NCBI GenBank assembly: GCA_937900255.1
Contig: CALCDZ010000004.1
Coordinates: 100,413-164,412 of the forward strand
Source: an uncultured bacterium
Lineage (GTDB): Bacteria > Patescibacteriota > Patescibacteriia > SG8-24 > DYFX01
Direction of reading: 5' to 3'
Length of the DNA: 64,000 nucleotides
Below are positions 1 through 64,000 of the stretch, in pieces. The stretch's first letter is position 1; each line of letters starts with the position of its first letter. The notes under the pieces were generated by a model, which was given only the letters and a program-made list of their open reading frames with translations, made no database searches and was not told the DNA's origin. The translations under genes were made by a program, and so were the position numbers.

Positions 1-1086
1 ATCTTTTTCGAGGTGCTCATGCTCGCGGCCTACGTCATCGTCACCAATTTCTTCCTCGATGAACAGTCCTTCCTGAGGGCCATCAATACCGATCATCCGT
101 ACCTGATTTCCGTCGTGCTGGTCTCGGCGCTGGTGTTGGCCGGCTACCTGACCTACATGGTCATCACCCGTATCTTCAATCCCGTACGGATGCTCACGGT
201 GGGGACGGAGGAGATCATGCGCGGCAACCTTGACGTGCATCTGGATGTCCGGACCGGCGACGAGCTCCAAGTGCTTGCCGAGCGTTTCGCGGCGATGGCC
301 GCCGCGCTCAAGGCTGAGCGTGCCTCGTTGGAAAACAAGGTCAAGGAACGTACCCGCGCGCTTGAGGAGGCGCAGAAGAAGGAGCTGGAGCGTCAAGGCG
401 AGGTCCTTAAGCTGAAGGATGAGTTCCTGTTCGTCGCGGCACATGAGTTGCGCACGCCGGTCACGTCGATCCGCTGGAGCCTGGAATCGGTCGCAGACCG
501 CAAGATGACGGCTGACGTCCATCAGGCCTTCGAGGATGCCTTGAACGCCGGAGAGAATCTCGCGACGCTGGTCGAAGATCTCCTGAACATGGCCAGGCTC
601 GATGCCAAGCGCATCCCGTTCAAGAAGGAGTTCGTCAACATGAAGGACGTCGCGCAGGGCGTCGTCGCCGAAATGGCGCCGATCGCCGCCAAGAAGAAGG
701 TCGAAATCAGGCTCGATGCCCCCGAAGGCCTGCCGGGCATGGCGCTCGCCGACGAACGCCGCGTCAGGGAAGTGCTCGTCAACCTGGTCTCCAATGCCGT
801 CAAGTACAACAAGAAGGGCGGTCACGTGACGATCCTGATCGGCCAGGATGATCCTTTCCTTCAGTATCAGGTGACCGACGACGGGCCCGGCATTCCGGCG
901 CAGGAGCAGCATCACCTGTTCGAGAAGTTCTGGCGCGCCAAGAACACCTCGGGCATCGAAGGCAGCGGCCTGGGGCTGTTCATCACCAAGCGCCTGGTCG
1001 ACGGCATGAACGGCTTGATTTCCTTCGAGAGCGTCGAAGGCGAGCGCACGACCTTCACGGTCAAGCTGCCGGCCGCGAAATCATGA
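1..1086 (+). CDS. Sensor histidine kinase (two N-terminal TM helices, HAMP-like linker, HisKA and HATPase_c). The reading frame is open to the window start, so the gene is probably 5'-truncated.
   Basis: H-box HELRTPVTSIRW. ATPase N/G boxes NLVSNAVKY, DDGPGIP, GSGLGLFI. Two hydrophobic helices in the first 50 aa. Confidence 0.8.
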   Translation: MFFEVLMLAAYVIVTNFFLDEQSFLRAINTDHPYLISVVLVSALVLAGYLTYMVITRIFNPVRMLTVGTEEIMRGNLDVHLDVRTGDELQVLAERFAAMAAALKAERASLENKVKERTRALEEAQKKELERQGEVLKLKDEFLFVAAHELRTPVTSIRWSLESVADRKMTADVHQAFEDALNAGENLATLVEDLLNMARLDAKRIPFKKEFVNMKDVAQGVVAEMAPIAAKKKVEIRLDAPEGLPGMALADERRVREVLVNLVSNAVKYNKKGGHVTILIGQDDPFLQYQVTDDGPGIPAQEQHHLFEKFWRAKNTSGIEGSGLGLFITKRLVDGMNGLISFESVEGERTTFTVKLPAAKS

Positions 1087-1099
1087 AAAAACCGTCCCG

Positions 1100-1561
1100 C
1101 TAGGCGGACGGCTCGTCGGGCGTTCGTTTGGCGTGCTTGTCGAGATGCCTTCTCTTCGACATGTTCGTGAGGCCGAGTCCGGCCACGAGGAAGCACGTCA
1201 TTTCGGTCATGCCATCCGGAATGCGATACCCGGATTCTCCCCAGGCGTGTTCTCCGAGCCCCATCGCCACGAAGCTCCAGAACCAGAGGAAGACGAGCAG
1301 GTGCCCGGCCTTGGGCTTGGTCGTGGGCGGTTTCGGCACGCGCTGCCAGCGCTGGATCTCCTTCGGCAGGGTGTACAGGACACCGACGAAGACCATATGC
1401 GCGGTGACGAACGCGTACGGCGGCGCGTGGCCATGGTGCGCGAACGCCGACCACATCAGGTACAGGTGGAAGAGCGAGTACCCGACGCTCGTCAGATAGA
1501 GGCTGCGGTCGCCAGGTTCGCTGTATCGTACGAATCTCCGGAAAAGATCCTCCGTCGCCAT
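1100..1561 (-). CDS. Small integral membrane protein (153 aa, about 4 TM helices), function unknown
   Basis: C-terminal 153 codons of the long antisense ORF 1100..2992 have a clear hydrophobic-helix pattern (VFVGVLYTLP, LLVFLWFWSFVAMGLG). The upstream extension is compositionally non-protein-like. Confidence 0.45.
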   Translation of the reverse strand: MATEDLFRRFVRYSEPGDRSLYLTSVGYSLFHLYLMWSAFAHHGHAPPYAFVTAHMVFVGVLYTLPKEIQRWQRVPKPPTTKPKAGHLLVFLWFWSFVAMGLGEHAWGESGYRIPDGMTEMTCFLVAGLGLTNMSKRRHLDKHAKRTPDEPSA

Positions 1562-1645
1562 GCGGTCCTCCGTCGGTATGGGGTGTGCTTCCAACCTAGC
1601 GGCTCCGTGTGCTAGAGTCAAGGGGTCGAAAATAAACCTTCCGAT

Positions 1646-1909
1646 ATGGCTTTGCTCGAATTCTACGGGACCGAGTGCCCGCATTGCGTCCGGATGATGC
1701 CGCTGGTCGAACGGCTCGAGAAGGAGCTCGGCGTCACCGTCCAGAAGATGGAGACCTGGCATGACGAGGCTAACGAGAAGGCGCGCGCGGCGCATGACGC
1801 CGGGAACGCCTGCGGCGGCGTGCCTTTCTTCGTCAACGAGGAGACCGGCGCCCGGATCTGCGGCGCGACCGACTACGAATCCCTCAAGGCCTGGGCGACG
1901 GGCAAGTGA
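1646..1909 (+). CDS. Thioredoxin/glutaredoxin-like small redox protein (CPHC active site)
   Basis: 87-aa ORF with an N-terminal CPHC motif in a thioredoxin-fold context (YGTECPHCVRMMP). Confidence 0.7.
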   Translation: MALLEFYGTECPHCVRMMPLVERLEKELGVTVQKMETWHDEANEKARAAHDAGNACGGVPFFVNEETGARICGATDYESLKAWATGK

Positions 1910-1921
1910 GGATACGTGAAG

Positions 1922-1949
1922 GGCCAGCCTCCGGGCTGGTCTTTCGTTT
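1922..1949 (+). terminator. Intrinsic terminator hairpin GGCCAGCC-TCCG-GGCTGGTC followed by TTTCGTTT
   Basis: Perfect 8-bp GC stem plus T-rich tract directly after the thioredoxin-like gene. Confidence 0.45.
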
Positions 1950-2017
1950 GAAGTCCCGTTGACGCGCGCGCCGCACCCTGCTAGTTTGAGCCTGTCTTTC
2001 GGAAAGGAAGGTCCTTC

Positions 2018-2980
2018 ATGGATGGTCATCCGATGATCAGATATTCGGCCGGGAGAAGGTTCGGCGGGACACGGTTCATCGAGCGACGGTGCCGTGAGTG
2101 GCATCACTTCGATGCCGAAGGCAAGAGGCTCGGCGGTCCGTATGTCGAGGTATGGCTTTACCGAGGACTGCCTATCGCCTTGGTCGTGGATCGTTTCGAT
2201 ACGGATCGGATCATCGACGTGCGCGGCCGCGCGATCGGAGAGACGCTCCTTCGAGGTAATCGGAAACACCACAAGGATGGCCCGGGCAAGATCGTTTGGG
2301 TCGGGTATCGGGACAAGGATGTCGATCTTGCGTGTGCCGTCATTCCCGACGGCCGCATCATCGGCCCGTTCGAAGAGATCAGGCCCGAACCGCATGAAGA
2401 TGTGCGTTGGGTACGGAAGCGAAGAGGCAAGCGGGATGGATGGAGATTGTTGCGGGCGGACGGGCGGCTTATCGGCCCGCTCGGCATCACGCGCGCCAGC
2501 GACTTCTTCGACGGATTCTCCTTGGTCCGTATCGGCGGAGCGGACGTGTTCCTGACGGCGCAAGGCCGCCGCGCCTGGTCCGGAGCCAGAAGTTATTCGG
2601 AGGCATTTGATTTCTTCCAAGGACGGGCTTGGGTGCGCGGGCCGGAAGGTCTCTTCCTGATCGGTACGGACGGCAAGCCGATCTCTGGTGGAGTCTATGA
2701 TGATATCCTGGACAACGATGAGAATCCCTACGCGATTGCAAGGAAGAGCGGCTGCTGGCACATCGTCCGTCGCCAGGATGGCGTCGTCGTCTCTCCGGAC
2801 GAACGGTTCGATGGGATCAGGAGGCTTGGACGCCATCTGACCGACACGCTTTTCGAACTCTGCAGCGCAGCGGGCCGTGAGACGTATGACGTCGCCACAG
2901 GTTTCCGCAGACCCATCGATCTTGAGCGAGAGCGTGCCATGTCCATGGCCATCATGGACGGTGGAGAGTATGACGACTGA
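2018..2980 (+). CDS. WG-repeat-containing protein
   Basis: Several about 40-aa repeats with the conserved pattern D-G-[KR]-x-I-G-P-[FL]..[FY]D (WVGYRDKDVDLACAVIPDGRIIGPFEEI; WRLLRADGRLIGPLGITRASDFFDGF; FLIGTDGKPISGGVYDD) typical of WG repeats. Confidence 0.6.
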   Translation: MDGHPMIRYSAGRRFGGTRFIERRCREWHHFDAEGKRLGGPYVEVWLYRGLPIALVVDRFDTDRIIDVRGRAIGETLLRGNRKHHKDGPGKIVWVGYRDKDVDLACAVIPDGRIIGPFEEIRPEPHEDVRWVRKRRGKRDGWRLLRADGRLIGPLGITRASDFFDGFSLVRIGGADVFLTAQGRRAWSGARSYSEAFDFFQGRAWVRGPEGLFLIGTDGKPISGGVYDDILDNDENPYAIARKSGCWHIVRRQDGVVVSPDERFDGIRRLGRHLTDTLFELCSAAGRETYDVATGFRRPIDLERERAMSMAIMDGGEYDD

Positions 2981-3024
2981 CCGATCGTACATCGATCGGT
3001 CTTTTCCTTCCGAAAAGATGATGG

Positions 3025-3732
3025 CTATCGAGAATCTGCAGCCAGACGGACGAAACGTGCCAGGAGTGCCGTCGCGTCGGGGGAGGGCTTGAGCGAAGCG
3101 CGGATGGTTTCGATCGGATGGTCCGCGTCCGGTGCGGGGCGTTGTCCGAGCAGCCGTTCAAAGGTGGCGGCGGTCCGTTCCGGATGGAACTGGACGCCCC
3201 AGATGCGTTCGCCTGGGAAGCTGAAAGCTTGGAGAACGGCGCCACTTCGACTGTGTGCCAGCGGCAATGCGTCCGTGGGCAGGACGGCGATGCGATCATG
3301 GTGCCAAGACTGGGCGGTAAAATCGGCCGGCATGTCGGAGAACATCGGGTCTTGCGAAGCGGCCGGTTCGCATGTGACCTCGATGGATCCGTATTCCGCG
3401 TTGGCGTCATCCCGGACGACGACACCTCCGAACAGGTGCGCCAGCGTCTGCGCTCCGAAACAGATGCCGAGGATGGGAACATGCTTTTCTCGCGCCGCCC
3501 GCAAGACCTCCAGGAACTCTTGATAATAAGGGATGTCGTCAAAAGCCGACCAACCGGCGCCACCGATGATCAACCCGTCGATGCCATAGAGGATTTCGGG
3601 CGTGACGGCGGCTTCGAACGGACGTATCGTCTTGAGTGACGCGTCCGGCAGTCCGGCTCCGGCCAGGATCGAATCGATTTCGACCTGCCGGTCCGGGGCG
3701 TCTTTGAGGCATTGGAAATGCAGGAAGGTCAT
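3025..3732 (-). CDS. Class I glutamine amidotransferase (GATase1-like)
   Basis: GICFGAQ nucleophile elbow (Cys) and a QFHPE His/Glu motif. 235 aa. Confidence 0.8.
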   Translation of the reverse strand: MTFLHFQCLKDAPDRQVEIDSILAGAGLPDASLKTIRPFEAAVTPEILYGIDGLIIGGAGWSAFDDIPYYQEFLEVLRAAREKHVPILGICFGAQTLAHLFGGVVVRDDANAEYGSIEVTCEPAASQDPMFSDMPADFTAQSWHHDRIAVLPTDALPLAHSRSGAVLQAFSFPGERIWGVQFHPERTAATFERLLGQRPAPDADHPIETIRASLKPSPDATALLARFVRLAADSR

Positions 3733-3894
3733 GCCTCCATTCTACCGGCCGGCAGCCGCATGCGGAAGTGCACCCGAAACACCGGTCGGATCGTATGGGA
3801 TAATGGGCGCCGTCTTCATCGAGTTGACAATGGCCCATTTTGAAAATAAGCTTTAAGAGCAATAAGTCGCTATCCATCGAGGAAACAGGAAGAT

Positions 3895-4455
3895 ATGGAA
3901 AAAAAGAAACGTCCGAAGCTCGTCGCAGGACTTTTTGGCGCATCAGTCGTATTGGTCACGCTCGGAGCCGGATGCGCGACGCAGACCGAGACGCCCGTGA
4001 CGAATCCTCCTTCGACAGACACGACGCAGCGGCCGCCCGTCGCGCCGCCGACGCCCACGCCATCCACCGAACCGCCGACCAAGAACCCGTCGCCTTTCGT
4101 GGGGGAGCCTCCGCTCGCGAAGCCGCCGGTTCCCGCTCCCGCTACGGACGGTAAGACTTCATACAAGGACGGTACCTATACGGCGGAAGGTGACTACGGC
4201 ACCCACGTCGGTCCGGAGAGCGTCACCGTCACATTGACCCTCAAGAAGGGCGTCGTCGTCGACAGCCAGTTCCAAGGCACGCCGCGCGTGATGATGTCCG
4301 GTCGGTACATGGACATGTTCGCCGCCAACTACAAGCCGCTCGTCGTCGGCAAGGATATCGCCAGCCTCCAGCTGGACAAGGTGTCCGGAGCGTCGCTTAC
4401 CCCCATGGGTTTCAACGACGCCGTCTCCAAGATCAAGGCGCAGGCCAAAGCCTGA
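3895..4455 (+). CDS. Lipoprotein with a Pro/Thr-rich linker and a C-terminal FMN-binding (FMN_bind) domain
   Basis: Lipobox LGAGC after a Lys-rich N-terminus. PT-rich spacer. Motif DGTYTAEGDYGTHVGPESVTVTLTLKKGVVVD resembles the FMN_bind flavinylation site. Confidence 0.7.
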   Translation: MEKKKRPKLVAGLFGASVVLVTLGAGCATQTETPVTNPPSTDTTQRPPVAPPTPTPSTEPPTKNPSPFVGEPPLAKPPVPAPATDGKTSYKDGTYTAEGDYGTHVGPESVTVTLTLKKGVVVDSQFQGTPRVMMSGRYMDMFAANYKPLVVGKDIASLQLDKVSGASLTPMGFNDAVSKIKAQAKA

Positions 4456-4462
4456 AGCGCGC

Positions 4463-5347
4463 ATGCCCGAGACGATCGCGTTCGAAGCCATCGGTACGCG
4501 ATGGCGGATCGATTTCGATGGGCCTATGACCGACGACGCAAGGCAAGACCTGCGTCGTCGGCTTTTGGATCGCATCAGCACCTTCGATAAAGACTACTCC
4601 CGTTTCCGGCCGGACTCGATGGTTTCGGAGATGGCGCGGCGCTCAGGGGTCTATGACCTGCCTGCCGATGCCGAACCGATGCTCACCCTCTACAAGCACC
4701 TCTATGACATCACGAAGGGGGCGATGACGCCGCTCGTCGGGCAGCTGCTCTCCGATGCCGGATATGACGCCGCCTACTCGCTCAAGCCGGGGCCGCTCCA
4801 TACGCCGCCGGCCTGGGATGAGGTGCTGGCATACGACTTCCCGAAGCTCGTCCTGAAACGGCCTGCCCTGCTCGATTTCGGTGCGGTCGGCAAGGGGTAC
4901 TTGATCGACATCATCGGCGCGATGCTTGAGGATGACGGTATCCGCGCATACGTCATCGATGCCGGCGGCGACATCCGCCACCGCGACCCGACCGGTCGGC
5001 GGCTGCGGGTCGGCCTGGAGGATCCTGGGGATCACGCGAAAGCGGTCGGAGTGGCCGAGATCGGCGAGGCCAGCATCTGCGGTTCGTCGGGGAGCCGTCG
5101 GGCTTGGGACCGTTTCCATCACATCATGGACCCCCGCACCTTGGAGTCGCCGCGGCATTTGGATGCCGTCTGGACGGTCGCGAAGACGACCCTCAAGGCC
5201 GATGCGCTCGCGACGGCGCTGTTCTTCGTCCCGCCGGGGGAACTGCTGCCGTATTATGACTTTGAATACCTGCTGCTTTTCCCGGACCGTACGGTCAAGG
5301 CATCCCGGATGTTCCCGGCCGAACTGTTCGCGCCTGAGAGTCCTTGA
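4463..5347 (+). CDS. apbE: ApbE-family FAD:protein FMN transferase
   Basis: 294 aa. N-terminal FEAIGTRWRI (ApbE MGT-type motif) and conserved DxGGD / GSSG regions. Starts 8 nt after the FMN-binding lipoprotein gene. Confidence 0.8.
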   Translation: MPETIAFEAIGTRWRIDFDGPMTDDARQDLRRRLLDRISTFDKDYSRFRPDSMVSEMARRSGVYDLPADAEPMLTLYKHLYDITKGAMTPLVGQLLSDAGYDAAYSLKPGPLHTPPAWDEVLAYDFPKLVLKRPALLDFGAVGKGYLIDIIGAMLEDDGIRAYVIDAGGDIRHRDPTGRRLRVGLEDPGDHAKAVGVAEIGEASICGSSGSRRAWDRFHHIMDPRTLESPRHLDAVWTVAKTTLKADALATALFFVPPGELLPYYDFEYLLLFPDRTVKASRMFPAELFAPESP

Positions 5348-5375
5348 AAAGGTCCATACGTGTTATCATGGGCAT

Positions 5376-5870
5376 ATGAAGAATCCCGTGCTGCTCTTGG
5401 CGTTCACGCTGCCGTTTTTTCTCGGTGCCGGTTGCGCGAACGGCGCCCATCCGAACGGTCTCGTGAACACATCCGTCCCGCAGGCAGCCACGTCCGATGA
5501 CCGGCGGCTGGATTTGCATGGCATGAGATTGACTTCCGTCCCGAAAGACGTCTTTTCACGCACGGATCTCGTGGCAGTGGACCTCTCCGGCAACCGCTTG
5601 ACTGGCGCTTTGCCCGCCGAAATACGTCGCCTGCAATCGCTGCGATCCCTCGATGCCAGCGATAATGCGATGACGGGCGTGCCCGCGGAAATCGGCCAAT
5701 TGAAAGCGCTTCGGTTCCTCGACCTCTCCCATAACCGGCTGACCGGATTGCCGCATGAATTAAGCCAACTCACCGGCCTTGAGTTCCTGGACTTGACGGG
5801 AAACGGGATCTCTGAAGAGGATTTCCGGATCATCCGCTCATCGCTTCAGAAGACCCGGATACTTCGTTGA
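5376..5870 (+). CDS. Leucine-rich-repeat lipoprotein
   Basis: Signal peptide with lipobox LGAGC. Five LxxLxLSxNxLTGLP LRR units. In-frame ATG inside the longer ORF 4926..5870, whose N-terminal part overlaps apbE in another frame. Confidence 0.7.
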   Translation: MKNPVLLLAFTLPFFLGAGCANGAHPNGLVNTSVPQAATSDDRRLDLHGMRLTSVPKDVFSRTDLVAVDLSGNRLTGALPAEIRRLQSLRSLDASDNAMTGVPAEIGQLKALRFLDLSHNRLTGLPHELSQLTGLEFLDLTGNGISEEDFRIIRSSLQKTRILR

Positions 5871-5900
5871 TCGACGGGCATTGAGGGTCTTTTGACGGTC

Positions 5901-5926
5901 AAAAAAGCCCGCACTGTCGTGCGGGC
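5901..5926 (-). terminator. Intrinsic terminator of the LamG/TSP3 gene (hairpin GCCCGCAC-TGTC-GTGCGGGC plus U-tract on the minus strand)
   Basis: Perfect 8-bp stem. A6 on the plus strand equals a U6 tract after the stem on the minus strand. Sits between convergent genes. Confidence 0.5.
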
Positions 5927-5940
5927 CTGAGTCCTTCTCG

Positions 5941-8199
5941 CTACGGTCCGGTGCAGGCGTCGCCCACGCCGTCGTGATCGGCGTCGGCCTGGTCCGGATT
6001 GAAGACCGTAGGGCAATTGTCCACGTCGCCGCAGACGAGATCGCCATCGGCGTCGTTGAGGGCATCGTGCCGGCAGGCATCGATGCAGTCAGCGACGCCG
6101 TCGCCGTCCGTGTCGGTATCCCGCACGCCGCAGCCGCATTGGCCGGGTGACGTCTTGGCGGGGTCGAGCATGCAGACGTCGTCAGGCGCGCAGACGCCAT
6201 CGAGATCGATGTCGTTCCATGCATCAAGCGGACACGCGTCGCACGCGTCCCCGATGCCGTCGTCATCGGCATCTTCCTGGAGCGGATTGAAGACCGTCGA
6301 GCAATTGTCCGCGTTACCGCAGACGAGATCGCCATCGGCGTCGTTGAGGGCATCGTAGGGGCATGCGTCGCATGCGTCCCCGATGTCGTCGTGGTCGGCG
6401 TCGGCTTGGGTAGGATCGGGAACCGAGGGACAGACGTCGCATGCGTCCCCGACGCCGTCGCCGTCGCCATCAGTCTGGGAAGCGTTCGCGACGGTGCGGC
6501 AGTTGTCGACGCCGTCGCGCACGCCGTCACCGTCCGTATCGGCGGTATAGAGGCGATCCTTCGCAAGACAGATCTGGGTCGGTGTCAGTGCCGCATTGAA
6601 GACTTGGTAGTCCTGCATCTGGCTGGCGGGCCCGGAGGCTAGGATCGCCCCATTCTGATTGGAGACGTCCGTGATCGGACCGACGTGACTGCGCGAGGCG
6701 ACCAACGTGCAGTCCACGTAGAGCTTGAGCGTGCCGTCGGCCTCTCTCACCGCGGCAAGGTGCTTCCATCCTGCTCCCGTAAGCGGGACGGCCGTCGACA
6801 CGTCGTCGAGACCGGATGCTCCCGCCAGGAACTTGATGCTCTCCGGCGTCGTCGCGGTCGGGGCCGTGCGGCTGAGCAGGATGTCGCCGCAGCACCGCGC
6901 GCCATCGGAGGGGCGCGGTACGCTCGGCGAAAGGAACGCGGTCTTGTTCACCCAGTTCCAGCTGCCGGAAGCGGTCGCCCCCACGTTGACCCAGAGGGCC
7001 AGCGTGAACGGTCCCTGCCCGAAGTGGTTTTCCCGACGGTCGGGAATGCCCGGTGGCGAAGTGTTGGTGCTGAAGGAGGGCGTGCCGACCGCCGTGGAAC
7101 CGGCAGCGAAGGCGAATTCGGGCGAGAGGCCCGGACCCCAGACGTTGTTCGAGAAGTCTGAGCCGTTCGGCCCCAGCGGCAGTAGGCTCGTGGGCGTGTC
7201 CCGATCGTGCAGGACGGCCGAATGGTCATCCAGCCGCCAGCGGTTGATGAGGTGGCCGATGCCCGTACGTTCGATCTGGCAGACGGAGTTGCATCCGTCG
7301 CCATCGTTCAGGTTGCCGTCGTCGCACTCCTCGCCGGCACCGACGCCGGTATTCTCGACCACCCCGTTGCCGCAGGTGGTCATGGATGAGAGCCGGCACA
7401 TGCCGAGCGCGCCGGACGCGTAGATGCTGGAGATGGTCTCCGGCGTCAACATGCGGCCGATGTAGATCTCGTCCAGGTCGATGCCCGGAGCGGAACGCCG
7501 GTTGAAGGCGAAGCTGTTGACGCTCGTCTTCGTGGCGTTCGTCTGGTACTCCATGACCGGAACGGTCGTGTCGAGCGCCCCGTCGATGTAGAGCGAGGCC
7601 GGGCCGGCCGGATTGCCGTTCAGCGTGGTCGTCTTCTGATGATTGAGCCCCACTTGGTGCCATTGTCCGTCCGTGATGACAGATGTACTCGTGAGCGAGA
7701 CGGGTGGGTTCGAGTTGACCGAGTAGACGACGTGGCCTGCAGCATCGACATAGAACTCGAAGTGCCGGTTCGGCGCGCTGTTGTCCATGATGGACTGCTC
7801 GCCCGTGCCAGGCCCCCTCTGCACGTAGAGCAGGAAGCCGAAGTCAGACGTGTTGGCGAGCTCGATGACGTTGAACGGGGAAGTCCCGAGCGTCGCGTAG
7901 CCCACGCCATCGAAGCGGCAGGCCTGCACGACCTTGCCGGGCGTGAACTCCCCGTCGAAGACCAGCGGCAGGGAGCCTCGGGACTGGGCGGGCGTGCCGT
8001 TGCACGTCCACCAGGCCTTGTTCCCGTTGGGAACCGGCGTGCAGGCGCCTGCCAGCGCTTGGGAGGAGACGCTGACGGAAGCGCCGGCGTCGGGCGTGGA
8101 CTCTCCGCCCGTCGAGCAGGCGCTCAACGGGAGGATGATGAATGCCAGCGCGATCAGGAATCGCGACAGGCCGTGACTGGATCGCTGCGTATTCTGCAC
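5941..8199 (-). CDS. Secreted multidomain protein: signal peptide, two LamG/concanavalin-like domains, a Cys-rich module, and C-terminal thrombospondin type-3 (Ca-binding DxDxDGxxDxxD) repeats
   Basis: 752 aa. Motifs DGQWHQVG...LYIDG and GWKHLAAV...LYVDC (LamG). At least 8 TSP3-like repeats such as DTDGDGVRDGVDNC and DADHDGVGDAC. Internal about 100-bp tandem duplication at the DNA level. Confidence 0.75.
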   Translation of the reverse strand: MQNTQRSSHGLSRFLIALAFIILPLSACSTGGESTPDAGASVSVSSQALAGACTPVPNGNKAWWTCNGTPAQSRGSLPLVFDGEFTPGKVVQACRFDGVGYATLGTSPFNVIELANTSDFGFLLYVQRGPGTGEQSIMDNSAPNRHFEFYVDAAGHVVYSVNSNPPVSLTSTSVITDGQWHQVGLNHQKTTTLNGNPAGPASLYIDGALDTTVPVMEYQTNATKTSVNSFAFNRRSAPGIDLDEIYIGRMLTPETISSIYASGALGMCRLSSMTTCGNGVVENTGVGAGEECDDGNLNDGDGCNSVCQIERTGIGHLINRWRLDDHSAVLHDRDTPTSLLPLGPNGSDFSNNVWGPGLSPEFAFAAGSTAVGTPSFSTNTSPPGIPDRRENHFGQGPFTLALWVNVGATASGSWNWVNKTAFLSPSVPRPSDGARCCGDILLSRTAPTATTPESIKFLAGASGLDDVSTAVPLTGAGWKHLAAVREADGTLKLYVDCTLVASRSHVGPITDVSNQNGAILASGPASQMQDYQVFNAALTPTQICLAKDRLYTADTDGDGVRDGVDNCRTVANASQTDGDGDGVGDACDVCPSVPDPTQADADHDDIGDACDACPYDALNDADGDLVCGNADNCSTVFNPLQEDADDDGIGDACDACPLDAWNDIDLDGVCAPDDVCMLDPAKTSPGQCGCGVRDTDTDGDGVADCIDACRHDALNDADGDLVCGDVDNCPTVFNPDQADADHDGVGDACTGP

Positions 8200-8400
8200 G
8201 ATGACCTCTCTGTTTCGGTTGCGGTTTCAATGAACGAAGATAAGATCTTGCGTAAGCTCTTTCCGGGCATGCCGTGCCCGCTTTGAACCTCCGTAGCAAG
8301 GGAACAGAAAACCCCTAAGCCTCAGGCTCGAGGGGATGACCGAAAAATATATCATGAACAGCCGAACGTCAAGGCTGCGGCCGTGTGTTGGAATGAAACA

Positions 8401-8434
8401 GCGCCCACCGTTTCCGGTGGGCGCAGGGGAGCTT
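8401..8434 (-). terminator. Intrinsic terminator hairpin GCGCCCACCG-TTTC-CGGTGGGCGC with a U-rich tail on the minus strand
   Basis: 10-bp perfect stem immediately 3' of the EEP-family gene stop. Confidence 0.5.
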
Positions 8435-8435
8435 A

Positions 8436-9215
8436 TCAGCCTCGGATGAGGAACTTCGCGACGAGAGGGATGTGGTCGGACGGCTCGGTCGACGAAGGCA
8501 GCGGCGTGACGTCGGTCACTGCCAGAGCCGGTCGTGGATGCGCGGTCAGGCCTCGAGAGTGCAGCAGGAAGTCGACTTTCTTGGCGCGACCGTCGGGATT
8601 GCAGGTCATGACCGCGGGATCATGTGCATCACTGAAGCCGTACACTCCGAAGAGTTCCAGGACTTCGCTGCCGGGCTCAGCGTTGAAGTCTCCGCAGACG
8701 ACGTAGGGGCTCGGGTGCTTGGCGAACGCTTCAAGGAGTTGCCGAGCTTGCGACAGTCCGGGCCGCTCATCGGGCGGCGCGTCATCCGGTGCCCAGCGCA
8801 GATGCGCGTTCGCGACCGTCAGCCGGTGCCCATCGCGCGAAAGTTCGGCGATGAGCGCCACGTGACCCGAGGGTTTGGGCGCAGGCTTGTCATGGAACAG
8901 GATCTCGCGCCATGCGTGACACTTCCATGGCAAGCGTACGAAGGTCGCGCAGCCATCGGGTTGCCCGCCGGTCTTCCGGACCCAGCGGCCATCGTATCCT
9001 GATCCAAGGCGCGCCTGGATGCGGGCGAACACGGCCTCTTCACATTCCTGGATGCAGAGGACGTCCGCGTCCAAGCCGATCACGCGTCCGATGAGCGTCG
9101 GGAGTCGTCCTTTCGGCGCGAGGACCGACGGAGCGCAGTTCGGGTAGCGGTTGGGTGCGGCATACGCCTTCGCAAGGATGTTGTAGGTGGCGATCGTGAT
9201 TGAAGGAGCGGTCAT
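8436..9215 (-). CDS. Endonuclease/exonuclease/phosphatase (EEP) family protein
   Basis: N-terminal TIATYNIL, internal LCIQE and a C-terminal SDH motif typical of the EEP fold. Confidence 0.75.
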   Translation of the reverse strand: MTAPSITIATYNILAKAYAAPNRYPNCAPSVLAPKGRLPTLIGRVIGLDADVLCIQECEEAVFARIQARLGSGYDGRWVRKTGGQPDGCATFVRLPWKCHAWREILFHDKPAPKPSGHVALIAELSRDGHRLTVANAHLRWAPDDAPPDERPGLSQARQLLEAFAKHPSPYVVCGDFNAEPGSEVLELFGVYGFSDAHDPAVMTCNPDGRAKKVDFLLHSRGLTAHPRPALAVTDVTPLPSSTEPSDHIPLVAKFLIRG

Positions 9216-9276
9216 TCCGGCAGCCTAGTCCAAAAGATGAAGCTTGACAAGGTGGCCAGGCCCCGCGGTCGATTAC

Positions 9277-9948
9277 CTACCTCTTGTCCCAACTCTTGAA
9301 GGCGTCACCGGTGATCGGGATGGCCTCGCCGAGATATTTCGGCCTGGCGCGCAATGCCACGTCCAGACAGGCTTTCACGCGCGACGGCAGTTCTCGCGCT
9401 CGATTATAAAACAGGTGCGCGTACGCTTGACGGTCCGCGGGTACGCCGACGGCATCGAGGCCAAGCGCTCTCGCGAGATAGACCGCGCGCGGCAGGTGGA
9501 ACGCCTGCGTCACGATGACGACGGAATCCGCATGAAAGATCGCATGGGCTCGATACATGCTGTCATACGTGTCGAATCCGGCATGGTCGAGGAAGATGTC
9601 CTCTCCGGGCACGCCTTCCGACAACAGGAAATCCTTCATGGCGTTCACCTCGTCGTAGGCCTTCGTCCCATGGTCGCCGCTCAAGAGGAATCGCGGCGCT
9701 TTCCCGCGGCGATACAGGTCGAGCGCCGTGCGCAGGCGATCGGAAAGCATGGGGCTCAGGCCGCCTTTCGGGTAGACACGCGCCCCGAGGACGATGATCG
9801 TGGAGCGCGTCGGCGTTTCCGCGACGGAACGGAAGATGTACGGCTTCGACCGCTCCAGGATGAGGGCATTGCAGGACGCCATCAAGATGCCGATGCAGAC
9901 GACGGCGACGAGACAGAAGATGATGGGGCGAACGCGGCGGCCTATCAT
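9277..9948 (-). CDS. sanA: SanA/YdcF-like (DUF218) membrane-anchored protein
   Basis: N-terminal TM helix followed by TIIVLGARVYPKG...LLSGDHG...VIVTQAFHLPRAVYLA, the DUF218 signature. Confidence 0.7.
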   Translation of the reverse strand: MIGRRVRPIIFCLVAVVCIGILMASCNALILERSKPYIFRSVAETPTRSTIIVLGARVYPKGGLSPMLSDRLRTALDLYRRGKAPRFLLSGDHGTKAYDEVNAMKDFLLSEGVPGEDIFLDHAGFDTYDSMYRAHAIFHADSVVIVTQAFHLPRAVYLARALGLDAVGVPADRQAYAHLFYNRARELPSRVKACLDVALRARPKYLGEAIPITGDAFKSWDKR

Positions 9949-9960
9949 GCGAGGAAGGCG

Positions 9961-10221
9961 CTACCTTCCAAAGAAAAAGACGATGGGTCCTGTGGCGAGT
10001 CCGGCATACAGCGCCATGCGGCCTATGACCCGTGCGGTGGCGTTGTGGGAAAAATAGCGCTTCGTCAGTTTCTGACCCAATACCGTCAATCCGATCGTAA
10101 GAGGAAACGCGATGAAGATGGGCCAAAGGGGCCGAATCTCTTGAGGGGCGAAAATCGTCCAGGTGAGAAGCGTCGAGGCGAGCGCGGGGCCGAGGATGTT
10201 GAGGAAGAAGACGAGGCTCAT
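9961..10221 (-). CDS. Small membrane protein (86 aa, 2-3 TM helices), hypothetical
   Basis: Hydrophobic ORF directly upstream of sanA on the same strand. Confidence 0.4.
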   Translation of the reverse strand: MSLVFFLNILGPALASTLLTWTIFAPQEIRPLWPIFIAFPLTIGLTVLGQKLTKRYFSHNATARVIGRMALYAGLATGPIVFFFGR

Positions 10222-10287
10222 ATCGGATTCATTATAACATGATTAGACATACGGTCGCCCCCAAACCTCCCGGCGCGATTCCGTACA

Positions 10288-10316
10288 AAAACACCTCTCA
10301 AGTGAGAGGTGTTTTT
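10288..10316 (-). terminator. Intrinsic terminator downstream of tRNA-Asp (hairpin AAAAACACCTCTCA-AGTG-AGAGGTGTTTTTG)
   Basis: 11-bp stem followed by a U-tract on the minus strand immediately after the tRNA CCA end. Confidence 0.5.
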
Positions 10317-10318
10317 GC

Positions 10319-10396
10319 TGGCGGGCCAGACGGGATTCGAACCCGCGACCTTCTCCGTGACAGGGAGACGCGATAACCGGGCTTCGCTACTGGCCC
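10319..10396 (-). tRNA. tRNA-Asp (anticodon GTC), encoded CCA
   Basis: Reverse complement folds into a cloverleaf: acceptor GGGCCAG/CTGGCCC, anticodon stem TCTCC/GGAGA with loop CTGTCAC, T-arm GCGGG-TTCGAAT-CCCGT, then GCCA at the 3' end. Confidence 0.85.
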
Positions 10397-10494
10397 ATTT
10401 TTTGACTGGCTTAATGTAGCATAGGGGCTCCAGGAAGACAAGGGGGCCTCGGGGGGCTTCATTCCTCGGTCTTTTTGCCTTATACTGTCATGGT

Positions 10495-10857
10495 ATGGAG
10501 GAGCTGCCGTTCATCTCCAAATTGGCGCACGATCCGGTGCGCGCGTACGTGGAGACCTTGCTGGCCAAGGCAGGTTTCGCGCATGCGGGCGGCGTAGAGC
10601 GGGCTGAGGCGGTCGAGACGCTTACGGCCGAAGCCGAACGTCGCATCGGCCTGGAACTGATGCAGGCCGTCGATCCGCATTCGCTGCAGGCCTTCCGGCA
10701 GTTGGCGGCGGAGGACGCCACGGAAGAGGAGCTGGCGGCCTTCTTCGACGTGCGCGTTCCGGACGCCGAGGCGCGCGTCCGGCAGGCGCTTGAAGCGTTC
10801 GGACGCGAGTGTCTTGAACGGGCTACCGCATTGCGCGCCGAACTGCATCTGTCATGA
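10495..10857 (+). CDS. Small acidic helical protein, DUF5663-like, hypothetical
   Basis: 120 aa. Pattern LLAKAGF...EAVETL...EEELAAFFDVRVPDAEARV resembles DUF5663-family proteins. Stop overlaps the next start (ATGA). Confidence 0.4.
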   Translation: MEELPFISKLAHDPVRAYVETLLAKAGFAHAGGVERAEAVETLTAEAERRIGLELMQAVDPHSLQAFRQLAAEDATEEELAAFFDVRVPDAEARVRQALEAFGRECLERATALRAELHLS

Positions 10858-12266
10858 AGGCATCGGATCTGCGCCGTCATTTGCTGGATGACGAGCTCGA
10901 ACGCCTGGACCTCGCATCGGACCGCGCGGAGGCCGTATCCGCTTTCCGTTCGATCGTGGACCGGCTCGCGGAAACGGAGCGCCGCTTCGCTTTGGACAGG
11001 AGCGCCCGCGATAAAGTCGCGGTCCGTGCCGCAAGCCTGCTTCAGGCGTCTTCTCCCGTTCCGGTCTCGACCAGGCTGGCGTTCCTGAAAGGCGATTGGC
11101 ACGGGCGCGCGGCGGCCGCTTCCGCGCTGTTGCACGAGGGGGATGCGCTTCGGTGCGTCGGCAGCCTGTCTGTGCGTGCGTGGCGGGACGGTCATGGCGA
11201 GCGCCGAGGCCTGCTCGATGGCGCCGAGGCGGCACGGGCGCTGGCGACCGCGTTTCGGGAAGTCGGTTCGCCCGGGGTCCTGAAGGCGCAGGAAGAACTC
11301 AGGGGCTCGGCGGCCGTGGCTTTGCGTCACGAGAGGGGAGGCTCGGCGGTTTGGGAACGGGCGCTGCGCCCGCTGCTCCGGGAGTTCGCCTGGAACGCGC
11401 AGGGCATCGGCAAGGATCGGCGGGATGCCGCGCTCGAAGCGATCAAGGCTTCGGCCGTCCTGACCGGTCAGGCCCGGCAAGGGGTCCGTGACGATCTCCC
11501 GGTCCTCCTTGGGTCCGCGGCGCGGGCGTCCTTGTCTGTCCGTCGTTCGGAGGTGCCGGCAGCACCGTCTGCCCTCAACCTTTTGGCCGAAGAGATGAAA
11601 GCCCGCAACAGGCTTCGGTCGGAGATTTTCGGCGTCCTTGAAGGCGATGAGGACCGTCTTTTCGGAGCCAGCGCCATCGGAGCCGTCTTGAGCACCGCCA
11701 TCGTGCGCCGTCGATCCATCAGGACTTCTCCGGCACCTCTCCTCGGCCTGATCTTGCCTGAAGCCTGGGTCGAACGTTTCGCCCACCTGACGGCGGCAGA
11801 TGCCGCCGGCGAGCTCGAACGTCTCGCGGTGGACCCTCGTTTGCACCGGGATGCGCAAGTCGCGGCCGAGTTCGCGTCTGGAGTCGTCAAGGCACACCCA
11901 GCCGTCGTCCGCGTCTCGTTCGCGGAAGCGCTCGGCCTGCAGCCTCCGCCGCTGCGCTTCGACCGGCTTCCGATCGGACGGCTTTTCCGTGCCGCGCCGC
12001 GCGGCAAGCGCCCTGCCCGCATGCTCTGCCGAGGGAAGAACGGGCGATTGATCCGTTGCCGGGCGGTGGCCGATACGACCGGCGCCATGGTCGGATACGT
12101 GGCGTTCGACCCCCTGAGCCGCGAGTACGGCGGTCGTCCGTTGTTCGCGGCCTACGGGCTCGACGGGCAGCGTCAGGGCTACGCTTGGGCCGATGAGACG
12201 CTCTATCGCTGGGCCGGGGTTCCGGAGCAAGGTTTCGTCAGCGTACCGGAATCGATCCCGCTTTGA
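10854..12266 (+). CDS. Hypothetical Ala/Arg/Leu-rich helical protein (470 aa)
   Basis: Protein-like heptad/helical composition on the plus strand and translational coupling with the upstream gene. The competing 580-aa minus-strand ORF is Arg/Pro-rich junk. Confidence 0.4.
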   Translation: MKASDLRRHLLDDELERLDLASDRAEAVSAFRSIVDRLAETERRFALDRSARDKVAVRAASLLQASSPVPVSTRLAFLKGDWHGRAAAASALLHEGDALRCVGSLSVRAWRDGHGERRGLLDGAEAARALATAFREVGSPGVLKAQEELRGSAAVALRHERGGSAVWERALRPLLREFAWNAQGIGKDRRDAALEAIKASAVLTGQARQGVRDDLPVLLGSAARASLSVRRSEVPAAPSALNLLAEEMKARNRLRSEIFGVLEGDEDRLFGASAIGAVLSTAIVRRRSIRTSPAPLLGLILPEAWVERFAHLTAADAAGELERLAVDPRLHRDAQVAAEFASGVVKAHPAVVRVSFAEALGLQPPPLRFDRLPIGRLFRAAPRGKRPARMLCRGKNGRLIRCRAVADTTGAMVGYVAFDPLSREYGGRPLFAAYGLDGQRQGYAWADETLYRWAGVPEQGFVSVPESIPL

Positions 12267-12327
12267 AGGAAAAGAAAACGACCCGGCCTGCGTCAGATGA
12301 CGCGGGTCGGGTCTTGCGTTCGGGCTG

Positions 12328-13005
12328 TCAGGGGAGCGGTCGAAACGCCTGCTTCAACTCGTCGGCGTTTTGCGGAGACCCCACGATCTTCTCCCGAGTT
12401 TCCGGCGTGAAGACCGCTTCGAACACGGCGTCTGCGTGCAACGCAAGGTCGCAGAGGGGAATCGGATCTACTTGGACAGGCGTCCTGCCTCCCCAGTGCT
12501 CCGGCTTGAACCAGTAGCCATCGACATTCCCGGTCGCCGGCAGACCGCAGCAGACGCAGTTGACCTGCGGCTTCGGGGTACCGCGTTCGGCAGCAAGTCC
12601 TGCTTTCTCAGGCGGCTGCGAGAAGGCCTCCAGCATTTCCTCCTTGAAACGCTCGAAGCCCTTCATGTGCGCGGCCTCCACTTCGGCCTTGGCACGAGCC
12701 AGCTCTTCTTTCATCAACGCCACTCTGAGCAGATTCAGCTCCCTTGAGGAGGCTTCCAGGGCTGCCCGATCGGCAGCGCGTTCTGCCGCATGCCGCTCCT
12801 CCGCTTCCCGGAGCGCCGCTTTGAAGGTCTCTTCCAGGGCTGCCCGATCGGCAGCGCGTTCCGCCGCATGCCGCTCCGCCTCTTGGAGCGCTGCTTCGGC
12901 AGCTTTGGCTGCGTCCTTTTTGCTCTGCTCGAGATTGTGTCGGAGCCGACGGTTCTCTTGAGCGAATGCAAGGAGCTTCTGCTGGTCAGTCCCTTGGGCA
13001 TCCAT
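12328..13005 (-). CDS. Coiled-coil protein with a C-terminal Cys-containing domain, hypothetical
   Basis: 225 aa. N-terminal two-thirds heptad-like with an exact tandem duplication (HAAERAADRAALE...). C-terminal NCVCCGLPATG and a globular tail. Confidence 0.5.
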   Translation of the reverse strand: MDAQGTDQQKLLAFAQENRRLRHNLEQSKKDAAKAAEAALQEAERHAAERAADRAALEETFKAALREAEERHAAERAADRAALEASSRELNLLRVALMKEELARAKAEVEAAHMKGFERFKEEMLEAFSQPPEKAGLAAERGTPKPQVNCVCCGLPATGNVDGYWFKPEHWGGRTPVQVDPIPLCDLALHADAVFEAVFTPETREKIVGSPQNADELKQAFRPLP

Positions 13006-13103
13006 GTCTACACTCCTCTGTGGGGTTGTTCGTGTCGAAAGGACGGGGCACGGCTTGCGTGAAGCCGGGACCCCTTACGAAAGGGGACACGGCAGCATCC
13101 CAT

Positions 13104-13146
13104 GAAAAACCAAAAAAGTCAAGACGCGCATCGGCATCCTGACTTT
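13104..13146 (-). terminator. Intrinsic terminator of the infC-rpmI-rplT operon
   Basis: Minus-strand hairpin AAGTCAGGATGCCGATGCGCGTCTTGACTT followed by TTTTTGGTTTTT. Confidence 0.5.
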
Positions 13147-13157
13147 CCTGTTCGGGC

Positions 13158-13517
13158 TTATTTTGCGGCCAGCTTGACGGTCGTCTCGACTAAGGCCTTG
13201 AAGACGGCCGGATGATTGGCGGCCAGGTCGGCCAGGACCTTGCGGTCGAGGGCGATGTTGGCTTTCTTGAGCATTGCGGCGAACTTGCTGTAGCTCAGGC
13301 CATTCTCGTGGAGACCGGCATTGAGGCGGATCAGCCAGAGGCTCCGGAACGCGCGCTTCTTGTTGCGGCGGTCGCGGTAGGCGTAGGCGCCGGCCTTGGT
13401 GGCGGCGGTCTTGGCCAGCTTGATCTTGCTCTTGCGGCCCCACATCATTCCCTTGGTCTTCTTCAGGATGCGGGCTCGCTTGCGGGCGCGGACTTTTCCT
13501 CGTTTGACGCGCGGCAT
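13158..13517 (-). CDS. rplT: 50S ribosomal protein L20
   Basis: MPRVKRG... N-terminus and overall conservation. Operon with rpmI/infC. Confidence 0.9.
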   Translation of the reverse strand: MPRVKRGKVRARKRARILKKTKGMMWGRKSKIKLAKTAATKAGAYAYRDRRNKKRAFRSLWLIRLNAGLHENGLSYSKFAAMLKKANIALDRKVLADLAANHPAVFKALVETTVKLAAK

Positions 13518-13518
13518 A

Positions 13519-13719
13519 TCAGACGTCGTGGTTAGGGAGCAGGCTCTTCAAGGAGTGCCGGTAGGATTCGGACATGTTCGTGTCCCGGCGCTTCTTCTTC
13601 GTGACCTTGCCGGTATCGCGCGCGTTGAAGTGGTCCTGCCCGGCGTGCCGCTTGAGCAGCTTGCCGTTCTTGGTCACCTTGATGCGCTTGGCGAAGGCTT
13701 TCTTCGTCTTTGCTTTCAT
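13519..13719 (-). CDS. rpmI: 50S ribosomal protein L35
   Basis: 66-aa Lys-rich protein MKAKTKKAFAKRIKVTKNGK. Position between infC and rplT. Confidence 0.85.
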   Translation of the reverse strand: MKAKTKKAFAKRIKVTKNGKLLKRHAGQDHFNARDTGKVTKKKRRDTNMSESYRHSLKSLLPNHDV

Positions 13720-13758
13720 AGATGCGTGATGATTGACCGTTGAAAATGCCGGTCAAGC

Positions 13759-14310
13759 TTACTTCTTTCCCACGATGGTTGTCAACTGGCCGCCCTGGGC
13801 CTGGATCGGCTGCTCGGTCGTCAGGGGGAACTTCTGCTGGAGCTGCCGCACGAAGCCCGCGATGACGCCCTTGGCCAGCTCGGCGTGGGCCTTTTCGCGC
13901 CCGCGCAGGATGATCTCGATCCGGAGCTTGTCGCCCTCGTCCAGGAACTTCTCGGCCAGGCGCATGCGGGTCTCCAGGTCGTGGGCGCCGATGCGGGGGG
14001 AGAGGCGGATGCCTTTGACTTCCACCTGCTTGGCCTTGGCCTTCTGCTTGCGCATCTCGCGCTCGCGCTCGTATTTGAACTGTCCGAGGTTGAGGATCTT
14101 GGCGATCGGCGGCTGGGGCCGAGGATCGACTTCCACCAGGTCATACCCGCGTTCCTGCGCGATGCCGACGGCCTGCATCGTGGAGAGGACGCCCAGGTTG
14201 ACGCCGTTCTCGTCGATGACGCGGACTTCGGGCGCGAGGATCTGCTGGTTCGCCCGGTACAGCGGGGCCGTTTCGACGGGACGGTGGAACTTTTTGGGAT
14301 GGATGCGCAT
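13759..14310 (-). CDS. infC: Translation initiation factor IF-3
   Basis: Conserved IF3 N- and C-domain motifs (VRVIDENG, GYDLVEV, KGIRLSPRIGAHDLETR). Confidence 0.85.
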   Translation of the reverse strand: MRIHPKKFHRPVETAPLYRANQQILAPEVRVIDENGVNLGVLSTMQAVGIAQERGYDLVEVDPRPQPPIAKILNLGQFKYEREREMRKQKAKAKQVEVKGIRLSPRIGAHDLETRMRLAEKFLDEGDKLRIEIILRGREKAHAELAKGVIAGFVRQLQQKFPLTTEQPIQAQGGQLTTIVGKK

Positions 14311-14504
14311 TGGCGGTTTTCCCCCTCTTTTTGGGTCGGGAGGGGTCAGGAGAGTTATGTACGCTGGCCACTATAGCCGATTGGCTGAAATCAGGCAAGA
14401 TTCGGCAGGGTCTTGACAGCGGTCACGAGACATGATAGCGTGCATGTCGAACGACACCCATTCCGGGTGTGCGACGAAATCCTCGACGACCCAGGAGGTA
14501 CAGG

Positions 14505-14600
14505 ATGACCGGACCGCCCAACAGCCCCTTCCACGCCGACGCGACTATCACCATGAACCCGTCCACCACCGCGACCAGCCACACCGGCGACGGCAGCTAG
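14505..14600 (+). CDS. Candidate 31-aa small ORF (MTGPPNSPFHADATITMNPSTTATSHTGDGS) with a strong SD, followed by a GC hairpin
   Basis: AGGAGGT 5 nt upstream of the ATG. Below the ORF-track cutoff. Stop followed directly by the GCAGCCGC/GCGGCTGC hairpin. Confidence 0.25.
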   Translation: MTGPPNSPFHADATITMNPSTTATSHTGDGS

Positions 14601-14747
14601 CAGCCGCCGCGCGGCTGCTCGCTGTCGCGGGACGGCTCGATGATCGATCCGTCCCGGCTCAACCCTCCGCCACCGCCCACGATCTCGTTCGTGGGCGTTG
14701 CTATTTCAGGCATATTTTACGGCGATCGATCACGGACATGGGGTCGG

Positions 14748-14803
14748 CTGAAAACAAAGAGCACCCGGACGCGAGAACGAGGTGTGCTCTTTTCGTCACG
14801 GGC
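14748..14803. repeat. Copy 1 of an approximately 50-nt hairpin repeat (CTGAAAACAAAGAGCACCCGGACG-GAGA-CGAGG-GTGCTCTTT-CGTC), bidirectional-terminator-like
   Basis: About 90% identical to the copy at 15600..15653. Stem AAAGAGCAC/GTGCTCTTT flanked by A-run and T-run. Confidence 0.55.
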
Positions 14804-14812
14804 GCTCGAGAT

Positions 14813-15118
14813 TTACCGGAGGGTGAGGTACCCGCTGCGGTCTCGGATGCAGTAGCAGCCGGAGCATTCGAACTCTTGACCCCCGGGCCGCATGCGGATG
14901 TAGCCGCGCACGAGCCAACTTTCGCCGGACCCGTCTTCGCGCGTGAGACCGGTGATGCGCACCTCGTGCACGGTCGCGCCGCTGATCATGCGATTCGGGT
15001 CCATCGTAATCCCGAAGCGCACGCGAATCTGCGTCTCCGTCGTCCCATAGCCGAGGGAAACGAAGAGATCGTGCTTCGAAGGGCCCTCAACTATATAGTG
15101 AAGCTGATTTCGTGCCAT
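14813..15118 (-). CDS. Hypothetical small protein (101 aa)
   Basis: Excellent SD (AGGAGGTGCCGT-ATG on the minus strand). Globular composition. Ends at repeat copy 1. Confidence 0.5.
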   Translation of the reverse strand: MARNQLHYIVEGPSKHDLFVSLGYGTTETQIRVRFGITMDPNRMISGATVHEVRITGLTREDGSGESWLVRGYIRMRPGGQEFECSGCYCIRDRSGYLTLR

Positions 15119-15139
15119 ACGGCACCTCCTGGCAGGAAC

Positions 15140-15595
15140 ATGTCTCTGAATGGGCAGAAACGACCCCTGAGCCTTGCGGCCGACCTCCCCATACGGGCAG
15201 GAATTATCGGACGTCTAAAGATAGCACGAAAAGGCGGTTTTGTCAATGTCCTCCGTACCGCCTTGACATCCGCAGTCGACATCGGGCAGGACGCCGTCAT
15301 ATCCTTAACCCATATGGGCATGCTTTCCACCGACGATCTCCACGCCATCGGCACGATCGTGGATGAGAAGATCAAGGCGAATAATGAGATCCAGACCGCG
15401 GCGATCACCGAGACGATCCTTTTGGTCGTGAAAGATGGTTTTGATGGGGTCGATGCGCGTTTCGACGAGATGGCGACAAAGGTTGAATTGAACGAAATGA
15501 GGCATGAATTGATGGATCATACCGACCGCGTCGTCCAGAAGTCGGTAGGGGAGTTGCGGGCGGAATTGCGTGAAGCGAACGTGCTGGCGTCCTAA
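15140..15595 (+). CDS. Hypothetical helical protein (up to 151 aa; start uncertain)
   Basis: Only the C-terminal part of ORF 14432..15595 looks protein-like (EKIKANNEIQTAAITETILLVVKDGFDGVDARFDEMATKVELNEMRHEL). Ends at repeat copy 2. Confidence 0.35.
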   Translation: MSLNGQKRPLSLAADLPIRAGIIGRLKIARKGGFVNVLRTALTSAVDIGQDAVISLTHMGMLSTDDLHAIGTIVDEKIKANNEIQTAAITETILLVVKDGFDGVDARFDEMATKVELNEMRHELMDHTDRVVQKSVGELRAELREANVLAS

Positions 15596-15599
15596 ACCC

Positions 15600-15653
15600 C
15601 TGAAAACAAAGAGCACCCGGACGAGAGCGAGGGGTGCTCTTTGCGTCGTGGGT
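15600..15653. repeat. Copy 2 of the approximately 50-nt hairpin repeat (perfect 10-bp stem AAAGAGCACC/GGTGCTCTTT)
   Basis: See copy 1. Sits between convergent genes (15140..15595 + and 15658..15966 -). Confidence 0.55.
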
Positions 15654-15657
15654 GCGG

Positions 15658-15966
15658 TCAGGCGGACAACAGGTGGTCGACCACCCGCTCGTAGAGCGGC
15701 AGGAGGATCCAGTGCATCTGCTGGGTCGCCTCGTCCGTCCCCAGGGACGTTTCGCATCGGCAGGTGAGATGCAGCGGGCGCCCCGTCCAGGGGGACTTAT
15801 GGAGCTCGATGGAGCCTCCGTTGAACATGACCATGAAACCGTCCTTCGTCAACTGGAGATCGGTCGCCTTGGGGCTGCCGAACACCTCCGGGTGAATCGA
15901 GCGGTAGTTGGGATGGACGTAGCGAATGAGCTGGTTGAGGATCCCGTCGATGGCCTCTTGGTTCAT
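15658..15966 (-). CDS. Hypothetical protein (102 aa from the internal ATG; the ORF extends to 16041)
   Basis: MNQEAIDGILNQLIRYVHPNYRS... globular composition. No recognisable domain. Confidence 0.4.
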   Translation of the reverse strand: MNQEAIDGILNQLIRYVHPNYRSIHPEVFGSPKATDLQLTKDGFMVMFNGGSIELHKSPWTGRPLHLTCRCETSLGTDEATQQMHWILLPLYERVVDHLLSA

Positions 15967-16117
15967 CGTGATCTCCTTGTTGTTGGAGGGTCGTCGATTG
16001 AGAGTTTTCGTAACGGCCCACTCTAGCAGTAATCTGACCATTTGTCAACCCTGACTCTCGGACTTGACCCTCTTCTATAGGTGTGATATCAATTCCCAGT
16101 AAGATACTAGGAATTGA

Positions 16118-16504
16118 ATGAAGTCCCTCTTGAAGGTCACTCGGCAGGCCGAACTCGGTTTGATCCTCGTTTCCGAACTCGCTCTCCACCCGGGGGAGCT
16201 GGTTTCGCTTGAGGCGGTCTCCAAAAAGACCGGGGCGTCCCGCAAGTTCCTGGAGCAGGTGGCCGGTGGGCTTCGGAAAGCGGGGTTGGTCGAAGGCGTG
16301 CGCGGCGCGGCCGGCGGGTATCGGCTGCGGCGGGCGGCGAAAGCCATCACCGTGGCGGAGGTGCTGCACGCCGTGGAAGGGCCGATGGACATCGACGCCT
16401 GCACGGCGCATGCCCACGGACACGCGGACTTGAGCATCATCACCAAGGTGCAGGGCCAAGTGATGGCGACCTTGATGAACACCTCGATGGCGGAACTCGC
16501 CTGA
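16118..16504 (+). CDS. Rrf2-family (IscR/SufR-like) transcriptional regulator
   Basis: N-terminal wHTH. 128 aa. Immediately upstream of sufB with a 1-nt gap. Confidence 0.8.
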   Translation: MKSLLKVTRQAELGLILVSELALHPGELVSLEAVSKKTGASRKFLEQVAGGLRKAGLVEGVRGAAGGYRLRRAAKAITVAEVLHAVEGPMDIDACTAHAHGHADLSIITKVQGQVMATLMNTSMAELA

Positions 16505-16505
16505 T

Positions 16506-17897
16506 ATGCCCGCTACGGACTTCCGCGACGTCTACGACAAGGCCGCCACCGGCGTGACGCGCCACGCCTCCGCGCTCGGATTGACCGAAGAGGTCGTTCG
16601 GGAGATTTCGGCGTCCAAGGGTGAGCCGGAGTGGATGCTGGAGCTGCGGCTGAAAGCGTACGCGATGTACAAGCGCACGCCCAACCCTTCGTGGGGACCG
16701 GACCTCTCCGCGCTCGACCTCGATCAGATCACATATTTCGTGCGCCCGGATGCCGAAGAGTCGCAGTCCTGGGCCACGGTGCCGGACAAGATCCGCGAGA
16801 CCTTCGAGAAGCTCGGCATCCCGGAGGCGGAACGCCACGCGCTTTCGGGCGTCGGCGCGCAGTACGACTCCGAAGTCGTCTACCACAACCTCAAGAAGGA
16901 ATGGGAAGACAAGGGCGTGATCTTCGAGAACATGGACGTGGCGGTGCAGAAGTATCCGGAACTGGTGAAACGCTACTTCATGACCGATTGCATCCCGCCG
17001 CACGACCACAAGTTCATCATGATGCACGCCGCCGTCTGGAGCGGCGGCACCTTCATCTACGTGCCGAAGGGCGTGAAGGTGAACGTGCCGCTCCAGGCCT
17101 ATTTCCGCATGAACGCCGAACGCGGCGGCCAGTTCGAGCACACGCTCATCATCGCCGACGAAGGTTCCGAGATCCAATACATCGAAGGCTGTTCGGCGCC
17201 GCGCTACAACGCCAGCTCGATCCATGCCGGTTGCGTGGAACTGCACGTGCTGAAGGGCGCGCGTATCCGCTATTCGAGCGTCGAGAACTGGAGCAAGAAC
17301 ACCTACAACCTGAACACCAAGCGCGCCGTGGTCGACGAGGACGGCGTGGTGGAATGGGTGAACGGCAACATGGGTTCGGGCGTCACCATGCTTTACCCCT
17401 GCTCCATCCTGCGGGGCGAGCGCGCGCAGTCGCATTCCTTGGGCGTGGCATTCGCCGGCCCCGGACAGAACCAGGACACCGGCTCGAAAGTCATCCATGC
17501 CGCGCCGCGCACCACGAGCACCATCCGCGCCAAGAGCATCTCGAAAGGCGGCGGCGTCTCCTCGTACCGCGGCTACGTCAGCGCGACCGCTGCGGCCGTG
17601 GATTCCACGTCGAGCGTCACCTGCGACGCGCTGCTCATCGACGCCGGGTCCGTCTCCAACACCTACCCTTCGATGAAAGTCACGACCGACAAGGTCGAGG
17701 TGGCGCACGAGGCGACGGTCGGCAAGATCGGCGAAGAGGAGCTCTTCTACCTGATGTCGCGCGGGCTCACCCAGGAGGCGGCCATGCGTATGATCGTGAG
17801 CGGCTTCGTCGAGCCGATCGTGAAATCCCTTCCGCTCGAATACGCGGTGGAGCTCAATAAGCTGATCGAGCTCGAAATGGAAGGTTCCGTCGGCTGA
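16506..17897 (+). CDS. sufB: Fe-S cluster assembly protein SufB
   Basis: 463 aa with a strongly conserved SufB core (GCSAPRY, HAAPRTTSTIRAKSISKGGG). Confidence 0.95.
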   Translation: MPATDFRDVYDKAATGVTRHASALGLTEEVVREISASKGEPEWMLELRLKAYAMYKRTPNPSWGPDLSALDLDQITYFVRPDAEESQSWATVPDKIRETFEKLGIPEAERHALSGVGAQYDSEVVYHNLKKEWEDKGVIFENMDVAVQKYPELVKRYFMTDCIPPHDHKFIMMHAAVWSGGTFIYVPKGVKVNVPLQAYFRMNAERGGQFEHTLIIADEGSEIQYIEGCSAPRYNASSIHAGCVELHVLKGARIRYSSVENWSKNTYNLNTKRAVVDEDGVVEWVNGNMGSGVTMLYPCSILRGERAQSHSLGVAFAGPGQNQDTGSKVIHAAPRTTSTIRAKSISKGGGVSSYRGYVSATAAAVDSTSSVTCDALLIDAGSVSNTYPSMKVTTDKVEVAHEATVGKIGEEELFYLMSRGLTQEAAMRMIVSGFVEPIVKSLPLEYAVELNKLIELEMEGSVG

Positions 17898-17898
17898 T

Positions 17899-18783
17899 AT
17901 GGCGATGAGACTCCTCAAATACGGCATCGGCATCTTCATGCCGGAGGCGCCCGAAGGCTTCGACCCTTCCGGCCTGCTTGAGGTCGCGCCGAAATCTTTC
18001 GACATCCCGGCGGGAGAGGATGCCGGACTGATCGTGCTCGAAGCCCCGGCCGGCCGCGCGTCGCTCAGGATCGCGATGGGCACTGGTTCCCGGGCGCGTT
18101 TCGTCGAGATGACGCGCTCCGCCAGGGATCTGCGCGTCGAACTGGTCCTCGGGGAAGGGGCGACGGCGGAATATCTTTCCGTCGCGGGCGAGTCCGCCTT
18201 CGAATCGATCCGTCGCGAGGCGCATCTGGCGAAAGGGGCCCGCCTGAAATGGATCGACGCCTGCCTTTCGCCGGAGTTCTCGAGGACGTCTTCGGTGACG
18301 TTTCTCGAAGGCGAGGGCGCCGAGGTCGCTTCGGTCGGCCTCCTGATCGGCTCCGGCCGCCAGCGGTACGATGCCTGGCACGAGATCCGACACCTGGCGC
18401 CGCGGACCGTTTCCGACCTGAAGGTGCGCGCGCTCCTCTCCGGCGGCGCCAAGGCGATCGTCCGCGGCCTGGTCCGCGTCGAGAAGGACGCGCCGGGCTG
18501 CAGCGGTTTCCAGCGCGAGGAGACGCTGCTGCTTTCGGAGGACGCCGAGATCGACGCGGTGCCGAACCTCGAGATCGAGAACCAGGACGTGAAGTGCGGC
18601 CACGCCGCTTCGATCGGCCGTCTCGACAAGGAGAAGCTGTTCTATCTGATGTCGCGCGGCCTTGACCGCGCCGCCGCCGAGCGACTGCTCATCGACGCCT
18701 TCATCGAGCCGTTCCTCGCGGCCGTCACGGACGACGCCTTGCGCGCTTCTCTCGCCGAGACGATCGCCGCCAAACTCGCCTGA
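17899..18783 (+). CDS. sufD: Fe-S cluster assembly protein SufD
   Basis: 294 aa. SufB/D-fold C-terminus (LFYLMSRGL repeated as in SufB). Directly follows sufB. Confidence 0.85.
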   Translation: MAMRLLKYGIGIFMPEAPEGFDPSGLLEVAPKSFDIPAGEDAGLIVLEAPAGRASLRIAMGTGSRARFVEMTRSARDLRVELVLGEGATAEYLSVAGESAFESIRREAHLAKGARLKWIDACLSPEFSRTSSVTFLEGEGAEVASVGLLIGSGRQRYDAWHEIRHLAPRTVSDLKVRALLSGGAKAIVRGLVRVEKDAPGCSGFQREETLLLSEDAEIDAVPNLEIENQDVKCGHAASIGRLDKEKLFYLMSRGLDRAAAERLLIDAFIEPFLAAVTDDALRASLAETIAAKLA

Positions 18784-18784
18784 T

Positions 18785-19999
18785 ATGAAAAAACTTCCCG
18801 CCGACATCCTGAAGGATTTCCCTTCGCTCCATGCCATGGGCATGCGGGCCTACTTGGATTCGGCCGCTTCCTCGTTGACGCCGACGCCGGTCCTCGAGGC
18901 GATGGACGGCTACTATAAGGAATGCCGCTCCAACGTGCATCGCGGCATGTACAAGACGGCGGGGGAGGCGACGGCGCGCTACGAGGCGGCGCGTGGGGTC
19001 GTCGCCGGGTTCCTGAACGCTTCTTCGCCGGAAGAGGTCGTCTTCACTTCCGGCACGACCGCGAGCCTCAATCTGCTGGCGGCGTCGCTCGGACGGGAGC
19101 TGAAGCCTGGAGATGAGGTGGTGCTGACCGAGATGGAGCATCATGCCGACGTGGTTCCCTGGCAGGAAGCCGCCAAGCGTCACGGCTTCACGCTGAAATT
19201 CATCCCGCTCACGGAGGGGTTCACGCTCGACATGGATGCCGCCCGGGCCCTGATCGGCCCGAAGACCAGGATCGTCTCGGTGGCGCACGCATCGAACGCG
19301 CTCGGCACGGTCAATCCGGTGAAGGAGCTCGCCTCGCTCGCGCATGCGGTCGGTGCGAAGCTGATCGTCGACGCCGCGCAGTCCGTCCCGCATATGAAGG
19401 TCGATGTCCGCACGCTCGACTGCGATTTCCTTGCGTTCTCGGCGCACAAGATGCTCGGGCCGACCGGCGTCGGCGTCCTCTGGGGCAGGAAAGGCCTGCT
19501 CGAGGCGATGGAGCCGACCCAGTACGGCGGCGACATGATCCGCGAAGTGAGACCGGAAGCCTCGACATGGAACGACGCGCCTTGGAAGTTCGAAGCCGGG
19601 ACGCCGAACGTCGCCGGCGTGATCGGTCTCGGCGCGGCGGTCGGTTATCTGCAAGCCATCGGCATGGAGCGCATCGAAGCGCATGATCGCGCGCTCGCGG
19701 CCTACGCGATCGGGAAGCTCTCGGAGATTCCGGGGCTGGAGATCGTCGGCCCGAAAGCGGGGGAGCGCATCGGCGCGATCTCCTTCACGGTGGAAGGCGC
19801 GCATCCGCATGACCTGGCGACCCTGCTCGACCGCGAAGGCGTCGCCGTCCGCGGCGGACACCACTGCGCCATGCCGCTCATGGCCCGGCTGGGGCTCTCC
19901 GGCACGACACGCGCCAGCTTCTACCTTTATAATGACGAGAGCGATGCCGATGCGCTCATCGACGCCATCCTCAAGGCCAAAACGGTCCTCAAGCTATGA
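18785..19999 (+). CDS. sufS: Cysteine desulfurase SufS (class V aminotransferase)
   Basis: Start at MKKLPADIL, 1 nt after the sufD stop. PLP Lys motif SAHKMLGPTGVG. Active-site Cys in RGGHHCAMPL. Confidence 0.9.
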   Translation: MKKLPADILKDFPSLHAMGMRAYLDSAASSLTPTPVLEAMDGYYKECRSNVHRGMYKTAGEATARYEAARGVVAGFLNASSPEEVVFTSGTTASLNLLAASLGRELKPGDEVVLTEMEHHADVVPWQEAAKRHGFTLKFIPLTEGFTLDMDAARALIGPKTRIVSVAHASNALGTVNPVKELASLAHAVGAKLIVDAAQSVPHMKVDVRTLDCDFLAFSAHKMLGPTGVGVLWGRKGLLEAMEPTQYGGDMIREVRPEASTWNDAPWKFEAGTPNVAGVIGLGAAVGYLQAIGMERIEAHDRALAAYAIGKLSEIPGLEIVGPKAGERIGAISFTVEGAHPHDLATLLDREGVAVRGGHHCAMPLMARLGLSGTTRASFYLYNDESDADALIDAILKAKTVLKL

Positions 20000-20370
20000 A
20001 TGACGAGCTCTACCAGGAAAACATCCTCGACCACAACAAGAACCCGCGCAATGCGGGCCGGATCGAAGGCGCCTCGAGGCAGGCGAAGGAGCTCAACCCT
20101 TCGTGCGGCGACGCGATCGAGCTGTTCCTCAAGCTGGACGGCTGCGACCGCGTGCAGGACGTGAAGTTCGACGGCCACGGCTGCGCCATCAGCCAGGCCT
20201 CCGTCTCGATGCTGACGGAACGCCTCAAGGGCCGACCGCTCGCCGAGGTGATGGCTATCGACGAGAAGGATATCCTCGGGCTGCTCGGCATCGACGTCGG
20301 GCCGATGCGGATGAAATGCGCCATGCTCTCGCTGCGCACCCTTAAGTCCGCGCTCGCCTGCAAGAAATGA
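19996..20370 (+). CDS. sufU: SufU/IscU-like Fe-S scaffold / sulfur acceptor
   Basis: NPSCGD, GHGCAIS and MKCAML Cys motifs. 124 aa. Confidence 0.85.
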   Translation: MNDELYQENILDHNKNPRNAGRIEGASRQAKELNPSCGDAIELFLKLDGCDRVQDVKFDGHGCAISQASVSMLTERLKGRPLAEVMAIDEKDILGLLGIDVGPMRMKCAMLSLRTLKSALACKK

Positions 20371-21107
20371 GTATGCCATCCCTCAAGATCGATGACCTGC
20401 ACGTGAAGCGCGGCGGCAAGGAAATCATCAAAGGCGTCTCTTTGGAAATCAGGAAGGGCGAAGTCCACGCCCTGATGGGCCCGAACGGTTCGGGCAAGTC
20501 GACGTTCGCCAACGCCCTGGCCGGACATCCGGGCTGCGAGATCGCGGAAGGCCGCATCCTCCTCGACGAAGCGGACATCACCAGTGCCGCGCCGCACGAG
20601 CGCGCCAAGGCGGGGCTCTTCCTTTCGATGCAATCGACGCCGGAGATCGCTGGGGTGACGCTTTCGAGCTTCCTGCGCACGGCCTTCAACGCCGTGAAGC
20701 AGCCGCCGCTCTCGGTGCTGGAATTCCATGCCCTGCTCCAGGCGCGGATGGAGGACCTCAAGATCGACCCGCTCTTCGCCCGCCGCCATCTGAACGTCGG
20801 CTTCTCCGGCGGCGAGAAGAAGCGCGCCGAAGTCCTCCAGCTTTCGGTGCTCTCGCCCTCTTACGCCGTGCTCGACGAGACCGACTCGGGGTTGGACGTC
20901 GACGCGCTCAAGATCGTGACCGATGGCTTGGCGCGCCTGCGCGGAGCGGACATCGGCATCCTGGTCATCAGCCATAACCCGAAGATGCTCGAAGCGCTCG
21001 CGCCCGACCGCGTGCACGTCATGAAGGGCGGCGCCATCGTCGCCGAGGGCGGCAGGGAGTTGGCCGACCGGATCGGCAGGGAAGGCTATGACGCCATGAG
21101 CGGCTGA
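20367..21107 (+). CDS. sufC: Fe-S cluster assembly ATPase SufC
   Basis: Walker A GPNGSGKST, ABC signature FSGGEKKR, Walker B AVLDETDSGLD. Confidence 0.95.
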   Translation: MSMPSLKIDDLHVKRGGKEIIKGVSLEIRKGEVHALMGPNGSGKSTFANALAGHPGCEIAEGRILLDEADITSAAPHERAKAGLFLSMQSTPEIAGVTLSSFLRTAFNAVKQPPLSVLEFHALLQARMEDLKIDPLFARRHLNVGFSGGEKKRAEVLQLSVLSPSYAVLDETDSGLDVDALKIVTDGLARLRGADIGILVISHNPKMLEALAPDRVHVMKGGAIVAEGGRELADRIGREGYDAMSG

Positions 21108-21109
21108 AT

Positions 21110-21400
21110 ATGACGATGAAAGAAAAGATCACGGAAGTCTTCAAGCATCAGATCGATCCGGAACTCGGCATCGACATCTGGACGCTCGGGCTGATCTACG
21201 GCTTCGACCTTTCGGAGGACGAGGAGATCCTGCATGTGCGCATGACGTTCACGACGCCGCTGTGCCCGTTCGGTCCTCAGCTGATCGGAGAGCTCAAGCA
21301 GGCTCTGCTGATGCTCGGCCTTCGCGTGGTCGACATCGAGGTCACTTTCGACCCGCCCTGGACGCCGACCGAGGAGCTCCGTTCCATGCTGGGCGTATGA
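21110..21400 (+). CDS. sufT: SufT/DUF59 (MIP18-family) Fe-S assembly protein
   Basis: 96 aa with IDPELGIDIWTLGLIY and TTPLCP motifs. Confidence 0.75.
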   Translation: MTMKEKITEVFKHQIDPELGIDIWTLGLIYGFDLSEDEEILHVRMTFTTPLCPFGPQLIGELKQALLMLGLRVVDIEVTFDPPWTPTEELRSMLGV

Positions 21401-21462
21401 CGCTCGATATTGCTTCGGCGCAGGCTCAGGGCTATCATGGGTCGTGAAACGAATCTTCCTCA

Positions 21463-22032
21463 ATGACGATACGGCTCGCGCGACTGCGTGACGCGCTCAA
21501 GGAAACTTTTTCGGACCCGAAAGGATGGGCGGCCGCCGTGTCCGGCTCGCTTTTCGTGATCCTGCTCGCGATGCTGCTGCCGAGCTCGCATCTCCTGAAG
21601 TTCGTCCTGGGCGAGCGGCAGTTCAGCGCCTGGCTCAAGCTCATGACCGCCTTCCAGGTGTTCTGGAACGGGCGCATCGTATTCGTCCATGAAGGCGGCT
21701 GGTTGACCTTGGTGATGGCTGGGCTCTTCGGCTTGAACGCGGCGATGATCGCTCACTATATGCGTCGGCAGGTACGCCTCAACCGCACGGCGGGGGCGAG
21801 CGCCGTCGGCGTGCTGATCGGCCTGCTCGGCGTCGGTTGCGCCTCGTGCGGCTCGGTCTTCCTCTCGAGCCTCCTGGGCGTCGGAGCCACGGTCGGCGCC
21901 CTCAGCTGGCTGCCGCTGCACGGCCAGGAATTCACGTGGATCGGCATCGCGATCGTCCTGGCTTCGATATCAGCCATCGCGAGGAAGATCGTCGAGCCTG
22001 CGTCGTGCGCGCTGCCGTCCAGGAGCCGCTGA
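21463..22032 (+). CDS. Hypothetical membrane protein (about 5 TM; GCASCGS motif)
   Basis: Hydrophobic helices. Directly downstream of the suf operon. Confidence 0.5.
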   Translation: MTIRLARLRDALKETFSDPKGWAAAVSGSLFVILLAMLLPSSHLLKFVLGERQFSAWLKLMTAFQVFWNGRIVFVHEGGWLTLVMAGLFGLNAAMIAHYMRRQVRLNRTAGASAVGVLIGLLGVGCASCGSVFLSSLLGVGATVGALSWLPLHGQEFTWIGIAIVLASISAIARKIVEPASCALPSRSR

Positions 22033-22034
22033 AT

Positions 22035-23207
22035 ATGGCCGCATTCGACGCGCTCGGTACCTATTCCGTCCAAGTGGTCTCGCTGCCCGAAGAGCTCGAT
22101 CGGGAGGCGCGGCTGCCGTTCGAATTGCGGTTCCTTTTCAAGAACGATCCGGCCAGCAAGGCGAAGGTCTCGTCGCTGCTCTCCTCCGGCAAGGCGATCG
22201 GCGTGCGGACGATCGAGCGCGCTCCGGACCGCCTGCTTTCCGCGATCCATCGCGTCAGCGTGCTCTCGCAGCATCATTGCGTGCTGACCTGGCTGCCGGA
22301 ACTCCTGCGCGAGAAGCATCTGCCGACGATCGCCGAAGCCGACCGGGCCGCCGCCCGCGCGGAAGGGCACGACCTTGATGCCGACCTGCGCGAGATCCTC
22401 GATGCCCGTTTGACCTTCAAGCGGCTGGTGCTGGTCGACGAGGACAATCTCGGCATCGGGAGCGAGGAGCGCCGCCTGATGACCGAGCTTTCCGAGACGC
22501 TCTACCCGCTTTCCATCGACCACATCGTCCACCGCCTCCTCATCGACAATGCCGACCAGCGCACCGAAATCGCCCAAGGCATCCTGAAAGCGCTTCTCGT
22601 GATCGGCCCGATCGCGCACGTGCTCGAGAAATGGGCGAGCGGCGTCGGCAAGATCTTCGCGGCTTCGACCGACGATCTCCTGGGCGAGACGGCGGAACTC
22701 ATGGCGCTGCGCGGCTCGGGTTTCTCCTGGAAGACGCTCAGCAAGCGGTTCCTCGTGCTCGTGCCGGTCTTCGGCTTGGCGACGTACGGCGCTTTCCATG
22801 TCGACGCCGTGCTTGCTCGCGGGTGGACGCTCGCTGCCGGAGCGCTGTTCGGGCTCTCGGCCGTGGCGCTCTCGCTCACGACGGCCATCCAAAGCATCGG
22901 CCTGTACCGGGCATCCGTACGCGCGCTGAAGCGGGAGGGGAAGCTGCATGCGCATGGCGGCCGATCGGAGCTCGCGGAGGCGATCCGGCAGGACTTCACC
23001 AATCCAGCGCGTCTCGGCCTGTTGCTCGGTTCCGTGCTGGCGCCTTTCACCGGCATGCTGGCGGCCGTCTTCGGAGGGCTGCACAACGGCTGGGTCCTGG
23101 CGCTCGTCGGTTCGACCGAAAGCATCGCCGCCGGCCTCACCGTCGTCTTCTCGAACCGCATCAGCGACTGGAAGTTCAAGCGCAGGCTCGAACGGAGTTT
23201 GCGGTGA
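22035..23207 (+). CDS. Hypothetical protein with a C-terminal multi-TM region (390 aa)
   Basis: In-frame ATG 3 nt after the upstream stop. N-terminal soluble helical part and C-terminal TM helices. The overlapping minus ORF 21756..23084 is low-complexity. Confidence 0.5.
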   Translation: MAAFDALGTYSVQVVSLPEELDREARLPFELRFLFKNDPASKAKVSSLLSSGKAIGVRTIERAPDRLLSAIHRVSVLSQHHCVLTWLPELLREKHLPTIAEADRAAARAEGHDLDADLREILDARLTFKRLVLVDEDNLGIGSEERRLMTELSETLYPLSIDHIVHRLLIDNADQRTEIAQGILKALLVIGPIAHVLEKWASGVGKIFAASTDDLLGETAELMALRGSGFSWKTLSKRFLVLVPVFGLATYGAFHVDAVLARGWTLAAGALFGLSAVALSLTTAIQSIGLYRASVRALKREGKLHAHGGRSELAEAIRQDFTNPARLGLLLGSVLAPFTGMLAAVFGGLHNGWVLALVGSTESIAAGLTVVFSNRISDWKFKRRLERSLR

Positions 23208-23216
23208 CGCGTGGCG

Positions 23217-23846
23217 TCACGCGCGGCGTTCCGGCCACTCCAGCAGTTCGGCCGCGCGGACTTCGATCGGGTCGCAGCGGCGAAGGGAACTGATCTGCCC
23301 GCGGTTCATGATCGGGAAGTGTTTCGCCTGGATCAGGTATTCCGGCACGTACCAGACGTCCTGCTCGTCCGTCAGCCACCCGCGCCGGTCGAAGCGTGAA
23401 AGATCGATCGCTCCCGAGTAGGAACGCAGGCTTTTCCTGTCGCTCTTGAGCGGCGTGTATTCGTGGAAATAGGACATCACCAGTTCGCGGATGGTGCGGT
23501 AGACCGGCTCGCGGTAGCGCAGCGAAAAATGGTTGGTCTTGGAGACGGCACCCCAGCAGCCATGCCGGCGGAAGAGGGCGATGACGTGGTCGTCATCCCA
23601 GATGGCCGCTTCCAGGTCGAGGATCAAGGGACGCTCGCCGTGGAAACGGAAGATCGCGGCGGCCAGCATCGCGCCTTCGATGCAGTGGGCGCGCCGCTCG
23701 CGCAGCACGCGGCGAGGGGAGAGGCAGGTGTCGCCGTCCGGCTCGCGGTTGATCGGGATGGCGTTCAGGAAATCCTGCACCTTGGACGGCGTGTCCAGGC
23801 GCATGAAAAGCGTCCGTTCCGTTCTCGTCAGTTCAGGGAAGCGCAT
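23217..23846 (-). CDS. Transglutaminase-like (papain-fold) superfamily protein, putative
   Basis: Candidate Cys/His pair in AHCIEGAMLAAAIFRFHG ... DDHVIALF ... WGAV, spaced as in TGase-like cysteine peptidases. Confidence 0.4.
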   Translation of the reverse strand: MRFPELTRTERTLFMRLDTPSKVQDFLNAIPINREPDGDTCLSPRRVLRERRAHCIEGAMLAAAIFRFHGERPLILDLEAAIWDDDHVIALFRRHGCWGAVSKTNHFSLRYREPVYRTIRELVMSYFHEYTPLKSDRKSLRSYSGAIDLSRFDRRGWLTDEQDVWYVPEYLIQAKHFPIMNRGQISSLRRCDPIEVRAAELLEWPERRA

Positions 23847-23870
23847 GTCCTGGCGGGTGATCGGCGAGCT

Positions 23871-24170
23871 TCATGCGGATTTCAGGACGGCGATGACGGC
23901 GATCGTCAGCCAGGCGGCGTTCAGGAGCGCGGGCTGGTAGGCCCGCTTCTTCAGGGAGACGATGATGATGCCGAACGCGCCGGTGATGTTCAGCATCTGG
24001 TAGGCAGCGTCGGCCGGATGCAGCCAGCCGAAGCTCGACAGCGCGTAGGCGGCGACGATGGCGGCGGCTCCGTACCATCCGAGCGCTTCGATCAGGGTAT
24101 GCATGGGGTGCGTGATTTCACGGACGATCATACCACGCGCCGCCGATTTTTTCATCCGGCGCATTGACAT
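23871..24170 (-). CDS. Small membrane protein (2-3 TM), hypothetical
   Basis: Hydrophobic 99-aa ORF (EALGWYGAAAIVAAYALSSFGWL ... AFGIIIVSL). Confidence 0.45.
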   Translation of the reverse strand: MSMRRMKKSAARGMIVREITHPMHTLIEALGWYGAAAIVAAYALSSFGWLHPADAAYQMLNITGAFGIIIVSLKKRAYQPALLNAAWLTIAVIAVLKSA

Positions 24171-24281
24171 TTTCCGCCGCCCGTGCTATCCTGTACCTGC
24201 AAACACAAAGCTCTCGGCGAAGGCTTCGGCCCCCGCCTCCAAGCCGCAATTTGCGGATTATTCACGCTCACGCACGAACGT

Positions 24282-24479
24282 ATGAACGGCATCATCAAGC
24301 GCTTGACCGATCGCGGGTTCGGCTTCATCACCCCGGAAGACAACTCCAAGGACGTCTTCTTCCACTCCGAGGCCCTCGTCGACGTCGCTTTCGACTCGCT
24401 GAAGGTCGACCAGAAGGTCACCTTCGAGGTCGAGGATTCCGAAAAGGGTCCCCGCGCCGTCAACGTCCGCCTCGCCTAA
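24282..24479 (+). CDS. cspA: Cold-shock protein (CspA family)
   Basis: MNGIIKRLTDRGFGFITPEDNSKDVFFH with RNP1/RNP2 motifs. Internal ATG of ORF 24183..24479. Confidence 0.9.
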   Translation: MNGIIKRLTDRGFGFITPEDNSKDVFFHSEALVDVAFDSLKVDQKVTFEVEDSEKGPRAVNVRLA

Positions 24480-24495
24480 CGGCGAGCGGCGACGG

Positions 24496-24526
24496 AAAAA
24501 GCCCGCCTACGGCGGGTTTTTTCGTA
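24496..24526 (+). terminator. Intrinsic terminator (GCCCGCC-TAC-GGCGGGC followed by TTTTTTCG)
   Basis: Perfect hairpin plus T-tract 17 nt after the cspA stop. Confidence 0.65.
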
Positions 24527-24607
24527 TCTTGCGTATCCGCGCGTCCTTGGAGGCCGCGGCGGGATGCGTTAAGATGGAAGCGATCCTAACGACCGACGCC
24601 GCCCATC

Positions 24608-25549
24608 ATGTCGACCAAGCGATGTCCGCACATCGGGCTCGCCGCGGCTTTCTTCGCGGTCCTGCTCTCCGTTTCCGGAGGCCGCAGCGCGATCGCCGCC
24701 GTGCCTTCCGCGACTTCTACGCCCTCGAGTCCGAGCGACGCGCTCTGCCCATCCGGCGCGCGGTACGATTTTCCGACCAAGCGCTGCAAGTGCACGGCCG
24801 GTTTCATCACGGTCGATGCCCGATGCCTGCCGGGCGCGACCGGCTGCATCAGCGAACACGGTCCCTATTCCCGCTACGACGACGCGAAGCAGGCCTGCAC
24901 CTGCCTGCCTGGCTACGCCTGGAACGCCAAGAAGACCGAGTGCATCGATCGGACCATCGCGTGCCGCGCCCAGCTCGGGGAGGACGCCTATTACGACATC
25001 CCGGCCTCCTCCTGCGTCTGCGGAGCGGGGTCCGTTTACGACACCGTCCTGCTGCGGTGCGTCACCGGGACGCTCTGGTGCGTCTCACGTTATGGCAGCC
25101 TCGCGACGTACGATGCGCTCATGCGCCAATGCGCCTGCATGCCGGGGCATCTCTTCGACCCTTCGAGGAACGGCTGCGTCGAGGACCTGCCGGTCCCGCC
25201 TTCGACCGACGCGGACGCCCAACCGGCGACCGGCACGGCTGACCTTCCCGACTCGCCGCCTCGACCGGAGAAGCAGGTGACGCCCATCTGTCCGCCCGGC
25301 ACGGCGCTCGGACTGGGCAAGAAGCGCTGCATCGCGATTCCCGAGCATTCGCACGCCGCGATCGGCAGCAAGACCGAGCTTTGGCGATGCGATGACGGGT
25401 ATGAGGAATCGGGCGAGGCCTGTCTTCTTCAGGCGTCGACATCCGTGCCGGAGACCCCTCCGGTTCCCGTCGCGCCGTCCATTCCGTCACGACAGGAAAA
25501 GAAGACCTGGTTCCAGGCCTTGGTCGGATGGTTCAAGGCGCTCTTTTGA
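24608..25549 (+). CDS. Secreted Cys-rich repeat protein (four C-x-C-x2-G-[FY] modules)
   Basis: Signal peptide. Four about 45-aa repeats (KRCKCTAGFITVDARC; KQACTCLPGYAWNAKKTEC; ASSCVCGAGSVYDTVLLRC; MRQCACMPGHLFDPSRNGC). Pro-rich linker. Confidence 0.6.
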   Translation: MSTKRCPHIGLAAAFFAVLLSVSGGRSAIAAVPSATSTPSSPSDALCPSGARYDFPTKRCKCTAGFITVDARCLPGATGCISEHGPYSRYDDAKQACTCLPGYAWNAKKTECIDRTIACRAQLGEDAYYDIPASSCVCGAGSVYDTVLLRCVTGTLWCVSRYGSLATYDALMRQCACMPGHLFDPSRNGCVEDLPVPPSTDADAQPATGTADLPDSPPRPEKQVTPICPPGTALGLGKKRCIAIPEHSHAAIGSKTELWRCDDGYEESGEACLLQASTSVPETPPVPVAPSIPSRQEKKTWFQALVGWFKALF

Positions 25550-25649
25550 AGCGTGCCTGGGTAGCGCGGGGGCTTGAAAAAACTTCGGAATCGTGCTTTG
25601 ATAGAAGCATCAAACGAGTCCGCGTTCGCGGACTCAAAAGGAGGACGTC

Positions 25650-25919
25650 ATGCGTGACCAGTGTCCCGTCCTTTCTTCGGAACAAGTCCAGATGTTCGCG
25701 GCGATCGGTCCGGATGAAGGCTCTCCGGGGGAGCGGGCGCGGGAACGGCATCGCTGCGCTCTCGTCAGGATCGGCGTCATGGAGCGTCGCGGTCAGGAGA
25801 TCCCGCCTTGCTTGCGGCGCTGCCGTGCGGAGGCAGCAGAGCTCCTTACCCCGTTCGAGGTGGACGTCACCTCGCTGGAAGCCGAGGCTGTCCTGGCCAA
25901 CCCGGACTTCTGGCGCTGA
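25650..25919 (+). CDS. Small hypothetical protein with four Cys (89 aa)
   Basis: Strong SD AAAGGAGG 6 nt upstream. Followed by a terminator hairpin. Confidence 0.5.
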   Translation: MRDQCPVLSSEQVQMFAAIGPDEGSPGERARERHRCALVRIGVMERRGQEIPPCLRRCRAEAAELLTPFEVDVTSLEAEAVLANPDFWR

Positions 25920-25949
25920 AAATCGCGCCGTGACGGCCGGCATCCATAG

Positions 25950-25981
25950 GAACGCGTATCCACGCGTTCCTTCTCATTTTC
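25950..25981 (+). terminator. Intrinsic terminator (GGAACGCG-TATCCA-CGCGTTCC followed by TTCTCATTTT)
   Basis: Perfect 8-bp stem and T-rich tail 30 nt after the stop of 25650..25919. Confidence 0.5.
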
Positions 25982-26094
25982 ATCGACGGATCCGACCGCC
26001 CGGGCGAAGGCCGTGCCATGCCGTCTTCCTCACGGGATTTGACCGCCTTCCGTGGAGGGGTCATCATGTGAACATGATTCATCGGTAAACCGAT

Positions 26095-26274
26095 ATGAAG
26101 AAAATCTCGCTGATGGCGTTCGCGGTCCTGCTCGGCCTCTCCGTCTTCAGCCAAGCCGCGGAAGCCAGGGGGCGGTTCGGCAGCCATCACGTCGGCGGAT
26201 ACACGAGCCACGGCAAGGGGAGCCACTACGTCGGCGGCTACGTGAGGACGTGCCACGGCTGGGCGTGCAGGTAG
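26095..26274 (+). CDS. Small secreted Gly/His-rich peptide (59-aa precursor: signal peptide then ARGRFGSHHVGGYTSHGKGSHYVGGYVRTCHGWACR)
   Basis: Not in the ORF track because it is below 60 aa. Classic signal peptide MKKISLMAFAVLLGLSVFSQAAEA. Internal HxVGGY repeat. C-terminal C-x4-C loop. Confidence 0.45.
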   Translation: MKKISLMAFAVLLGLSVFSQAAEARGRFGSHHVGGYTSHGKGSHYVGGYVRTCHGWACR

Positions 26275-26291
26275 ACGGGGATCGTACGGCC

Positions 26292-26576
26292 ATGCGTCGC
26301 GAACAGGCTTCAAGATTGCTCAAGGAACTGCGGCGAGGAATCGAGGCGTTGCGTGACGGCCAGTTGGACGTGGCCGATCAAGTGGCCTACGCCTTGTCCG
26401 GCCTCCTCGAGGGTACGGGCTCCGATGATGACGACCTTCTTGCCCATGAAGCCGTGGAAGAATACCTGACGTGCCTTGCCCGCGACCCTCGCGACTGGGA
26501 ACGCCCCGCCTCGTACTTCAACGCCCTCGTGCATCACCTATCCACGTCAAGGACCGACCAGGAATCCAGTGAATAG
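26292..26576 (+). CDS. Hypothetical acidic protein (94 aa)
   Basis: In-frame ATG of ORF 26052..26576, 18 nt after the peptide gene. Followed by a strong terminator. Confidence 0.4.
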   Translation: MRREQASRLLKELRRGIEALRDGQLDVADQVAYALSGLLEGTGSDDDDLLAHEAVEEYLTCLARDPRDWERPASYFNALVHHLSTSRTDQESSE

Positions 26577-26606
26577 AAAAAAGCCCATATAAATGGGCTT
26601 TTTTCT
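26577..26606 (+). terminator. Intrinsic terminator (AAAAAAGCCCAT-ATAA-ATGGGCTTTTTT)
   Basis: Perfect 12-bp palindromic hairpin plus T6, immediately before the island's left direct repeat. Confidence 0.65.
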
Positions 26607-26616
26607 GGTGGAGATG
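26606..26616. repeat. Left direct repeat (candidate attL) TGGTGGAGATG, identical to the 3'-terminal 11 nt of the tmRNA-like gene
   Basis: Exact 11-mer shared with 37228..37238, with a further CG two bases on. Lies at the GC-content transition. Confidence 0.5.
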
Positions 26617-26834
26617 CCGCCGGAAAGTTGGAACTCCCTCCTGGACTATGTGAGGAAGTGGTATCTGGTCATCAAATCCCTAGATCCAAGACGCGTCAGG
26701 GCTCGTCAGCGGCCTTCCATGGGGCGGGAGTCGTGCGCTGCTCCAAGCCATCCTTCAGGAAGGCCAGAAATACCTTCGGAAATGCCCATTTTTTAGGGCT
26801 TGCCGTTCTTGCTGGACTGTACGATAATCTGGCC

Positions 26835-29800
26835 ATGATGAGACTGATTACCGCCACCCATATCAAGAACTGGGCGGAAAACGATGAGCGGCGCTGCCAG
26901 GACACCCTGCCGCTTCTCCTTCGTCGTTTGATATGGGCCACGACGGGAAGCCCCCCGAAAGACCTCCACTTCCCAACCGGAGATAGCGTCGTGCTCGGAG
27001 GGTGGGACGGTCGCCTCGAAACCCCCGTAGTTTTCCCGTACTTCCCCGATGGCATCTCCCGCTGGGAAATCGGCACGGGCGCCTCTCCCGGCGTAAAAGC
27101 GGAGCAGGATTTCGCCAAGCGTAGTAAGGATCCGCACGGAGCAAACCCCCAAGAGACGACCTTCGTCTTCGTGACCCCTCGGCCTTGGCCGGAGCACGCC
27201 GACTGGGTGAAGGCGAAGAAGGATCTGAAAATCTGGAAAGACGTCCGCGTCGTCAACGCGGACGCGCTCGAGGCGTGGCTCGCGCTCGCCCCGGTCGTCG
27301 CCCTGTGGCTTTCGCGAGAACTTGGGTTGACGCCCACCCCGGGCATGCGCGATATCGAACGGACATGGGAAGAGTTCGCCTTATCGTCAGTCGAGCCGCT
27401 CACCACCGAGCTGGTGATCGCTGGTCGTAAGGCGGAGGTCGAAGCGGTGCACGGATGGCTCAGACACACGGCCGACGTCCATGCAGTCCGTGGCGACTCT
27501 ACGGACGAGGCGTCCGCCTTTTTGTACTCAGCGATTGACGCCCTTCCTGGAGATGACCGCGAGAAGGAACTCTCGCGGTGCATCGTCGTGGATGGCCTGC
27601 AGCAGTTCCGCGATTGCGCGGAAGCTTTTGAGAAAACTCCCCTCATCATTGTCGTGCCGAACGATTGCCGTCCCGCAGTTGGTTGGGCGGTGAGGAAAGG
27701 TCATCACGTTTTCTTGTGCGTGGAACCGCAGGCGATCGGTGGCGCAGGGGATGTGAGACTGTCGCGGCCGCGTCGGGGCGTCGTTGAAGAAGCTTTGAAA
27801 AAAATGGGCTTGTCGGATGACAAGGCTCAAAAGTTTACTCGAGATTTCGGCCATAGCATCCCCGTCCTGCGACGGCACCTCTCTCGATCCAATGCTGTAA
27901 GCGCTCCGGCTTGGGCAAGCGCTGATTCGGCGCAGGCACTTTTGCCAATCTTGCTTGCTGGCGCATGGACTGAAGAAAAGGAAGGCGACCAGGAAGTGAT
28001 TCAAATGCTTTCCGGGTCAACCCACGAGGAATATACCAAGGTGCTGAGTGGTTTTTTGCAGATCGAGGATTCCCCGATTCGCAAAGTTGGGAAAGTCTGG
28101 ACGCTTAAGGCTCCTCTGGATGCCTGGTTTCTTCTTGCTGGTCAACTTACGGACGCCTCATTGAAATCGCTGGGGCAAGTCGTTCACGCTGTTCTTACAC
28201 AGACCGATCCGAAATATGACCTACCCGCAGACAAGCGTTGGTCTGCGGCCATATACGGAAAGTCCAACCGCTATTCCGAATGGATTCGCACAGGCCTCGT
28301 TGAATCCCTGGTTCTTCTTGCTGTGCACGGTGAGCGCGCTTCTCAGGCTGCTGCGCCGCAGGCTTTTGCTAATACGGTAGTTAAAGACGTATTGGAATCA
28401 GCTAAAAAATGGGAGATGTGGGCGTCCTTGAATGACGTTCTCCCGCTCATTGCCGAAGCTGCACCAGACGCATTCCTTGATGCAATCGAGAAAAACGTAA
28501 AAGAGAACCCAGTTCTCTTCGAAGAGTTGATGCAGGACGATGCCAGCATGTTTGGTGAGTGCAAGCACGCGGGGCTGCTGTGGGGTCTTGAATCTCTTGC
28601 ATGGAGTACGACCTACTTCAGTCGAGCCGCGCAAGCCCTCATGAGTCTCGGCAAAATCGATAAGGGTGGACGCTTTGCAAATCGACCAATGAATAGCCTG
28701 GGAGAAGTGTTTCTGCCAGGTCTTCCACAGACCCACGCTTCTCCCAAGGATCGTTTGGCAGTTTTTGATGTACTCGTCGGAAAAGACCACCAAAGCGTTT
28801 GGGGGTTCAGTAAAAATTATTTTAATGGCGGAGCCATCAGCGAATCCCATAGGTTTCGATGGCGAGCTTCGGGTGGTGATCGACGTGGCTTGGAATCCGA
28901 AGACGCAAGGGACTACAAGGAATACATGGAAGGGCTTCTTCCGAGGCTTAGTAGTTTGGCGTCCTTGCGTGAAAATATTGTGTCATCGCACGAAAACTTT
29001 CTTCACCTTTCGCCCAGCATAAAGGATCGGCTCATCACCACGTTGCTCGAAATGGCCCCGGATACATTCTCAAAAACCGAAAGAGAACAGCTGCTTCAAA
29101 ATGTTCGGAACACTTTGAATTGGATCAACAGTTATGGAGAGGGGAAGGATAGGCAATACGTAGAAGGGCTCAGTAAAATCTTAACGATTTTTGAGCCCAA
29201 AGAGACGCTTGAACGGGTGGGCTGGCTTTTAGAGACACCATGGCCCACCCTTCCACAGGGTGAAACACGCAGCTATGAAGAGAAACAAGCAGAAGTAAAA
29301 GCGGCGCAGCTGGCGGCGGCGCGCGAAATCCTGGATCAAGTGCCGCTTAAGAATATCCTAGAGTACGCAAACGCTCTCCAGCACGTCGGCATTTTTGGAT
29401 TCTCTCTCGGGTGTGCGATTCGTGACGCCAAAGAAGATGAAGTTGTCCTTGAAGGTATTCTTAAGAATGCTGATCATAACTCCGGTCTTGTTAAAGGGTA
29501 TGCACTTGGCAGGGTTGAAAAGTTGGGAGCTGAATGGGTGGATCAACAAATAGTGCGCTTGCAAGCACTTGGAGGCTATTCAGATGAAGACTACGCCTTG
29601 TTGTATTTTGGGCTTCCCGAAGGGGCGGAAACATGGGTCGCGGTAAGCGCTTCTGGCAAGGGCGTTGAAGACGCGTACTGGAAACAAGCCCGAGGCTTCT
29701 CTCGAACTGATAAGACGGAAGACGCCGAGCTCGCCGTTGAAAAGCTGCTCGATGCCAAACGTCCTTTGGTTGCTCTTGATGTTGCTGGCGATCCGAAGCT

Positions 29801-30635
29801 TTCGATTTCAAGTCAGCTACTCAAAAGACTCATACAGGAAATCCTCGCAATCGATCCAGAGGATGAGAAGGTTAGATTTGATACGATGGCGAGTTTTCAT
29901 CTCGCACATGTATTCAACCAGCTATACAAACAAGGAGAACTCTCCCTTGAAGAGATCGCGATGCTGGAGTGGCCCTTCGCCGCACTTTTGGACGACATTC
30001 AAAGACACAGCTCTGTACCCACGGCTATTCATAGGTTACTGCAGAAAGAGCCAAAGTTTTTTGCGCAGCTCGTTTCGTTTGCATACAAGCGAGACGATTT
30101 TACTCCTGATCCGGGCCGCGAAGGACTCGACGAAAAGAAAGCACAGAACATGGCTCGGAATGCTCATGAGGTATTGAGGTCATGGCGTCTGTTCCCAGGT
30201 CTCAAGGATGATGGCTCACTCGATGAAAAGGACTTAAGGAGTTGGGTTGATCAAGCCAGACAACTGTGCGCCGCGACAAAATATGTAAAGGGTGGGGATC
30301 TGCAGATTGCGGAAATGTTTGCGTACGCACCGAGCGATCTCGATGGGACTTGGCCCCATGTTGCCGTTCGGAACATTATTGAAGATCTGAACAACGAACT
30401 GATTAATAAACACATTCAGACCGGCGTATACAATAGTCGGGGCGTCGTTTCTCGTAGCATGAATGATGGGGGTGCTCAAGAGAGAAAACTGGCACAAAAA
30501 TACCGTGATATGAGCGAAGCCGTGAACGCTAAGTGGCCGCGCACGGGTGCGTTGCTTCGTTCGATCGCGGAAGCCTACGAGCAACAGGCGAAACACGAAG
30601 ACGTCACAGTTGAACTGTACGATCTGCGCTTCTGA
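26835..30635 (+). CDS. Large protein of unknown function (1266 aa from ATG 26835; the ORF opens at 26628). Mostly alpha-helical. No Walker A/P-loop or other recognisable catalytic motif found by eye.
   Basis: Single uninterrupted ORF across the GC gradient. N-terminal about 150 aa globular domain (MMRLITATHIKNWAEN...LPLLLRRLIW...FPDGISRWEIGTG). Long helical body. Translationally linked (12-nt gap) to the downstream genes. Confidence 0.55.
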   Translation: MMRLITATHIKNWAENDERRCQDTLPLLLRRLIWATTGSPPKDLHFPTGDSVVLGGWDGRLETPVVFPYFPDGISRWEIGTGASPGVKAEQDFAKRSKDPHGANPQETTFVFVTPRPWPEHADWVKAKKDLKIWKDVRVVNADALEAWLALAPVVALWLSRELGLTPTPGMRDIERTWEEFALSSVEPLTTELVIAGRKAEVEAVHGWLRHTADVHAVRGDSTDEASAFLYSAIDALPGDDREKELSRCIVVDGLQQFRDCAEAFEKTPLIIVVPNDCRPAVGWAVRKGHHVFLCVEPQAIGGAGDVRLSRPRRGVVEEALKKMGLSDDKAQKFTRDFGHSIPVLRRHLSRSNAVSAPAWASADSAQALLPILLAGAWTEEKEGDQEVIQMLSGSTHEEYTKVLSGFLQIEDSPIRKVGKVWTLKAPLDAWFLLAGQLTDASLKSLGQVVHAVLTQTDPKYDLPADKRWSAAIYGKSNRYSEWIRTGLVESLVLLAVHGERASQAAAPQAFANTVVKDVLESAKKWEMWASLNDVLPLIAEAAPDAFLDAIEKNVKENPVLFEELMQDDASMFGECKHAGLLWGLESLAWSTTYFSRAAQALMSLGKIDKGGRFANRPMNSLGEVFLPGLPQTHASPKDRLAVFDVLVGKDHQSVWGFSKNYFNGGAISESHRFRWRASGGDRRGLESEDARDYKEYMEGLLPRLSSLASLRENIVSSHENFLHLSPSIKDRLITTLLEMAPDTFSKTEREQLLQNVRNTLNWINSYGEGKDRQYVEGLSKILTIFEPKETLERVGWLLETPWPTLPQGETRSYEEKQAEVKAAQLAAAREILDQVPLKNILEYANALQHVGIFGFSLGCAIRDAKEDEVVLEGILKNADHNSGLVKGYALGRVEKLGAEWVDQQIVRLQALGGYSDEDYALLYFGLPEGAETWVAVSASGKGVEDAYWKQARGFSRTDKTEDAELAVEKLLDAKRPLVALDVAGDPKLSISSQLLKRLIQEILAIDPEDEKVRFDTMASFHLAHVFNQLYKQGELSLEEIAMLEWPFAALLDDIQRHSSVPTAIHRLLQKEPKFFAQLVSFAYKRDDFTPDPGREGLDEKKAQNMARNAHEVLRSWRLFPGLKDDGSLDEKDLRSWVDQARQLCAATKYVKGGDLQIAEMFAYAPSDLDGTWPHVAVRNIIEDLNNELINKHIQTGVYNSRGVVSRSMNDGGAQERKLAQKYRDMSEAVNAKWPRTGALLRSIAEAYEQQAKHEDVTVELYDLRF

Positions 30636-30647
30636 TGCTTCTGATTC

Positions 30648-31004
30648 ATGAAACCTGCAAGCGCCATTCTTATCGGCTTGGCATCAGCTCTTACGGGGTA
30701 TTTTATTTGGGCTCTTCATAAGAGAACTAAGGAGTTGGTGTACGGGTTTGTTAAAGCGCTTTTTGTCCCCATCATTCTGGTACTGGTTGTATTTGCTTAC
30801 GGAGAAACGGCAGGATGGGGATGGCTGGAAAAGGTTGGCTGGGCTATTGGGTATACCGTTGCCGGTATTATCGGGGCGATAGTGATTATGATTGTGGGAG
30901 GGGTGATTTTAATTAATTTGAGAGAGCGTTGGGAAATGAGAGCTGCATTTGTCGAGAAAGAAGAAGGAGAGAAGGAGCGCCCTAGCGAAGTTTCACATGG
31001 ATAG
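30648..31004 (+). CDS. Small membrane protein (118 aa, 3 TM helices, charged C-terminal tail)
   Basis: Hydrophobic segments ILIGLASALTGYFIWAL, FVPIILVLVVFAY, AGIIGAIVIMIVGGVILI. 12 nt after the large gene. Its stop overlaps the next start. Confidence 0.5.
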   Translation: MKPASAILIGLASALTGYFIWALHKRTKELVYGFVKALFVPIILVLVVFAYGETAGWGWLEKVGWAIGYTVAGIIGAIVIMIVGGVILINLRERWEMRAAFVEKEEGEKERPSEVSHG

Positions 31005-32082
31005 AAATAAGAGTATTTTCCTTGCGTTCGTTGGCCAACCAATTGAGCAGGTCGATGCAATATTTGAGATACAAAACGGTTATGAATGTTGGGACTTAAA
31101 ACAATTCAAACGTGATGAGTTTATTGAAGCACTAAAGAAAAAAATAACACCCATTAATGACAATGTATTAAAGTTTTATAGTGCGGAGACAGCATCGCAC
31201 GATTCTTTCGGTATCACAGAAGAACAATATGGAGAATGCTCCTGGGGATTACTGATCCCTGAGGGTCGTGAAGATGTATATTCGGCCGCGTACGCTGAAA
31301 CGATATTTTTATTGAACCTTTATTCACCCACGTTCCTTCGTCCTATTTTCTACGGCTCCGAAATGGGCATTCACCCTATAGCACACGATCAGCCCACTTT
31401 TTTCTTTGCCCATTTTCAGAACCAGTCGCACATTTTCAAGACGAAAGGTTTTGTCACCTTTTTCAAAACACTGCTCCCTCAATCCCAATATGGGACTTGG
31501 CAGCTAGACCGTATACAAAAGTGGGGAAAAGAAGATTGGAGACTTTTTGTTGCGGGCTGGCTCTATTCGGGACTCAAGGACTACGAAAATAGTAAAAACT
31601 CTTTCGGGTGGCAAAGAGAATCTGCTGACATGGCTGCCATATTGGAGGCACTGTTTACAGCAGGTGATTCACAAAACGAGGAAGTGGGTTATAGATTAAG
31701 AAAAAGGATGGCCGCCCTCCTTTCCTGGATATTTCCAGAAATAGAAAAAGAAGTAAAAGATTTGTACACTCAGCGAAGCGCGTTTGTTCACGGATCTTTT
31801 TTTGCACAAATCGAGAAAGACACTAGACATAGCTACAATAACTTACCGTCCCCCGATTTCAATTTGTTGTATAAACAAAAGGAGCATGTGCGGCTGGCTT
31901 TGATTTCTTATCTGCACCTCGCCAGACTTCTCAATGAGAAACCTCTTGAGTATGAAGGCAACACGACGGTGATTAACGCTCTTGAAGAGGCAGTTATCAA
32001 TGTTGCGTTGCGAGATAAGCTGACTAGTGAGGTTCGCAATCTGTTTTCAATGATGCCGACCCCATATTTTAAAATGTTTTAA
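30997..32082 (+). CDS. Hypothetical 361-aa protein with a HEPN-like R-x4-H-G motif (putative Abi/HEPN-type RNase effector)
   Basis: Motif KDLYTQRSAFVHGSFF matches the HEPN R-[polar]-x3-H-G signature in the C-terminal helical region. AT-rich (about 38% GC). In-frame ATG overlapping the upstream stop by 8 nt. Confidence 0.4.
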   Translation: MDRNKSIFLAFVGQPIEQVDAIFEIQNGYECWDLKQFKRDEFIEALKKKITPINDNVLKFYSAETASHDSFGITEEQYGECSWGLLIPEGREDVYSAAYAETIFLLNLYSPTFLRPIFYGSEMGIHPIAHDQPTFFFAHFQNQSHIFKTKGFVTFFKTLLPQSQYGTWQLDRIQKWGKEDWRLFVAGWLYSGLKDYENSKNSFGWQRESADMAAILEALFTAGDSQNEEVGYRLRKRMAALLSWIFPEIEKEVKDLYTQRSAFVHGSFFAQIEKDTRHSYNNLPSPDFNLLYKQKEHVRLALISYLHLARLLNEKPLEYEGNTTVINALEEAVINVALRDKLTSEVRNLFSMMPTPYFKMF

Positions 32083-32374
32083 GTCGACGAAGTGAGCGAT
32101 ACGGGTGTGGATAAACATCCAAAATGTTATTGATTGTTATCTGATGTTATAAATATTTCTTCCAAAGAAAGTCTTGCATCATTTTTGTAAGTTGCTAAAC
32201 TGTCGATGACAGTTGAGTTCGTCGAGAAAAGACGACCTCGGAAAAATGAGCAACTGCCGTAGTATTGTATCCATTTTCTGTGACGTATCGGGTCTGCCCC
32301 GCTGCTTCATAGAAAGTGTTTAGCGATCTACTGGCAGTAGTCCATCGCAAAGCCCAAGGCTTTGACGAGTGAGA

Positions 32375-32403
32375 AGTCGCCAGTCCACTGGCGACTTTTT
32401 TTC
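32375..32403 (+). terminator. Intrinsic terminator-like hairpin (AGTCGCCAG-TCCA-CTGGCGACT followed by T8)
   Basis: Perfect 9-bp stem and T8 in the 480-bp noncoding stretch downstream of the cargo operon. Could also be the 3' end of a small RNA. Confidence 0.45.
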
Positions 32404-32560
32404 GTGCAATGCTATCAGTCAAAAGATGCAGAGAACTTTTGGGAGAAAAGGGGTCTGACCTGACGGATGAGCAGGTGGCCACTCTTTGTGACTCATTGTA
32501 CGACATCGTGAATCTGATTTTCAACCGCCTTCAAAAAAGTAGTTAGGAACCACAGATACT

Positions 32561-32812
32561 ATGAAAATGAAACCGTTCCCAACGCCGCACTTCAGCTGCT
32601 CTGACCTCTATCTCGCTGCCTATCTTATCGCAAAAGGGCTGAGGCTTGTTGATGTGGACAAGGCTGACAGTAAGCGAGCTGTTTTCGTATTTTCTGATGT
32701 GGTGGGCAGAGAGGATACGGTCGCATCCTTTTGGTCAAAGGAGGCCCGCATAGAGCCGCGCGCCTTTATTGCTGCGATCAAGGAAGCCAAAGAACGACTT
32801 TACAGCGACTAG
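32561..32812 (+). CDS. DUF5659-domain protein
   Basis: 83 aa. FSCSDLYLAAYLIAKGLRLVDV...AVFVFSDV...ASFWSKEARIEPRAFIAAIKEAKERLYSD matches the DUF5659 pattern as recalled from memory. Confidence 0.55.
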   Translation: MKMKPFPTPHFSCSDLYLAAYLIAKGLRLVDVDKADSKRAVFVFSDVVGREDTVASFWSKEARIEPRAFIAAIKEAKERLYSD

Positions 32813-32827
32813 CGCTGTAAAAAGTGA

Positions 32828-33802
32828 ATGAATATGAGAAATCAGATCAAGTTTAAGGGCTTTCTCAAATCCTATCGATTGAAGCTGAAGAGGACGATGG
32901 ACCTCTCCGATGCCGAATATCGTCTTTTTGATGTACTTATTCACATTGTCGATTGGGATAAAGATCACGAGACTTTTGGCACGACAAGTGAATCGTTACG
33001 AGATATTAAGGAGCATTATTTGCCGCACCACGCCATCGGTAAACTTTCTGAAACCATTACGAGCCTAGCCAAACGAGATTTTCTGAAAAGACTGCGTGAC
33101 AGGATCGAGGTCAACAACTTCAAATGGCTTATTAGTAAAAGTGTTCAGGATGGTGAACGATTTAATGGCCTCGTTGATGAACCAACTGTTCACCATGATG
33201 AACGACTTGTTCAGGTTACAGAACAGAAAATTCAGCCCGGCGAACACGATGTTCATGCTTCCGAACACGGTGATAAAAAAGGCGTCGGCGAAGCACGCCA
33301 CGTAATGCCTATGAACATTGGAGAAAATGAGGTGACTGTTCACCCTGATGAAACTCAAAAAACCTCTAAAGAACATTTAGAGAAACTGAAAGAACATCAG
33401 ACAAACGAAGAAAATCTGCTGATGATTCAAAAACTGAAGAACGAATACGGTCCGGACATCGAAGTGCCGATCCGGAACTTCTCTTTGTTGCTCGTCCGAG
33501 ACGCCGCTCGTCGCATGGAAGCGCGCATTCGCCGTGGCGAGCCAGTAAAGAATCGTGTCGGCTACATTACGAAACTTTGCAAAGAAGGGATCGCATGGGA
33601 CTTAAGCGAAGAAAAAGCTGATGAGGACCGTGCTGGGGCGCGGGCTGTTGCACAAGAAGAGGAGCAGAGAAAATTGATGGAGGAGCACGATCGGCCCATG
33701 ACGCCCGAAGAGAAGGCTCGTCGAGAGGAGACCCTCAGGTCTTTTAGGGAGATGCGCAACAAGATTGGGCGCAACAACGCCCCCCCGCCTCAAAATAGAT
33801 AG
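32828..33802 (+). CDS. Hypothetical protein with an N-terminal winged-helix-like domain and a Glu/Lys/Arg-rich C-terminus (possible replication initiator or DNA-binding protein of the element)
   Basis: LSDAEYRLFDVLIHIVDW...LAKRDFLKRL (wHTH-like). Charged low-complexity tail. Positioned between DUF5659 and the iteron-like region. Confidence 0.4.
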   Translation: MNMRNQIKFKGFLKSYRLKLKRTMDLSDAEYRLFDVLIHIVDWDKDHETFGTTSESLRDIKEHYLPHHAIGKLSETITSLAKRDFLKRLRDRIEVNNFKWLISKSVQDGERFNGLVDEPTVHHDERLVQVTEQKIQPGEHDVHASEHGDKKGVGEARHVMPMNIGENEVTVHPDETQKTSKEHLEKLKEHQTNEENLLMIQKLKNEYGPDIEVPIRNFSLLLVRDAARRMEARIRRGEPVKNRVGYITKLCKEGIAWDLSEEKADEDRAGARAVAQEEEQRKLMEEHDRPMTPEEKARREETLRSFREMRNKIGRNNAPPPQNR

Positions 33803-33854
33803 CAAAAGGTTTCTTGGGAAAAATCAAATTTGAAGAGGGTGTCCCAGCGCAGAT

Positions 33855-34186
33855 CATTAAATCGCCAAAGACAACTCCCACCACCCCTTTCCCAATCCTT
33901 ACATACGGGGCGATGAAGATGAGGTGTCACCCCGTATGGCGAGGTGCTATCGCCTGTTATGCCGGATATACATTTGTTGAGGTGCGGTGCATCTAACCAG
34001 TGAGCACTCTTGGCAAAACAAAAAATGCCCCGACAGGCACCAACGTCATTAAATAGCCATTTCATTTAGTCCGTGTGGAGCAAATGCGCACATCTAACGA
34101 CATTTGAATCATATCAGACGAGCCCGCCGCGTCAAGAGAGGGCATCAACTCACATTTGCTTCATCCTACAGCATTAAATGGCTATT
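33855..34186. promoter_or_regulatory. AT-rich noncoding region with three CATTAAAT[CAG]GC repeats, including the inverted pair AAATAGCCATTT / AAATGGCTATT. Candidate binding sites or origin for the element
   Basis: Copies at 33855..33866, 34047..34062 and 34172..34186. Located between the wHTH gene and the excisionase-like gene. Confidence 0.35.
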
Positions 34187-34203
34187 AATAGCATTGAACG
34201 TGT

Positions 34204-34437
34204 ATGAACCAGTCTTCAGAGGCACGAATAGGATCAACTGCGGAATCGGAAGCGCTCGGCATCAAGGCCGTAGCGCAATCCCTAGGCGTTTCCAGGGCGA
34301 CGGTCTTGCGTTGGATTCGAGCAAAGAAACTCGAAGGGTTCTTTCGCATCGGTCATAAATGGCTTATTCGGAAGTCTGACTTCGAATCATTTATCAATGG
34401 AAGAGTGGCCCAGCAATCAAGGAATGATGCCGTATGA
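34204..34437 (+). CDS. Excisionase/AlpA-family helix-turn-helix DNA-binding protein (HTH_17)
   Basis: VSRATVLRWIRAKKLEGFFRIGHKWLIRKSDFESFI is the excisionase-family HTH signature. Upstream of the recombinases. Confidence 0.7.
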   Translation: MNQSSEARIGSTAESEALGIKAVAQSLGVSRATVLRWIRAKKLEGFFRIGHKWLIRKSDFESFINGRVAQQSRNDAV

Positions 34438-34823
34438 AATATCTCGCAATCATCTTTATTGTCTTTTGGATCCTTGTCGCAACGTCCATGCTTCGGGATG
34501 AGCACAAGGAATCAAAGAGTAAAGGGAAAAGAGTGAATATATTTCAGAAAGCGTCAACGCTGTTATTGTTGCTCATTGGTTCATTAGTACTTACAGCTTT
34601 CGGACTTGGCCTCGTTGGTGGCCTCGTGTTTTTCATTCCTTCATCCATTCGCTATTTACTCACCGCACATTCCGGCTACCAGCTGTTTATTGGGTTGGGG
34701 GGACTGGCTATTTCAATTCTCCTTCTGAACATCTGTAGGCCACTTTGGGAAATGCTTATCGATCGCCTGCGTGCAGCTGCCAACTTCATTCGGAAATTAA
34801 GCGCACACAAATGGAAACTCTAA
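34434..34823 (+). CDS. Small membrane protein (129 aa, 3 TM), hypothetical
   Basis: Hydrophobic ORF overlapping the excisionase stop (ATGA) and the integrase start. Confidence 0.4.
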   Translation: MKYLAIIFIVFWILVATSMLRDEHKESKSKGKRVNIFQKASTLLLLLIGSLVLTAFGLGLVGGLVFFIPSSIRYLLTAHSGYQLFIGLGGLAISILLLNICRPLWEMLIDRLRAAANFIRKLSAHKWKL

Positions 34824-35698
34824 TAAATCAATACCTGGACTACCTCATCGTAGAGCGGAACTTTTCGCCACGCACAGTTGAGGCATACGAACATGATCTT
34901 GGTAAGTTTACGGGATTCCTACAGGCCAACGGTCGTTCAGACGTGCTTGCCGTGACACAGGAAGATGTAAGTCATTTTCTTTCTGAATGTGCCGACACAA
35001 ACAGCGCCGTTACGTTGACGCGCAAGCTATTTGCCATCCGCTCCCTGTTCAAATATCTGTTGCGTAAAAAATTGATCGTGGTTAACCCCACGAGCGAAAT
35101 CGAGAAAATGAAGCTTCCTCAGAAGCAGCCTGCCTACCTTACGGAATCTGAGTATCGAAATCTGATTGAAACAGTGAAAAGAGAAGCGGCCCCCTATGAT
35201 CGATTACGTGATATCGCCATCGTCCTTCTCTTGCTCGGCACCGGCATACGCCTTTCAGAACTCGTGGGGCTCACTCTCGACAGGGTTAGTTTGGAGAAGA
35301 CCGGCAGGAGCATCAAGGTAAGGGGTAAGGGTGATAAAGAACGAACCATCCCCCTAATGGGCGAGGTCGTATCTGTTCTCGAAACGTACTTGAAACACCG
35401 CCCCAAGGTCACCAGCGACCACTTGTTCATTAGTCGGCGTGGCGACACGCTACATCCGCGTAGTGTCTACGGTCTTGTAAAAAAATATCTTCAAAAATCA
35501 GATATACAAAAAACCAAGGCGGCTGTTCATTCGTTGCGCCACACTTTTGGAACTTCGTTGATGAACAACGGAGTTAATATCGTGGTCATCCAGGAACTTC
35601 TTGGACACAAGAAGCTGGAGACTACGCGGCGCTATCTGCACATCAACAACATTGATTTGCGTAACGCCGTCGATTCATTGGTCTTGAGCAAACCTTGA
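34811..35698 (+). CDS. Tyrosine recombinase/integrase (XerC/XerD-like)
   Basis: N-terminal SAM-like domain (YLDYLIVERNFSPRTVEAYEHDL). Catalytic residues R (GTGIRLSEL), K, HSLRHTFGT, R, and Y in LGHKKLETTRRYLH. Confidence 0.85.
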   Translation: METLINQYLDYLIVERNFSPRTVEAYEHDLGKFTGFLQANGRSDVLAVTQEDVSHFLSECADTNSAVTLTRKLFAIRSLFKYLLRKKLIVVNPTSEIEKMKLPQKQPAYLTESEYRNLIETVKREAAPYDRLRDIAIVLLLLGTGIRLSELVGLTLDRVSLEKTGRSIKVRGKGDKERTIPLMGEVVSVLETYLKHRPKVTSDHLFISRRGDTLHPRSVYGLVKKYLQKSDIQKTKAAVHSLRHTFGTSLMNNGVNIVVIQELLGHKKLETTRRYLHINNIDLRNAVDSLVLSKP

Positions 35699-35699
35699 T

Positions 35700-37427
35700 A
35701 TGGCAGCTGACACGAAAGATGGGAAACTGATCGCGCTGATCTACGCCCGCGTTTCGACCATCCAGCAGGATTCTGAGAGCCAGGAACATCGGTGCAGACA
35801 ACGTGCGGATCAGAGTGGTTACGTTGTCGAGGAGGTATTTCCCGACAAGTTCACAGGCGGCGGCGATTTTTGGAAGCGCCCACAACTGAAAAGGCTTTTG
35901 AATCACATCGACAGGAATCCGCATAAAAAATATGTGGTCATTTTTGACGACCTCAAGAGGTTTGCGAGAGACACCGAGTTTCATATCAGGCTAAGGAACG
36001 AGTTTAAAAGCAGGGGCACGAAAGTTGAGTGTTTAAACTTCAATTTTGAGGATTCTCCTGAAGGTGAGTTTGTCGAGACCATGTTTGCGGCACAGGGCCA
36101 GCTTGAGCGTCAGCAGAACAGGAGACAGGTCATTCAGAAAATGAAAGCGAGGCTAGAACGCGGTTACTGGACTTTCGACGTGCCGCCAGGTTTGAAATAC
36201 ATTAATGATCCCGTGCATGGGAAAATCCTTGTCGCGGACGAACCCAAGGCCAGTATCATCCGTAAAGCTCTGGAGGGCTTTGCAGATAATACCTTTCCTA
36301 ACAGGGTTGATGTTCAAGCCTTTCTGGAGAGCCGGGGTTTTCTCCATCGTGAGAGGCACAAGTACGTGGGTCTTGAGCAGGTGAACCGGATTCTCAAAAG
36401 AGTCCTATACTCTCCATGCATCGAATATCCACACTGGGGTATTTCGAGGCGTAAGGGTCACCACCAAGCATTAATCAGCCTTGAGACCTTCGAGAAGATC
36501 CAGGAGAAGCTCAAGGGTACGGCTAAGGGATTGGCCAGAAAGGATTTGAACCTAGATTTTCCGGCCAGGGGATTCGTGGTTTGTTCGGGTTGCAGCAAGC
36601 CACTTACGTCCAGCTGGACGACCAAGCACAAGGGTCGTGAGGGTTACAGGAAGGCCTACTACCGCTGTCACAGGGCAGGGTGCCCCGAAAGGAACAGGGG
36701 CATCCCCAAAGAGGCGCTGGAGGGCAATCTGGGTGGGATTCTGGGCCAGGTGGGGGCTACGGAGGAAGTCTTGGCTCTGACTAAAGAAGTGGCCCTTGAT
36801 GCCTGGAACGAGCGCCATGCCTACTCCAAGGAGTCGGACGGTCAAAGGCTCATTGAGATCGCAAAGTTGGAATCAGAAATCAACATCTATCTTGAACGGA
36901 TTACCAAGACCAACACCGAGGCCGTCATTGGCGCATACGAAAAGAAGATCACGGAGCTGACGAACAAGAAACTGCTCTTGGAGGAAAAATCTAGCGGCGA
37001 CAATCAAGACACCGGCATTAACTTTGAAACCGCACTTGAGACCGTGTTTGAGTACATCAAAAACCCATACGCGATATGGACGAACGGGATTTTTGAAGAC
37101 AAGCGTTTGGTGCTCAGGATGATCTTCACTGGGCCGCTCACCTATAACAGAAAAACCGGCTTTGAAACTACCGGTTTTTCTCTGCCCACAATGCTTTTTC
37201 GGCATTCTGGGGCTTCGGATTTCGGTTTGGTGGAGATGGCGGGATTCGCACCCGCGTCTGGGGCATGTGGGACGGCGCGCACTACAGGCGTAGGCGACTC
37301 GGGTTTCCTGCGCCCGGAGGCGCGGGACGGAGCGCGGACTCGGAGTCGCCGAGATGCCCGCGTCCGTGACCTCGATCCAACCGTATCGCGCGCCTCGAGA
37401 CAGGACGCGCGGCGGATTTCCTTATGA
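35700..37427 (+). CDS. Large serine recombinase (resolvase catalytic domain, recombinase domain and Zn-ribbon). The last roughly 65 codons run antisense through the tmRNA 3' end and may not be native.
   Basis: N-terminal ALIYARVSTIQQDSESQ (Ser nucleophile). Cys cluster CSGCSKPL...CHRAGC. Starts 1 nt after the tyrosine recombinase stop. Confidence 0.8.
   Translation: MAADTKDGKLIALIYARVSTIQQDSESQEHRCRQRADQSGYVVEEVFPDKFTGGGDFWKRPQLKRLLNHIDRNPHKKYVVIFDDLKRFARDTEFHIRLRNEFKSRGTKVECLNFNFEDSPEGEFVETMFAAQGQLERQQNRRQVIQKMKARLERGYWTFDVPPGLKYINDPVHGKILVADEPKASIIRKALEGFADNTFPNRVDVQAFLESRGFLHRERHKYVGLEQVNRILKRVLYSPCIEYPHWGISRRKGHHQALISLETFEKIQEKLKGTAKGLARKDLNLDFPARGFVVCSGCSKPLTSSWTTKHKGREGYRKAYYRCHRAGCPERNRGIPKEALEGNLGGILGQVGATEEVLALTKEVALDAWNERHAYSKESDGQRLIEIAKLESEINIYLERITKTNTEAVIGAYEKKITELTNKKLLLEEKSSGDNQDTGINFETALETVFEYIKNPYAIWTNGIFEDKRLVLRMIFTGPLTYNRKTGFETTGFSLPTMLFRHSGASDFGLVEMAGFAPASGACGTARTTGVGDSGFLRPEARDGARTRSRRDARVRDLDPTVSRASRQDARRISL
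37228..37238. repeat. Right direct repeat (candidate attR) TGGTGGAGATG, the 3' terminus (CATCTCCACCA) of the tmRNA-like gene
   Basis: Exact match to 26606..26616. The island's low-GC DNA ends here. Confidence 0.5.
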
Positions 37428-37640
37428 CACCGCGATCCGACTAGGAGATATCGTCGGGCGATGGGTCAGTCGCGCTTAGGCGAGGACCGGAGCGAAGGAC
37501 GGAGCGAACGCGTTGGCGAACGCCGTCTTCACTTTTGCGAGAACGTTGGCACGTAGTCGTTTGCCTTTTTATTCATGACGGGAAGGCTCCGTCAACCTGC
37601 GCGAGCCGGTCACGCGCTCCATCGAGTCTATTCATCCCCG
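37228..37640 (-). ncRNA. ssrA: tmRNA (ssrA), one-piece, about 413 nt
   Basis: Minus-strand RNA begins GGGGATG-AATA-GACTCGATGGAG (acceptor and D-like region, cf. E. coli GGGGCUG-AUUCUG-GAUUCGACGGG). Contains UAAAAAGGCAAACGAC (cf. E. coli UAGUCGCAAACGAC at the resume codon). Ends with T-arm GCGGG-TGCGAAT-CCCGC and CATCTCCACCA, giving a G3:U70 Ala-type acceptor. Lies directly downstream of smpB on the same strand. Confidence 0.6.
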
Positions 37641-37681
37641 CCGCCGCCCTCCGAGCAGGGGAGCTGCGGCGGGGATGGAGG

Positions 37682-38131
37682 TCAGCGCCGCAGCTTGAGA
37701 GCGCCGCGGATCTGCCGGTCGATGTCGCGTTTCTTGATCGATTCGCGCTTCTCGTACTGCTTCTTGCCGCGCGCGACGGCGATCTCGATCTTGATGCGGC
37801 CAGACACCATATAAGCACGGAGCGGGATGATCGTCAATCCATCCTCCTCGCGTTTTCCGCGCAGGCGTTCGAGCTGGCGCTTGTGCAGGAGCAGCTTCCG
37901 GGAGCGTTCCGGGTCGTAGTCGGGCAGGGGACCGGCCTTGGGGTAGCGGGCGATGTGCGCTCCGACCAGCATCGCTTCGCCGCGGGTGAAGGCGACGTGG
38001 GCGCCTTTCAGCTTCAGGTGCCCGGTCTTGGCGGACTTCACCTCGTGGCCGTCCAGCACCAAACCCGCCTCGAGTTTCTCGAGAAGCTCATAGTCGTAGC
38101 GGGCGCGGTCGTTTGAGGCGAGGTCGTCCAT
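37682..38131 (-). CDS. smpB: SsrA-binding protein SmpB
   Basis: 149 aa from MDDLASNDRARYDYELLEKLEAGLVLDGHEVKSAK. Conserved SmpB core. Internal ATG of ORF 37682..38248. Confidence 0.85.
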   Translation of the reverse strand: MDDLASNDRARYDYELLEKLEAGLVLDGHEVKSAKTGHLKLKGAHVAFTRGEAMLVGAHIARYPKAGPLPDYDPERSRKLLLHKRQLERLRGKREEDGLTIIPLRAYMVSGRIKIEIAVARGKKQYEKRESIKKRDIDRQIRGALKLRR

Positions 38132-38192
38132 GGCACGCCCAGTGTAGCGATTTGCGGAACAGGCGTCTACGTGGTAGATTTTACGCGAAGAT

Positions 38193-39239
38193 ATGGCGGA
38201 AACAGGCTCGGAACGCCAAGCGCAGGTCATCACCATCTCGACCCTCACGATCGTGAAGGTCGCCGTTTTCGCCTTGGCGCTCGGGTTCCTCTACTTGATC
38301 CGAGACATCATCGCGCTCCTGTTCGTCTCGCTGGTCTTGGCGTCGATCATCAATCCGCTGGCCGCCTGGTTCCAGTCCAGGAAGATGTCGCGCGGAGCGG
38401 CGGTCCTGCTCGTCTATGCGGTCATCCTGGCCGTCATCATCGCCATCGTCACCGTCCTCGTGCCGGCCGTCGTCCTTGAAGCCCGCGACCTGATCAGGAA
38501 CGCCGACGCGATCTGGGCGAATTTCCTGGCGACGCTCGGTCCGCTGCGCGACTTCGTCGCCGCTCATGGCCTGAGCGACGACCTGGAGCAGGCGCTCACC
38601 GGCGCCAATGGGCTGGGTGCCGCCGCCGGAGGATTGGTCGCCACCATCCGCGGCTTGGCGACCGGCATCGTCTCGCTGATCGTCGTCTTGGTCGTCGCCT
38701 TCTACTTGGTGGTGTCGGAAGACGCCTTGAAACGCCTGTTCCGTTCTGTCGCTCCCGAGTCGTATCAGCCGTACCTGGTCGACCTGTTCCTGCGCATCGA
38801 GAAGAGCATCGGCGGCTGGGTGCGCGGACAAATGATCCTGAGCGCGATCATCGCCGTCACCGTCTACGTGGCGCTCAAGATCCTTGGGCTCAAGTATGCG
38901 CTGGTGCTCGCGATGACCGCCGGCGTGGCCGAATCGATCACCTACGTCGGCCCGGTCTTCGCCGCCATCCCGGCCATCCTGATCGGTTTCACGCAGTCGC
39001 CGCTCAAGGGCCTGATCGTCGCCGTCATGTACGTGCTCATCCAGCAGACGGAAAGCCATATCTTGGTGCCGAAGGTCATGCAGAAGGCGACGGGCCTCCA
39101 CCCGATCGTCTGCATCTTCTCGCTGCTCATCGGCGTCAAGGTCGCCGGACTGCTGGGCGCGCTCATGGCCATTCCCGTCGCCATGATGGCCAGCATCGTG
39201 TTCGGTGACGTGTTCCGTTCCGTCAAGCCGGAACGTTGA
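38193..39239 (+). CDS. AI-2E family transporter (PerM/UPF0118)
   Basis: 348 aa, about 8 TM, conserved UPF0118 C-terminal region (QQTESHILVPKVM). Confidence 0.8.
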   Translation: MAETGSERQAQVITISTLTIVKVAVFALALGFLYLIRDIIALLFVSLVLASIINPLAAWFQSRKMSRGAAVLLVYAVILAVIIAIVTVLVPAVVLEARDLIRNADAIWANFLATLGPLRDFVAAHGLSDDLEQALTGANGLGAAAGGLVATIRGLATGIVSLIVVLVVAFYLVVSEDALKRLFRSVAPESYQPYLVDLFLRIEKSIGGWVRGQMILSAIIAVTVYVALKILGLKYALVLAMTAGVAESITYVGPVFAAIPAILIGFTQSPLKGLIVAVMYVLIQQTESHILVPKVMQKATGLHPIVCIFSLLIGVKVAGLLGALMAIPVAMMASIVFGDVFRSVKPER

Positions 39240-39245
39240 AGTCAT

Positions 39246-40013
39246 ATGCGACGCTTTTTTTCCGCCATCCTGCCCATGCTGGGCGCCGCCGGTTTCGTCG
39301 CGTTCAGCGAGCTGTCGCTCGGACGCACGCACGAGTTCTTCTGGTGGAGCTTCGCCAGCATGGGGTGGGCTCTCGCGGCATTCGCGCTCCTCGCGCGCGG
39401 GAAGCTGCGCGGACGCCTGACGCCCGTCGCCGTACCGGCCATGGCCATGATCGCGGTCTCGAGCGTGGCCTCCCTGCTGTTCCTCGACCTGGTCGCCCCC
39501 CGGCACGCCTTCATCGCCGTCCTGGCGGTCGTGCTGTACCTGTTCCTCGAACACGTCCGACGCGAGACGCTCGCGGACGATCCGGAGGAACGCCTGTCGA
39601 TTTCCGAGTTCGCGCGCATGGTCAACATCGGTTCGCTCTTCCTGGTCGCGTCCGCCGGGCTCGGCGTCACGGCCTTCCTCCCGATCCAGCGCTGGTGGAC
39701 CATCCCGTTCATCGCCGCGATTTCCGCCCTGTGGAGCTGGCACCTGTACTTCGCTTGCGCGCATCCGCGCGTCCGGCCCCTGTCGCGGATGGGATTGACC
39801 GTGCTCATCGTCCTTGAGACCTACGTGGTGGCGCTTTCCCTTCCGACGCAGATGTTCGTGGGCGGCGCGGCGGTCGGCATTGTCTATTACCTGGCCGCCA
39901 ACCTCCTGCCGATCGGGGCGGGGGAGAACGTCCCATTGCCCCTGATACGCAAGTATGCCTTGTATGCCGGAGGCCTGCTCATCCTCCTGTTCCTAACGGC
40001 CCGCTGGGTCTGA
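39246..40013 (+). CDS. Hypothetical polytopic membrane protein (255 aa)
   Basis: 6-7 hydrophobic helices. 6 nt after the previous gene. Confidence 0.5.
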   Translation: MRRFFSAILPMLGAAGFVAFSELSLGRTHEFFWWSFASMGWALAAFALLARGKLRGRLTPVAVPAMAMIAVSSVASLLFLDLVAPRHAFIAVLAVVLYLFLEHVRRETLADDPEERLSISEFARMVNIGSLFLVASAGLGVTAFLPIQRWWTIPFIAAISALWSWHLYFACAHPRVRPLSRMGLTVLIVLETYVVALSLPTQMFVGGAAVGIVYYLAANLLPIGAGENVPLPLIRKYALYAGGLLILLFLTARWV

Positions 40014-40017
40014 AACC

Positions 40018-41133
40018 ATGTCTTCAAGAAACGGAACCTCGATCGACGCCCTTTTGCGCATGATCGTCATACCGGTCGTGCTTGGCCTGGCTGCCGGAAT
40101 GGCCGGCGCTTTCGTCGCCGAGTCCTATCTGGCGATCTCTCCCTCGCCTTCCGAGGAGGCCGCCCTGCTGCGGATCGGCCGCCCGACGCCTCCGACGCCC
40201 GCTATCCTGGCGGAAGGTGAAGCGTCCGCTCGGCTGCACCGCCTCGATCTCCCGCTGTATCTCCGAAGGTCGCCTCAGGGGACGGATTCGGCGGATCAGG
40301 CCCGGGTGCCGCAGGAGGCCATCGGTTACGCGACCGTCATCACTTCCGACGGATGGATCGCCACGCATCAGTCCGTCCTCGCCCAAGGTCCGGTGCTCGT
40401 GGCGGTCGACGGCCGGCTGGTCGAACCGAAGACGCGCGTCGCCGATCCGCGCACGGGCATCGTCTTCCTGCGGATCGAGGCGGCCGACCTGCCGGTGCTC
40501 GGTTTCGAGGAGACGGAAACGCTGACGCACGGAACGTCCTTGTACGCCCAGGATCAGGAAGGGCTTTTCGCCGCGGCTCGTTTCGCGGGAAAGGTCCTGC
40601 CGGACCGCAAGATCGCCGGCAGCCTGCATGACAGCGACGCGTTCTCCTTGAACTATCGTCTTGACCGGCGGCTTGACGCCCGCGCCGTCGGAGGCGCCGT
40701 CATGACGTCCGGCGGCACGCTCTCCGGCATCATGGTGCCGGGCGTCTCCGGCGCGGACGCCTTCGTGCCCATGCACCTCATCCAGCCTGTCCTCTCCGAG
40801 ATCTTCCGCGGCGCTCCGCCGTCGCGCGCGCTGCTCGGCGTCCATTACCTGGTTCCCGGCGAGAACGCTTTCCTCGGCACGGGGCCGAGCCCGCTTCCGG
40901 GCGTCCGGCTGAGCGGCTCCCGCGCCGCCGGCCTTCCGGCCGTCAGGAGCGGATCGGCCGCGGACCGCGCGGGGCTCGAGGACGGTGACGTGATCCTGCG
41001 GATCGACGGGGCGGACTTGGGCGCGGGCCCGGACCTGGCCGAGTTGGTCGGGGAGTACGCGCCGGGCGCGAAAGCCCGCTTCGAGATCCTTCGCAAAGGC
41101 GAACGTCGCTCCTTCGATGTGACATTCGACTGA
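40018..41133 (+). CDS. HtrA-like protein: N-terminal TM anchor, trypsin-like domain with a degenerate active site, C-terminal PDZ domain
   Basis: PDZ signature GLEDGDVILRIDGADL. The Ser-box position reads GGAVMTSGG instead of GDSGGP. Confidence 0.55.
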   Translation: MSSRNGTSIDALLRMIVIPVVLGLAAGMAGAFVAESYLAISPSPSEEAALLRIGRPTPPTPAILAEGEASARLHRLDLPLYLRRSPQGTDSADQARVPQEAIGYATVITSDGWIATHQSVLAQGPVLVAVDGRLVEPKTRVADPRTGIVFLRIEAADLPVLGFEETETLTHGTSLYAQDQEGLFAAARFAGKVLPDRKIAGSLHDSDAFSLNYRLDRRLDARAVGGAVMTSGGTLSGIMVPGVSGADAFVPMHLIQPVLSEIFRGAPPSRALLGVHYLVPGENAFLGTGPSPLPGVRLSGSRAAGLPAVRSGSAADRAGLEDGDVILRIDGADLGAGPDLAELVGEYAPGAKARFEILRKGERRSFDVTFD

Positions 41134-41162
41134 GAAACGCGCTACACTAGGGGAGGAGGACT

Positions 41163-41813
41163 ATGACCCTGGACATCACGCAACTGCTCGAACGGCATTG
41201 GAAGACGATCGCCGTTTCCGCCCTCGTCACCATGGTGCTGGCCGCCGGGCTGAGTTTCGTGCGCCCGCTCGAGTATTCCTCGACCATGCGCCTCCTGATC
41301 ATCCAGCAGTCCGGCGTGAACCTCGACCCGTATACCGCCATCCGTTCGGCCGAGACGATCGCCAACAACCTGAGCCAGGTGATCTATACGTCCGTCTTCT
41401 ACGACAAGGTCACTTCGGCCGGATTCAACATCGACAAGAGCTATTTCGAGGCGAGCGAATCGAAGCGCCGCCAGCAGTGGACGCGCATGGTCGCGACCCA
41501 GGTCGCCCATGAGAGCGGTTTCCTCCAGGTGAACGTCTATCACAAGAACAAGGAGCAGGCGTCCGAGATCGCCCGCGCGATCGCTTTCGTGCTCACGACC
41601 GAAGGCAATTCCTTCATCGGCGGCCACGACCTCGAGATCCGGCTGGTGGACGCTCCGCTCCAATCCCGCTTCCCGGTCAGGCCGAATATCCCGCTCAACG
41701 CCTTCCTTGGAGCCGTCATCGGGGTCGTCCTGAGTTCTCTCTACCTGGTGGTCGGGGAGGCGCGTCGGCATCGGAAAGTCCGTTTCGCGGGAGCGCCGCA
41801 TCCTATCGAGTGA
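41163..41813 (+). CDS. Wzz-like polysaccharide chain-length determinant family protein
   Basis: N-terminal and C-terminal TM helices flanking a soluble domain. 216 aa. Wzz-like topology. Confidence 0.5.
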   Translation: MTLDITQLLERHWKTIAVSALVTMVLAAGLSFVRPLEYSSTMRLLIIQQSGVNLDPYTAIRSAETIANNLSQVIYTSVFYDKVTSAGFNIDKSYFEASESKRRQQWTRMVATQVAHESGFLQVNVYHKNKEQASEIARAIAFVLTTEGNSFIGGHDLEIRLVDAPLQSRFPVRPNIPLNAFLGAVIGVVLSSLYLVVGEARRHRKVRFAGAPHPIE

Positions 41814-42098
41814 GCGGAAAGCGTCCAAAAAAGGACGTTTTTTCGTTTCAGGGGCCTCATCGCCTTTGCACATCGGGGACTTGACAAAAAGCCGATTTCG
41901 TGTTTTAATGCCGAGTCCATTGGGTCTTTGCCGCATGGACCAGCAGAAGCCCTGAAATCGCCCGACGCGGACCGGGAGGCACCTCCTCCTTGCCTTCCGG
42001 AAACCGTCGGGCGGTTCCAGCGCTTCTCTCCGCAATGTCGCGGGTTGAAGATAAGCTGGGGTACACTGACAACTGAACGAAGAAAAGAGAGGTGACCG

Positions 42099-42884
42099 AT
42101 GCGTCACGTCATCACGTGCATCATCGCGATCGCGTTGGCGCAGGGGGTTGCCCTGGCCGACGGTTTCGAACCGGTCTGCGTCCCGCAGCCCATCGTGGAG
42201 TGTGCGCCGGCCAAGCCGGTCAAGCCGGTCAAGCCGGTCAAGAAGACCGCGCCGCCGAAAGCGGAGAAAGCTCCGCCGCCGGCCAAGCCGGTCAAGACGA
42301 CCCCGAAGGTCGATCCTCCGGCGCCCGTCGTGAAGGTCGTCCCCGGTCCGCAAGGTCCGAAGGGCGACAAGGGTGACCGGGGACCGCAGGGTCTCCAGGG
42401 CCCGCCGGGCAAGGAGGGGAGTTCCGGCCGACCGGGGAAGGATGGCAACACGCGCATCCAAGTCGGGATCGGCGCGCGAGGCGCTTCCATCTTCACCCCA
42501 GGTCGGCCGATGGGAGCCAGCTTCTCTCCGGAGCTGCAGCTCGACTACTGGCTCTCGCCGACGGTCGAGTTCGACCTCGGCGTGGCCTGGGCCTTCGGCG
42601 GCGACCGTAACATGGTCGTGACCGCCGAGCTCTGCCGTCGCGGACTGAACTCGAAGTTCGGCTTCTGCTTCGGCGGCCAATACCAGGCCTGGAACCTCGA
42701 GGGCAATCTCGCCCGCTGGCAATCCGGCTTGGGCACGCTGGCTATCAAGTTCGTGCCGATCGAGACCGCGCACGTCGACCTCAGCATCGAGCTGGGCGCC
42801 GGTCTCGGGTTCGATGGGTACGACAAGTCGATGCAGTTCGCCGCCGGCGTGACCGGCGGGACGTCGCTGAGCGTCAAGTTCTAG
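42099..42884 (+). CDS. Secreted protein with (KPV)n and collagen-like (G-X-Y)11 repeats fused to a C-terminal beta-barrel-like domain ending in Phe
   Basis: Signal peptide. AKPVKPVKPVKK. GPQGPKGDKGDRGPQGLQGPPGKEGSSGRPGKDG. Alternating-hydrophobic C-terminal 150 aa ending ...LSVKF. Confidence 0.6.
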   Translation: MRHVITCIIAIALAQGVALADGFEPVCVPQPIVECAPAKPVKPVKPVKKTAPPKAEKAPPPAKPVKTTPKVDPPAPVVKVVPGPQGPKGDKGDRGPQGLQGPPGKEGSSGRPGKDGNTRIQVGIGARGASIFTPGRPMGASFSPELQLDYWLSPTVEFDLGVAWAFGGDRNMVVTAELCRRGLNSKFGFCFGGQYQAWNLEGNLARWQSGLGTLAIKFVPIETAHVDLSIELGAGLGFDGYDKSMQFAAGVTGGTSLSVKF

Positions 42885-42957
42885 GGCATGCCGGGAACGC
42901 GTTCAGCGACGCGTTCTCCATCCACATCATCCGTACCACCAAGACAGGAGTCATGTC

Positions 42958-43620
42958 ATGAAGCAGCTCACCGCGTTCGTGTTCTTCGTCCTTTCCATCG
43001 CCGCCTGCGCCCAGCGCAGCGACGGAACTGGCGGTCCCGTGTGCGGGAATGGCACGTGTCAGAACGGCGAAACGGCTCAGAGCTGTCCCGCCGACTGCAC
43101 GACCACCTCGTGCAACAACAACGGTACGTGCGATGCTGGAGAGGATCACGGGTCCTGCCCGAACGACTGCTCGGCCGACGAGCAGCCGCCCACGGGCAGT
43201 GATTCCTGGGTCTGTCGCGGATCGTTCCGCGGCGGGAAAGCGTACTTCTCCTGCAACCCGACCTACATCGCTGGCGCTCCGTCTACCGTCGACTTCGTGG
43301 GGGAGTGTCCCGCGCTCGGCCTCACCGGCTACTACGGCGCCAACGGTCATCATATCTCGGTCTCGCTCAACGACATGAGCGTGTACGAGGTCGAGGTGCC
43401 CGCGAGCGCCACGCCCGGCGTGGCCTGCGAGCTGACCTACGCGTACAAGAACTCGTCGGGTGTGATCGTCTGGGCTCAGTTCGGACCGAACAACGTGAGC
43501 CAGGCCGTCGCCGGGAACTACCGCGAGTGCGGTACCCGCAACAACATCTACGCCTGCGGGATGTTCTTCAAGCCCGTCGCGGGTCATATGCCGGCACCGC
43601 TCGGCTACTACCCCAACTGA
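42958..43620 (+). CDS. Secreted Cys-rich protein (N-terminal CGNGxC/CxxDC-type modules), hypothetical
   Basis: Signal peptide with LSIAAC lipobox-like motif. 16 Cys. Confidence 0.55.
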   Translation: MKQLTAFVFFVLSIAACAQRSDGTGGPVCGNGTCQNGETAQSCPADCTTTSCNNNGTCDAGEDHGSCPNDCSADEQPPTGSDSWVCRGSFRGGKAYFSCNPTYIAGAPSTVDFVGECPALGLTGYYGANGHHISVSLNDMSVYEVEVPASATPGVACELTYAYKNSSGVIVWAQFGPNNVSQAVAGNYRECGTRNNIYACGMFFKPVAGHMPAPLGYYPN

Positions 43621-43822
43621 CAGCCGCAACCCACTCAACTCCGCAACCCGGCCCCGATCATCAGATCGAGGCCGATTCTTTTTGTCATGATATATTGACA
43701 AAATAGCGTTTTCGTGCTATCATCCCTTCATGCTGTTGGGGTATTTTCCCCCGCAGTTGCCTTGAAAACACGGACAAAAACCGTCAGAAACCGGCCATGA
43801 AGGCCGGAAGAAAGGGTTTCAG

Positions 43823-45958
43823 ATGCGGAGCAGAATCATCGCGAGCCTCTGGTTCATCTACTTCCTTCTCACCGCCGCCTGCGCTTTGCAGCCCGCCGGT
43901 GAAGGGGGCGGCTCGGGGTCCGGTTCCGGATCCGGTTCGGGCTCCGGCTCGAACGTCCAGTGCCGCAAGGATACCGACTGCAACGACTACGTGTCGTGCA
44001 CGACCGGCGTCTGCAGCGGCGGGACGTGCCACTACGAGTCGTCGTGTCTCCTGGGCCAGACCTGCAACGTGCAGGCGGACCGTTGCGAGACTGCCGGTAC
44101 GCCGAGCGGACATGGTATCAGCTGCTTCCAGACCGGGAGCACGCTCTACCTGACCGTGAGCGGACAGTTGACGGATGCCGTCTACGGAGGTTCGCTGATC
44201 CGACCGAAATATATCTCCATCGCGAGTGATCAGATCGCGAACTCGTGGAACATCACCGCGACGTCTTCCGGTCCGCGCGTTGACCTTACGTCGACGGAGA
44301 CGGCCAATGGGGCCGTCTCGTCCGCTTCCATCAACTTGCCGAGCGACCAGGCCCAGCGCTTCACGCTGCTGGTCTGGTCGAACGACGGCTATGCGCGGCG
44401 CCTGGATCTCAAAAAGTGGAACGTCACTGGCGACGGTTGCGCCCGCATCGCGGACGGGTCGACGGGCGGTACGACCGATGGCTACGTCATCGGCCGCGCC
44501 CCGCTCTGCCCCAACGCCTGCGACGACGGCAACGCTTCGACGGTGGACGCGTGTACGGCCAACGGCTGCACGCATAACGGGAACGGCGGCACGAACTCGT
44601 CCTACGGCAACGTGAGTTGCTCGGAGTCGGGTTCGACCACCACCGTGACCGTGAACGGCGGCATCCTCTCGCACCTGGCGGATGGCACCGGGTCCTCGCT
44701 GTCGCCGAACTCGTCGTGGTCGATTCTCTTCGGCTACGGCGGCTCCGGTTCGACCTCGTGGTCCTCGGATGGCTCCACCTACACGCTGACCAGCTCCAAC
44801 GGGTTCTCGGGGTTCAACCTCGCGCTCCAGGAGCCGAGCGGCACTCGGCACTGGTTCAACGTGAACCAGTTCAACGTGTCGGGGAGCTGTCGGCTTGGGA
44901 CGAATGAGTTCAGCCACACGGCTGGCTCAGGCGGCTCCGGCTACGGCAACGTGAGTTGCTCGGAGTCGGGCTCGACCACCACCGTGACCGTGAACGGCGG
45001 CATCCTCTCGCACCTGGCGGACGGCACCGGTTCCTCGTTGTCCCCGAACTCGTCGTGGTCGATCCGATTCGGCTACGGCGGCTCCGGTTCGACCTCGTGG
45101 TCCTCGGACGGCTCGACCTATACGCTGTACAGCTCCAACGGGTTCTCGGGGTTCAACCTCGTGCTCCAGGAGCCGGGCGGCACGCAGCACTGGTTCGACG
45201 TGAACCGGTTCAACGTGTCGGGGAGCTGCTGGTTGGGAAGCAACGAGTTCGCGCATTCCGGTTCGGGGTCATCCTCGGGCCACGGCACGATCTCCTGCAC
45301 CGAGTCGGGGTCGACCACGAACGTCACGATCTCGAACGGTATCCTGAATCATCTGGACGTCACGGGCCTCGCGCCCGACTCGTCGTGGTCGATCCGATTC
45401 GGCTACGGCGGGACGGACATCAGGTCGTGGGTCTCGGACTCGTCGAGCTACACGTTCACGATGTCGAACTCGGTCACGGGCTTCAATTTCCTGCTTCGGG
45501 ATCAGTACGGGAACAGCCACTGGTTCGATGCCACCGAATTCGACGCCTACGGCACTTGCACGCGCATCACCGGCGGCTTCTCGCATTCGACGTCTGGGTC
45601 GTCATCGGACGGATACGGCAGGATCACGTGCTCAGTCAACGGACCGGACATGACGGTCACGATTTCCGACGGCATCCTCTCCCACCTGACGTATAACGGC
45701 ACCGTGTACCCGACTTCCGCCTGGAAGATCCAGTACAGTTCCGACTACGACGGGCTGACGGTGCCGTATCCGGGTGGCGTCAACAAGCCGATGGCCACCT
45801 GGCTCAGTAACGCCACGTCCTACTCGATCGTGATGTCGAGCCTGGTCAACGGGTTCAACTTCGCTCTAGAGGACGGGGTTTCGCCCTACTGGTTCGACAC
45901 CACGGAGTTCATCTTCACCGGATGTTACCGCGGTACGGACGGCAGGATCTACCACTAG
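43823..45958 (+). CDS. Secreted 711-aa protein with a Gly-Ser linker, an N-terminal Cys-rich module and four tandem roughly 115-aa repeats
   Basis: Signal peptide. (GS)7. Repeats beginning GYGNVSCSESGSTTTVTVNGGILSHLADGTGSSLSPNSSWSI. Two repeats nearly identical at the DNA level. Confidence 0.65.
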   Translation: MRSRIIASLWFIYFLLTAACALQPAGEGGGSGSGSGSGSGSGSNVQCRKDTDCNDYVSCTTGVCSGGTCHYESSCLLGQTCNVQADRCETAGTPSGHGISCFQTGSTLYLTVSGQLTDAVYGGSLIRPKYISIASDQIANSWNITATSSGPRVDLTSTETANGAVSSASINLPSDQAQRFTLLVWSNDGYARRLDLKKWNVTGDGCARIADGSTGGTTDGYVIGRAPLCPNACDDGNASTVDACTANGCTHNGNGGTNSSYGNVSCSESGSTTTVTVNGGILSHLADGTGSSLSPNSSWSILFGYGGSGSTSWSSDGSTYTLTSSNGFSGFNLALQEPSGTRHWFNVNQFNVSGSCRLGTNEFSHTAGSGGSGYGNVSCSESGSTTTVTVNGGILSHLADGTGSSLSPNSSWSIRFGYGGSGSTSWSSDGSTYTLYSSNGFSGFNLVLQEPGGTQHWFDVNRFNVSGSCWLGSNEFAHSGSGSSSGHGTISCTESGSTTNVTISNGILNHLDVTGLAPDSSWSIRFGYGGTDIRSWVSDSSSYTFTMSNSVTGFNFLLRDQYGNSHWFDATEFDAYGTCTRITGGFSHSTSGSSSDGYGRITCSVNGPDMTVTISDGILSHLTYNGTVYPTSAWKIQYSSDYDGLTVPYPGGVNKPMATWLSNATSYSIVMSSLVNGFNFALEDGVSPYWFDTTEFIFTGCYRGTDGRIYH
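44596..45285 (+). repeat. Two near-identical tandem roughly 345-bp intragenic repeats, followed by two diverged copies up to about 45900
   Basis: GGCTACGGCAACGTGAGTTGCTCGGAGTCGGG...CACTGGTTC units at 44596 and 44941. Confidence 0.6.
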
Positions 45959-46039
45959 CCCCTGCGCACTCTGGAGGGCGCCTTGCGGGAAACCGCAGGT
46001 CGCCCTCTCTTTATTTTTCTGCTAAACTGGAGGCGCTAT

Positions 46040-47587
46040 ATGCCGATCGCTGACGCCTTGAAGAGGGAACTGCGGAAGCTGTTCGAGATCCCCGACGTGC
46101 CTTGGCAGCGCCTGGTGAAGGTCTTTATCGGCATCGCTGCGCTGTTCTGCCTCCTGGTCGTCTTCGTTTCGCCTTGGAAGGTGCTGGCCTTCTTCCTGAG
46201 CGTCGGACTCCTGGCCATCGTCTATGCCCGACCGACCTGGATGCTGGCGTTCCTGGCGGTCTTCATCCCGCTCGAACCGTTCTTCCTGAAGTTCGTGCCG
46301 GACGAGCTCTATATCTTCGCCAAGTATTTTTCGGAGGTGCTGATCTACCTCCTCCTGGCCTCCGCCCTGGCGCGGCGTTACTTGGAAGGGGAGAAGCGCG
46401 TGGCGACGCCGCTCGACCTGCCGTTCGCCCTGCTCGTGCTCGTGGCCGCCGCTTCGGCCGTCTCCAACTTCGTCCAGCCTGGCATCGCCATCCTGGGGTT
46501 ACGTCAGATCATCCGCTTCATGCTGCTGTTCTTCGCGGTCGTGGCGCTTGCGCCGTCGCGCAAGTACCTGCGCACGCTGGCGGCGCTGATGCTCGCCCTG
46601 GTCTTCTTCGAGTCCTGCCTCGGCATCCTACAGGCGGCCACCTACGGCGCGATCGACGCCTTCCTGCTCCCCAGTCAGCAGCATGTCTACGACAGCCTTC
46701 AGTTGACCGGCGGCACCCAGCAGTTCTGGGCGCCCGGCCAGCGCGTCTTCGCCACGCTCGGCCGTTACGACCAGCTCGGCACCTTCCTGTGCTTCTTCAT
46801 GCTGCTCCTGGCCGGATGGGCCTACGAGGTCGCGCGCGGCAAATGGCACAAGTACTTCCTCGCGCTTTCGGCCATCGCGCTGGGCGCTTTGGTGCTGACG
46901 TATTCGCGTGCCTCGTGGTTCGGCTTCCTGTTCGGCTTCCTTTACATCGCCGTGCGGGTCAAGAAAGATAAGCGCGTCACGGCGGCCTTCCTGGCGATCG
47001 TCGGGCTCATCGCCGCGTATACTTTGTACACCGGCGTCGTCGTGAAGTACCTGACCGACACGCCCGAACAGACGCCGCTCGCGCGCCTGCTCGAAGCTTT
47101 CTCGTATGAGCGGTGGCGCGGCGAGTATTTCGGCTATGGGCGCGTCTACTGGCTCCTCAACACGCCGCTCAAGGTCGTGCCGTCCGCTCCGATCTTCGGC
47201 CACGGCCCCGGCACCTACGGCGGCGGCGCGGCAGCGGTGCTCGGCAACTCGACCGTCTATGACCAGCTCGGATTGCCGTTCGGCGTGGCCGGCACTGGCG
47301 GTTTCATCGACAACAACTGGTTTTCGCTCTGGGGCGAGGTCGGCACGCTCGGGCTCGCGCTTTACGTCTGGATGTTCGTGATCCTGTTCCGCTCGGCCCG
47401 TGCCGTCTTTGAGGGATCAGAGGACCCCTTCATCCGCGGCTTGGCGCTCGGGTATCTCGGCGCGACCCTTGCCTTCGCCATGCAGGCGATGCTCGGGACG
47501 TACCTGGAAGTCCGCACCATCAGCCTATACTTCTGGCTGTTCGGCGCGCTGATCGTGGCGGCGGGCCAGCACGAGAAGCTGGTATGA
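46040..47587 (+). CDS. O-antigen ligase / Wzy_C-family membrane protein
   Basis: 515 aa, about 11 TM, large periplasmic loop with the conserved LTYSRASWFG motif. Internal ATG of ORF 45983..47587. Confidence 0.7.
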   Translation: MPIADALKRELRKLFEIPDVPWQRLVKVFIGIAALFCLLVVFVSPWKVLAFFLSVGLLAIVYARPTWMLAFLAVFIPLEPFFLKFVPDELYIFAKYFSEVLIYLLLASALARRYLEGEKRVATPLDLPFALLVLVAAASAVSNFVQPGIAILGLRQIIRFMLLFFAVVALAPSRKYLRTLAALMLALVFFESCLGILQAATYGAIDAFLLPSQQHVYDSLQLTGGTQQFWAPGQRVFATLGRYDQLGTFLCFFMLLLAGWAYEVARGKWHKYFLALSAIALGALVLTYSRASWFGFLFGFLYIAVRVKKDKRVTAAFLAIVGLIAAYTLYTGVVVKYLTDTPEQTPLARLLEAFSYERWRGEYFGYGRVYWLLNTPLKVVPSAPIFGHGPGTYGGGAAAVLGNSTVYDQLGLPFGVAGTGGFIDNNWFSLWGEVGTLGLALYVWMFVILFRSARAVFEGSEDPFIRGLALGYLGATLAFAMQAMLGTYLEVRTISLYFWLFGALIVAAGQHEKLV

Positions 47588-48807
47588 AGGTCCTGCTCGT
47601 CGACAAGTTCTGGTACTTGAAGGGCGGGGCCGAACGCGTGGTCTTCGAGACAAAGAAGCTGCTCGAAGCTAACGGCGACGTCGTCTTCGAATTCTCGATG
47701 CGCGATCCGCGGAACGTCGAGAGCGCGTACGGGCGTTTTTTCGTCTCGCCGGTCGCTACCGATCGCGTCCGGTTCGACTGGCAAGGGCTGCGGACGGCCG
47801 GACGGATGCTCTGGTCTTTCGAGGCGGCGCGGAAGTTCGATGCGCTCCTGTCGGAAGCGAAACCGGACGTCATTCATGCGCATAACATCTATCATCAGTT
47901 GTCGCCTTCGATCCTGGCGGTCGCCGAGCGCCGCGGCGTGCCGGCCGTGATGACGCTGCATGATTATCACCTGATCTCGCCGAACTACGGCCTGTTCGAC
48001 CGCGGCGGCATCGTCGAGCCTTCCAAGGCGCATCCGTATCTTGATACGTTGCAGCGCCGTCTTATCGACGGCTCGTTCCCCAAGAGCGCGCTCTCGGCCT
48101 TTGAGGGTTGGCTGCACCGCGCGTCAGGCGTCTACGGCAGCGTAGCGAAGTTCATCGCGCCGTCCGAGTTCGTGAAGAGGAAGGTCGTCGAGTACGGTGT
48201 CGCCGAAAGCCGCGTCGAAGTCGTGCCGCATTGCATCGGACTGGAAGGCCGCGCGCCGCGCTACGCTTCGGAAAACCGGGTCGTTTTCGTGGGGCGTCTC
48301 TCGCCCGAGAAAGGCGTCGACGTCCTCCTGCGCGCCATGAAAGACGTGAACGGACTGGAATGCGCCATCGTCGGCGAAGGTCCCGAGCGCGGCCGTTTGG
48401 AGCGATTGTCCGAAGATCTCGGCCTCGCCAACGTGGCGTTCCTGGGCGCGCTCTACGGCGCGGAGCTCGAACGCGAGATCGCCCGCGCCAAAGCCGTGGT
48501 CATCCCGTCGCTCTCCTATGAGACCTTCGGGCTCACGGCGCTTGAAGCCTATGCGTTCGGAAAACCCGTCATCGCCAGCCGCATCGGCGCCTTGCCGGAG
48601 GTCGTGCGGGAAGGGGAGACGGGATTGCTCTTCGCCCCGGGCGGATCGAAGGAACTCACTGAAAAATTGAATTGGCTCACCCGGAACGCCGCCGTGTCCG
48701 AAGCGATGGGTCGGAAGGGCCGCGAGCTCGCCGAAACGGAGTACGCGCCCGGACTGCACCTCGGAAGGATCCATCGGATCTACAAGGAAGCGATCGGGAA
48801 GAAGTAG
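47584..48807 (+). CDS. Glycosyltransferase family 4
   Basis: GT4 fold motifs (VVFVGRLSPEKGVDVL, C-terminal EX7E region ETFGLTALEAYAFGKPVIAS). ATGA overlap with the upstream gene. Confidence 0.85.
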   Translation: MKVLLVDKFWYLKGGAERVVFETKKLLEANGDVVFEFSMRDPRNVESAYGRFFVSPVATDRVRFDWQGLRTAGRMLWSFEAARKFDALLSEAKPDVIHAHNIYHQLSPSILAVAERRGVPAVMTLHDYHLISPNYGLFDRGGIVEPSKAHPYLDTLQRRLIDGSFPKSALSAFEGWLHRASGVYGSVAKFIAPSEFVKRKVVEYGVAESRVEVVPHCIGLEGRAPRYASENRVVFVGRLSPEKGVDVLLRAMKDVNGLECAIVGEGPERGRLERLSEDLGLANVAFLGALYGAELEREIARAKAVVIPSLSYETFGLTALEAYAFGKPVIASRIGALPEVVREGETGLLFAPGGSKELTEKLNWLTRNAAVSEAMGRKGRELAETEYAPGLHLGRIHRIYKEAIGKK

Positions 48808-48894
48808 GGGTATACGTGATGGCTGCACCCATCCCGGCGGCATCGTCGTATATGCAGATGACAGGCCTGTCATGTCCCTTATTCGTAACCATCC

Positions 48895-49545
48895 TTGATG
48901 ATGAAGAGGAAACCTTTGCTCATCGGCGCCGCGGCCTTGGTGTCGGCCTTGGCGCTGCCGGCGCTGGTCTTGGCCGCCCAACCTTCGGGCTGGCAAGGCT
49001 TCGGCAAGAAAACCGGAACCGCACCGATGGGCATGCGCGCTCGCATGAGTCCGGGCGTTTTCGGCACGATCATCGCCATGAACGGCGGGACGTTCACCGT
49101 GGAGAGCCACGCGTTCGGAAAGACGCAGGCAAGCGCGACATGGACCGTCGCGACCGACGCCTCCACGACGTACAAGAAAGACGGTCAAGCCGCCTCATCC
49201 GCCGACCTGGCCGTCGGGGAGAGCGTCATGGCGATCGGTACGCGCGATGAAAGCGCCAAGACCGTCGCCGCTAAGGAGGTGGCGATCGATACCCGGACGG
49301 CACAGGCGCCTCCGCAGCGCTTCACGGGCACCATCCAGTCGATCGACGGCGGCAAGCTGACGATCCTGGACGCGGACGGCAAGACGCGCGTCGTCGCCGC
49401 GTTCAGCGTCGGCGAGAAAGTGGTGATCGCAGGAGCGCAGGCGGGCCCCTCCGCCGACATCCAAGCCTTCATGGTCCACGATGCCTCGAAGGTGCCTGCT
49501 CTCGGCATGCGTCCGATGATGAACATGCACGGAGCTGATGAATAG
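48895..49545 (+). CDS. Secreted hypothetical protein (216 aa)
   Basis: Signal peptide MMMKRKPLLIGAAALVSALALPALVLAA. Beta-rich composition. Confidence 0.5.
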   Translation: MMMKRKPLLIGAAALVSALALPALVLAAQPSGWQGFGKKTGTAPMGMRARMSPGVFGTIIAMNGGTFTVESHAFGKTQASATWTVATDASTTYKKDGQAASSADLAVGESVMAIGTRDESAKTVAAKEVAIDTRTAQAPPQRFTGTIQSIDGGKLTILDADGKTRVVAAFSVGEKVVIAGAQAGPSADIQAFMVHDASKVPALGMRPMMNMHGADE

Positions 49546-49553
49546 CTCCATCA

Positions 49554-49631
49554 AAAATCCGCCTTCCATGGCGGGTTTTTGAGCGATACGAAAACCTCCC
49601 GCGTGCAGCACGGGAGGTTCTCTTTTTTCGG
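49554..49631. terminator. Two consecutive intrinsic-terminator hairpins (CCGCCTTCCATGGCGG+T5; CCTCCCG-CGTGCAGCA-CGGGAGG+TTCTCTTTTTT) between convergent genes
   Basis: Perfect stems with T-tracts. Bidirectional arrangement. Confidence 0.55.
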
Positions 49632-49644
49632 ACCGTTCCGGGTA

Positions 49645-50853
49645 TCACCCCATCGCGGCCCGGCGGGCGTGGCCCATCTGGAGTCCGGCCTTGCGGGCGG
49701 TCTTCTGGAGGGGCTTCGCTGGCGCCAGCTGGTTATAGACCAAACCGGTCTCTTTGGCAATCTTGTCCCAGTTGAAGTAGGTGGCGACGTGCTTTTGGGC
49801 TTCGCGGCCCATCTCCGCGCATTGCCGCGGATGCGTCAGCATCCAATGCAGTTGGAGCATGAGGTCACGTTCGTCATCGAGCCGATAGGTGAAGCCGCGA
49901 CCCTCGACGATCTCCAGGTGTTCCGGGATGTTCGAGGCCAGGACGGCTTTGCCGTGCGCCATCTTCTCGAGCACGGCCATCGGCAGGCCTTCGGTAGCGG
50001 AGGGGTGGACGCCGAAGGCGGCGTGGGCCACGAGCGCGTTCAGTTCGGCGCCATAGCGCGCTCCGGCCAGGACGATGTCCTTGGTACCGGCCGCCTTGGC
50101 GCGGACTTCCCAGACGTAGGCATCCGTCGGTTGTCCGTCGCCGACGATGACGAGCTTCATGCCGAGCGTGCGCAGGTCGGTCGAAGCGCGCTTGAGGCGC
50201 TTCCAGGCTTCGATCAGCTTGTCCGCGTTCTTGGAGCGGATGAGTCGCGAGACCATCACGACATAGCGGCCCTTCTCGAGCCCGAGCGCGTTCAGGACGG
50301 AGACATCCTTGGGAGAAGGTTTCGCGACCTTCACGCCGTTGGGGATGTAGGCGGCGCGGCAGTCGTAGACTTCGCGGCAGTAGTGCGCCAGCGTCTTGGA
50401 GACGACGATCGTCTTGTGGGCGAAGTGCGTGGCGGCCCATTCTCCGGCGCGGAGCATCGTGCGGGCGAAACGCCCCCACTTGCGGACCCGGCGGTCGAGG
50501 CAGTGGAAGGTGACGATGACTTCGGAACCTGGGCGGAAGACGCGCGGCATCCAGGCGAGCAGGGCGGGACCGACGCCGTGGTAGTGGTAGACGTCGGCGC
50601 CTTCCTTCATGGCGTGGACGGTCGAAAGGAAGGTGTGCGTGATCGCGTCGAAGTGCTTGGTCTGGAGCGAGGCGAGCGGCACCAACCGGACGCCTTGGTG
50701 CGACAGCTTCCGCGTGCCGGTATACCAAGGGCGGGTATAGACCGTGACGTCGAAAGAGCGCTTCGCGAGACGGATCGCGAGCTCTTCCACGTGCCGCTCG
50801 ATGCCTCCGGAGCGTGCCGGAATGCCTTTGGAACCGATGATGGCGATCTTCAT
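49645..50853 (-). CDS. Glycosyltransferase family 4
   Basis: MKIAIIGSKGIPARSGGIERHVEEL N-terminus and the C-terminal GT4 EX7E region. Confidence 0.85.
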   Translation of the reverse strand: MKIAIIGSKGIPARSGGIERHVEELAIRLAKRSFDVTVYTRPWYTGTRKLSHQGVRLVPLASLQTKHFDAITHTFLSTVHAMKEGADVYHYHGVGPALLAWMPRVFRPGSEVIVTFHCLDRRVRKWGRFARTMLRAGEWAATHFAHKTIVVSKTLAHYCREVYDCRAAYIPNGVKVAKPSPKDVSVLNALGLEKGRYVVMVSRLIRSKNADKLIEAWKRLKRASTDLRTLGMKLVIVGDGQPTDAYVWEVRAKAAGTKDIVLAGARYGAELNALVAHAAFGVHPSATEGLPMAVLEKMAHGKAVLASNIPEHLEIVEGRGFTYRLDDERDLMLQLHWMLTHPRQCAEMGREAQKHVATYFNWDKIAKETGLVYNQLAPAKPLQKTARKAGLQMGHARRAAMG

Positions 50854-50954
50854 AACCGGGCACTCTAGCAGAAAAAGCCATTTTTGTCAAGGGTCTGGAA
50901 CAACGCAAAACCGGCCAGGATATGGCCGGTTTCATTGGGTTATTCTTGGTTGGC

Positions 50955-52664
50955 TTATCGAACCACCTTCGACCGTCCGGCGGCCTTCGGGTCGCCCGTG
51001 AGCCTGGTGTCGAGGCTCCCGGCGCGTGAAGAGAGGTCGATGCCGGTCCAGGCGTCCGTGCCCGTATAGGCCGCTTCGTGAAGCAGTTCCGGGGCGGTAT
51101 CGGCTTGCGCGATCTCCGGCGTCAGGGCGATCTCGAAGGAAGCGCTCGGTGCCTCGAAGGACGCCGCCGCGTGCGGCTCCACCGATCCCACGCGCCAGAC
51201 CAGGCGGTCTCCGCCCGATTCCAAGTCGTCCCCGCCGCTCACGGCCGCGCGTCCGGTCCATGCCGCTCCGCGAGGCAGGGTGAAGATGACGGTCCCGTTC
51301 TCGGTCTTGGTCGGTCCCGTTTCCAGGCTGGCCAGGATCCAGTAGGTGGTCGTCTTGCCGACGCGCGGAGGCAGCGGGCCGCGTCCGATCTGGTCTCCTT
51401 GGTTCGTGAAGTAGCGGGCGGCGACCAAGAGCCTGGCGCTTCCGGCGATCTTGGTCGAGACGGACTTGCCGTCGATCCGGACGTCATGCAGCGCGGACGC
51501 CTGCACGTCGAATTCCGCTTGCGGGATCACGCGCAGGAGCGGGTCGGTGCCGTAGGGTGAAATGGCGTCACGCAGGCGCACGTATGCGATGCGCGTTCCG
51601 GAAGCGCCCGGTTCCAAGGCATCTACGAGCGGGATTTCGCTCCACCGGACCGACGAAATGGCGGAGGGGTCAGGCTTCACCGAAAGCCGCAGGCGCGAGA
51701 TCTCCTTGCTGCCGTCGTTGCGGTAACGGATCGTCAACGGGACCTCCTGCCCGGCTTTGACGTAGTCGGGCGTGGAACCCGTGAATGCGGCGTCCAATTC
51801 CAGTCCGGCATTCACGACCGGCACGTCGGTTCCCGTTTCTGCCAGCAGGAACGGCTGGCCTTCGAAGGTGCCGGTCATCTCGGATCGGAAGTGTAGGAGA
51901 TCCGTCGCGCCGTCGAAGTGCCCGAAGAACTCCGCGTCGGCTTCTTCGCCCGGAGAAAGGTCTCCCAAGGCGATCGCACCCTTATAAATAGGCGGGGTGC
52001 TGCGAAGCGGACGGAATCCGGGAGGCCAGACCATCTTGAGGCTGGCTTTGGCGAACGGCAGCGGAGAGCCGTTCTTGACGTGGAGGCGGAAAGCGGCGTC
52101 CTGACCCGGCACGACGGCGCTCGGCAGCGAGAACCCCAGCGTCACGAGGCTGCGTTCCCAGCGGAGTTCGCTTGAGGCGAGCTTCTCGTCGACCGACCCG
52201 TCCGCGTCGGAGGCAGCGAAACGCACGATGACGGGAACGCTTTGAGGCGGCCCGATCAGGAATCCGCGGACGCGGTAATCGATCGAAGCGTTCGGCGCGA
52301 TCGAGACGACGTCGAACTCGCGGACGCTGCCGCGCCCGTCTTCCGGCAGGAACGCCTTCGGCAGGCGGATGGAGAGATGTCCTTTCGTCAGGGGTCGCTT
52401 CCCGGCGTTCAGCATGGTCACGGCGATTTCCGTCTCCTCTCCGCCGACCGCTTCGCCGGCGACGGTCACGTTCAGCTTGAAGGCGTCGCGCAGCGGATGG
52501 TAGAACCAGCTGAAGTAGGAGCCGAGCAGCAGCAACCCTAACGCGCAGCTCACGAGCGCGGCGTCGAGCAGGAACACCAAATGCGCCCGCGAGGCATAAC
52601 GCGCCGCGTAATGCTTCTCGTAGTGGCGCTTGGCGTGTCCGTGGACGCGATGGAGGATGGACAT
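50955..52664 (-). CDS. Membrane-anchored protein with repeated Ig-like/DUF11-type beta domains, hypothetical
   Basis: N-terminal TM. 569 aa. Several about 100-aa beta-rich repeats. Confidence 0.5.
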   Translation of the reverse strand: MSILHRVHGHAKRHYEKHYAARYASRAHLVFLLDAALVSCALGLLLLGSYFSWFYHPLRDAFKLNVTVAGEAVGGEETEIAVTMLNAGKRPLTKGHLSIRLPKAFLPEDGRGSVREFDVVSIAPNASIDYRVRGFLIGPPQSVPVIVRFAASDADGSVDEKLASSELRWERSLVTLGFSLPSAVVPGQDAAFRLHVKNGSPLPFAKASLKMVWPPGFRPLRSTPPIYKGAIALGDLSPGEEADAEFFGHFDGATDLLHFRSEMTGTFEGQPFLLAETGTDVPVVNAGLELDAAFTGSTPDYVKAGQEVPLTIRYRNDGSKEISRLRLSVKPDPSAISSVRWSEIPLVDALEPGASGTRIAYVRLRDAISPYGTDPLLRVIPQAEFDVQASALHDVRIDGKSVSTKIAGSARLLVAARYFTNQGDQIGRGPLPPRVGKTTTYWILASLETGPTKTENGTVIFTLPRGAAWTGRAAVSGGDDLESGGDRLVWRVGSVEPHAAASFEAPSASFEIALTPEIAQADTAPELLHEAAYTGTDAWTGIDLSSRAGSLDTRLTGDPKAAGRSKVVR

Positions 52665-52668
52665 AGGT

Positions 52669-54762
52669 TCAGAGAAGATTGGCGCCGCCGAGGGCGAGCG
52701 TGAAGACGTCGTTGGTCATGGCCAGGATCTCGTTGCGTCCGTCGCCGTCGACGTCGCCGACCGAGACGCGCACGCCGCCGCGCTTCTTGCCGTCGAAGGC
52801 GAAGAACTGGCTCTTGAGCTGCCCGTAGCGGTTCATCACGCGCACCTGCGGGCCGCCTCCGAATCCGGGGCCCGTCACGATCTCCTGCGCGCCGTCGCCG
52901 TCGAGGTCTCCGACCGCCACCGAGACGCCGCCGCGGAACTTCTGGTCATAGGCGAAGAACTGCCATTTGACGGCCTTGGCCGTGCCGAAGACCCGCACGT
53001 GCGGGCCGCCGCCGGGGCCGGCGCCGGTCACGAGGTCCGGCGATGCGTCGCCATCGAGGTCGCCGATGCCGACGCTCACGCCGCCGCGGAAATTCTGCCC
53101 GTAGGCAAGGAAGGCGTCGGTCAGGGGGTTCAGGCTTTCATCATACATCCTTACGTAGGGGAACGCTCCCGGTCCGGCACCGACCGCGATGTACGTGCGC
53201 CCGCCGGCGTGGCCGAGCCCGATCGTCAGGCTCTTGGCCCAGTCTTCCCCGAACGGGGCGGCGCTGCGGATGACTTGGCCTTGGGCATCGCGCACTTCCA
53301 GGCGGTTGCCGTTCACGGCGACCGTCACGTCTTCGGAGGCGCCGTCCGGACGGAACGTCGCCAGGTCGACGCCGCCTTTGCGCTTGTCGTCATACGCGAA
53401 GAAGCCGGTGCGATGCGTCTCGCCGGTGCCGGAGAGGATGCGCATGAACGCGCCGTTCTTATAGGAAGCGCCGCGTACCTGTTCGAGCGGCCGCAGCAGG
53501 ATCAGTCCGTCCTTGGCCGGGATCGTCACGGTGCTGGCGATGCCGCCGTCGTTCACCGCGTGGTCTTGCGCGCCATTCAGCCGCTCGAAGTCGCCGTCCA
53601 AGTCTACCGACTGCGGCTGGTCGCCCGAATTGACCAGCACGGTGCCGTGCTGGAAGTCCCTGCGCCAGACGCCGGGTTTCACCGGCGTCGTGGACCCGGT
53701 CAGGTTCCGTGCCGCTCCGACGGGCGCGCCGAGGTACGCGCCGTACTCGTCGTACATCCAGGTCTGGCCATGGTCCTGGTCGCCGAAGTCGAACTGGAAG
53801 AATCCGTCGCCCATCAAGGTCGATGCCAGGCCGAAGCGCATCTTCCGGAAGTCGTTGCGGCTGCCGGTGTTTCCCGTGTTGCTGTTGATGATGAAAAGGG
53901 GAGGATAGCCGACCTGCTTCTGGAGCTTCAGGTAGTTGCCCATGACGGTCGACCAGCTGCCGTCATACTCCCAAGGCGTCGGGAAGGTCTCGAACATGCG
54001 GCCGTTCACGTACGGCTGCAGGTCCGGGTCGGAATCGCCGTTGGTCACGATCACGGCATCGGGTCCGACCAGGTCGCGCGTGGTCTTCAAAAGGCGGATC
54101 ATGCCGTCCTTCCAGAGCCGGTCGGCCGTGGCGGCGTCATCGCGCTGGCCGTCGTTGTTCACGTCGACGTTGCCGCCGTTCAGCCAGGAGATGGTCGCCG
54201 AAGTCTCGTCGTAAAAGATGCCGTCCCAGTCGCCGGAGGACATCAGGTCTTCCTTCACGAAATGGGGGAGCGCTTCGTTCCATCCGCTCGCCACGTTGAA
54301 GGAGAGGGTGCCGGGCCAGACCGAAAGGATCTGCCCGCCGGGCTGCCGCAGGCGCTCGCCGTCGTTCGTGCGCGCCAGGAGCCGCGGATGCAGCGTGTCC
54401 ATCCTGTTGTCGCTCCAGATCTGCGCGTAGCTCTTGGTCGGCACGTACGCCAGGATGACGATGTTCGGGTTCAGCTGCCGGAGCGTCGGGAAGATGTCGG
54501 GATTGAAGACTTGCGCCTCGGCCGGCAACACCAACACGTCGTACTTCGCCAGCGAGGCGTAGTCGGAGGAGGGGAGCGTGATGCCCGCCTTCATGTAGTT
54601 GTTGGAGAGCCGCACGAACCGGTCCGAAGGCGTACGTGCCGCGCTCGCGGCGTTCGGCACGGCGAAACTCACGACCGAAGCGATCGCGAGGCCGAGGGTG
54701 GCGGTTTTCAGGCGGGCGTCAGGCATGGCAATCGCTCGCTTTTTAACGAGGGACTCTAGCAC
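52669..54762 (-). CDS. Secreted protein: N-terminal TIM-barrel-like putative glycoside-hydrolase/polysaccharide-processing domain plus C-terminal FG-GAP/VCBS repeats
   Basis: Signal peptide. Four GDLDGDGxxEIVTGxGPGGGPxVRV repeats (FG-GAP). 4 nt from the upstream gene. Confidence 0.6.
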   Translation of the reverse strand: MLESLVKKRAIAMPDARLKTATLGLAIASVVSFAVPNAASAARTPSDRFVRLSNNYMKAGITLPSSDYASLAKYDVLVLPAEAQVFNPDIFPTLRQLNPNIVILAYVPTKSYAQIWSDNRMDTLHPRLLARTNDGERLRQPGGQILSVWPGTLSFNVASGWNEALPHFVKEDLMSSGDWDGIFYDETSATISWLNGGNVDVNNDGQRDDAATADRLWKDGMIRLLKTTRDLVGPDAVIVTNGDSDPDLQPYVNGRMFETFPTPWEYDGSWSTVMGNYLKLQKQVGYPPLFIINSNTGNTGSRNDFRKMRFGLASTLMGDGFFQFDFGDQDHGQTWMYDEYGAYLGAPVGAARNLTGSTTPVKPGVWRRDFQHGTVLVNSGDQPQSVDLDGDFERLNGAQDHAVNDGGIASTVTIPAKDGLILLRPLEQVRGASYKNGAFMRILSGTGETHRTGFFAYDDKRKGGVDLATFRPDGASEDVTVAVNGNRLEVRDAQGQVIRSAAPFGEDWAKSLTIGLGHAGGRTYIAVGAGPGAFPYVRMYDESLNPLTDAFLAYGQNFRGGVSVGIGDLDGDASPDLVTGAGPGGGPHVRVFGTAKAVKWQFFAYDQKFRGGVSVAVGDLDGDGAQEIVTGPGFGGGPQVRVMNRYGQLKSQFFAFDGKKRGGVRVSVGDVDGDGRNEILAMTNDVFTLALGGANLL

Positions 54763-54764
54763 GT

Positions 54765-55070
54765 TCAGGCCGCTTTGTCAATCTCCGGCTTCTTCTCGAA
54801 CACCTTCGGGTTCGGGCTGAAGAGTTTGTTCCGGATCTTCCACTGTTCGACGAACTGGCCGATGCCGGTCGTGGCCAGCTTGTTGCGGACGGTCGGCCGG
54901 ACCTGGGACCACTTCACGAGGCTCTCGAAGTTCAGCTTGTACCTCCCGCGCACGACTACGTAGGCGATCTCCCCGTCGGTGATGGCTCGGCGGATGGTGC
55001 GGGTGGAGATACCGAAAAGCTTGGCGGCCTCAGAAACGGAAACGCGGATGATGTGTTTTGGGGATTCCAT
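54765..55070 (-). CDS. Helix-turn-helix DNA-binding protein (excisionase/MerR-like HTH)
   Basis: VSEAAKLFGISTRTIRRAITDGEIAYVVVRGRYKLNFESL HTH. Confidence 0.6.
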   Translation of the reverse strand: MESPKHIIRVSVSEAAKLFGISTRTIRRAITDGEIAYVVVRGRYKLNFESLVKWSQVRPTVRNKLATTGIGQFVEQWKIRNKLFSPNPKVFEKKPEIDKAA

Positions 55071-55078
55071 GAATGTGG

Positions 55079-55110
55079 CTTATTTGTCTACTCCAGTGTA
55101 GACAAATAAG
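55079..55110. promoter_or_regulatory. Perfect 13-bp inverted repeat CTTATTTGTCTAC-N6-GTAGACAAATAAG (candidate operator)
   Basis: AT-rich palindrome 9 bp upstream of the HTH gene start, in the divergent intergenic region shared with the ECF sigma gene. Confidence 0.5.
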
Positions 55111-55240
55111 AGATTTTATGCAAGGGGATACGCTTAATCGCTGTTTGGGCGTGGCTCCATGATTTAAGGCTGATTAAGCTCAGTTTCACTGATTGACGCA
55201 CGCCGCTTGCTGTGGTAACCTGCTCCCGATCAGGCGGACT

Positions 55241-55268
55241 GTAACGCTATTCCGATCCCGCCGTCTAA
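55241..55268 (+). promoter_or_regulatory. Candidate ECF-type promoter TGTAAC-N16-CGTCTAA upstream of the ECF sigma gene
   Basis: -35 TGTAAC and -10 CGTC match the ECF sigma (sigX/sigW-like) consensus. Ends 5 nt before the ATG at 55273. Confidence 0.35.
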
Positions 55269-55272
55269 AGGC

Positions 55273-55878
55273 ATGAGCAACCCACTGCACGACAAGCTCC
55301 TCCTCTATCGGGTGCGCGCGAAAAAAGATCCGGAAGCGTTCGGGAAGATCTACGACCTCTACGCAAGCCGGATTTATCGTTTCGTGTACTTCAAGGTCTC
55401 TTCCATCGAAGAGGCGCAGGACATCACCGCCGATGTCTTCCTGAAGGCCTGGTCCCATCTCATCGACGAGAAGGGGCAGCAGGTCCGCCACCTGAGCGCG
55501 TTCCTCTATGGCATGGCCCGCAATCGCGTCATCGACTATTACCGGTCGATGTCGCGCGAAGCGCTGCCGCTTTCCGAGGGCGCCGAGGAGACGATCGCAG
55601 ACGCACGGATGGAGCACCTCAAGAACGAGGCCAAGATCGACACGGAGCTGCTCGAGAAGCACCTCCGCTCGCTCAAGGACGACTACCGCGAAGTGCTCGT
55701 CATGAAATATCTCGACGAGCTCGAAACATCCGAGATCGCCAAGATCCTGGGCAAGACCCAGGGCAACGTGCGGGTCCTCCTGCACCGCGCCCTCGAGGCT
55801 GTCAGGGAACTGGTGCCTTCGGAAACCTCCCACCATGAAACTCCCGATCGAAGGACAACTGAAAGCGCTCAAGACTGA
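55273..55878 (+). CDS. RNA polymerase sigma-70 factor, ECF subfamily
   Basis: Region 2 (YRFVYFKV...DITADVFLKAW) and region 4 HTH (SEIAKILGKTQGNVRVLLHRA). Confidence 0.9.
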   Translation: MSNPLHDKLLLYRVRAKKDPEAFGKIYDLYASRIYRFVYFKVSSIEEAQDITADVFLKAWSHLIDEKGQQVRHLSAFLYGMARNRVIDYYRSMSREALPLSEGAEETIADARMEHLKNEAKIDTELLEKHLRSLKDDYREVLVMKYLDELETSEIAKILGKTQGNVRVLLHRALEAVRELVPSETSHHETPDRRTTESAQD

Positions 55879-56875
55879 ACGTGCGGGCGGAAGCCCGGAC
55901 GCGCGTTGGCTTGCGTCCACGAGGGAGACTTTGATGATGCAGATCGGCAACACGGTCAGCGCCCAGCCGCACCGGACCGGCGCGCGCGCGTTCGCCAAAA
56001 ACCTTTCCATCTTCTTCCCCAAAAATTTCGGAGCCGCCCTGGCGGTCCCCCTGGCTGCGCTTCTTCTCATGGTCGGAGCGGGCGCTTCATCCACAGCCGT
56101 CGTGGCGGCCGCGCATGATACGCTTCCCGGCGACGTCCTTTATGAGGTGAAGCTCGCCGCCGAGTCCGTCAGCCTGATGACCGTCTCCAAGGAAGTCCGT
56201 ACCGAACGCCGCATCGAGATCGCCGGGCGTCGTCTCGACGAGATGGCCCGCCTCTCTGCCGGAGCCGATGCCGAGAAGGACGCCAAGATCGCGCGTATCG
56301 CCGCGCTGTTCTCGAACGAGATGACCGCCGTCCGCAAGGACCTGTCAGACTTGCAGCAGGGGAAGGACACGGAAGCGTCCGTCAGGATCGCCATGCGGAT
56401 CGAATCCCGCGCGGACGGATACCAGTCCGTCTTCCAGAACGGCTTGCTGATCGGACGCCCGACCCTGCGCATGGCGCTCCTCAACCTCGACGAGGTTTCG
56501 GTCAAGGCGCTCGAGATCCTGGTCGAGAAACGGAGTCTCGCTTCCAACGTCTTACCGGAAGCGCAGCTCACCTCGGCCGTCACCAAGAAGATCGACACCT
56601 TCGCCGCGCACGTGGCGGTGGCCGAAGACCGGCTGCCTCCCGACGGCATGGTCTCCCAGAGCGCGCTCCTCACCAACAAGGCCCGCGCCGCCGTGGAAGA
56701 AGCCAAGGAGCTGCTCTCGCGCGGCGACTTCCGGGCCGCGGTCCGGAAAGTCGGCGAAGGCACCGACCTGGTCACCCAGGCCGAGAACGCCGACAAGCAG
56801 CCCGTTCCCGCCCCGAGCGCTTCGGCGACCGGCACGCGGGACCAGAGCGCGACTGATACCAAACCGTCCCCGTAA
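55835..56875 (+). CDS. Membrane protein downstream of the ECF sigma gene (putative anti-sigma/DUF5667-like). Start uncertain.
   Basis: One TM helix (AALAVPLAALLLMVGAGA) then a long helical extracytoplasmic domain. Overlaps the sigma gene 3' end. Confidence 0.5.
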   Translation: MKLPIEGQLKALKTERAGGSPDARWLASTRETLMMQIGNTVSAQPHRTGARAFAKNLSIFFPKNFGAALAVPLAALLLMVGAGASSTAVVAAAHDTLPGDVLYEVKLAAESVSLMTVSKEVRTERRIEIAGRRLDEMARLSAGADAEKDAKIARIAALFSNEMTAVRKDLSDLQQGKDTEASVRIAMRIESRADGYQSVFQNGLLIGRPTLRMALLNLDEVSVKALEILVEKRSLASNVLPEAQLTSAVTKKIDTFAAHVAVAEDRLPPDGMVSQSALLTNKARAAVEEAKELLSRGDFRAAVRKVGEGTDLVTQAENADKQPVPAPSASATGTRDQSATDTKPSP

Positions 56876-57057
56876 CGTATAGGCATTAAATAATCCACCG
56901 GCCGGAACTCCTGGGTCGAAACCTTCACCTCATATGAAATGGGGCGAAGGCTCCGATCCAGGAGGCATGACCCGTTCACGCGGGGAGGCACCGGACGGGC
57001 CCGTACAGGGCAAACACGGCAATCCTTAAACGTCGAGGCCGAAAGGCCGGACTGCCA

Positions 57058-57063
57058 CTATAA
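57058..57063 (+). promoter_or_regulatory. Perfect TATAAT -10 hexamer 26 nt upstream of the large surface-protein gene
   Basis: CACTATAATCTTGAAGAAAGGATCC...ATG with SD GAAAGGA. No convincing -35. Confidence 0.3.
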
Positions 57064-57088
57064 TCTTGAAGAAAGGATCCATTACCTT

Positions 57089-60000
57089 ATGACCGATGTC
57101 CTCAAAATGAGCCGCAAGGCTCTGACGATGGGCGTCGTCCTCACGACCATGCTTTGGTCGATGATGGCGACCGTCCTCGTCGCTCCCATGAAGGCGAGCG
57201 CCGCCGGCTGCACGAGCGGTACTCTCATCAAGGGTTCTCTTCCCGCCGTCTACTACTGCGGCGCGGACCAGAAGCGCTACGTGTTCACGAACGACAAGGC
57301 GTACAAGACCTGGTACTCGGACTTCTCCGGCGTCACCAAGCTCTCGGACGCTGACCTCGCTTCCATCCAGATCGGCGGCAATGCCACCTATCGCCCGGGT
57401 GTGAAGATGGTCAAGATCGTGTCCGATCCGAAGGTGTACGTCATCGCCCACGGCGGTGTCCTGCGCCCGATCGCTTCCGAAGCGGTCGCCTCCTGCCTGT
57501 ACGGTTCCACCTGGAACAAGCAGATCGACGACATCGCTGACGCCTTCTTCACCAACTACTCGGTTGGTACGGCCGTCAACGCGTGCGCCGACTTCGACAA
57601 GAACGCCGAAATGAGCGGCTCCCAGAGCATCAACGCCGACAAGGGTCTCTCGACCACCACCGTCAGCGGTTCGCTCGTCGCCTCTCTCGCCACTGACAAC
57701 CCGGCTTCGGCCACGGTTCCGGGCGGCGCCCGCGGCGTCAGCATGCTCAAGTTCAACCTGCGCAACAACGGTGCCTCGTCGGCCACGGTCGACAACGTCA
57801 CCATCCACCGCGCGGGTCCGGGCTCGACGTCTGACATCTCCAACGTCTACCTGTACGAGGGTTCGACCCGTCTGACCACGGGCCGCTCCATCAACAGCTC
57901 GACGAACGATGCCAACTTCACCGGCCTCAACCTCGTCCTCGCCGCCGGCCAGACCCGCACCCTGTGGGTCGCCGTCGACGTCGCGACGGGCAGCGCCGGC
58001 AACGTCCATCAGATGCAGCTCACCCACGCCCTCTCCGGTACGGTGGAGGCCGCCGGTCAGCCGCTCATGGGCAACAACTTCACGCTCGCCGGCGCGTCGG
58101 TCGGTTCGCTGACCATCGCCAGGACCGGTTCCATCTCCAACCCGAAGCTGGGCGAGATGGGCGCGAAGGTCGCTGAGTTCACGATCGGTGCCGGTTCCAC
58201 GGAAGACGTCACGCTCAAGCGCTTGACGCTCTACCAGGCCGGTAACCTGAACGCTTCCAACATCAGCAACCTGACGCTCAAGCAGGCCGGTCTCACGCTC
58301 GCCACCGCTTCGGGTTTCGACTCCAAGCTGCACGCGACGTTCGACATGCCGGCCGGTTTCCTTCTCGCGAAGGGTCAGACCAAGACCTTCCAGGTCTACG
58401 CTGACATCGGCGGAACGGCTCGCGCCAACGACGATCTCAAGATCTACGTCGAGGAAGACGCTGACCTCTACGGTGTCGGCGCTACCTACGGCTACGGTGT
58501 GGGCGTCACTCGCAGCGCTTACAACGGTACGGACAGCACCGACGCCGACTCGCTCGCCTGCTCCACCAGCACCGACAACTGCTCGTACTCCCAGGTGGAG
58601 GCTGGCCAGGTCACGATCGGCTTCAGCGGTCCTTCTTCGAAGAACATCGCGACCAACGGCAAGGATGTGGAATTCTTCCACTTCACCATGGCCGCGAAGT
58701 CCAACGTCGAAGTCCGCAAGCTGGTCCTGAACATCGCTGCCAGCACCTCCGGTGTCGGCGCGGCCGGTCTCTTGACCACCAGCAACGTCGCCAACTACAC
58801 CGACATCAAGGTCACGAACGTCAAGACGGGCGCCACGTGGTGGGGTCCCAAGGACGTCACGGGCACGGATAACGCCGCGGCTGACCTCGCCCAGGACCTG
58901 ACCTACAACGACGTCTGGACGCTCCAGGCCGGTCAGACCTACGAGTTCAAGGTCACGGCTGATGTCGCTCAGAACGCCCATCCGAACGACAACATCACCT
59001 TCACCCTGAACGCCTTCGGTTCCAGCGACCTCCGCAACCTGGACAACAACACCTTCCTCGCGTCGACTGACGTCGTCCCGACGGGTGCCATCGCGGGTAA
59101 CCCGATGACGATCCAGGCCGCCGCCCTCACCGCTTCGCTCAGCGCGACCCCGGTCTCGCAGAGCTACGTCAAGGGCACGCAGGGCGTCGACTTCGTCGGC
59201 GTGAACCTCAAGGCTGGCGATGCGACGAACGTCACGGTCACGGAGGTCGACACCACCGGTGCGATCGACGAGGACGCGACGGGCGGTGCCGCAGCCGGCG
59301 TCCAGAACTCGGTGAACGTCAGCGATGACATCCTCACCTGCCGCCTCATGGACGGCGCGACCCAGGTCGGCCAGTCCAAGTCCCCGACCTCGACGACGGG
59401 CGTGATGAACTTCACGAACCTGAACGTCAGCGTCGCGGCCGGCACGACCAAGTCCCTCAAGGTCAACTGCGACATCTCCAACTCGGCCTTCCGCAACAGC
59501 GATGCCGAGAAGATCTCCTTCCGCGTCACGGGCGTCACCGCCCAGGATCCGGACGGCAGCAACATCAGCGCTTCCGGTCTCCCGGTCAACGGTTCGGACA
59601 CCACCGCGGTGACGATCACCAACACCGGCACCATGTCCTACGCGCTCGCTCCGGATGACACCGAGTCCGAAGCCGGTCTCGTGATCGCCGGACAGTCCGG
59701 CGTGGTCCTCGGCAAGATCCGCCTCACCGCGGCCAACGAGGAACTCAAGCAGACCAAGATGCGCGTCTCGCTCGTCACCACGGGCAACTACACCAACCTG
59801 ATCGCCATGTCGCTCTACGACGGCTCCACGTTGGTCGCCGGCCCGGTCCCGGTCGACAGCACGGGCAACGCTGACTTCTCCGGCATGAGCTTCGTCGTTC
59901 CGAAGGACGGTTCCAAGACCCTCACGGTCAAGGCCGACCTGAACACGATCTCCGGCGGCGCCACCTCCGGTGCCAACCTGAAGATCACGACGGATCTCTC

Positions 60001-60682
60001 CAGCCCGACCAGCGGCACCTTCGAGTACCGCGGTACCCAGTCCAGCACGGTGGCGACCACCATCAGCGCTACGGACGTCACGGGCAAGGACAAGATCCTC
60101 CGCAAGACCAAGCCGACGGTGAGCCTCGCCTCGCTGCCGACCTCGACCCTGTCGAACGGCACCCAGGTGATCTCCCGCTTCACGGTGACGGCTGACGCCG
60201 CTCAGCAGGTCTCCCTGAAGAACATCGGCTTCGAAGTCAACATGAACAACGTCGGCGGCACGGCTCTGGCTCTCACCAGCCCGGCCATCCGCGAAGTTGG
60301 TCAGGGCTCCGACATCTCGGCCACCACGACCTCGGCCATCCTGAACTGCACCGGTTCCGCAACCTGCCAGTTCACGGTCGCGTTCACCAACGAGCAGTCC
60401 GTTTCCGCCGGTACGTCCAAGACGTACGAGCTGCGCGCGACGGTTGCCGGTGCCGACACCTCGGGCGAATCGATCAGCACCAAGCTGCTCGGTGACGCTG
60501 CCGTCGATTCCGGTGCGCTCAGCGTGAGCGGTACCAAGGTCAACGGCACGGTCTACAACTTCATCTGGTCCGACAACTCGGCGATTCCGCACAACGATAC
60601 GGACGCTGGTTCGACCGACTGGACGAACGGCCGCTACGTGAAGGTCCTCCCGTCCGACGCCCAGACGATGACCCGCTCGTAA
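57089..60682 (+). CDS. Large secreted surface protein (1197 aa) with a conserved N-terminal domain and many Ig-like/beta repeats (S-layer/adhesin-like)
   Basis: Signal peptide. N-terminal domain GSLPAVYYCGADQKRYVFTNDKAYKTWYSDFSGV shared with the downstream paralog. Thr/Ser/Gly/Val/Asn-rich repeats. Confidence 0.7.
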   Translation: MTDVLKMSRKALTMGVVLTTMLWSMMATVLVAPMKASAAGCTSGTLIKGSLPAVYYCGADQKRYVFTNDKAYKTWYSDFSGVTKLSDADLASIQIGGNATYRPGVKMVKIVSDPKVYVIAHGGVLRPIASEAVASCLYGSTWNKQIDDIADAFFTNYSVGTAVNACADFDKNAEMSGSQSINADKGLSTTTVSGSLVASLATDNPASATVPGGARGVSMLKFNLRNNGASSATVDNVTIHRAGPGSTSDISNVYLYEGSTRLTTGRSINSSTNDANFTGLNLVLAAGQTRTLWVAVDVATGSAGNVHQMQLTHALSGTVEAAGQPLMGNNFTLAGASVGSLTIARTGSISNPKLGEMGAKVAEFTIGAGSTEDVTLKRLTLYQAGNLNASNISNLTLKQAGLTLATASGFDSKLHATFDMPAGFLLAKGQTKTFQVYADIGGTARANDDLKIYVEEDADLYGVGATYGYGVGVTRSAYNGTDSTDADSLACSTSTDNCSYSQVEAGQVTIGFSGPSSKNIATNGKDVEFFHFTMAAKSNVEVRKLVLNIAASTSGVGAAGLLTTSNVANYTDIKVTNVKTGATWWGPKDVTGTDNAAADLAQDLTYNDVWTLQAGQTYEFKVTADVAQNAHPNDNITFTLNAFGSSDLRNLDNNTFLASTDVVPTGAIAGNPMTIQAAALTASLSATPVSQSYVKGTQGVDFVGVNLKAGDATNVTVTEVDTTGAIDEDATGGAAAGVQNSVNVSDDILTCRLMDGATQVGQSKSPTSTTGVMNFTNLNVSVAAGTTKSLKVNCDISNSAFRNSDAEKISFRVTGVTAQDPDGSNISASGLPVNGSDTTAVTITNTGTMSYALAPDDTESEAGLVIAGQSGVVLGKIRLTAANEELKQTKMRVSLVTTGNYTNLIAMSLYDGSTLVAGPVPVDSTGNADFSGMSFVVPKDGSKTLTVKADLNTISGGATSGANLKITTDLSSPTSGTFEYRGTQSSTVATTISATDVTGKDKILRKTKPTVSLASLPTSTLSNGTQVISRFTVTADAAQQVSLKNIGFEVNMNNVGGTALALTSPAIREVGQGSDISATTTSAILNCTGSATCQFTVAFTNEQSVSAGTSKTYELRATVAGADTSGESISTKLLGDAAVDSGALSVSGTKVNGTVYNFIWSDNSAIPHNDTDAGSTDWTNGRYVKVLPSDAQTMTRS

Positions 60683-60722
60683 GAGCCGGTCTCGCCAGGG
60701 TCCGAACGCGGACTCGAACGGC

Positions 60723-60760
60723 AAACCCCCTCCGCAAGGAGGGGGTTTGTTTTTCGTTTT
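60723..60760 (+). terminator. Intrinsic terminator (AAACCCCCTCC-GCAA-GGAGGGGGTTT followed by GTTTTTCGTTTT)
   Basis: 11-bp perfect stem plus T-tract 40 nt after the stop. Confidence 0.65.
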
Positions 60761-60789
60761 ATGCTATCCTTTCAGATAGAAGATATCTT

Positions 60790-63144
60790 ATGGGTTTTCG
60801 TTCTGGCATCACGTTCACGGCTTGCGCAGCGGCCTTGCCGTTGCTGTTCTTGTCCGCTCCTCATGCGGCGATGGCGGCGCCTGCGGCCGGGAGCCTCATC
60901 AAGCTGCCGGATGACCGCAATCCCAGGACGGACGCGGACAGCATCGTCTATTACTACGCCGCCGACGGCAAGCGGTACGTCTTTCCGGGCGACAAGATCT
61001 ATTTCAGCTGGTACCGGGATTTTTCCGGCGTGCGCACGGTCGATGCCGCGACCATGTCGTCCATCCCGCTCGGCGGCAACGTCAGCTATCGCCCCGGCAC
61101 GCGCCTCGTGAAGCTCGAGACCGACCCGAAAGTCTACGCCGTGGAACCGCGCGGCATCTTGCGGCCGCTCGCCTCCGAAGCGGCGGCCATCGGGCTGTAC
61201 GGACCCGATTGGGCCAAGCGTGTCGACGATCTTTCGGACGCGTTCTTCAGCGGATACCGTATCGGCGCTCCTTTGGACGGCAGCGCATTCCCTTCCGGTT
61301 CCGTCGTGCGCCGCGCTTCGGACGGCACCGTCTTTTACGTCGACGGCATGTCGCTCCGGCGGATCGCTTCGCCTTCGGTGCAGGCGGCGTTGGGGATTCG
61401 GGACGGTTTCGTCCTGCCCACGGCTCGTGACCTTTCGGGTTACGGGAACGGACCGGACCTCTCGTTCCCTGAACCGGCGCTCTACGATACGGCCCAGCTT
61501 GCCGACACGCAGGCCGTCGCGGCCGAGCGGGCGGCGTTCACGGTGCGGGCGGACGGCCTCGGGACGGACCGGGACTTCGTGATGGGCGCCAAGGGCGTCA
61601 CGCTCTTCCGCTTCAGCCTGCTCGCGAAATCGGGCGGGACGAACCACGTACGCGCCATCGCCCTGCGCGGATTCATCGACGCGCACGGAGGAGGGAAGGG
61701 CGGTTTCTCGACCGGGAGCGATAGCGCAGGCGGTACCGCCGTCTACGTCCGCGACCGCGTGCCGCAACTGAGCCTGTGCGATGCGCAGGGGAATGTCGTC
61801 GCCGGCCCCGCCACGGTCGATGCCGAAGGACGCGTCTCGTTTTCCGGCCTGGACCTCGCCGTCTCCGGCGGCGAAGAACGGGCGTATGCGTTGCGGGCCG
61901 ACCTCGCGACCGGCGGAAACTTCGGCGCGCTGCCGGACGCGATCGCGTTCGACGTGGAAGACGTCCCGCGCGACGTCGTCGTCACGGGCCCGGACGGGCA
62001 ATCGGTCGCCGAGGCGGGAACGTACCCGAACGGCGGGCTTCGTCCGCTCGAGAGCGTGACGGTCGCGCAGCAAGGACGCGCCGCTTTCACCTGGCGCGGG
62101 GAAAGCGGTCCGGCCGTGGCCGGACGGCGCGTGCTGCTTGGCACGCTCACGGCGGACGCCAAGGATGACGGTTACGACCTGCAGGCGATGGCCGTACGTT
62201 TCGTCGGGCAGCTGAGTTCCATCGACCGCGTCGAGCTGGAGTCGGGCGGGCAGACGGTCGGCATGCCGTACCCCGGCACCGTCGCCGATTTCGAGAACCT
62301 GCCGTTCAAGCTTATGCGCGACGGTGTGACGGTCGTCTCCGCTTATGCCGTCATGAAGCCCGCCTCCGACACGTATCGCGGCGAACGCATCCAGGCCGAC
62401 GTCTCCGGAGCGCAGCGCTTCCGTTTCGTTTCCCAAGCGAACGGCACGGTCTTCGACCAGGTCTCGCTTCGGGAGGATCCGCGCTTCCCGATCGTCTCGA
62501 CCGCCTCCGACCTGACGGCGCGTTCCACCGACCTCTCCTTCGCGGCAGCACCTGCGACGCCTGCCGGAGCGATACCTCGCGGGAGAGCCGTGCCGGTGCT
62601 GCGCTTTTCGGCGGCTGCGGGAACGTCCGGTCCGGCTCGCATCAGGTGGTTGACGTTCAAGATCGAGCCGGGTGATGCCGGTTCGCAAGGCACGCCGGAT
62701 GCGCTTGAGAACTGGGCGCGGATGGATGGCGACGCGCTCGATGACGTCGACGTGGTGAACCTCTGGCGCGACGACGCATCTTCTGGGTCTCCGATCGGGG
62801 AAGGGGACGACGCGCGGGGCGTCGGCATCGGGTATGCGGTCGTCGCGTCCGGAGTGAAGGATACGACCCCGGCCGGACGCGATTCCGCGCCCAAGGATTA
62901 CGGCTTGATCGCATACGATTTTTCCGAAGGGTACGAACCGGTGATCGCGGCCGGAGAGACGGCGCGTTTCACGTTGGAGTTGGCGACCGATCGCCTCGCG
63001 CCGGGCGCATGGAGCCTGAAAGCGAGCCTTTTGGGAGATCACGACATCCAGTGGAGCGACGCGACCGTCGGCTCGGCCGCGCCTATCACGGGCGTGGTCG
63101 TGCCGGGATTGCCGATCGAGTCGCCTCGATTGACGGTGCCATAA
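60790..63144 (+). CDS. Large secreted surface protein paralog (784 aa) sharing the N-terminal domain with 57089..60682
   Basis: Signal peptide. N-terminal YYYAADGKRYVFPGDKIYFSWYRDFSGVRTVD...GNVSYRPGTRLVKLETDPKVYAV aligns with the upstream protein. Confidence 0.7.
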   Translation: MGFRSGITFTACAAALPLLFLSAPHAAMAAPAAGSLIKLPDDRNPRTDADSIVYYYAADGKRYVFPGDKIYFSWYRDFSGVRTVDAATMSSIPLGGNVSYRPGTRLVKLETDPKVYAVEPRGILRPLASEAAAIGLYGPDWAKRVDDLSDAFFSGYRIGAPLDGSAFPSGSVVRRASDGTVFYVDGMSLRRIASPSVQAALGIRDGFVLPTARDLSGYGNGPDLSFPEPALYDTAQLADTQAVAAERAAFTVRADGLGTDRDFVMGAKGVTLFRFSLLAKSGGTNHVRAIALRGFIDAHGGGKGGFSTGSDSAGGTAVYVRDRVPQLSLCDAQGNVVAGPATVDAEGRVSFSGLDLAVSGGEERAYALRADLATGGNFGALPDAIAFDVEDVPRDVVVTGPDGQSVAEAGTYPNGGLRPLESVTVAQQGRAAFTWRGESGPAVAGRRVLLGTLTADAKDDGYDLQAMAVRFVGQLSSIDRVELESGGQTVGMPYPGTVADFENLPFKLMRDGVTVVSAYAVMKPASDTYRGERIQADVSGAQRFRFVSQANGTVFDQVSLREDPRFPIVSTASDLTARSTDLSFAAAPATPAGAIPRGRAVPVLRFSAAAGTSGPARIRWLTFKIEPGDAGSQGTPDALENWARMDGDALDDVDVVNLWRDDASSGSPIGEGDDARGVGIGYAVVASGVKDTTPAGRDSAPKDYGLIAYDFSEGYEPVIAAGETARFTLELATDRLAPGAWSLKASLLGDHDIQWSDATVGSAAPITGVVVPGLPIESPRLTVP

Positions 63145-63174
63145 GGCGTGCTACACTCCTTGTACTTGTCGAGG

Positions 63175-64000
63175 ATGATGAAGATCCCACGTGCCGTCAT
63201 TCCACCGAAGAAGATCCTGGCGGCCGTCCTTCTTGGGGCGGCCTGTTTTTTGCGCCCCGCCCTCCCGGCCGCGGCCGCCATCCCGAACGACCCGCAGTAC
63301 CATCGGGAATGGTATGCCGACGCCGTGCACCTGCCTGATGCCTGGGATTTTTCCAAAGGGGTACCGTCGGTGACCGTCGCCGTGCTCGACAGCGGCGTCG
63401 ACCTCTCGCATCCCGACCTGCGCGACCGCATCTGGACCAATCCGCGCGAGATTCCCGGCAACGGCATCGACGACGACAAGGACGGTTACGTGGACGACGT
63501 CTACGGCTGGGATTTCGTCGACAATGACGCGGACCCGGACCCCGAGGTGAAAGACGGCGGGCAGCAAGAAGGGTCCCAGCACGGCACGCTCGTGGCGGGC
63601 ATCATCGCGGCCGCCGGCGACAACGCCGAGGGCGTGACGGGTGCCGCCTGGAACGTCCGCATCATGCCGCTGCGGGTACTCGACAGCCAGGGCAACGGCA
63701 GTACCGACGCCGTCATCAAGGCCGTCCGCTATGCCGTGGCCAAAGGCGCGAGGATCATCAACCTCAGCTTCGAAGGTTCGGGCTACAGCCAGCCGTTGGC
63801 CGACGCGCTGCGCAAGGCGCACGACGCCGGCGTGCTCATCGTCGCTTCGGCCGGCAACGAAGGCGATACCGAACGCGGAGGCGACTTGAACGAGTATCCG
63901 AGCTACCCCGTCTGCTATCGCGGCGCCCATGACGAGCGCATCGTGTTCGGCGTCGCCTCGCTCGACCGTGCCGGCGTCAAATCGAGCTTCTCGAGCTACG
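63175..64000 (+). CDS. Subtilisin-like S8 serine peptidase (3'-truncated at the window end)
   Basis: Signal peptide. Asp box VAVLDSGVD. His box HGTLVAGIIAA. Not in the ORF track because no stop within the window. Confidence 0.85.
   Translation, partial: MMKIPRAVIPPKKILAAVLLGAACFLRPALPAAAAIPNDPQYHREWYADAVHLPDAWDFSKGVPSVTVAVLDSGVDLSHPDLRDRIWTNPREIPGNGIDDDKDGYVDDVYGWDFVDNDADPDPEVKDGGQQEGSQHGTLVAGIIAAAGDNAEGVTGAAWNVRIMPLRVLDSQGNGSTDAVIKAVRYAVAKGARIINLSFEGSGYSQPLADALRKAHDAGVLIVASAGNEGDTERGGDLNEYPSYPVCYRGAHDERIVFGVASLDRAGVKSSFSSY

Follow-up and report, generated by a model that had tools for sequence, protein, structure and literature searches.

An island at the 3′ end of ssrA in a patescibacterial chromosome, probably inserted by a large serine integrase with attP inside its own gene

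How did 10.6 kb of DNA come to lie against an intact tmRNA gene (ssrA), and which of the two recombinases encoded in it brought it there? A sequence-only reading of the 64-kb stretch analyzed here (the window) had answered with an ssrA-targeting integrative element of textbook arrangement. Comparison of the sequences confirmed that the island is real and integrated at the 3′ end of ssrA. It is ordinary in kind; the novelty is its integration module, which is a new variant. We consider it probable (roughly 0.8) that the island was inserted in ssrA by a large serine recombinase (LSR) whose attP lies inside its own gene. According to this proposal, 26617..37227 would be a 10.6-kb integrative island in the chromosome of a member of the Patescibacteria related to Uhrbacteria; a site-specific recombination event within the final 11 nt of ssrA would have brought it in, and the recombinase responsible would most likely be the LSR encoded at the ssrA-proximal end.

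The two borders of the island

The borders are defined by the following features (window coordinates):

26606..26616, no strand assigned: attL core, TGGTGGAGATG at the left border, matching the tmRNA 3′ end in reverse complement
37228..37238, no strand assigned: attR core, the 11-mer at the right border, equal to the final 11 nt of ssrA
37228..37639, minus strand: ssrA (tmRNA gene), complete, CCA end intact (Rfam RF00023, model positions 1-374)
37682..38131, minus strand: smpB, 149 aa, host gene upstream of ssrA (PF01668, 5e-48, and gene call)
26575..26606, minus strand: original ssrA terminator, displaced; A-tract, hairpin with 14-bp arms, T-tract (perfect inverted repeat I20)

The 11-mer is present exactly twice within the 64 kb, where shuffles give a chance expectation of 0.02 copies and two or more copies in 0 of 100 cases; the repeat pair of the sequence-only reading is thereby confirmed. 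The right copy, at the island border, is the reverse complement of CATCTCCACCA, the last 11 nt of the tmRNA. ARAGORN called the tmRNA gene neither in the window nor in L086; Rfam called both, the window copy with 67 bits (gathering score 47), on the minus strand and with smpB just upstream, as the earlier reading had assigned it. The insertion thus lies within the 3′ part of an RNA gene that is still complete, the displaced 3′ end of this gene serves as the direct repeat at the far end (the 11-mer, then the displaced terminator), and a serine integrase gene adjoins the intact RNA gene, abutting and crossing attR.

Empty sites are found in three relatives, as the sequence-only reading had expected of related genomes. 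In two of them (L008 and L007) the CCA end of ssrA is followed directly by a terminator of A-tract, hairpin and T-tract, and in the third (L006) the first 8 nt of the terminator are visible after ssrA-CCA. In L008, whose ssrA is 83% identical to that of the window, synteny then resumes with the left flank of the window: genes 60-2200 nt after ssrA match 23229..24470 (tblastn). An empty site in the same species was not found, the site being occupied in contigs of all three samples with this organism.

On the minus strand the hairpin at 26575..26606 comes directly after the left repeat copy; it folds at −19.9 kcal/mol (z = −8.5), and at the empty sites of L008 and L007 a hairpin of like design occupies the corresponding position, immediately behind ssrA-CCA. 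The window hairpin was missed by a simple terminator scan, probably because its T-tract pairs with the A-tract, and was revealed by folding. The strong terminator that the sequence-only reading had seen before the left repeat is therefore real, but by this match it belongs to ssrA, from which the insertion carried it off, and is not demonstrably that of the upstream host gene. The reconstructed attB consists of the 3′ end of ssrA and this terminator. Integration restored the end of the tmRNA without any change and moved the original terminator by 10.6 kb.

The GC content is 0.61-0.70 in the flanks vs. 0.41-0.53 over 28000..37000, and GC3 is 0.43-0.61 in the genes of the element vs. 0.82-0.89 in those of the host. 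The fall in GC reported earlier is real, although not to 35-50% throughout: no 500-nt window lies below 0.41, and at the left end of the insert a stretch of ~1.1 kb (26900..27600) has a GC content of 0.63-0.64.

Might nothing have been inserted at all, the 11-mer pair having arisen by chance beside a low-GC stretch of native DNA? A repeat of 11 bp is short, and a repeat search across the island revealed no longer direct repeat around the insert. We nevertheless regard this reading as extremely improbable, contradicted as it is by the empty sites, the displaced terminator, the split integrase gene (see below) and sister islands with the same module, which occupy ssrA between different flanks in other Patescibacteria; the expectation of 0.02 chance copies also speaks against it.

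The serine integrase gene and its two tails

Two pieces of the window belong to the LSR gene:

35700..37427, plus strand: large serine integrase (LSR) open reading frame in the integrated state, 575 aa (PF00239, 2.5e-25)
26617..26796, plus strand: apparent detached 3′ coding end of the LSR gene, native tail PPESWNSLLDYVRKWYLVIKSL..., in frame with the core (translation)

The LSR reading frame has no stop before attR and continues for 63 codons into antisense ssrA, so that residues 1-509 are encoded by the element, residues 510-513 (LVEM) by the core and the final 62 by antisense ssrA; the exact 575-aa protein is also found on contigs from other samples. The natural C-terminus (PPESWNSLLDYVRKWY...) lies 10.6 kb away, in frame just past the left repeat. 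The translation of 26617..26796 aligns with the tails of LSR homologues that do not adjoin a tRNA, and an HMM of the native tail from which the core residues were left out gave its top match among 1692 six-frame peptides of the window exactly there, a modest match (E = 0.015; runner-up E = 0.8). As read from these alignments, integration cut the LSR gene after codon ~513, and the integrated copy therefore runs through antisense ssrA to a protein of 575 aa with an unrelated tail.

We propose that attP lies within the LSR codons for L-V-E-M, which in a homologue model would fall in a flexible linker past the last folded domain. In the free circle 35700..37238 would be joined to 26617..26796, and the LSR would end in a conserved C-terminal helix with the motif SWNxLE..I.E. 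With attP inside the LSR gene, insertion would change the tail of the enzyme. Here the "textbook" label of the sequence-only reading fails, while its integrative island at the ssrA 3′ end, bounded by 11 bp, stands: the textbook agent is a tyrosine integrase, whereas in this island the LSR reading frame crosses attR and the native C-terminal piece is left at attL.

The domains in front of the core appear to be complete. In the catalytic domain Y15, R17, V18 and S19 (the catalytic serine) are invariant in 26 homologues. The Pfam scores of the window LSR for the Recombinase and zinc-ribbon domains are below the gathering scores (19.4 vs. 21.1 and 20.7 vs. 25.3, respectively); its homologues carry both domains, and a structure model of the homologue P0038 (pLDDT 88.5) contains the C-terminal recombinase, zinc-ribbon and coiled-coil parts. 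In Foldseek this model matched the full-length serine integrase-att complexes 9dxh (1.6e-18) and 9iu2 (7e-17), the E-values ranging from 1.6e-18 to 6e-12 when 9tep and 4kis are included; sequence matches of the LSR in the PDB are confined to the catalytic domain. In the model the core codons lie in a low-confidence linker (residues 497-511), and next comes the helix (residues 509-524), which as the tail helix has a pLDDT of only ~55-60. Since all canonical integrase domains are kept, the integrated form is probably still active, e.g. in excision.

In the reconstructed attP sites a search for dyad symmetry revealed no clear inverted half-sites, and in attB of the window and of L107 (see below) the best dyad is the terminator hairpin itself. 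All three reconstructed attP sites have the hexamer TGGAAC at the same spacing, exactly 12 nt behind GTGGAGATG. As the tail overlaps the right half of attP, its conservation may reflect a constraint on the DNA rather than a function of the protein.

Homologues of the LSR show the same two kinds of ends. Among the best 120 (43-71% identity) 97-99 end, by a rough regex count, in an antisense-t(m)RNA peptide and ~12 in the native tail SWNxLE..I.E. One of the latter, P0038, is encoded on a contig of 12,376 bp with no tRNA nearby, which is circular because its termini overlap by 55 bp. Of the metagenome loci, 70 extend far enough to be informative; in 63 of them the LSR 3′ end is overlapped by a tRNA (44) or tmRNA (19) gene in convergent orientation, vs. 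0 of 70 with a tRNA or tmRNA on the same strand; the 58 LSR/t(m)RNA junctions called by ARAGORN comprise 55 distinct sequences. A complete chromosome of Pyruvatibacter mobilis has the same convergent overlap, with a tRNA-Lys gene. Two further elements, L145 and L107, of which both ends are seen, are bordered by equivalent cores of 10 and 13 nt. At their attL the native tail again follows in frame, and their attB sites, when reconstructed, join the end of the tmRNA gene to a terminator. The cores contain GTGGAGATG, which would be the shared core (9-13 bp) common to the three elements, as read from recombination products only. The homologue tails, the native tail at attL and the 63 of 70 junctions together indicate that this LSR clade targets t(m)RNA 3′ ends with attP inside its gene. 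No homologue at E ≤ 1e-30 was found in annotated phage or plasmid records, and IMG/VR holds 3 loci of the LSR family only.

Neighbors of the integrase, cargo and state of the element

The remaining genes of the island are:

34811..35698, plus strand: Xer-like tyrosine recombinase, 295 aa (PF00589, 1.3e-39; PF02899, 2.4e-20)
34204..34437, plus strand: excisionase-family HTH protein, 77 aa (PF12728 HTH_17, 7.9e-14; TIGR01764 "excise"; phrog_66)
34434..34823, plus strand: hydrophobic protein, 129 aa (open reading frame and gene call; sub-threshold MFS_1 only)
26835..30635, plus strand: cargo gene, 1266-aa protein (full-length match to phrog_18693, a family of unknown function, 6e-180)
30648..31004, plus strand: predicted membrane protein, 118 aa (open reading frame and gene call; sub-threshold DUF3792 only)
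30997..32082, plus strand: 361-aa protein (gene call in the identical contig L001)
32561..32812, plus strand: DUF5659 protein, 83 aa (PF18903, 2.5e-11)
32828..33802, plus strand: 324-aa open reading frame; the gene call covers only 33422..33802 (126 aa)

The tandem of tyrosine recombinase and LSR with a 1-nt gap (stop at 35698, ATG at 35700), the AlpA/excisionase-family HTH protein and the small membrane protein are all present as described earlier. The tyrosine recombinase and the HTH protein (38.5 bits with TIGR01764, cutoff 28.8) raise the question whether they are the true integration system, with the LSR as a passenger (resolvase, invertase or integrase for another site) whose 3′ end overlaps attP by chance. 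Nearly all t(m)RNA islands that have been mapped are the work of tyrosine integrases (PMC7192596), and a complete tyrosine recombinase gene and the HTH_17 gene are present here and conserved in the closest subclade. The enzyme is Xer-like and has no arm-binding domain; with scores of 243.8 vs. 335 for TIGR02224 and 233.9 vs. 330 for TIGR02225 it fails the XerC/XerD equivalog test, and it is borne by the island. A repeat search across the island yielded no candidate site for it. Of 75 related loci only 10, all of the closest subclade, have it beside the LSR together with HTH_17, and the position of the HTH gene is likewise restricted to this subclade, vs. the link of the LSR 3′ end to t(m)RNA genes in 63 of 70; the Pyruvatibacter element and the circular element L091 have no tyrosine recombinase adjoining the LSR. 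A short shared core suffices for serine integrases, and the identity block of 11 bp is short for a tRNA-targeting tyrosine integrase. We therefore hold a tyrosine integrase to be an improbable agent and prefer the LSR. The tyrosine recombinase and the excisionase-like protein would then be accessories of the subclade, perhaps for the resolution of multimers of the circle, perhaps with another role.

The 1266-aa cargo protein has 265 homologues, of which the 120 listed are 44-57% identical and most are full-length. It contains no Pfam domain, and nothing was found in NCBIfam or in a PDB sequence search; with PD-Lambda-4_A of PADLOC there is a weak match (1.9e-4, ~110 of 1335 residues), short of an assignment to a known anti-phage defence system, and the other cargo proteins had no match in PADLOC. 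The three-gene cargo operon of the sequence-only reading is not conserved as a unit, homologues of the 1266-aa gene standing alone in two further genomes (L177 and L179). This type of cargo occurs on other mobile elements and is plausibly defence-related; sister islands carry restriction-modification systems. The 361-aa protein had no match in Pfam, NCBIfam, PHROGs or PADLOC, and the 324-aa reading frame none in Pfam, NCBIfam or PHROGs. In L087/L088, L100, L101 and L102 a homologue of the DUF5659 gene precedes the LSR by ~3.3-3.5 kb, and this gene is a backbone gene common to related ssrA islands.

Is the island still mobile? Only occupied sites were seen in the three samples, no attP junction of the island was found, and the attP-form protein (572 aa) is absent from a collection of 15 billion proteins, from which it follows that the element may be fixed or inactive. 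It could be an immobile remnant that arrived by the LSR route and was fixed by the altered tail or by other decay, the run-on of the reading frame being functionless. The cargo gene is a mosaic with a GC3 of 0.68-0.82 in codons 1-300, near that of the host, and of ~0.5 thereafter, which suggests long residence or recombination in the lineage. Against a remnant stand the reading frames of the integration module, which are all intact with the catalytic serine and the invariant residues present, the two perfect att cores and the native tail reading frame still open at attL; the GC3 of most of the island, far below that of the host, argues against long residence of the bulk. On balance we judge the remnant possible but doubtful.

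Comparison with known systems and implications

With islands of the Islander/TIGER type the element shares the insertion at the 3′ end of an RNA gene with regeneration of this end, the displaced 3′ fragment as distal repeat, the integrase gene adjoining the RNA gene, the sporadic distribution, the foreign composition and the defence-type cargo (here in sister elements). It differs in that the classical agent is a tyrosine integrase, whereas here the tie to t(m)RNA 3′ ends extends to a whole LSR clade, and in that the identity block is short, with 9-13 bp at the very end of the gene (acceptor-stem 3′ strand, discriminator base, CCA). T(m)RNA genes host 44.5% of the elements with a tyrosine integrase vs. 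4.9% of those with a serine integrase; the latter, 14 of 297 by computation, were said to be "not reported previously" and to need "experimental proof" (PMC7192596).

The integrases of Bxb1, phiC31 and Listeria (A118/LI integrase) resemble the LSR in the catalytic domain, the recombinase domain, the zinc ribbon with coiled coil and the short att core, although sequence identity with solved large serine integrases is only 12-20%. The known sites of characterized large serine integrases are mainly protein-coding or intergenic. The LSR differs from them in its target, an RNA gene end, and in having attP in its own reading frame with a C-terminus that depends on the state of integration.

An att site inside the integrase reading frame, a partitioned gene and a compact int-att module are also features of the "suicidal" integrases of the SSV type, which are tyrosine recombinases stated to be exclusive to archaea (PMC8371274). 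The SSV gene is split and its enzyme presumed inactive, whereas the enzyme described here is a bacterial serine integrase of which only the C-terminal helix would be exchanged, all folded domains being predicted upstream of the core. In the integration-dependent immunity of mycobacteriophage BPs and its relatives attP falls near the 3′ end of a coding sequence, and integration alters the C-terminus of the product, giving state-specific forms (PMC4557955). The gene of BPs encodes the repressor, the integrase is a tyrosine integrase and it is established what the swap does; in the present island the gene concerned is that of the integrase itself. The tycheposons of Prochlorococcus, cargo-carrying elements at tRNA/tmRNA genes in different hosts, encode a large serine recombinase in place of the tyrosine enzyme in 27 of 937 cases (bioRxiv 10.1101/2020.12.28.424599); in the passages of this account that were consulted no att site in the reading frame was found. 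A literature search for serine integrases with attP in their own gene or with a t(m)RNA target yielded passing remarks only. Exchange of the C-terminus via attP in the integrase reading frame has been described for archaeal tyrosine integrases, with the phage repressor as an analogous case; for a bacterial serine integrase it is not described in the literature searched.

Gene calling routinely gives such integrases a spurious tail of antisense tRNA; with the native tail motif as a guide, the matching island ends are readily located. Serine integrases require no host factors and have short sites, and enzymes directed to RNA gene ends, which are highly conserved, could aid the insertion of DNA in little-studied bacteria including Patescibacteria. 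Classically it is tyrosine integrases that insert at t(m)RNA genes, the use of these genes by serine integrases being known until now from a few unverified computational cases. The dozens of independent junctions point to an LSR clade dedicated to t(m)RNA 3′ ends, in Patescibacteria and at least one alphaproteobacterium.

The exchange of the tail offers a testable idea on the control of directionality. We tentatively put forward that a widespread bacterial LSR clade has specialized in t(m)RNA 3′ ends and keeps attP in its own reading frame, such that each integration or excision switches between an isoform with the native helix and one with a target-encoded tail, and that such switching serves as an inherent means of controlling directionality, stability or the binding of partners. 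This may well prove too far-reaching. If true, the clade would be the serine-family bacterial counterpart of both the archaeal "suicidal" integrases and integration-dependent immunity, and the short, near-universal core of acceptor-stem 3′ strand, discriminator base and CCA would explain how relatives hop between tRNA species and tmRNA.

An insertion in ssrA and its displaced terminator

The island (window 26617..37227, 10.6 kb) was inserted into the 3′ end of ssrA, the tmRNA gene, and has moved the terminator of that gene away from it. Its ends are marked by an 11-bp direct repeat, TGGTGGAGATG, which the sequence-only reading had placed at 26606..26616 (attL) and 37228..37238 (attR) and of which the window holds no other copy (shuffle expectation 0.02). 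The tmRNA gene is complete according to Rfam (37228..37639, minus strand; 67 bits versus a gathering score of 47, model positions 1-374), and it ends in ...CGCCATCTCCACCA, which is the right-hand 11-mer in reverse complement, as the sequence-only reading had proposed. ARAGORN called no tmRNA at this position, nor did it call the tmRNA of L086, a related locus. By eye, the Rfam alignment suggests a long tag, about ANVLAKVKTAFANAFAPSFAPVLA, in the sole frame with a typical hydrophobic tag end. The reported drop in GC content holds for 28000..37000 (0.41-0.53 versus 0.61-0.70 in the flanks) and not for the 1.1 kb at the left end of the insert (0.63-0.64). The recombinase, excisionase-family and small-protein genes that had been named were all found.

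Genes of the island and of the adjoining host locus
34204..34437: excisionase-family HTH protein
ending 1 nt before the serine recombinase gene: Xer-like tyrosine recombinase
35700..37427: large serine recombinase (LSR)
among the genes named before: small hydrophobic protein
directly upstream of ssrA, minus strand like ssrA: smpB

Joining the 37227 side to the 26617 side reconstructs the attP junction ...GGATTTCGGTTTGGTGGAGATGCCGCCGGAAAGTTGG..., and the two outer flanks rebuild attB as ...ATGGGCTTTTTTCTGGTGGAGATGGCGGGATTCGC..., which resembles the empty sites of relatives. Sequence identical to the window is present on metagenome contigs, and smpB relatives place the host in the Patescibacteria, near Uhrbacteria. 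In the three closest species with data (L006, L007 and L008; SmpB identity 86, 83 and 81%) the site is empty: directly past ssrA-CCA comes a terminator of A-tract, hairpin and T-tract, of which the L006 contig holds the first 8 nt before it ends. The L008 genes 60-2200 nt past ssrA are homologues of window 23229..24470. Directly past the left repeat, on the minus strand, lies GAAAAAAGCCCATTTATATGGGCTTTTTTC, a hairpin of −19.9 kcal/mol (z = −8.5) that had been ascribed to the upstream host gene. Since it matches the empty-site terminators in design and position, it is instead the terminator that ssrA originally had, which the insertion shifted by 10.6 kb.

Between this terminator and the syntenic genes, 24480..26575 (2.1 kb, of host-like composition and codon usage) is specific to this lineage and encodes a cysteine-rich, secreted-looking protein of 313 aa (24608..25549). 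Gene order also differs between the window and L008 in a small membrane-protein gene and a cold-shock-like gene. Within the integrase coding region, 50-80 nt beyond the point where ssrA ends, a hairpin with U-tract (37146..37180, minus strand, GAGAAAAACCGGUAGUUUCAAAGCCGGUUUUUCUG) could serve as a substitute ssrA terminator; it rests on T-T-G-F codons, where homologues mostly have T-A-x-[LF].

The island can probably still excise. Neither an excised form nor a same-species empty site was found on contigs of the same organism from samples ERZ650241, ERZ650225 and SRR6231188 or, as an attP-form LSR, in the protein collection searched. In SRR6231188 the assembly breaks within ssrA at window 37487..37493, about 260 nt from the att site (contigs L002 and L004, overlapping by 7 nt), perhaps because of strain variation.

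A serine integrase gene with two tails

The LSR gene has no stop before the right repeat; it reads the core as L-V-E-M and continues for 62 codons antisense to ssrA, which makes the integrated form 575 aa long. Past the left copy of the repeat the same frame runs as PPESWNSLLDYVRKWYLVIKSL... without a stop as far as 26796, the next gene following 39 nt on. Peptides such as ...LVEMAGIEPAS are well-known translations of the antisense strand of tRNA and tmRNA 3′ ends. Among the best 120 LSR homologues (43-71% identity, 500-600 aa), 97-99 by a rough regex count end in this way, e.g., with ...LVEMAGIEPAS or ...VDPTGLEPATSSLQMRRS, and about 12 carry a native tail, V-[ED]-[MI]-x3-SWNQLE-x2-I-x-E, with which the window LSR aligns when rebuilt as the circular-form protein of 572 aa. 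Independently of the repeat, an HMM built from ten native tails without their core residues was run on the full six-frame translation of the window, 1692 peptides in all, and its best match was the peptide directly past the left repeat (E = 0.015; runner-up 0.8). The native-tail homologue P0038 is encoded together with a primase-helicase and ParB on a 12,376-bp contig that has a 55-bp terminal overlap and is therefore circular, and that carries no tRNA gene; two further native-tail homologues are followed by element genes, with no tRNA there. The integrase ORF is split, and across the homologues the two classes of tail correlate with context. The tail of P0002, the closest homologue (71% identical), VDPGRIELPPPQCECGVIPLYYGP, resembles antisense tRNA rather than tmRNA, so that close relatives may have switched between the two kinds of target.

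For two other elements, L107 (7.6 kb; core TGTGGAGATGCTG, attL tail LQENWNHLETYIFE) and L145 (5.0 kb; core GTGGAGATGG, attL tail VENNWNAIESFIFDW), a single contig holds both ends. The core common to these and the window, GTGGAGATG, places the crossover in the acceptor stem's 3′ strand plus the discriminator base. L107 also repeats the tmRNA 3′ end over 21 nt, 170 bp further out than its 13-nt attL core (3756..3776 and 3926..3938); this may be what an earlier or tandem integration left behind in this ssrA. In L158 (5486..8883) just 3.4 kb separates attR from a 13-nt repeat of the tRNA-Arg 3′ end, and the in-frame continuation of that repeat reads MVRPNALHAIHRAMIL. Chance could account for the match, as could a minimal element whose native tail has diverged.

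The native tail may have a function at the protein level. The tail overlaps the right half of attP, in which TGGAAC stands exactly 12 nt past GTGGAGATG in all three reconstructed sites, so its conservation could reflect constraint on a DNA-binding site. That the exchange of tails is regulatory we consider rather doubtful.

An AlphaFold model of P0038, the native-tail homologue (79-sequence alignment, mean pLDDT 88.5), shows a catalytic domain, a recombinase domain, a zinc ribbon and a long coiled coil. The PDB entries closest to it, 9dxh, 9y66, Bxb1 9iu2, phiC31 9tep and 4kis (E 1.6e-18 to 6e-12), are full-length serine integrase-att complexes. The stretch that the att core encodes lies in a linker modeled with low confidence (497-511) past the folded domains, ahead of a C-terminal helix (509-524, pLDDT about 55-60). 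According to the model, integration therefore spares every canonical domain and swaps only the terminal helix for target-encoded residues, whereas the gene of the archaeal 'suicidal' integrases is split more drastically.

Association with tRNA and tmRNA genes, and the recombinase responsible

Two close homologues from other Patescibacteria (L086 and L087-89) have the same layout of HTH_17, small protein, tyrosine recombinase, LSR, convergent tmRNA and smpB, with restriction-modification or helicase/caspase genes as cargo. On the complete chromosome of Pyruvatibacter mobilis a distant LSR homologue overlaps tRNA-Lys, in an element that carries a relaxase and an OLD-nuclease/UvrD pair and lacks a tyrosine recombinase beside the LSR. 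From 80 metagenome loci fetched, 70 extend at least about 80 nt past the LSR match; the 3′ end of the LSR gene is overlapped or abutted by an opposite-strand t(m)RNA gene in 63 (tRNA in 44, tmRNA in 19), and none has one on the same strand. The tRNA targets include Ala, Arg, Thr, Tyr, Leu, Met, Lys, Val, Phe and Ile, and the 58 junctions called by ARAGORN comprise 55 distinct sequences. The association of this LSR with t(m)RNA 3′ ends is clade-wide.

Just 10 of 75 loci have the tyrosine recombinase and HTH_17 beside the LSR, and these loci all belong to the closest subclade and all lie at tmRNA, while the link between LSR and t(m)RNA holds throughout the clade. For this reason we infer that the serine integrase catalyzed the integration. 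To the island anatomy and this agent taken together we assign a probability of about 0.8.

Four related loci carry the LOOT RNA motif (RF03000, 81-92 bits), 0.6-2.2 kb ahead of the start of their serine integrase genes (L168 8381..8501, L154 3692..3807, L118 5302..5426, L116 7771..7884), and the motif may thus be a component of these elements; Rfam finds none in the window.

Cargo and comparison with known elements

The 1266-aa protein (26835..30635) matches phrog_18693 end to end (6e-180), contains no known domain and gives only a weak match in PADLOC. It has 265 homologues in several phyla; the 120 listed are 44-57% identical, most of them full-length. It had been read as part of a three-gene operon. 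In two other genomes its homologue stands alone, so its 118-aa and 361-aa neighbors are not conserved partners there. One of these copies lies in a small island splitting a Mg-chelatase/ComM-like gene (L177 5073..13567, an insert of about 6.7 kb in a 4.28-Mb genome, leaving an 80-aa fragment and a 506-aa remainder). GC3 is 0.68-0.82 over codons 1-300 and about 0.5 in the remainder (host genes 0.82-0.89), and amino-acid identity with homologues stays level from end to end of the protein. The break makes the gene, and hence the island, a mosaic; its composition points to recombination near 27,700, between an incoming low-GC copy and one that had long resided in a high-GC host.

Serine-integrase elements in t(m)RNA genes numbered 14 of 297 (Mageeney et al., 2020, PMC7192596), and Hackl et al. 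(bioRxiv 10.1101/2020.12.28.424599) give 27 of 937 tycheposon-like elements with a large serine recombinase. In integration-dependent immunity attP lies within the repressor gene (PMC4557955), whereas here it lies in the integrase ORF. The literature covered, which is incomplete, yielded nothing further on serine integrases that target t(m)RNA genes or have attP within their own ORF, and an earlier description is possible. The island is of a familiar kind; what is new is its integration module, a clade of serine integrases aimed at the 3′ ends of t(m)RNA genes, with attP embedded in the integrase ORF.

Follow-up and report, generated by a model that had tools for sequence, protein, structure and literature searches.

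Three tightly packed genes on a tmRNA-associated island raise the question of whether they constitute a single, undescribed defence system. The original prediction had proposed such a module, composed of a giant sensor-like protein, a small membrane protein and a HEPN-type effector. Here, we trace the answer through the layout of the locus, the structure and spread of its genes and the neighbourhoods of their homologs. The term “window” denotes the whole stretch of DNA analysed, which comprises 64,000 nucleotides.

The three open reading frames are arranged as follows:

26835..30635, + strand, gene 1, 1266 aa (ORF and gene call), Avs-like, with predicted nuclease, degenerate STAND module and putative helical sensor
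30648..31004, + strand, gene 2, 118 aa, three hydrophobic segments, without detectable homolog
30997..32082, + strand, gene 3, 361 aa, N-terminal alpha/beta domain (aa 1-130) and C-terminal HEPN domain

The ORF list and the gene calls in ENA for the source contig, which agree with all three ORFs, reproduce the arrangement described originally, in which genes 1 and 2 are separated by a 12-nt gap and genes 2 and 3 overlap by 8 nt. The start of gene 3 also agrees with the start of its homologs. A terminator scan scored no site at either the gene 1/gene 2 or the gene 2/gene 3 junction, and genes 1 and 3 are probably co-transcribed in this island. The tight spacing and the lack of a scored terminator between the genes leave room for a local functional link.

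The genes reside on an island with the following boundary and backbone features:

26577..26605, - strand, hairpin and T-run terminator, AAAAAAGCCCAT-ATAA-ATGGGCTTTTTT, directly adjoining the left att repeat
26606..26616, no strand, left island boundary repeat (left att) TGGTGGAGATG, identical to 37228-37238
32561..32812, + strand, DUF5659 ORF, island backbone gene (Pfam mark on the source contig)
34745..35698, + strand, tyrosine recombinase (Pfam Phage_integrase, E 1.3e-39)
35700..37427, + strand, large serine recombinase (Pfam Resolvase, Recombinase and Zn_ribbon_recom)
37228..37238, no strand, right island boundary repeat TGGTGGAGATG, corresponding to the tmRNA 3' end
37228..37639, - strand, tmRNA (ssrA), integration target (Rfam RF00023, 67 bits, E 6e-24)
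37682..38248, - strand, smpB, adjoining the tmRNA gene (SmpB Pfam mark)

The tmRNA at 37228..37639 was missed by ARAGORN and found by Rfam. A short-word blastn search with the tmRNA 3' end, rather than the general repeat search, which did not report it, revealed an 11-nt direct repeat, TGGTGGAGATG, whose reverse complement forms the 3' end of the tmRNA, CATCTCCACCA. By itself this repeat is without significance (E 0.74); it is convincing because of its position. The terminator that adjoins the left repeat is interpreted as having belonged to ssrA before insertion of the island displaced it. Together, the Rfam tmRNA, the boundary repeats, the displaced terminator and the two recombinases bear out the predicted tmRNA-integrated mobile island: positions 26617-37227 are a 10.6-kb integrative island at the 3' end of ssrA. 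Insertion at this site would most likely be the work of the large serine recombinase, whose ORF continues past the right boundary repeat and into the tmRNA gene. Two related serine-recombinase islands (L135 and L167), which also adjoin ssrA/smpB, carry gene 3 homologs, and L135 is arranged likewise. The DUF5659 family, too, is present in related serine-recombinase elements carrying gene 3 homologs. Gene 1 also matches the T-arm of the tmRNA over 17 nt (28282-28298), but this match falls into a conserved coding segment and was taken as chance.

The base composition indicates that this island is a mosaic, in which the start of gene 1 is host-like and genes 1, 2 and 3 each differ in GC. As originally noted, GC declines from 5' to 3': it steps from 0.62 in the 5' portion of gene 1 to 0.51 in its remainder, falls to 0.46 in gene 2 and further to 0.42 in gene 3, and reaches a windowed minimum of 0.38 along the operon. 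The first of these steps marks a distinct segment:

26835..27620, + strand, 5' 262 codons of gene 1, host-like GC3 (0.74 versus 0.51 downstream)

A change-point analysis separates the first ~262 codons from the rest of the gene (LLR 24.6), and the same contrast in 64 gene 1 homologs amounts to -0.001 +/- 0.04. Moreover, the N- and C-terminal segments of gene 1 order the homologs differently by identity. The 5' segment is read as recombinant; no gene 1 paralog that would account for it was found within the window.

Gene 1 had been regarded as an unclassifiable giant sensor, with about 150 globular residues followed by 1000 residues of helical repeats. An AF2 model of aa 1-560 (pLDDT 90.5, pTM 0.85) instead shows the nuclease-STAND arrangement of Avs proteins, to which a putative sensor region is appended:

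26835..27329, + strand, PD-(D/E)xK (restriction-endonuclease/Mrr-like) nuclease domain, aa 1-165, with D58, E78 and K88
27402..28199, + strand, STAND NTPase-type module, aa ~190-455, with nucleotide-binding, helical and winged-helix subdomains
27477..27521, + strand, degenerate Walker A position VHAVRGDSTDEASAF (translation and alignment of 75 family members)
28200..30632, + strand, putative helical sensor region, aa ~456-1266 (the model covers aa 456-560 only)

Helices were modelled at aa 427-557, and what the earlier description misses is the alpha/beta STAND module at aa ~190-455. Foldseek comparison of the model with the PDB yielded EcAvs4 as the best match (617 columns, E 2e-7), followed by CED-4, Apaf-1 and plant NLRs. 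Like Avs proteins, gene 1 combines an N-terminal nuclease bearing conserved catalytic residues with a modelled STAND NTPase fold. D58 and E78 are invariant in the family and K88 is conserved in at least 90%; this lysine lies on a helix ten residues past E78, and not at the classic (D/E)-x-K position. The predicted nuclease provides an effector domain within gene 1 itself, at odds with a giant sensor in need of a separate effector. We read gene 1 as a probable Avs-like (bacterial NLR-like) single-protein nuclease sensor with a putative role in defence.

The nucleotide-binding site departs from this pattern. Gene 1 lacks an intact Walker A motif, by which STAND/Avs proteins are biochemically defined: GxxxxGK[ST] is absent, as the original prediction stated, and G-D-S-T-D-E-A-S-A-F stands in its place. 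GK[ST] is missing at this site from all 75 family members compared (25-57% identity); the family-wide substitute is a short acidic loop, G-D-x-x-D-E-A-x-A-F, in which D221 and E225 are invariant. A GxxxxGKT sequence in Pseudomonas homologs falls within the nuclease domain rather than the STAND module and is coincidental. With an acidic loop in place of Walker A, the switch of gene 1 probably operates independently of nucleotide binding. KpAvs8 naturally lacks nucleotide-binding residues and, as an Avs8 homolog active against phage, provides a precedent.

The gene 1 family is large (~2,800 clusters at 50% identity), very uniform in length (~1260 aa) and distributed among CPR bacteria, Proteobacteria, Actinobacteria, Bacteroidota and Firmicutes. 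Homologs occur on 25 plasmids and in PHROG 18693, and prophages carry family members; phage records gave one partial match. At four loci (L009, L018, L020 and L025) the homolog accompanies a serine-recombinase gene adjoining a tRNA gene, and another homolog lies inside a comM-splitting island. Searches of Pfam, NCBIfam and PDB sequences returned no named family for gene 1, and PADLOC gave only a weak PD-Lambda-4_A match, in line with the expectation that HMM searches would not name the giant protein. In RefSeq the family is called “hypothetical” or, wrongly, “HTH regulator/HigA antitoxin”. Many representatives are extended at the N-terminus by 90-125 aa, and the plasmid homologs bear an N-terminal XRE/HigA-type HTH of ~96-98 aa and are labelled “helix-turn-helix transcriptional regulator” or “HigA family addiction module antitoxin”. 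These annotations arise because of the small fused HTH only, which is missing from gene 1 of the window and from most homologs.

Gene 2 shows three hydrophobic segments and a charged tail on direct reading, as described before. Among 5.8 billion proteins the search found gene 2 itself alone, and tblastn in 160 related loci gave no match. Gene 2 is therefore an ORFan, a lineage-specific small membrane ORF overlapping the start of gene 3.

For gene 3, the predicted R-x4-H-G motif and HEPN-type helical domain were both recovered:

31444..32046, + strand, HEPN-type helical domain, aa ~150-350 (model)
31774..31794, + strand, RSAFVHG motif (Rx4H, then G), R260-S-A-F-V-H265-G266 (translation)

The structure model (pLDDT 88.9) displays the helical-bundle fold of HEPN proteins, and RSAFVHG at aa 260-266 conforms to their Rx4-6H motif. 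H265 and G266 do not vary across 33 homologs, at least 90% of which keep R260. Gene 3 is a separate HEPN-domain protein, presumably an RNase acting through R260 and H265. Pfam, NCBIfam, PDB-sequence and PADLOC searches assigned it to no named family, and tblastn against plasmids found nothing. An ApeA/Apea-like HEPN was rejected, as none of the 33 members had a Pfam HEPN or PADLOC match at E <= 1. A HEPN-MNT pair was likewise discarded: the upstream gene is a three-TM ORFan and not a minimal nucleotidyltransferase, and no MNT/nucleotidyltransferase-type partner was present among the Pfam-scanned upstream neighbours of gene 3 homologs. These homologs recur beside serine recombinases, behind varying upstream genes, and the family is a frequent cargo of serine-recombinase islands.

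Whether the genes belong together was addressed by a neighbourhood survey. Among 80 gene 1 loci, including 71 with at least 1.5 kb of downstream sequence, not one harbours a gene 2 or gene 3 homolog beside the gene 1 homolog, and none of 80 gene 3 loci harbours a gene 1 or gene 2 homolog. The closest relatives, i.e., gene 3 homologs at 66-69% identity and a gene 1 homolog at 57%, also lack the partners, and no conserved neighbour of gene 1, downstream or elsewhere, emerged across its 80 loci. With gene 2 an ORFan in addition, the survey contradicts a conserved three-gene module. The general defence or abortive-infection flavour of the locus fared better, as the neighbours of homologs include ThsB-TIR, restriction-modification, Schlafen/AlbA_2 and NERD genes. 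Specifically, the closest gene 1 homolog adjoins ThsB_TIR and AAA_13 genes, the closest gene 3 homolog adjoins SLFN_AlbA_2, NERD and DUF2130 genes, and several gene 3 homologs lie near restriction-modification genes.

We therefore consider it likely that the mosaic island carries two unrelated, independently working anti-phage-type cargo genes, their defence role being suggested by architecture and neighbourhood. If gene 1 works like Avs3, Avs4, Avs7 and Avs8, its C-terminal region, the putative counterpart of the long TPR-like sensor of Avs proteins, would bind a conserved phage protein, and binding would lift autoinhibition. The STAND modules might then oligomerise and bring the nuclease domains together, which would cut DNA and thus abort the infection. 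In gene 3, the N-terminal alpha/beta domain may control the R260/H265 RNase site.

Among the alternatives, the best surviving, and still unlikely, reading holds that the gene 3-type HEPN is a constant effector or toxin cassette with an interchangeable upstream partner, here gene 2 and perhaps gene 1, such that genes 2-3 or 1-3 form a module in this island while gene 1 acts autonomously in other genomes. The 8-nt overlap of genes 2 and 3 fits this proposal, and gene 3 homologs very often directly follow a same-strand gene with an overlap of a few bases: a ~700-aa protein in seven metagenome loci (plus L167), a ~460-aa protein with an RHKNSH motif in five loci, an unannotated protein of ~160-260 aa in four loci, and in other cases a 999-aa RelA_SpoT protein or a DUF3644 protein. 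However, in ~10 loci only a serine recombinase lies directly upstream, the partners show no detectable mutual similarity, none is a known HEPN antitoxin (MNT), and the ORF lists of the loci include spurious ORFs. A profile comparison of the ~700-aa partner family with the gene 1 family (probability 0.3%) also dismissed this partner as a cut-down gene 1.

Two bolder and quite improbable readings take the gene 3-type HEPN as a plug-in effector to any upstream large sensor, and the gene 1 family as a nucleotide-independent NLR-type switch. On the first, the island would have coupled its Avs-like sensor with an additional effector directed against RNA, the sensors being gene 1 and the membrane ORF here and the ~700-aa, ~460-aa or RelA/SpoT-type proteins elsewhere. 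On the second, the invariant acidic loop (D221/E225) would take the place of the P-loop in thousands of family members.

Very unlikely, in turn, is the obligate three-component system, in which gene 1 would be the giant sensor, gene 2 a transducer or executor in the membrane and gene 3 the HEPN effector. The shared strand, the 12-nt gap, the 8-nt overlap, the junctions free of terminator-like sites and the common island speak for it. Against it stand the missing co-occurrence in 80 gene 1 and 80 gene 3 loci and in the nearest relatives of either gene (66-69% for gene 3, 57% for gene 1), the absence of a gene 2 homolog anywhere searched, the nuclease effector of gene 1 itself and the unequal GC across the genes (0.51, 0.46 and 0.42). 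Least probable of all is that gene 1 is a mobile-element maintenance or regulatory protein, for example a transcription regulator or addiction-module component, with the STAND-like module as a dead scaffold, a view that draws on the XRE/HigA-type HTH and annotation of plasmid homologs, the 90-125-aa extension and the family-wide degenerate P-loop, yet conflicts with the lack of an HTH in gene 1 of the window and most homologs (the annotations stem from the HTH alone), the conserved D/E/K nuclease residues and Avs4-like nuclease-STAND arrangement over ~560 aa, the defence genes in the neighbourhoods and the precedent of the active anti-phage Avs8 homolog devoid of nucleotide-binding residues.

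While the proposed new three-gene system is not upheld, the gene 1 and gene 3 families are still useful. The very large gene 1 family, unnamed in Pfam, NCBIfam and PADLOC 2023, is now readable as a putative Avs/NLR-like nuclease sensor, and the absence of the Walker A lysine throughout the family offers a natural test case for STAND switching without nucleotide exchange, a question already raised by one Avs8 homolog. The gene 3 family is a HEPN clade that lacked annotation and moves with serine recombinases whose targets are tRNA and tmRNA genes.

Among known systems, gene 3 is to be viewed against the HEPN superfamily members HEPN-MNT toxins, AbiV, Csm6/Csx1, Las1 and ApeA. For gene 1, the first comparison is with Upx, which joins a PD-(D/E)xK nuclease to a large sensor and senses terminase. 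Both are large single-protein nuclease-sensors that are widespread across phyla; Upx was rejected, as its nuclease is C-terminal and it lacks a STAND module, whereas the gene 1 nuclease is N-terminal and accompanied by a STAND fold.

Avs8A (PD-lambda-4), an Mrr nuclease-STAND protein of ~1283 aa that senses the HK97-fold major capsid protein, nearly equals gene 1 in length and architecture. PD-Lambda-4_A is also the sole PADLOC defence model with a sequence match, albeit weak, to the gene 1 family: 16 of 32 members match weakly over ~110 aa (best E 1.4e-6), gene 1 of the window with E 1.8e-4 over 115 aa. Here, aa 534-648 are collinear with profile positions 556-663, a region just past the Avs8A NTPase module. 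Among seven distant family members six gave no match and the seventh E 3.7e-4, and the PADLOC PD-Lambda-4_B model (Avs8B) matched neither gene 2 nor gene 3. Membership in Avs8/PD-lambda-4 was rejected, since the match is short, weak and essentially absent in distant members and an Avs8B partner is lacking; the gene 1 family is separate from Avs8 and at most a remote relative. KpAvs8 and gene 1 both lack nucleotide-binding residues. The NB-ARC modules of eukaryotic and plant NLRs, Apaf-1 and CED-4, in contrast, use ATP/ADP exchange, whereas gene 1 has a short, lysine-free acidic loop at the P-loop position.

Avs4 and Avs3 differ from gene 1 in that the latter has no significant sequence match to the PADLOC Avs models, a Walker A degenerate throughout its family and a very uniform length of ~1260 aa. 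In the modelled aa 1-560, gene 1 nevertheless resembles these proteins (EcAvs4, 8DGF) in the succession of an N-terminal PD-(D/E)xK nuclease and STAND subdomains, and like them it is a single large, horizontally mobile protein with a long C-terminal region.

Three open reading frames lie in tandem on the plus strand of the window and were originally predicted to form a defence operon consisting of a giant sensor, a three-TM protein and a HEPN effector. The gene calls of the source contig (ENA ERZ650241; also the NCBI contig of 275,627 bases) yield the same three ORFs, with a gap of 12 nt between gene 1 and gene 2 and an overlap of 8 nt between gene 2 and gene 3, in exact agreement with the prediction.

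26835..30635, plus strand: gene 1, ORF of 1266 aa, identical contig gene call
30648..31004, plus strand: gene 2, ORF of 118 aa, identical contig gene call
30997..32082, plus strand: gene 3, ORF of 361 aa, identical contig gene call
35700-37427, plus strand: large serine recombinase, frame crossing the right island boundary into ssrA

GC content declines from 5' to 3' along the trio, as had also been noticed: the 5' end of gene 1 has 0.60-0.65, the remaining part of gene 1 about 0.50, gene 2 0.46 and gene 3 0.42. The host flanks have 0.63-0.64. A promoter-like element (TTGCCG-17-GATAAT, 26800-26828, plus strand) ends 7 nt 5' of the gene 1 ATG, and a Shine-Dalgarno sequence is absent at this start; the mRNA of gene 1 may thus be leaderless or nearly so when translated.

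The genes reside in a mobile-element context. A full-length tmRNA gene (ssrA; 37228..37639, minus strand) adjoining smpB is scored by Rfam (67 bits, E 6e-24), although ARAGORN reported no tmRNA in the window; the Rfam alignment is poor in the coding/pseudoknot region (accuracy 0.71) and contains a long insertion 3' of the tag region. The 3'-terminal 11 bases of the tmRNA, CATCTCCACCA (plus strand TGGTGGAGATG, 37228-37238), recur in direct orientation at 26606-26616, where this left copy abuts a strong hairpin-plus-T-run terminator (26577-26605) and the composition shifts. The 11-mer by itself is not significant (E 0.74); since the repeat is located at the exact tmRNA 3' end and is accompanied by an apparently displaced ssrA terminator, the stretch 26617-37227 is consistent with an insert of about 10.6 kb next to the tmRNA, in line with the island originally proposed. 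The island comprises the whole of gene 1, gene 2 and gene 3, a DUF5659 ORF, two unannotated ORFs, a tyrosine recombinase and the large serine recombinase. The ORF of the latter extends about 200 nt beyond the boundary, antisense to ssrA, and hence its last ~65 residues are encoded by host DNA. Similar elements bearing a gene 3 homolog are found on two other contigs: in L135 a 43%-identical serine recombinase (2275-3810) reads into the tmRNA (3785-4209), and in L167 the order is smpB, serine recombinase, a 709-aa gene and the gene 3 homolog. Outside the island, a sub-threshold match to the cspA thermoregulator (24249-24525, plus strand; 29 bits, gathering score 78; E 2.8e-4) covers part of a cold-shock-domain gene called on the source contig and the sequence just 3' of it. 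About 1 kb from the island, 24608-25549 (plus strand) encodes an apparently secreted, cysteine-rich protein of 313 aa with repeated C-x-C and weak, EGF/TIL-like Pfam matches.

The neighbourhoods of homologs argue against an undescribed three-gene system. Using tblastn with all island proteins, homologs of gene 2 or gene 3 were found in none of 80 genomic loci harbouring gene 1 homologs, which stem from many phyla and extend at least 1.5 kb downstream in 71 cases. Likewise, gene 1 or gene 2 homologs were detected by tblastn in none of 80 metagenomic loci encoding gene 3 homologs. The trio is also absent around the closest available relatives, i.e., gene 3 homologs at 66-69% identity and a gene 1 homolog at 57%. 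Clustering of the neighbours of gene 1 homologs revealed no conserved partner; large serine recombinases were commonest, in 6-7 loci, ahead of DNA methyltransferases in 5 and tyrosine recombinases in 3. Gene 2 matched only itself among 5.8 billion proteins. Given the lack of co-occurrence and of gene 2 homologs, the trio represents a local juxtaposition rather than a conserved module, and the three gene families are independent of one another. A local coupling of gene 2 and gene 3 through their overlap is possible. Overall, the sequence observations of the original prediction are confirmed and its defence flavour and HEPN assignment are supported, but the three-gene system is not.

Gene 3 shares a nearly invariant RSxFVHG motif, as well as WQRES and YRLRKR motifs, with 33 homologs. 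An AlphaFold2 model (pLDDT 88.9, pTM 0.89) predicts an alpha/beta domain in aa 1-130 followed by a helical one in aa 150-350, with moderate scores in fold comparison; the modelled helical domain and the conserved motif support a HEPN protein. None of 33 family members matches a Pfam or PADLOC model, even at E <= 1, and one member bears the JGI label “Apea-like HEPN”. A serine recombinase is located within 4 kb of the gene 3 homolog in 21 of the 80 loci, and directly upstream in about 10 of these. Other homologs are positioned tightly behind varying genes. In seven loci the preceding gene encodes a ~700-aa protein and overlaps by 4 nt, in five it encodes a ~460-aa protein bearing an RHKNSH motif and in four an unannotated protein of ~160-260 aa; elsewhere a RelA_SpoT protein of 999 aa or a DUF3644 protein takes this place. 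The surroundings also include restriction-modification genes as well as Schlafen/AlbA_2 and NERD proteins. The ~700-aa family, which lacks a Pfam match, is joined to a gene 3 homolog by a 4-nt overlap in at least eight loci (L089, L092, L093, L094, L097, L102, L146, L167), and this pair may constitute a genuine two-gene module. Profile comparison (probability 0.3%) indicates that the family is unrelated to gene 1. In L168 (4633-6981) and L169 (1-4177), gene 3 homologs lie in serine-recombinase elements whose backbone resembles that of a phage satellite. These elements encode DUF5659, shared with the island of the window, as well as HTH_36, an excisionase-like MerR/HTH_17 protein and a protein weakly matching Terminase_2 (small terminase-like).

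Gene 1 matches no model in Pfam or NCBIfam, and its sole PADLOC match is weak (PD-Lambda-4_A, E 1.8e-4, aa 534-648 versus profile positions 556-663 of 1283). From 73 sequences, AlphaFold2 produced a confident model of aa 1-560 (pLDDT 90.5, pTM 0.85). Its best Foldseek match in the PDB, over 617 aligned columns (E 2e-7), is the structure of EcAvs4, an antiviral STAND (Avs) protein, bound to a phage portal (8dgf_A), followed by an AVAST5 filament, Apaf-1 and Dark. Based on this model and match, gene 1 has an Avs architecture of a nuclease effector, a STAND module and a long C-terminal region, which is helical over the modelled part (aa 427-557). At the putative nuclease site, D58 and E78 do not vary, and K88, whose spacing departs from the classic (D/E)-x-K, is conserved to at least 90%; the putative catalytic residues are conserved, as in gene 3. 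The Walker A position following strand beta-1 (VHAVR, aa 215-219) reads G-D-S-T-D-E-A-S-A-F. As originally noted for gene 1 itself, a P-loop is missing, and this holds family-wide: GK[ST] occurs at this position in none of 75 members (25-57% identity), the loop stays acidic in all of them, and in the closer homologs (41-57% identity) D221 and E225 do not vary. A G-T-N-G-A-G-K-T string, of Walker A pattern, in gammaproteobacterial, mostly Pseudomonas, homologs (L047, L051, L052, L053, L057, L067; about aa 75-134) was rejected as STAND Walker A, as it sits in a nuclease-domain loop before K88 and is probably coincidental.

The 5' part of gene 1 stands out in composition. GC3 steps at about codon 262 from 0.74 upstream to 0.51 downstream (log-likelihood ratio 24.6), and in 64 homologs the GC3 of the first 870 nt minus that of the remaining sequence has a mean of -0.001 +/- 0.04 (maximum 0.12). 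Identity rankings of homologs are uncorrelated between the N-terminal 290 aa and the C-terminal part (rho 0.05) and correlated between the middle and the C-terminal part (rho 0.62). Long host ORFs outside the island reach a GC3 of about 0.75-0.89; the window contains no gene 1 paralog. The GC3 step, the discordant rankings and the host GC3 together suggest a recombinant N-terminal segment, such that the nuclease and the first half of the nucleotide-binding subdomain appear to derive from a GC-rich allele.

When 1.84 billion cluster representatives were searched exhaustively for gene 1 homologs with phmmer, 2,813 clusters matched at E <= 1e-30 and a total of 6,453 matched at E <= 1e-3. The gene 1 family corresponds to PHROG 18693 (E 6e-180, full length), where no function is assigned. 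Most of the 150 matches listed comprise 1,250-1,270 aa, and a subset of these matches carries an N-terminal extension of 90-125 residues. In plasmid homologs (25 records from Rhizobium, Shewanella, Cupriavidus and others) the extension is an XRE/HigA-type HTH, e.g., about 96-98 aa fused to proteins of 1350-1370 aa in L164 (5713-9777) and L165 (152-4264). Because of this extension, the whole protein is listed in RefSeq either as “helix-turn-helix transcriptional regulator” or as “HigA family addiction module antitoxin”, an annotation that is very likely misleading. Four loci with gene 1 homologs (L009, L018, L020, L025) feature a serine-recombinase gene next to a tRNA gene, and on an Aminicenantes chromosome (L002/L019, 7073-15567) the homolog lies in an island splitting comM. 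There, an 80-aa Mg_chelatase fragment and a 506-aa Mg_chelatase gene flank the homolog together with two HTH genes; no recombinase is visible, and the insertion falls within the comM integration hotspot or next to it. The LOOT RNA motif (RF03000; 85 and 78 bits) occurs directly beside gene 1 homologs in unrelated loci of Saccharibacteria and Pseudomonadales (L010 3546-3666 and L020 14118-14232, both minus strand). The closest gene 1 homolog adjoins ThsB-TIR and AAA_13 genes. By guilt by association, this setting follows the pattern of a mobile, stand-alone defence-type gene, and the defence genes near homologs (ThsB-TIR, restriction-modification) support the predicted defence flavour.

By analogy with Avs3, Avs4, Avs7 and Avs8, the C-terminal region of gene 1 would bind a conserved phage protein, which would trigger STAND-mediated oligomerisation, here probably without nucleotide exchange, and thereby activate the nuclease. 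Gene 3, a predicted RNase, would cause growth arrest once its N-terminal domain senses a signal. PD-lambda-4 is now named Avs8, and Avs8A combines an Mrr nuclease with STAND and senses HK97-fold major capsid proteins (bioRxiv 10.1101/2025.07.02.662641). The Avs8A model PD-Lambda-4_A is weakly matched by 16 of 32 gene 1 family members (best E 1.4e-6); six of seven distant members do not match it, and one does at E 3.7e-4. Membership in Avs8 was rejected on account of these weak and, in distant members, mostly absent matches, and the gene 1 family may at most be a remote relative. A 2026 census counts at least 90 defence-associated STAND families, and the gene 1 family may be among them. A precedent for the missing P-loop is KpAvs8, the Avs8 homolog of Klebsiella, in which the nucleotide-binding residues are naturally absent (Nature 2026, PMC13581612 / bioRxiv 10.64898/2026.01.04.697583). 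Gene 1 matches no curated model; judged by analogy, it would act like an Avs protein minus one defining feature, the Walker A motif.
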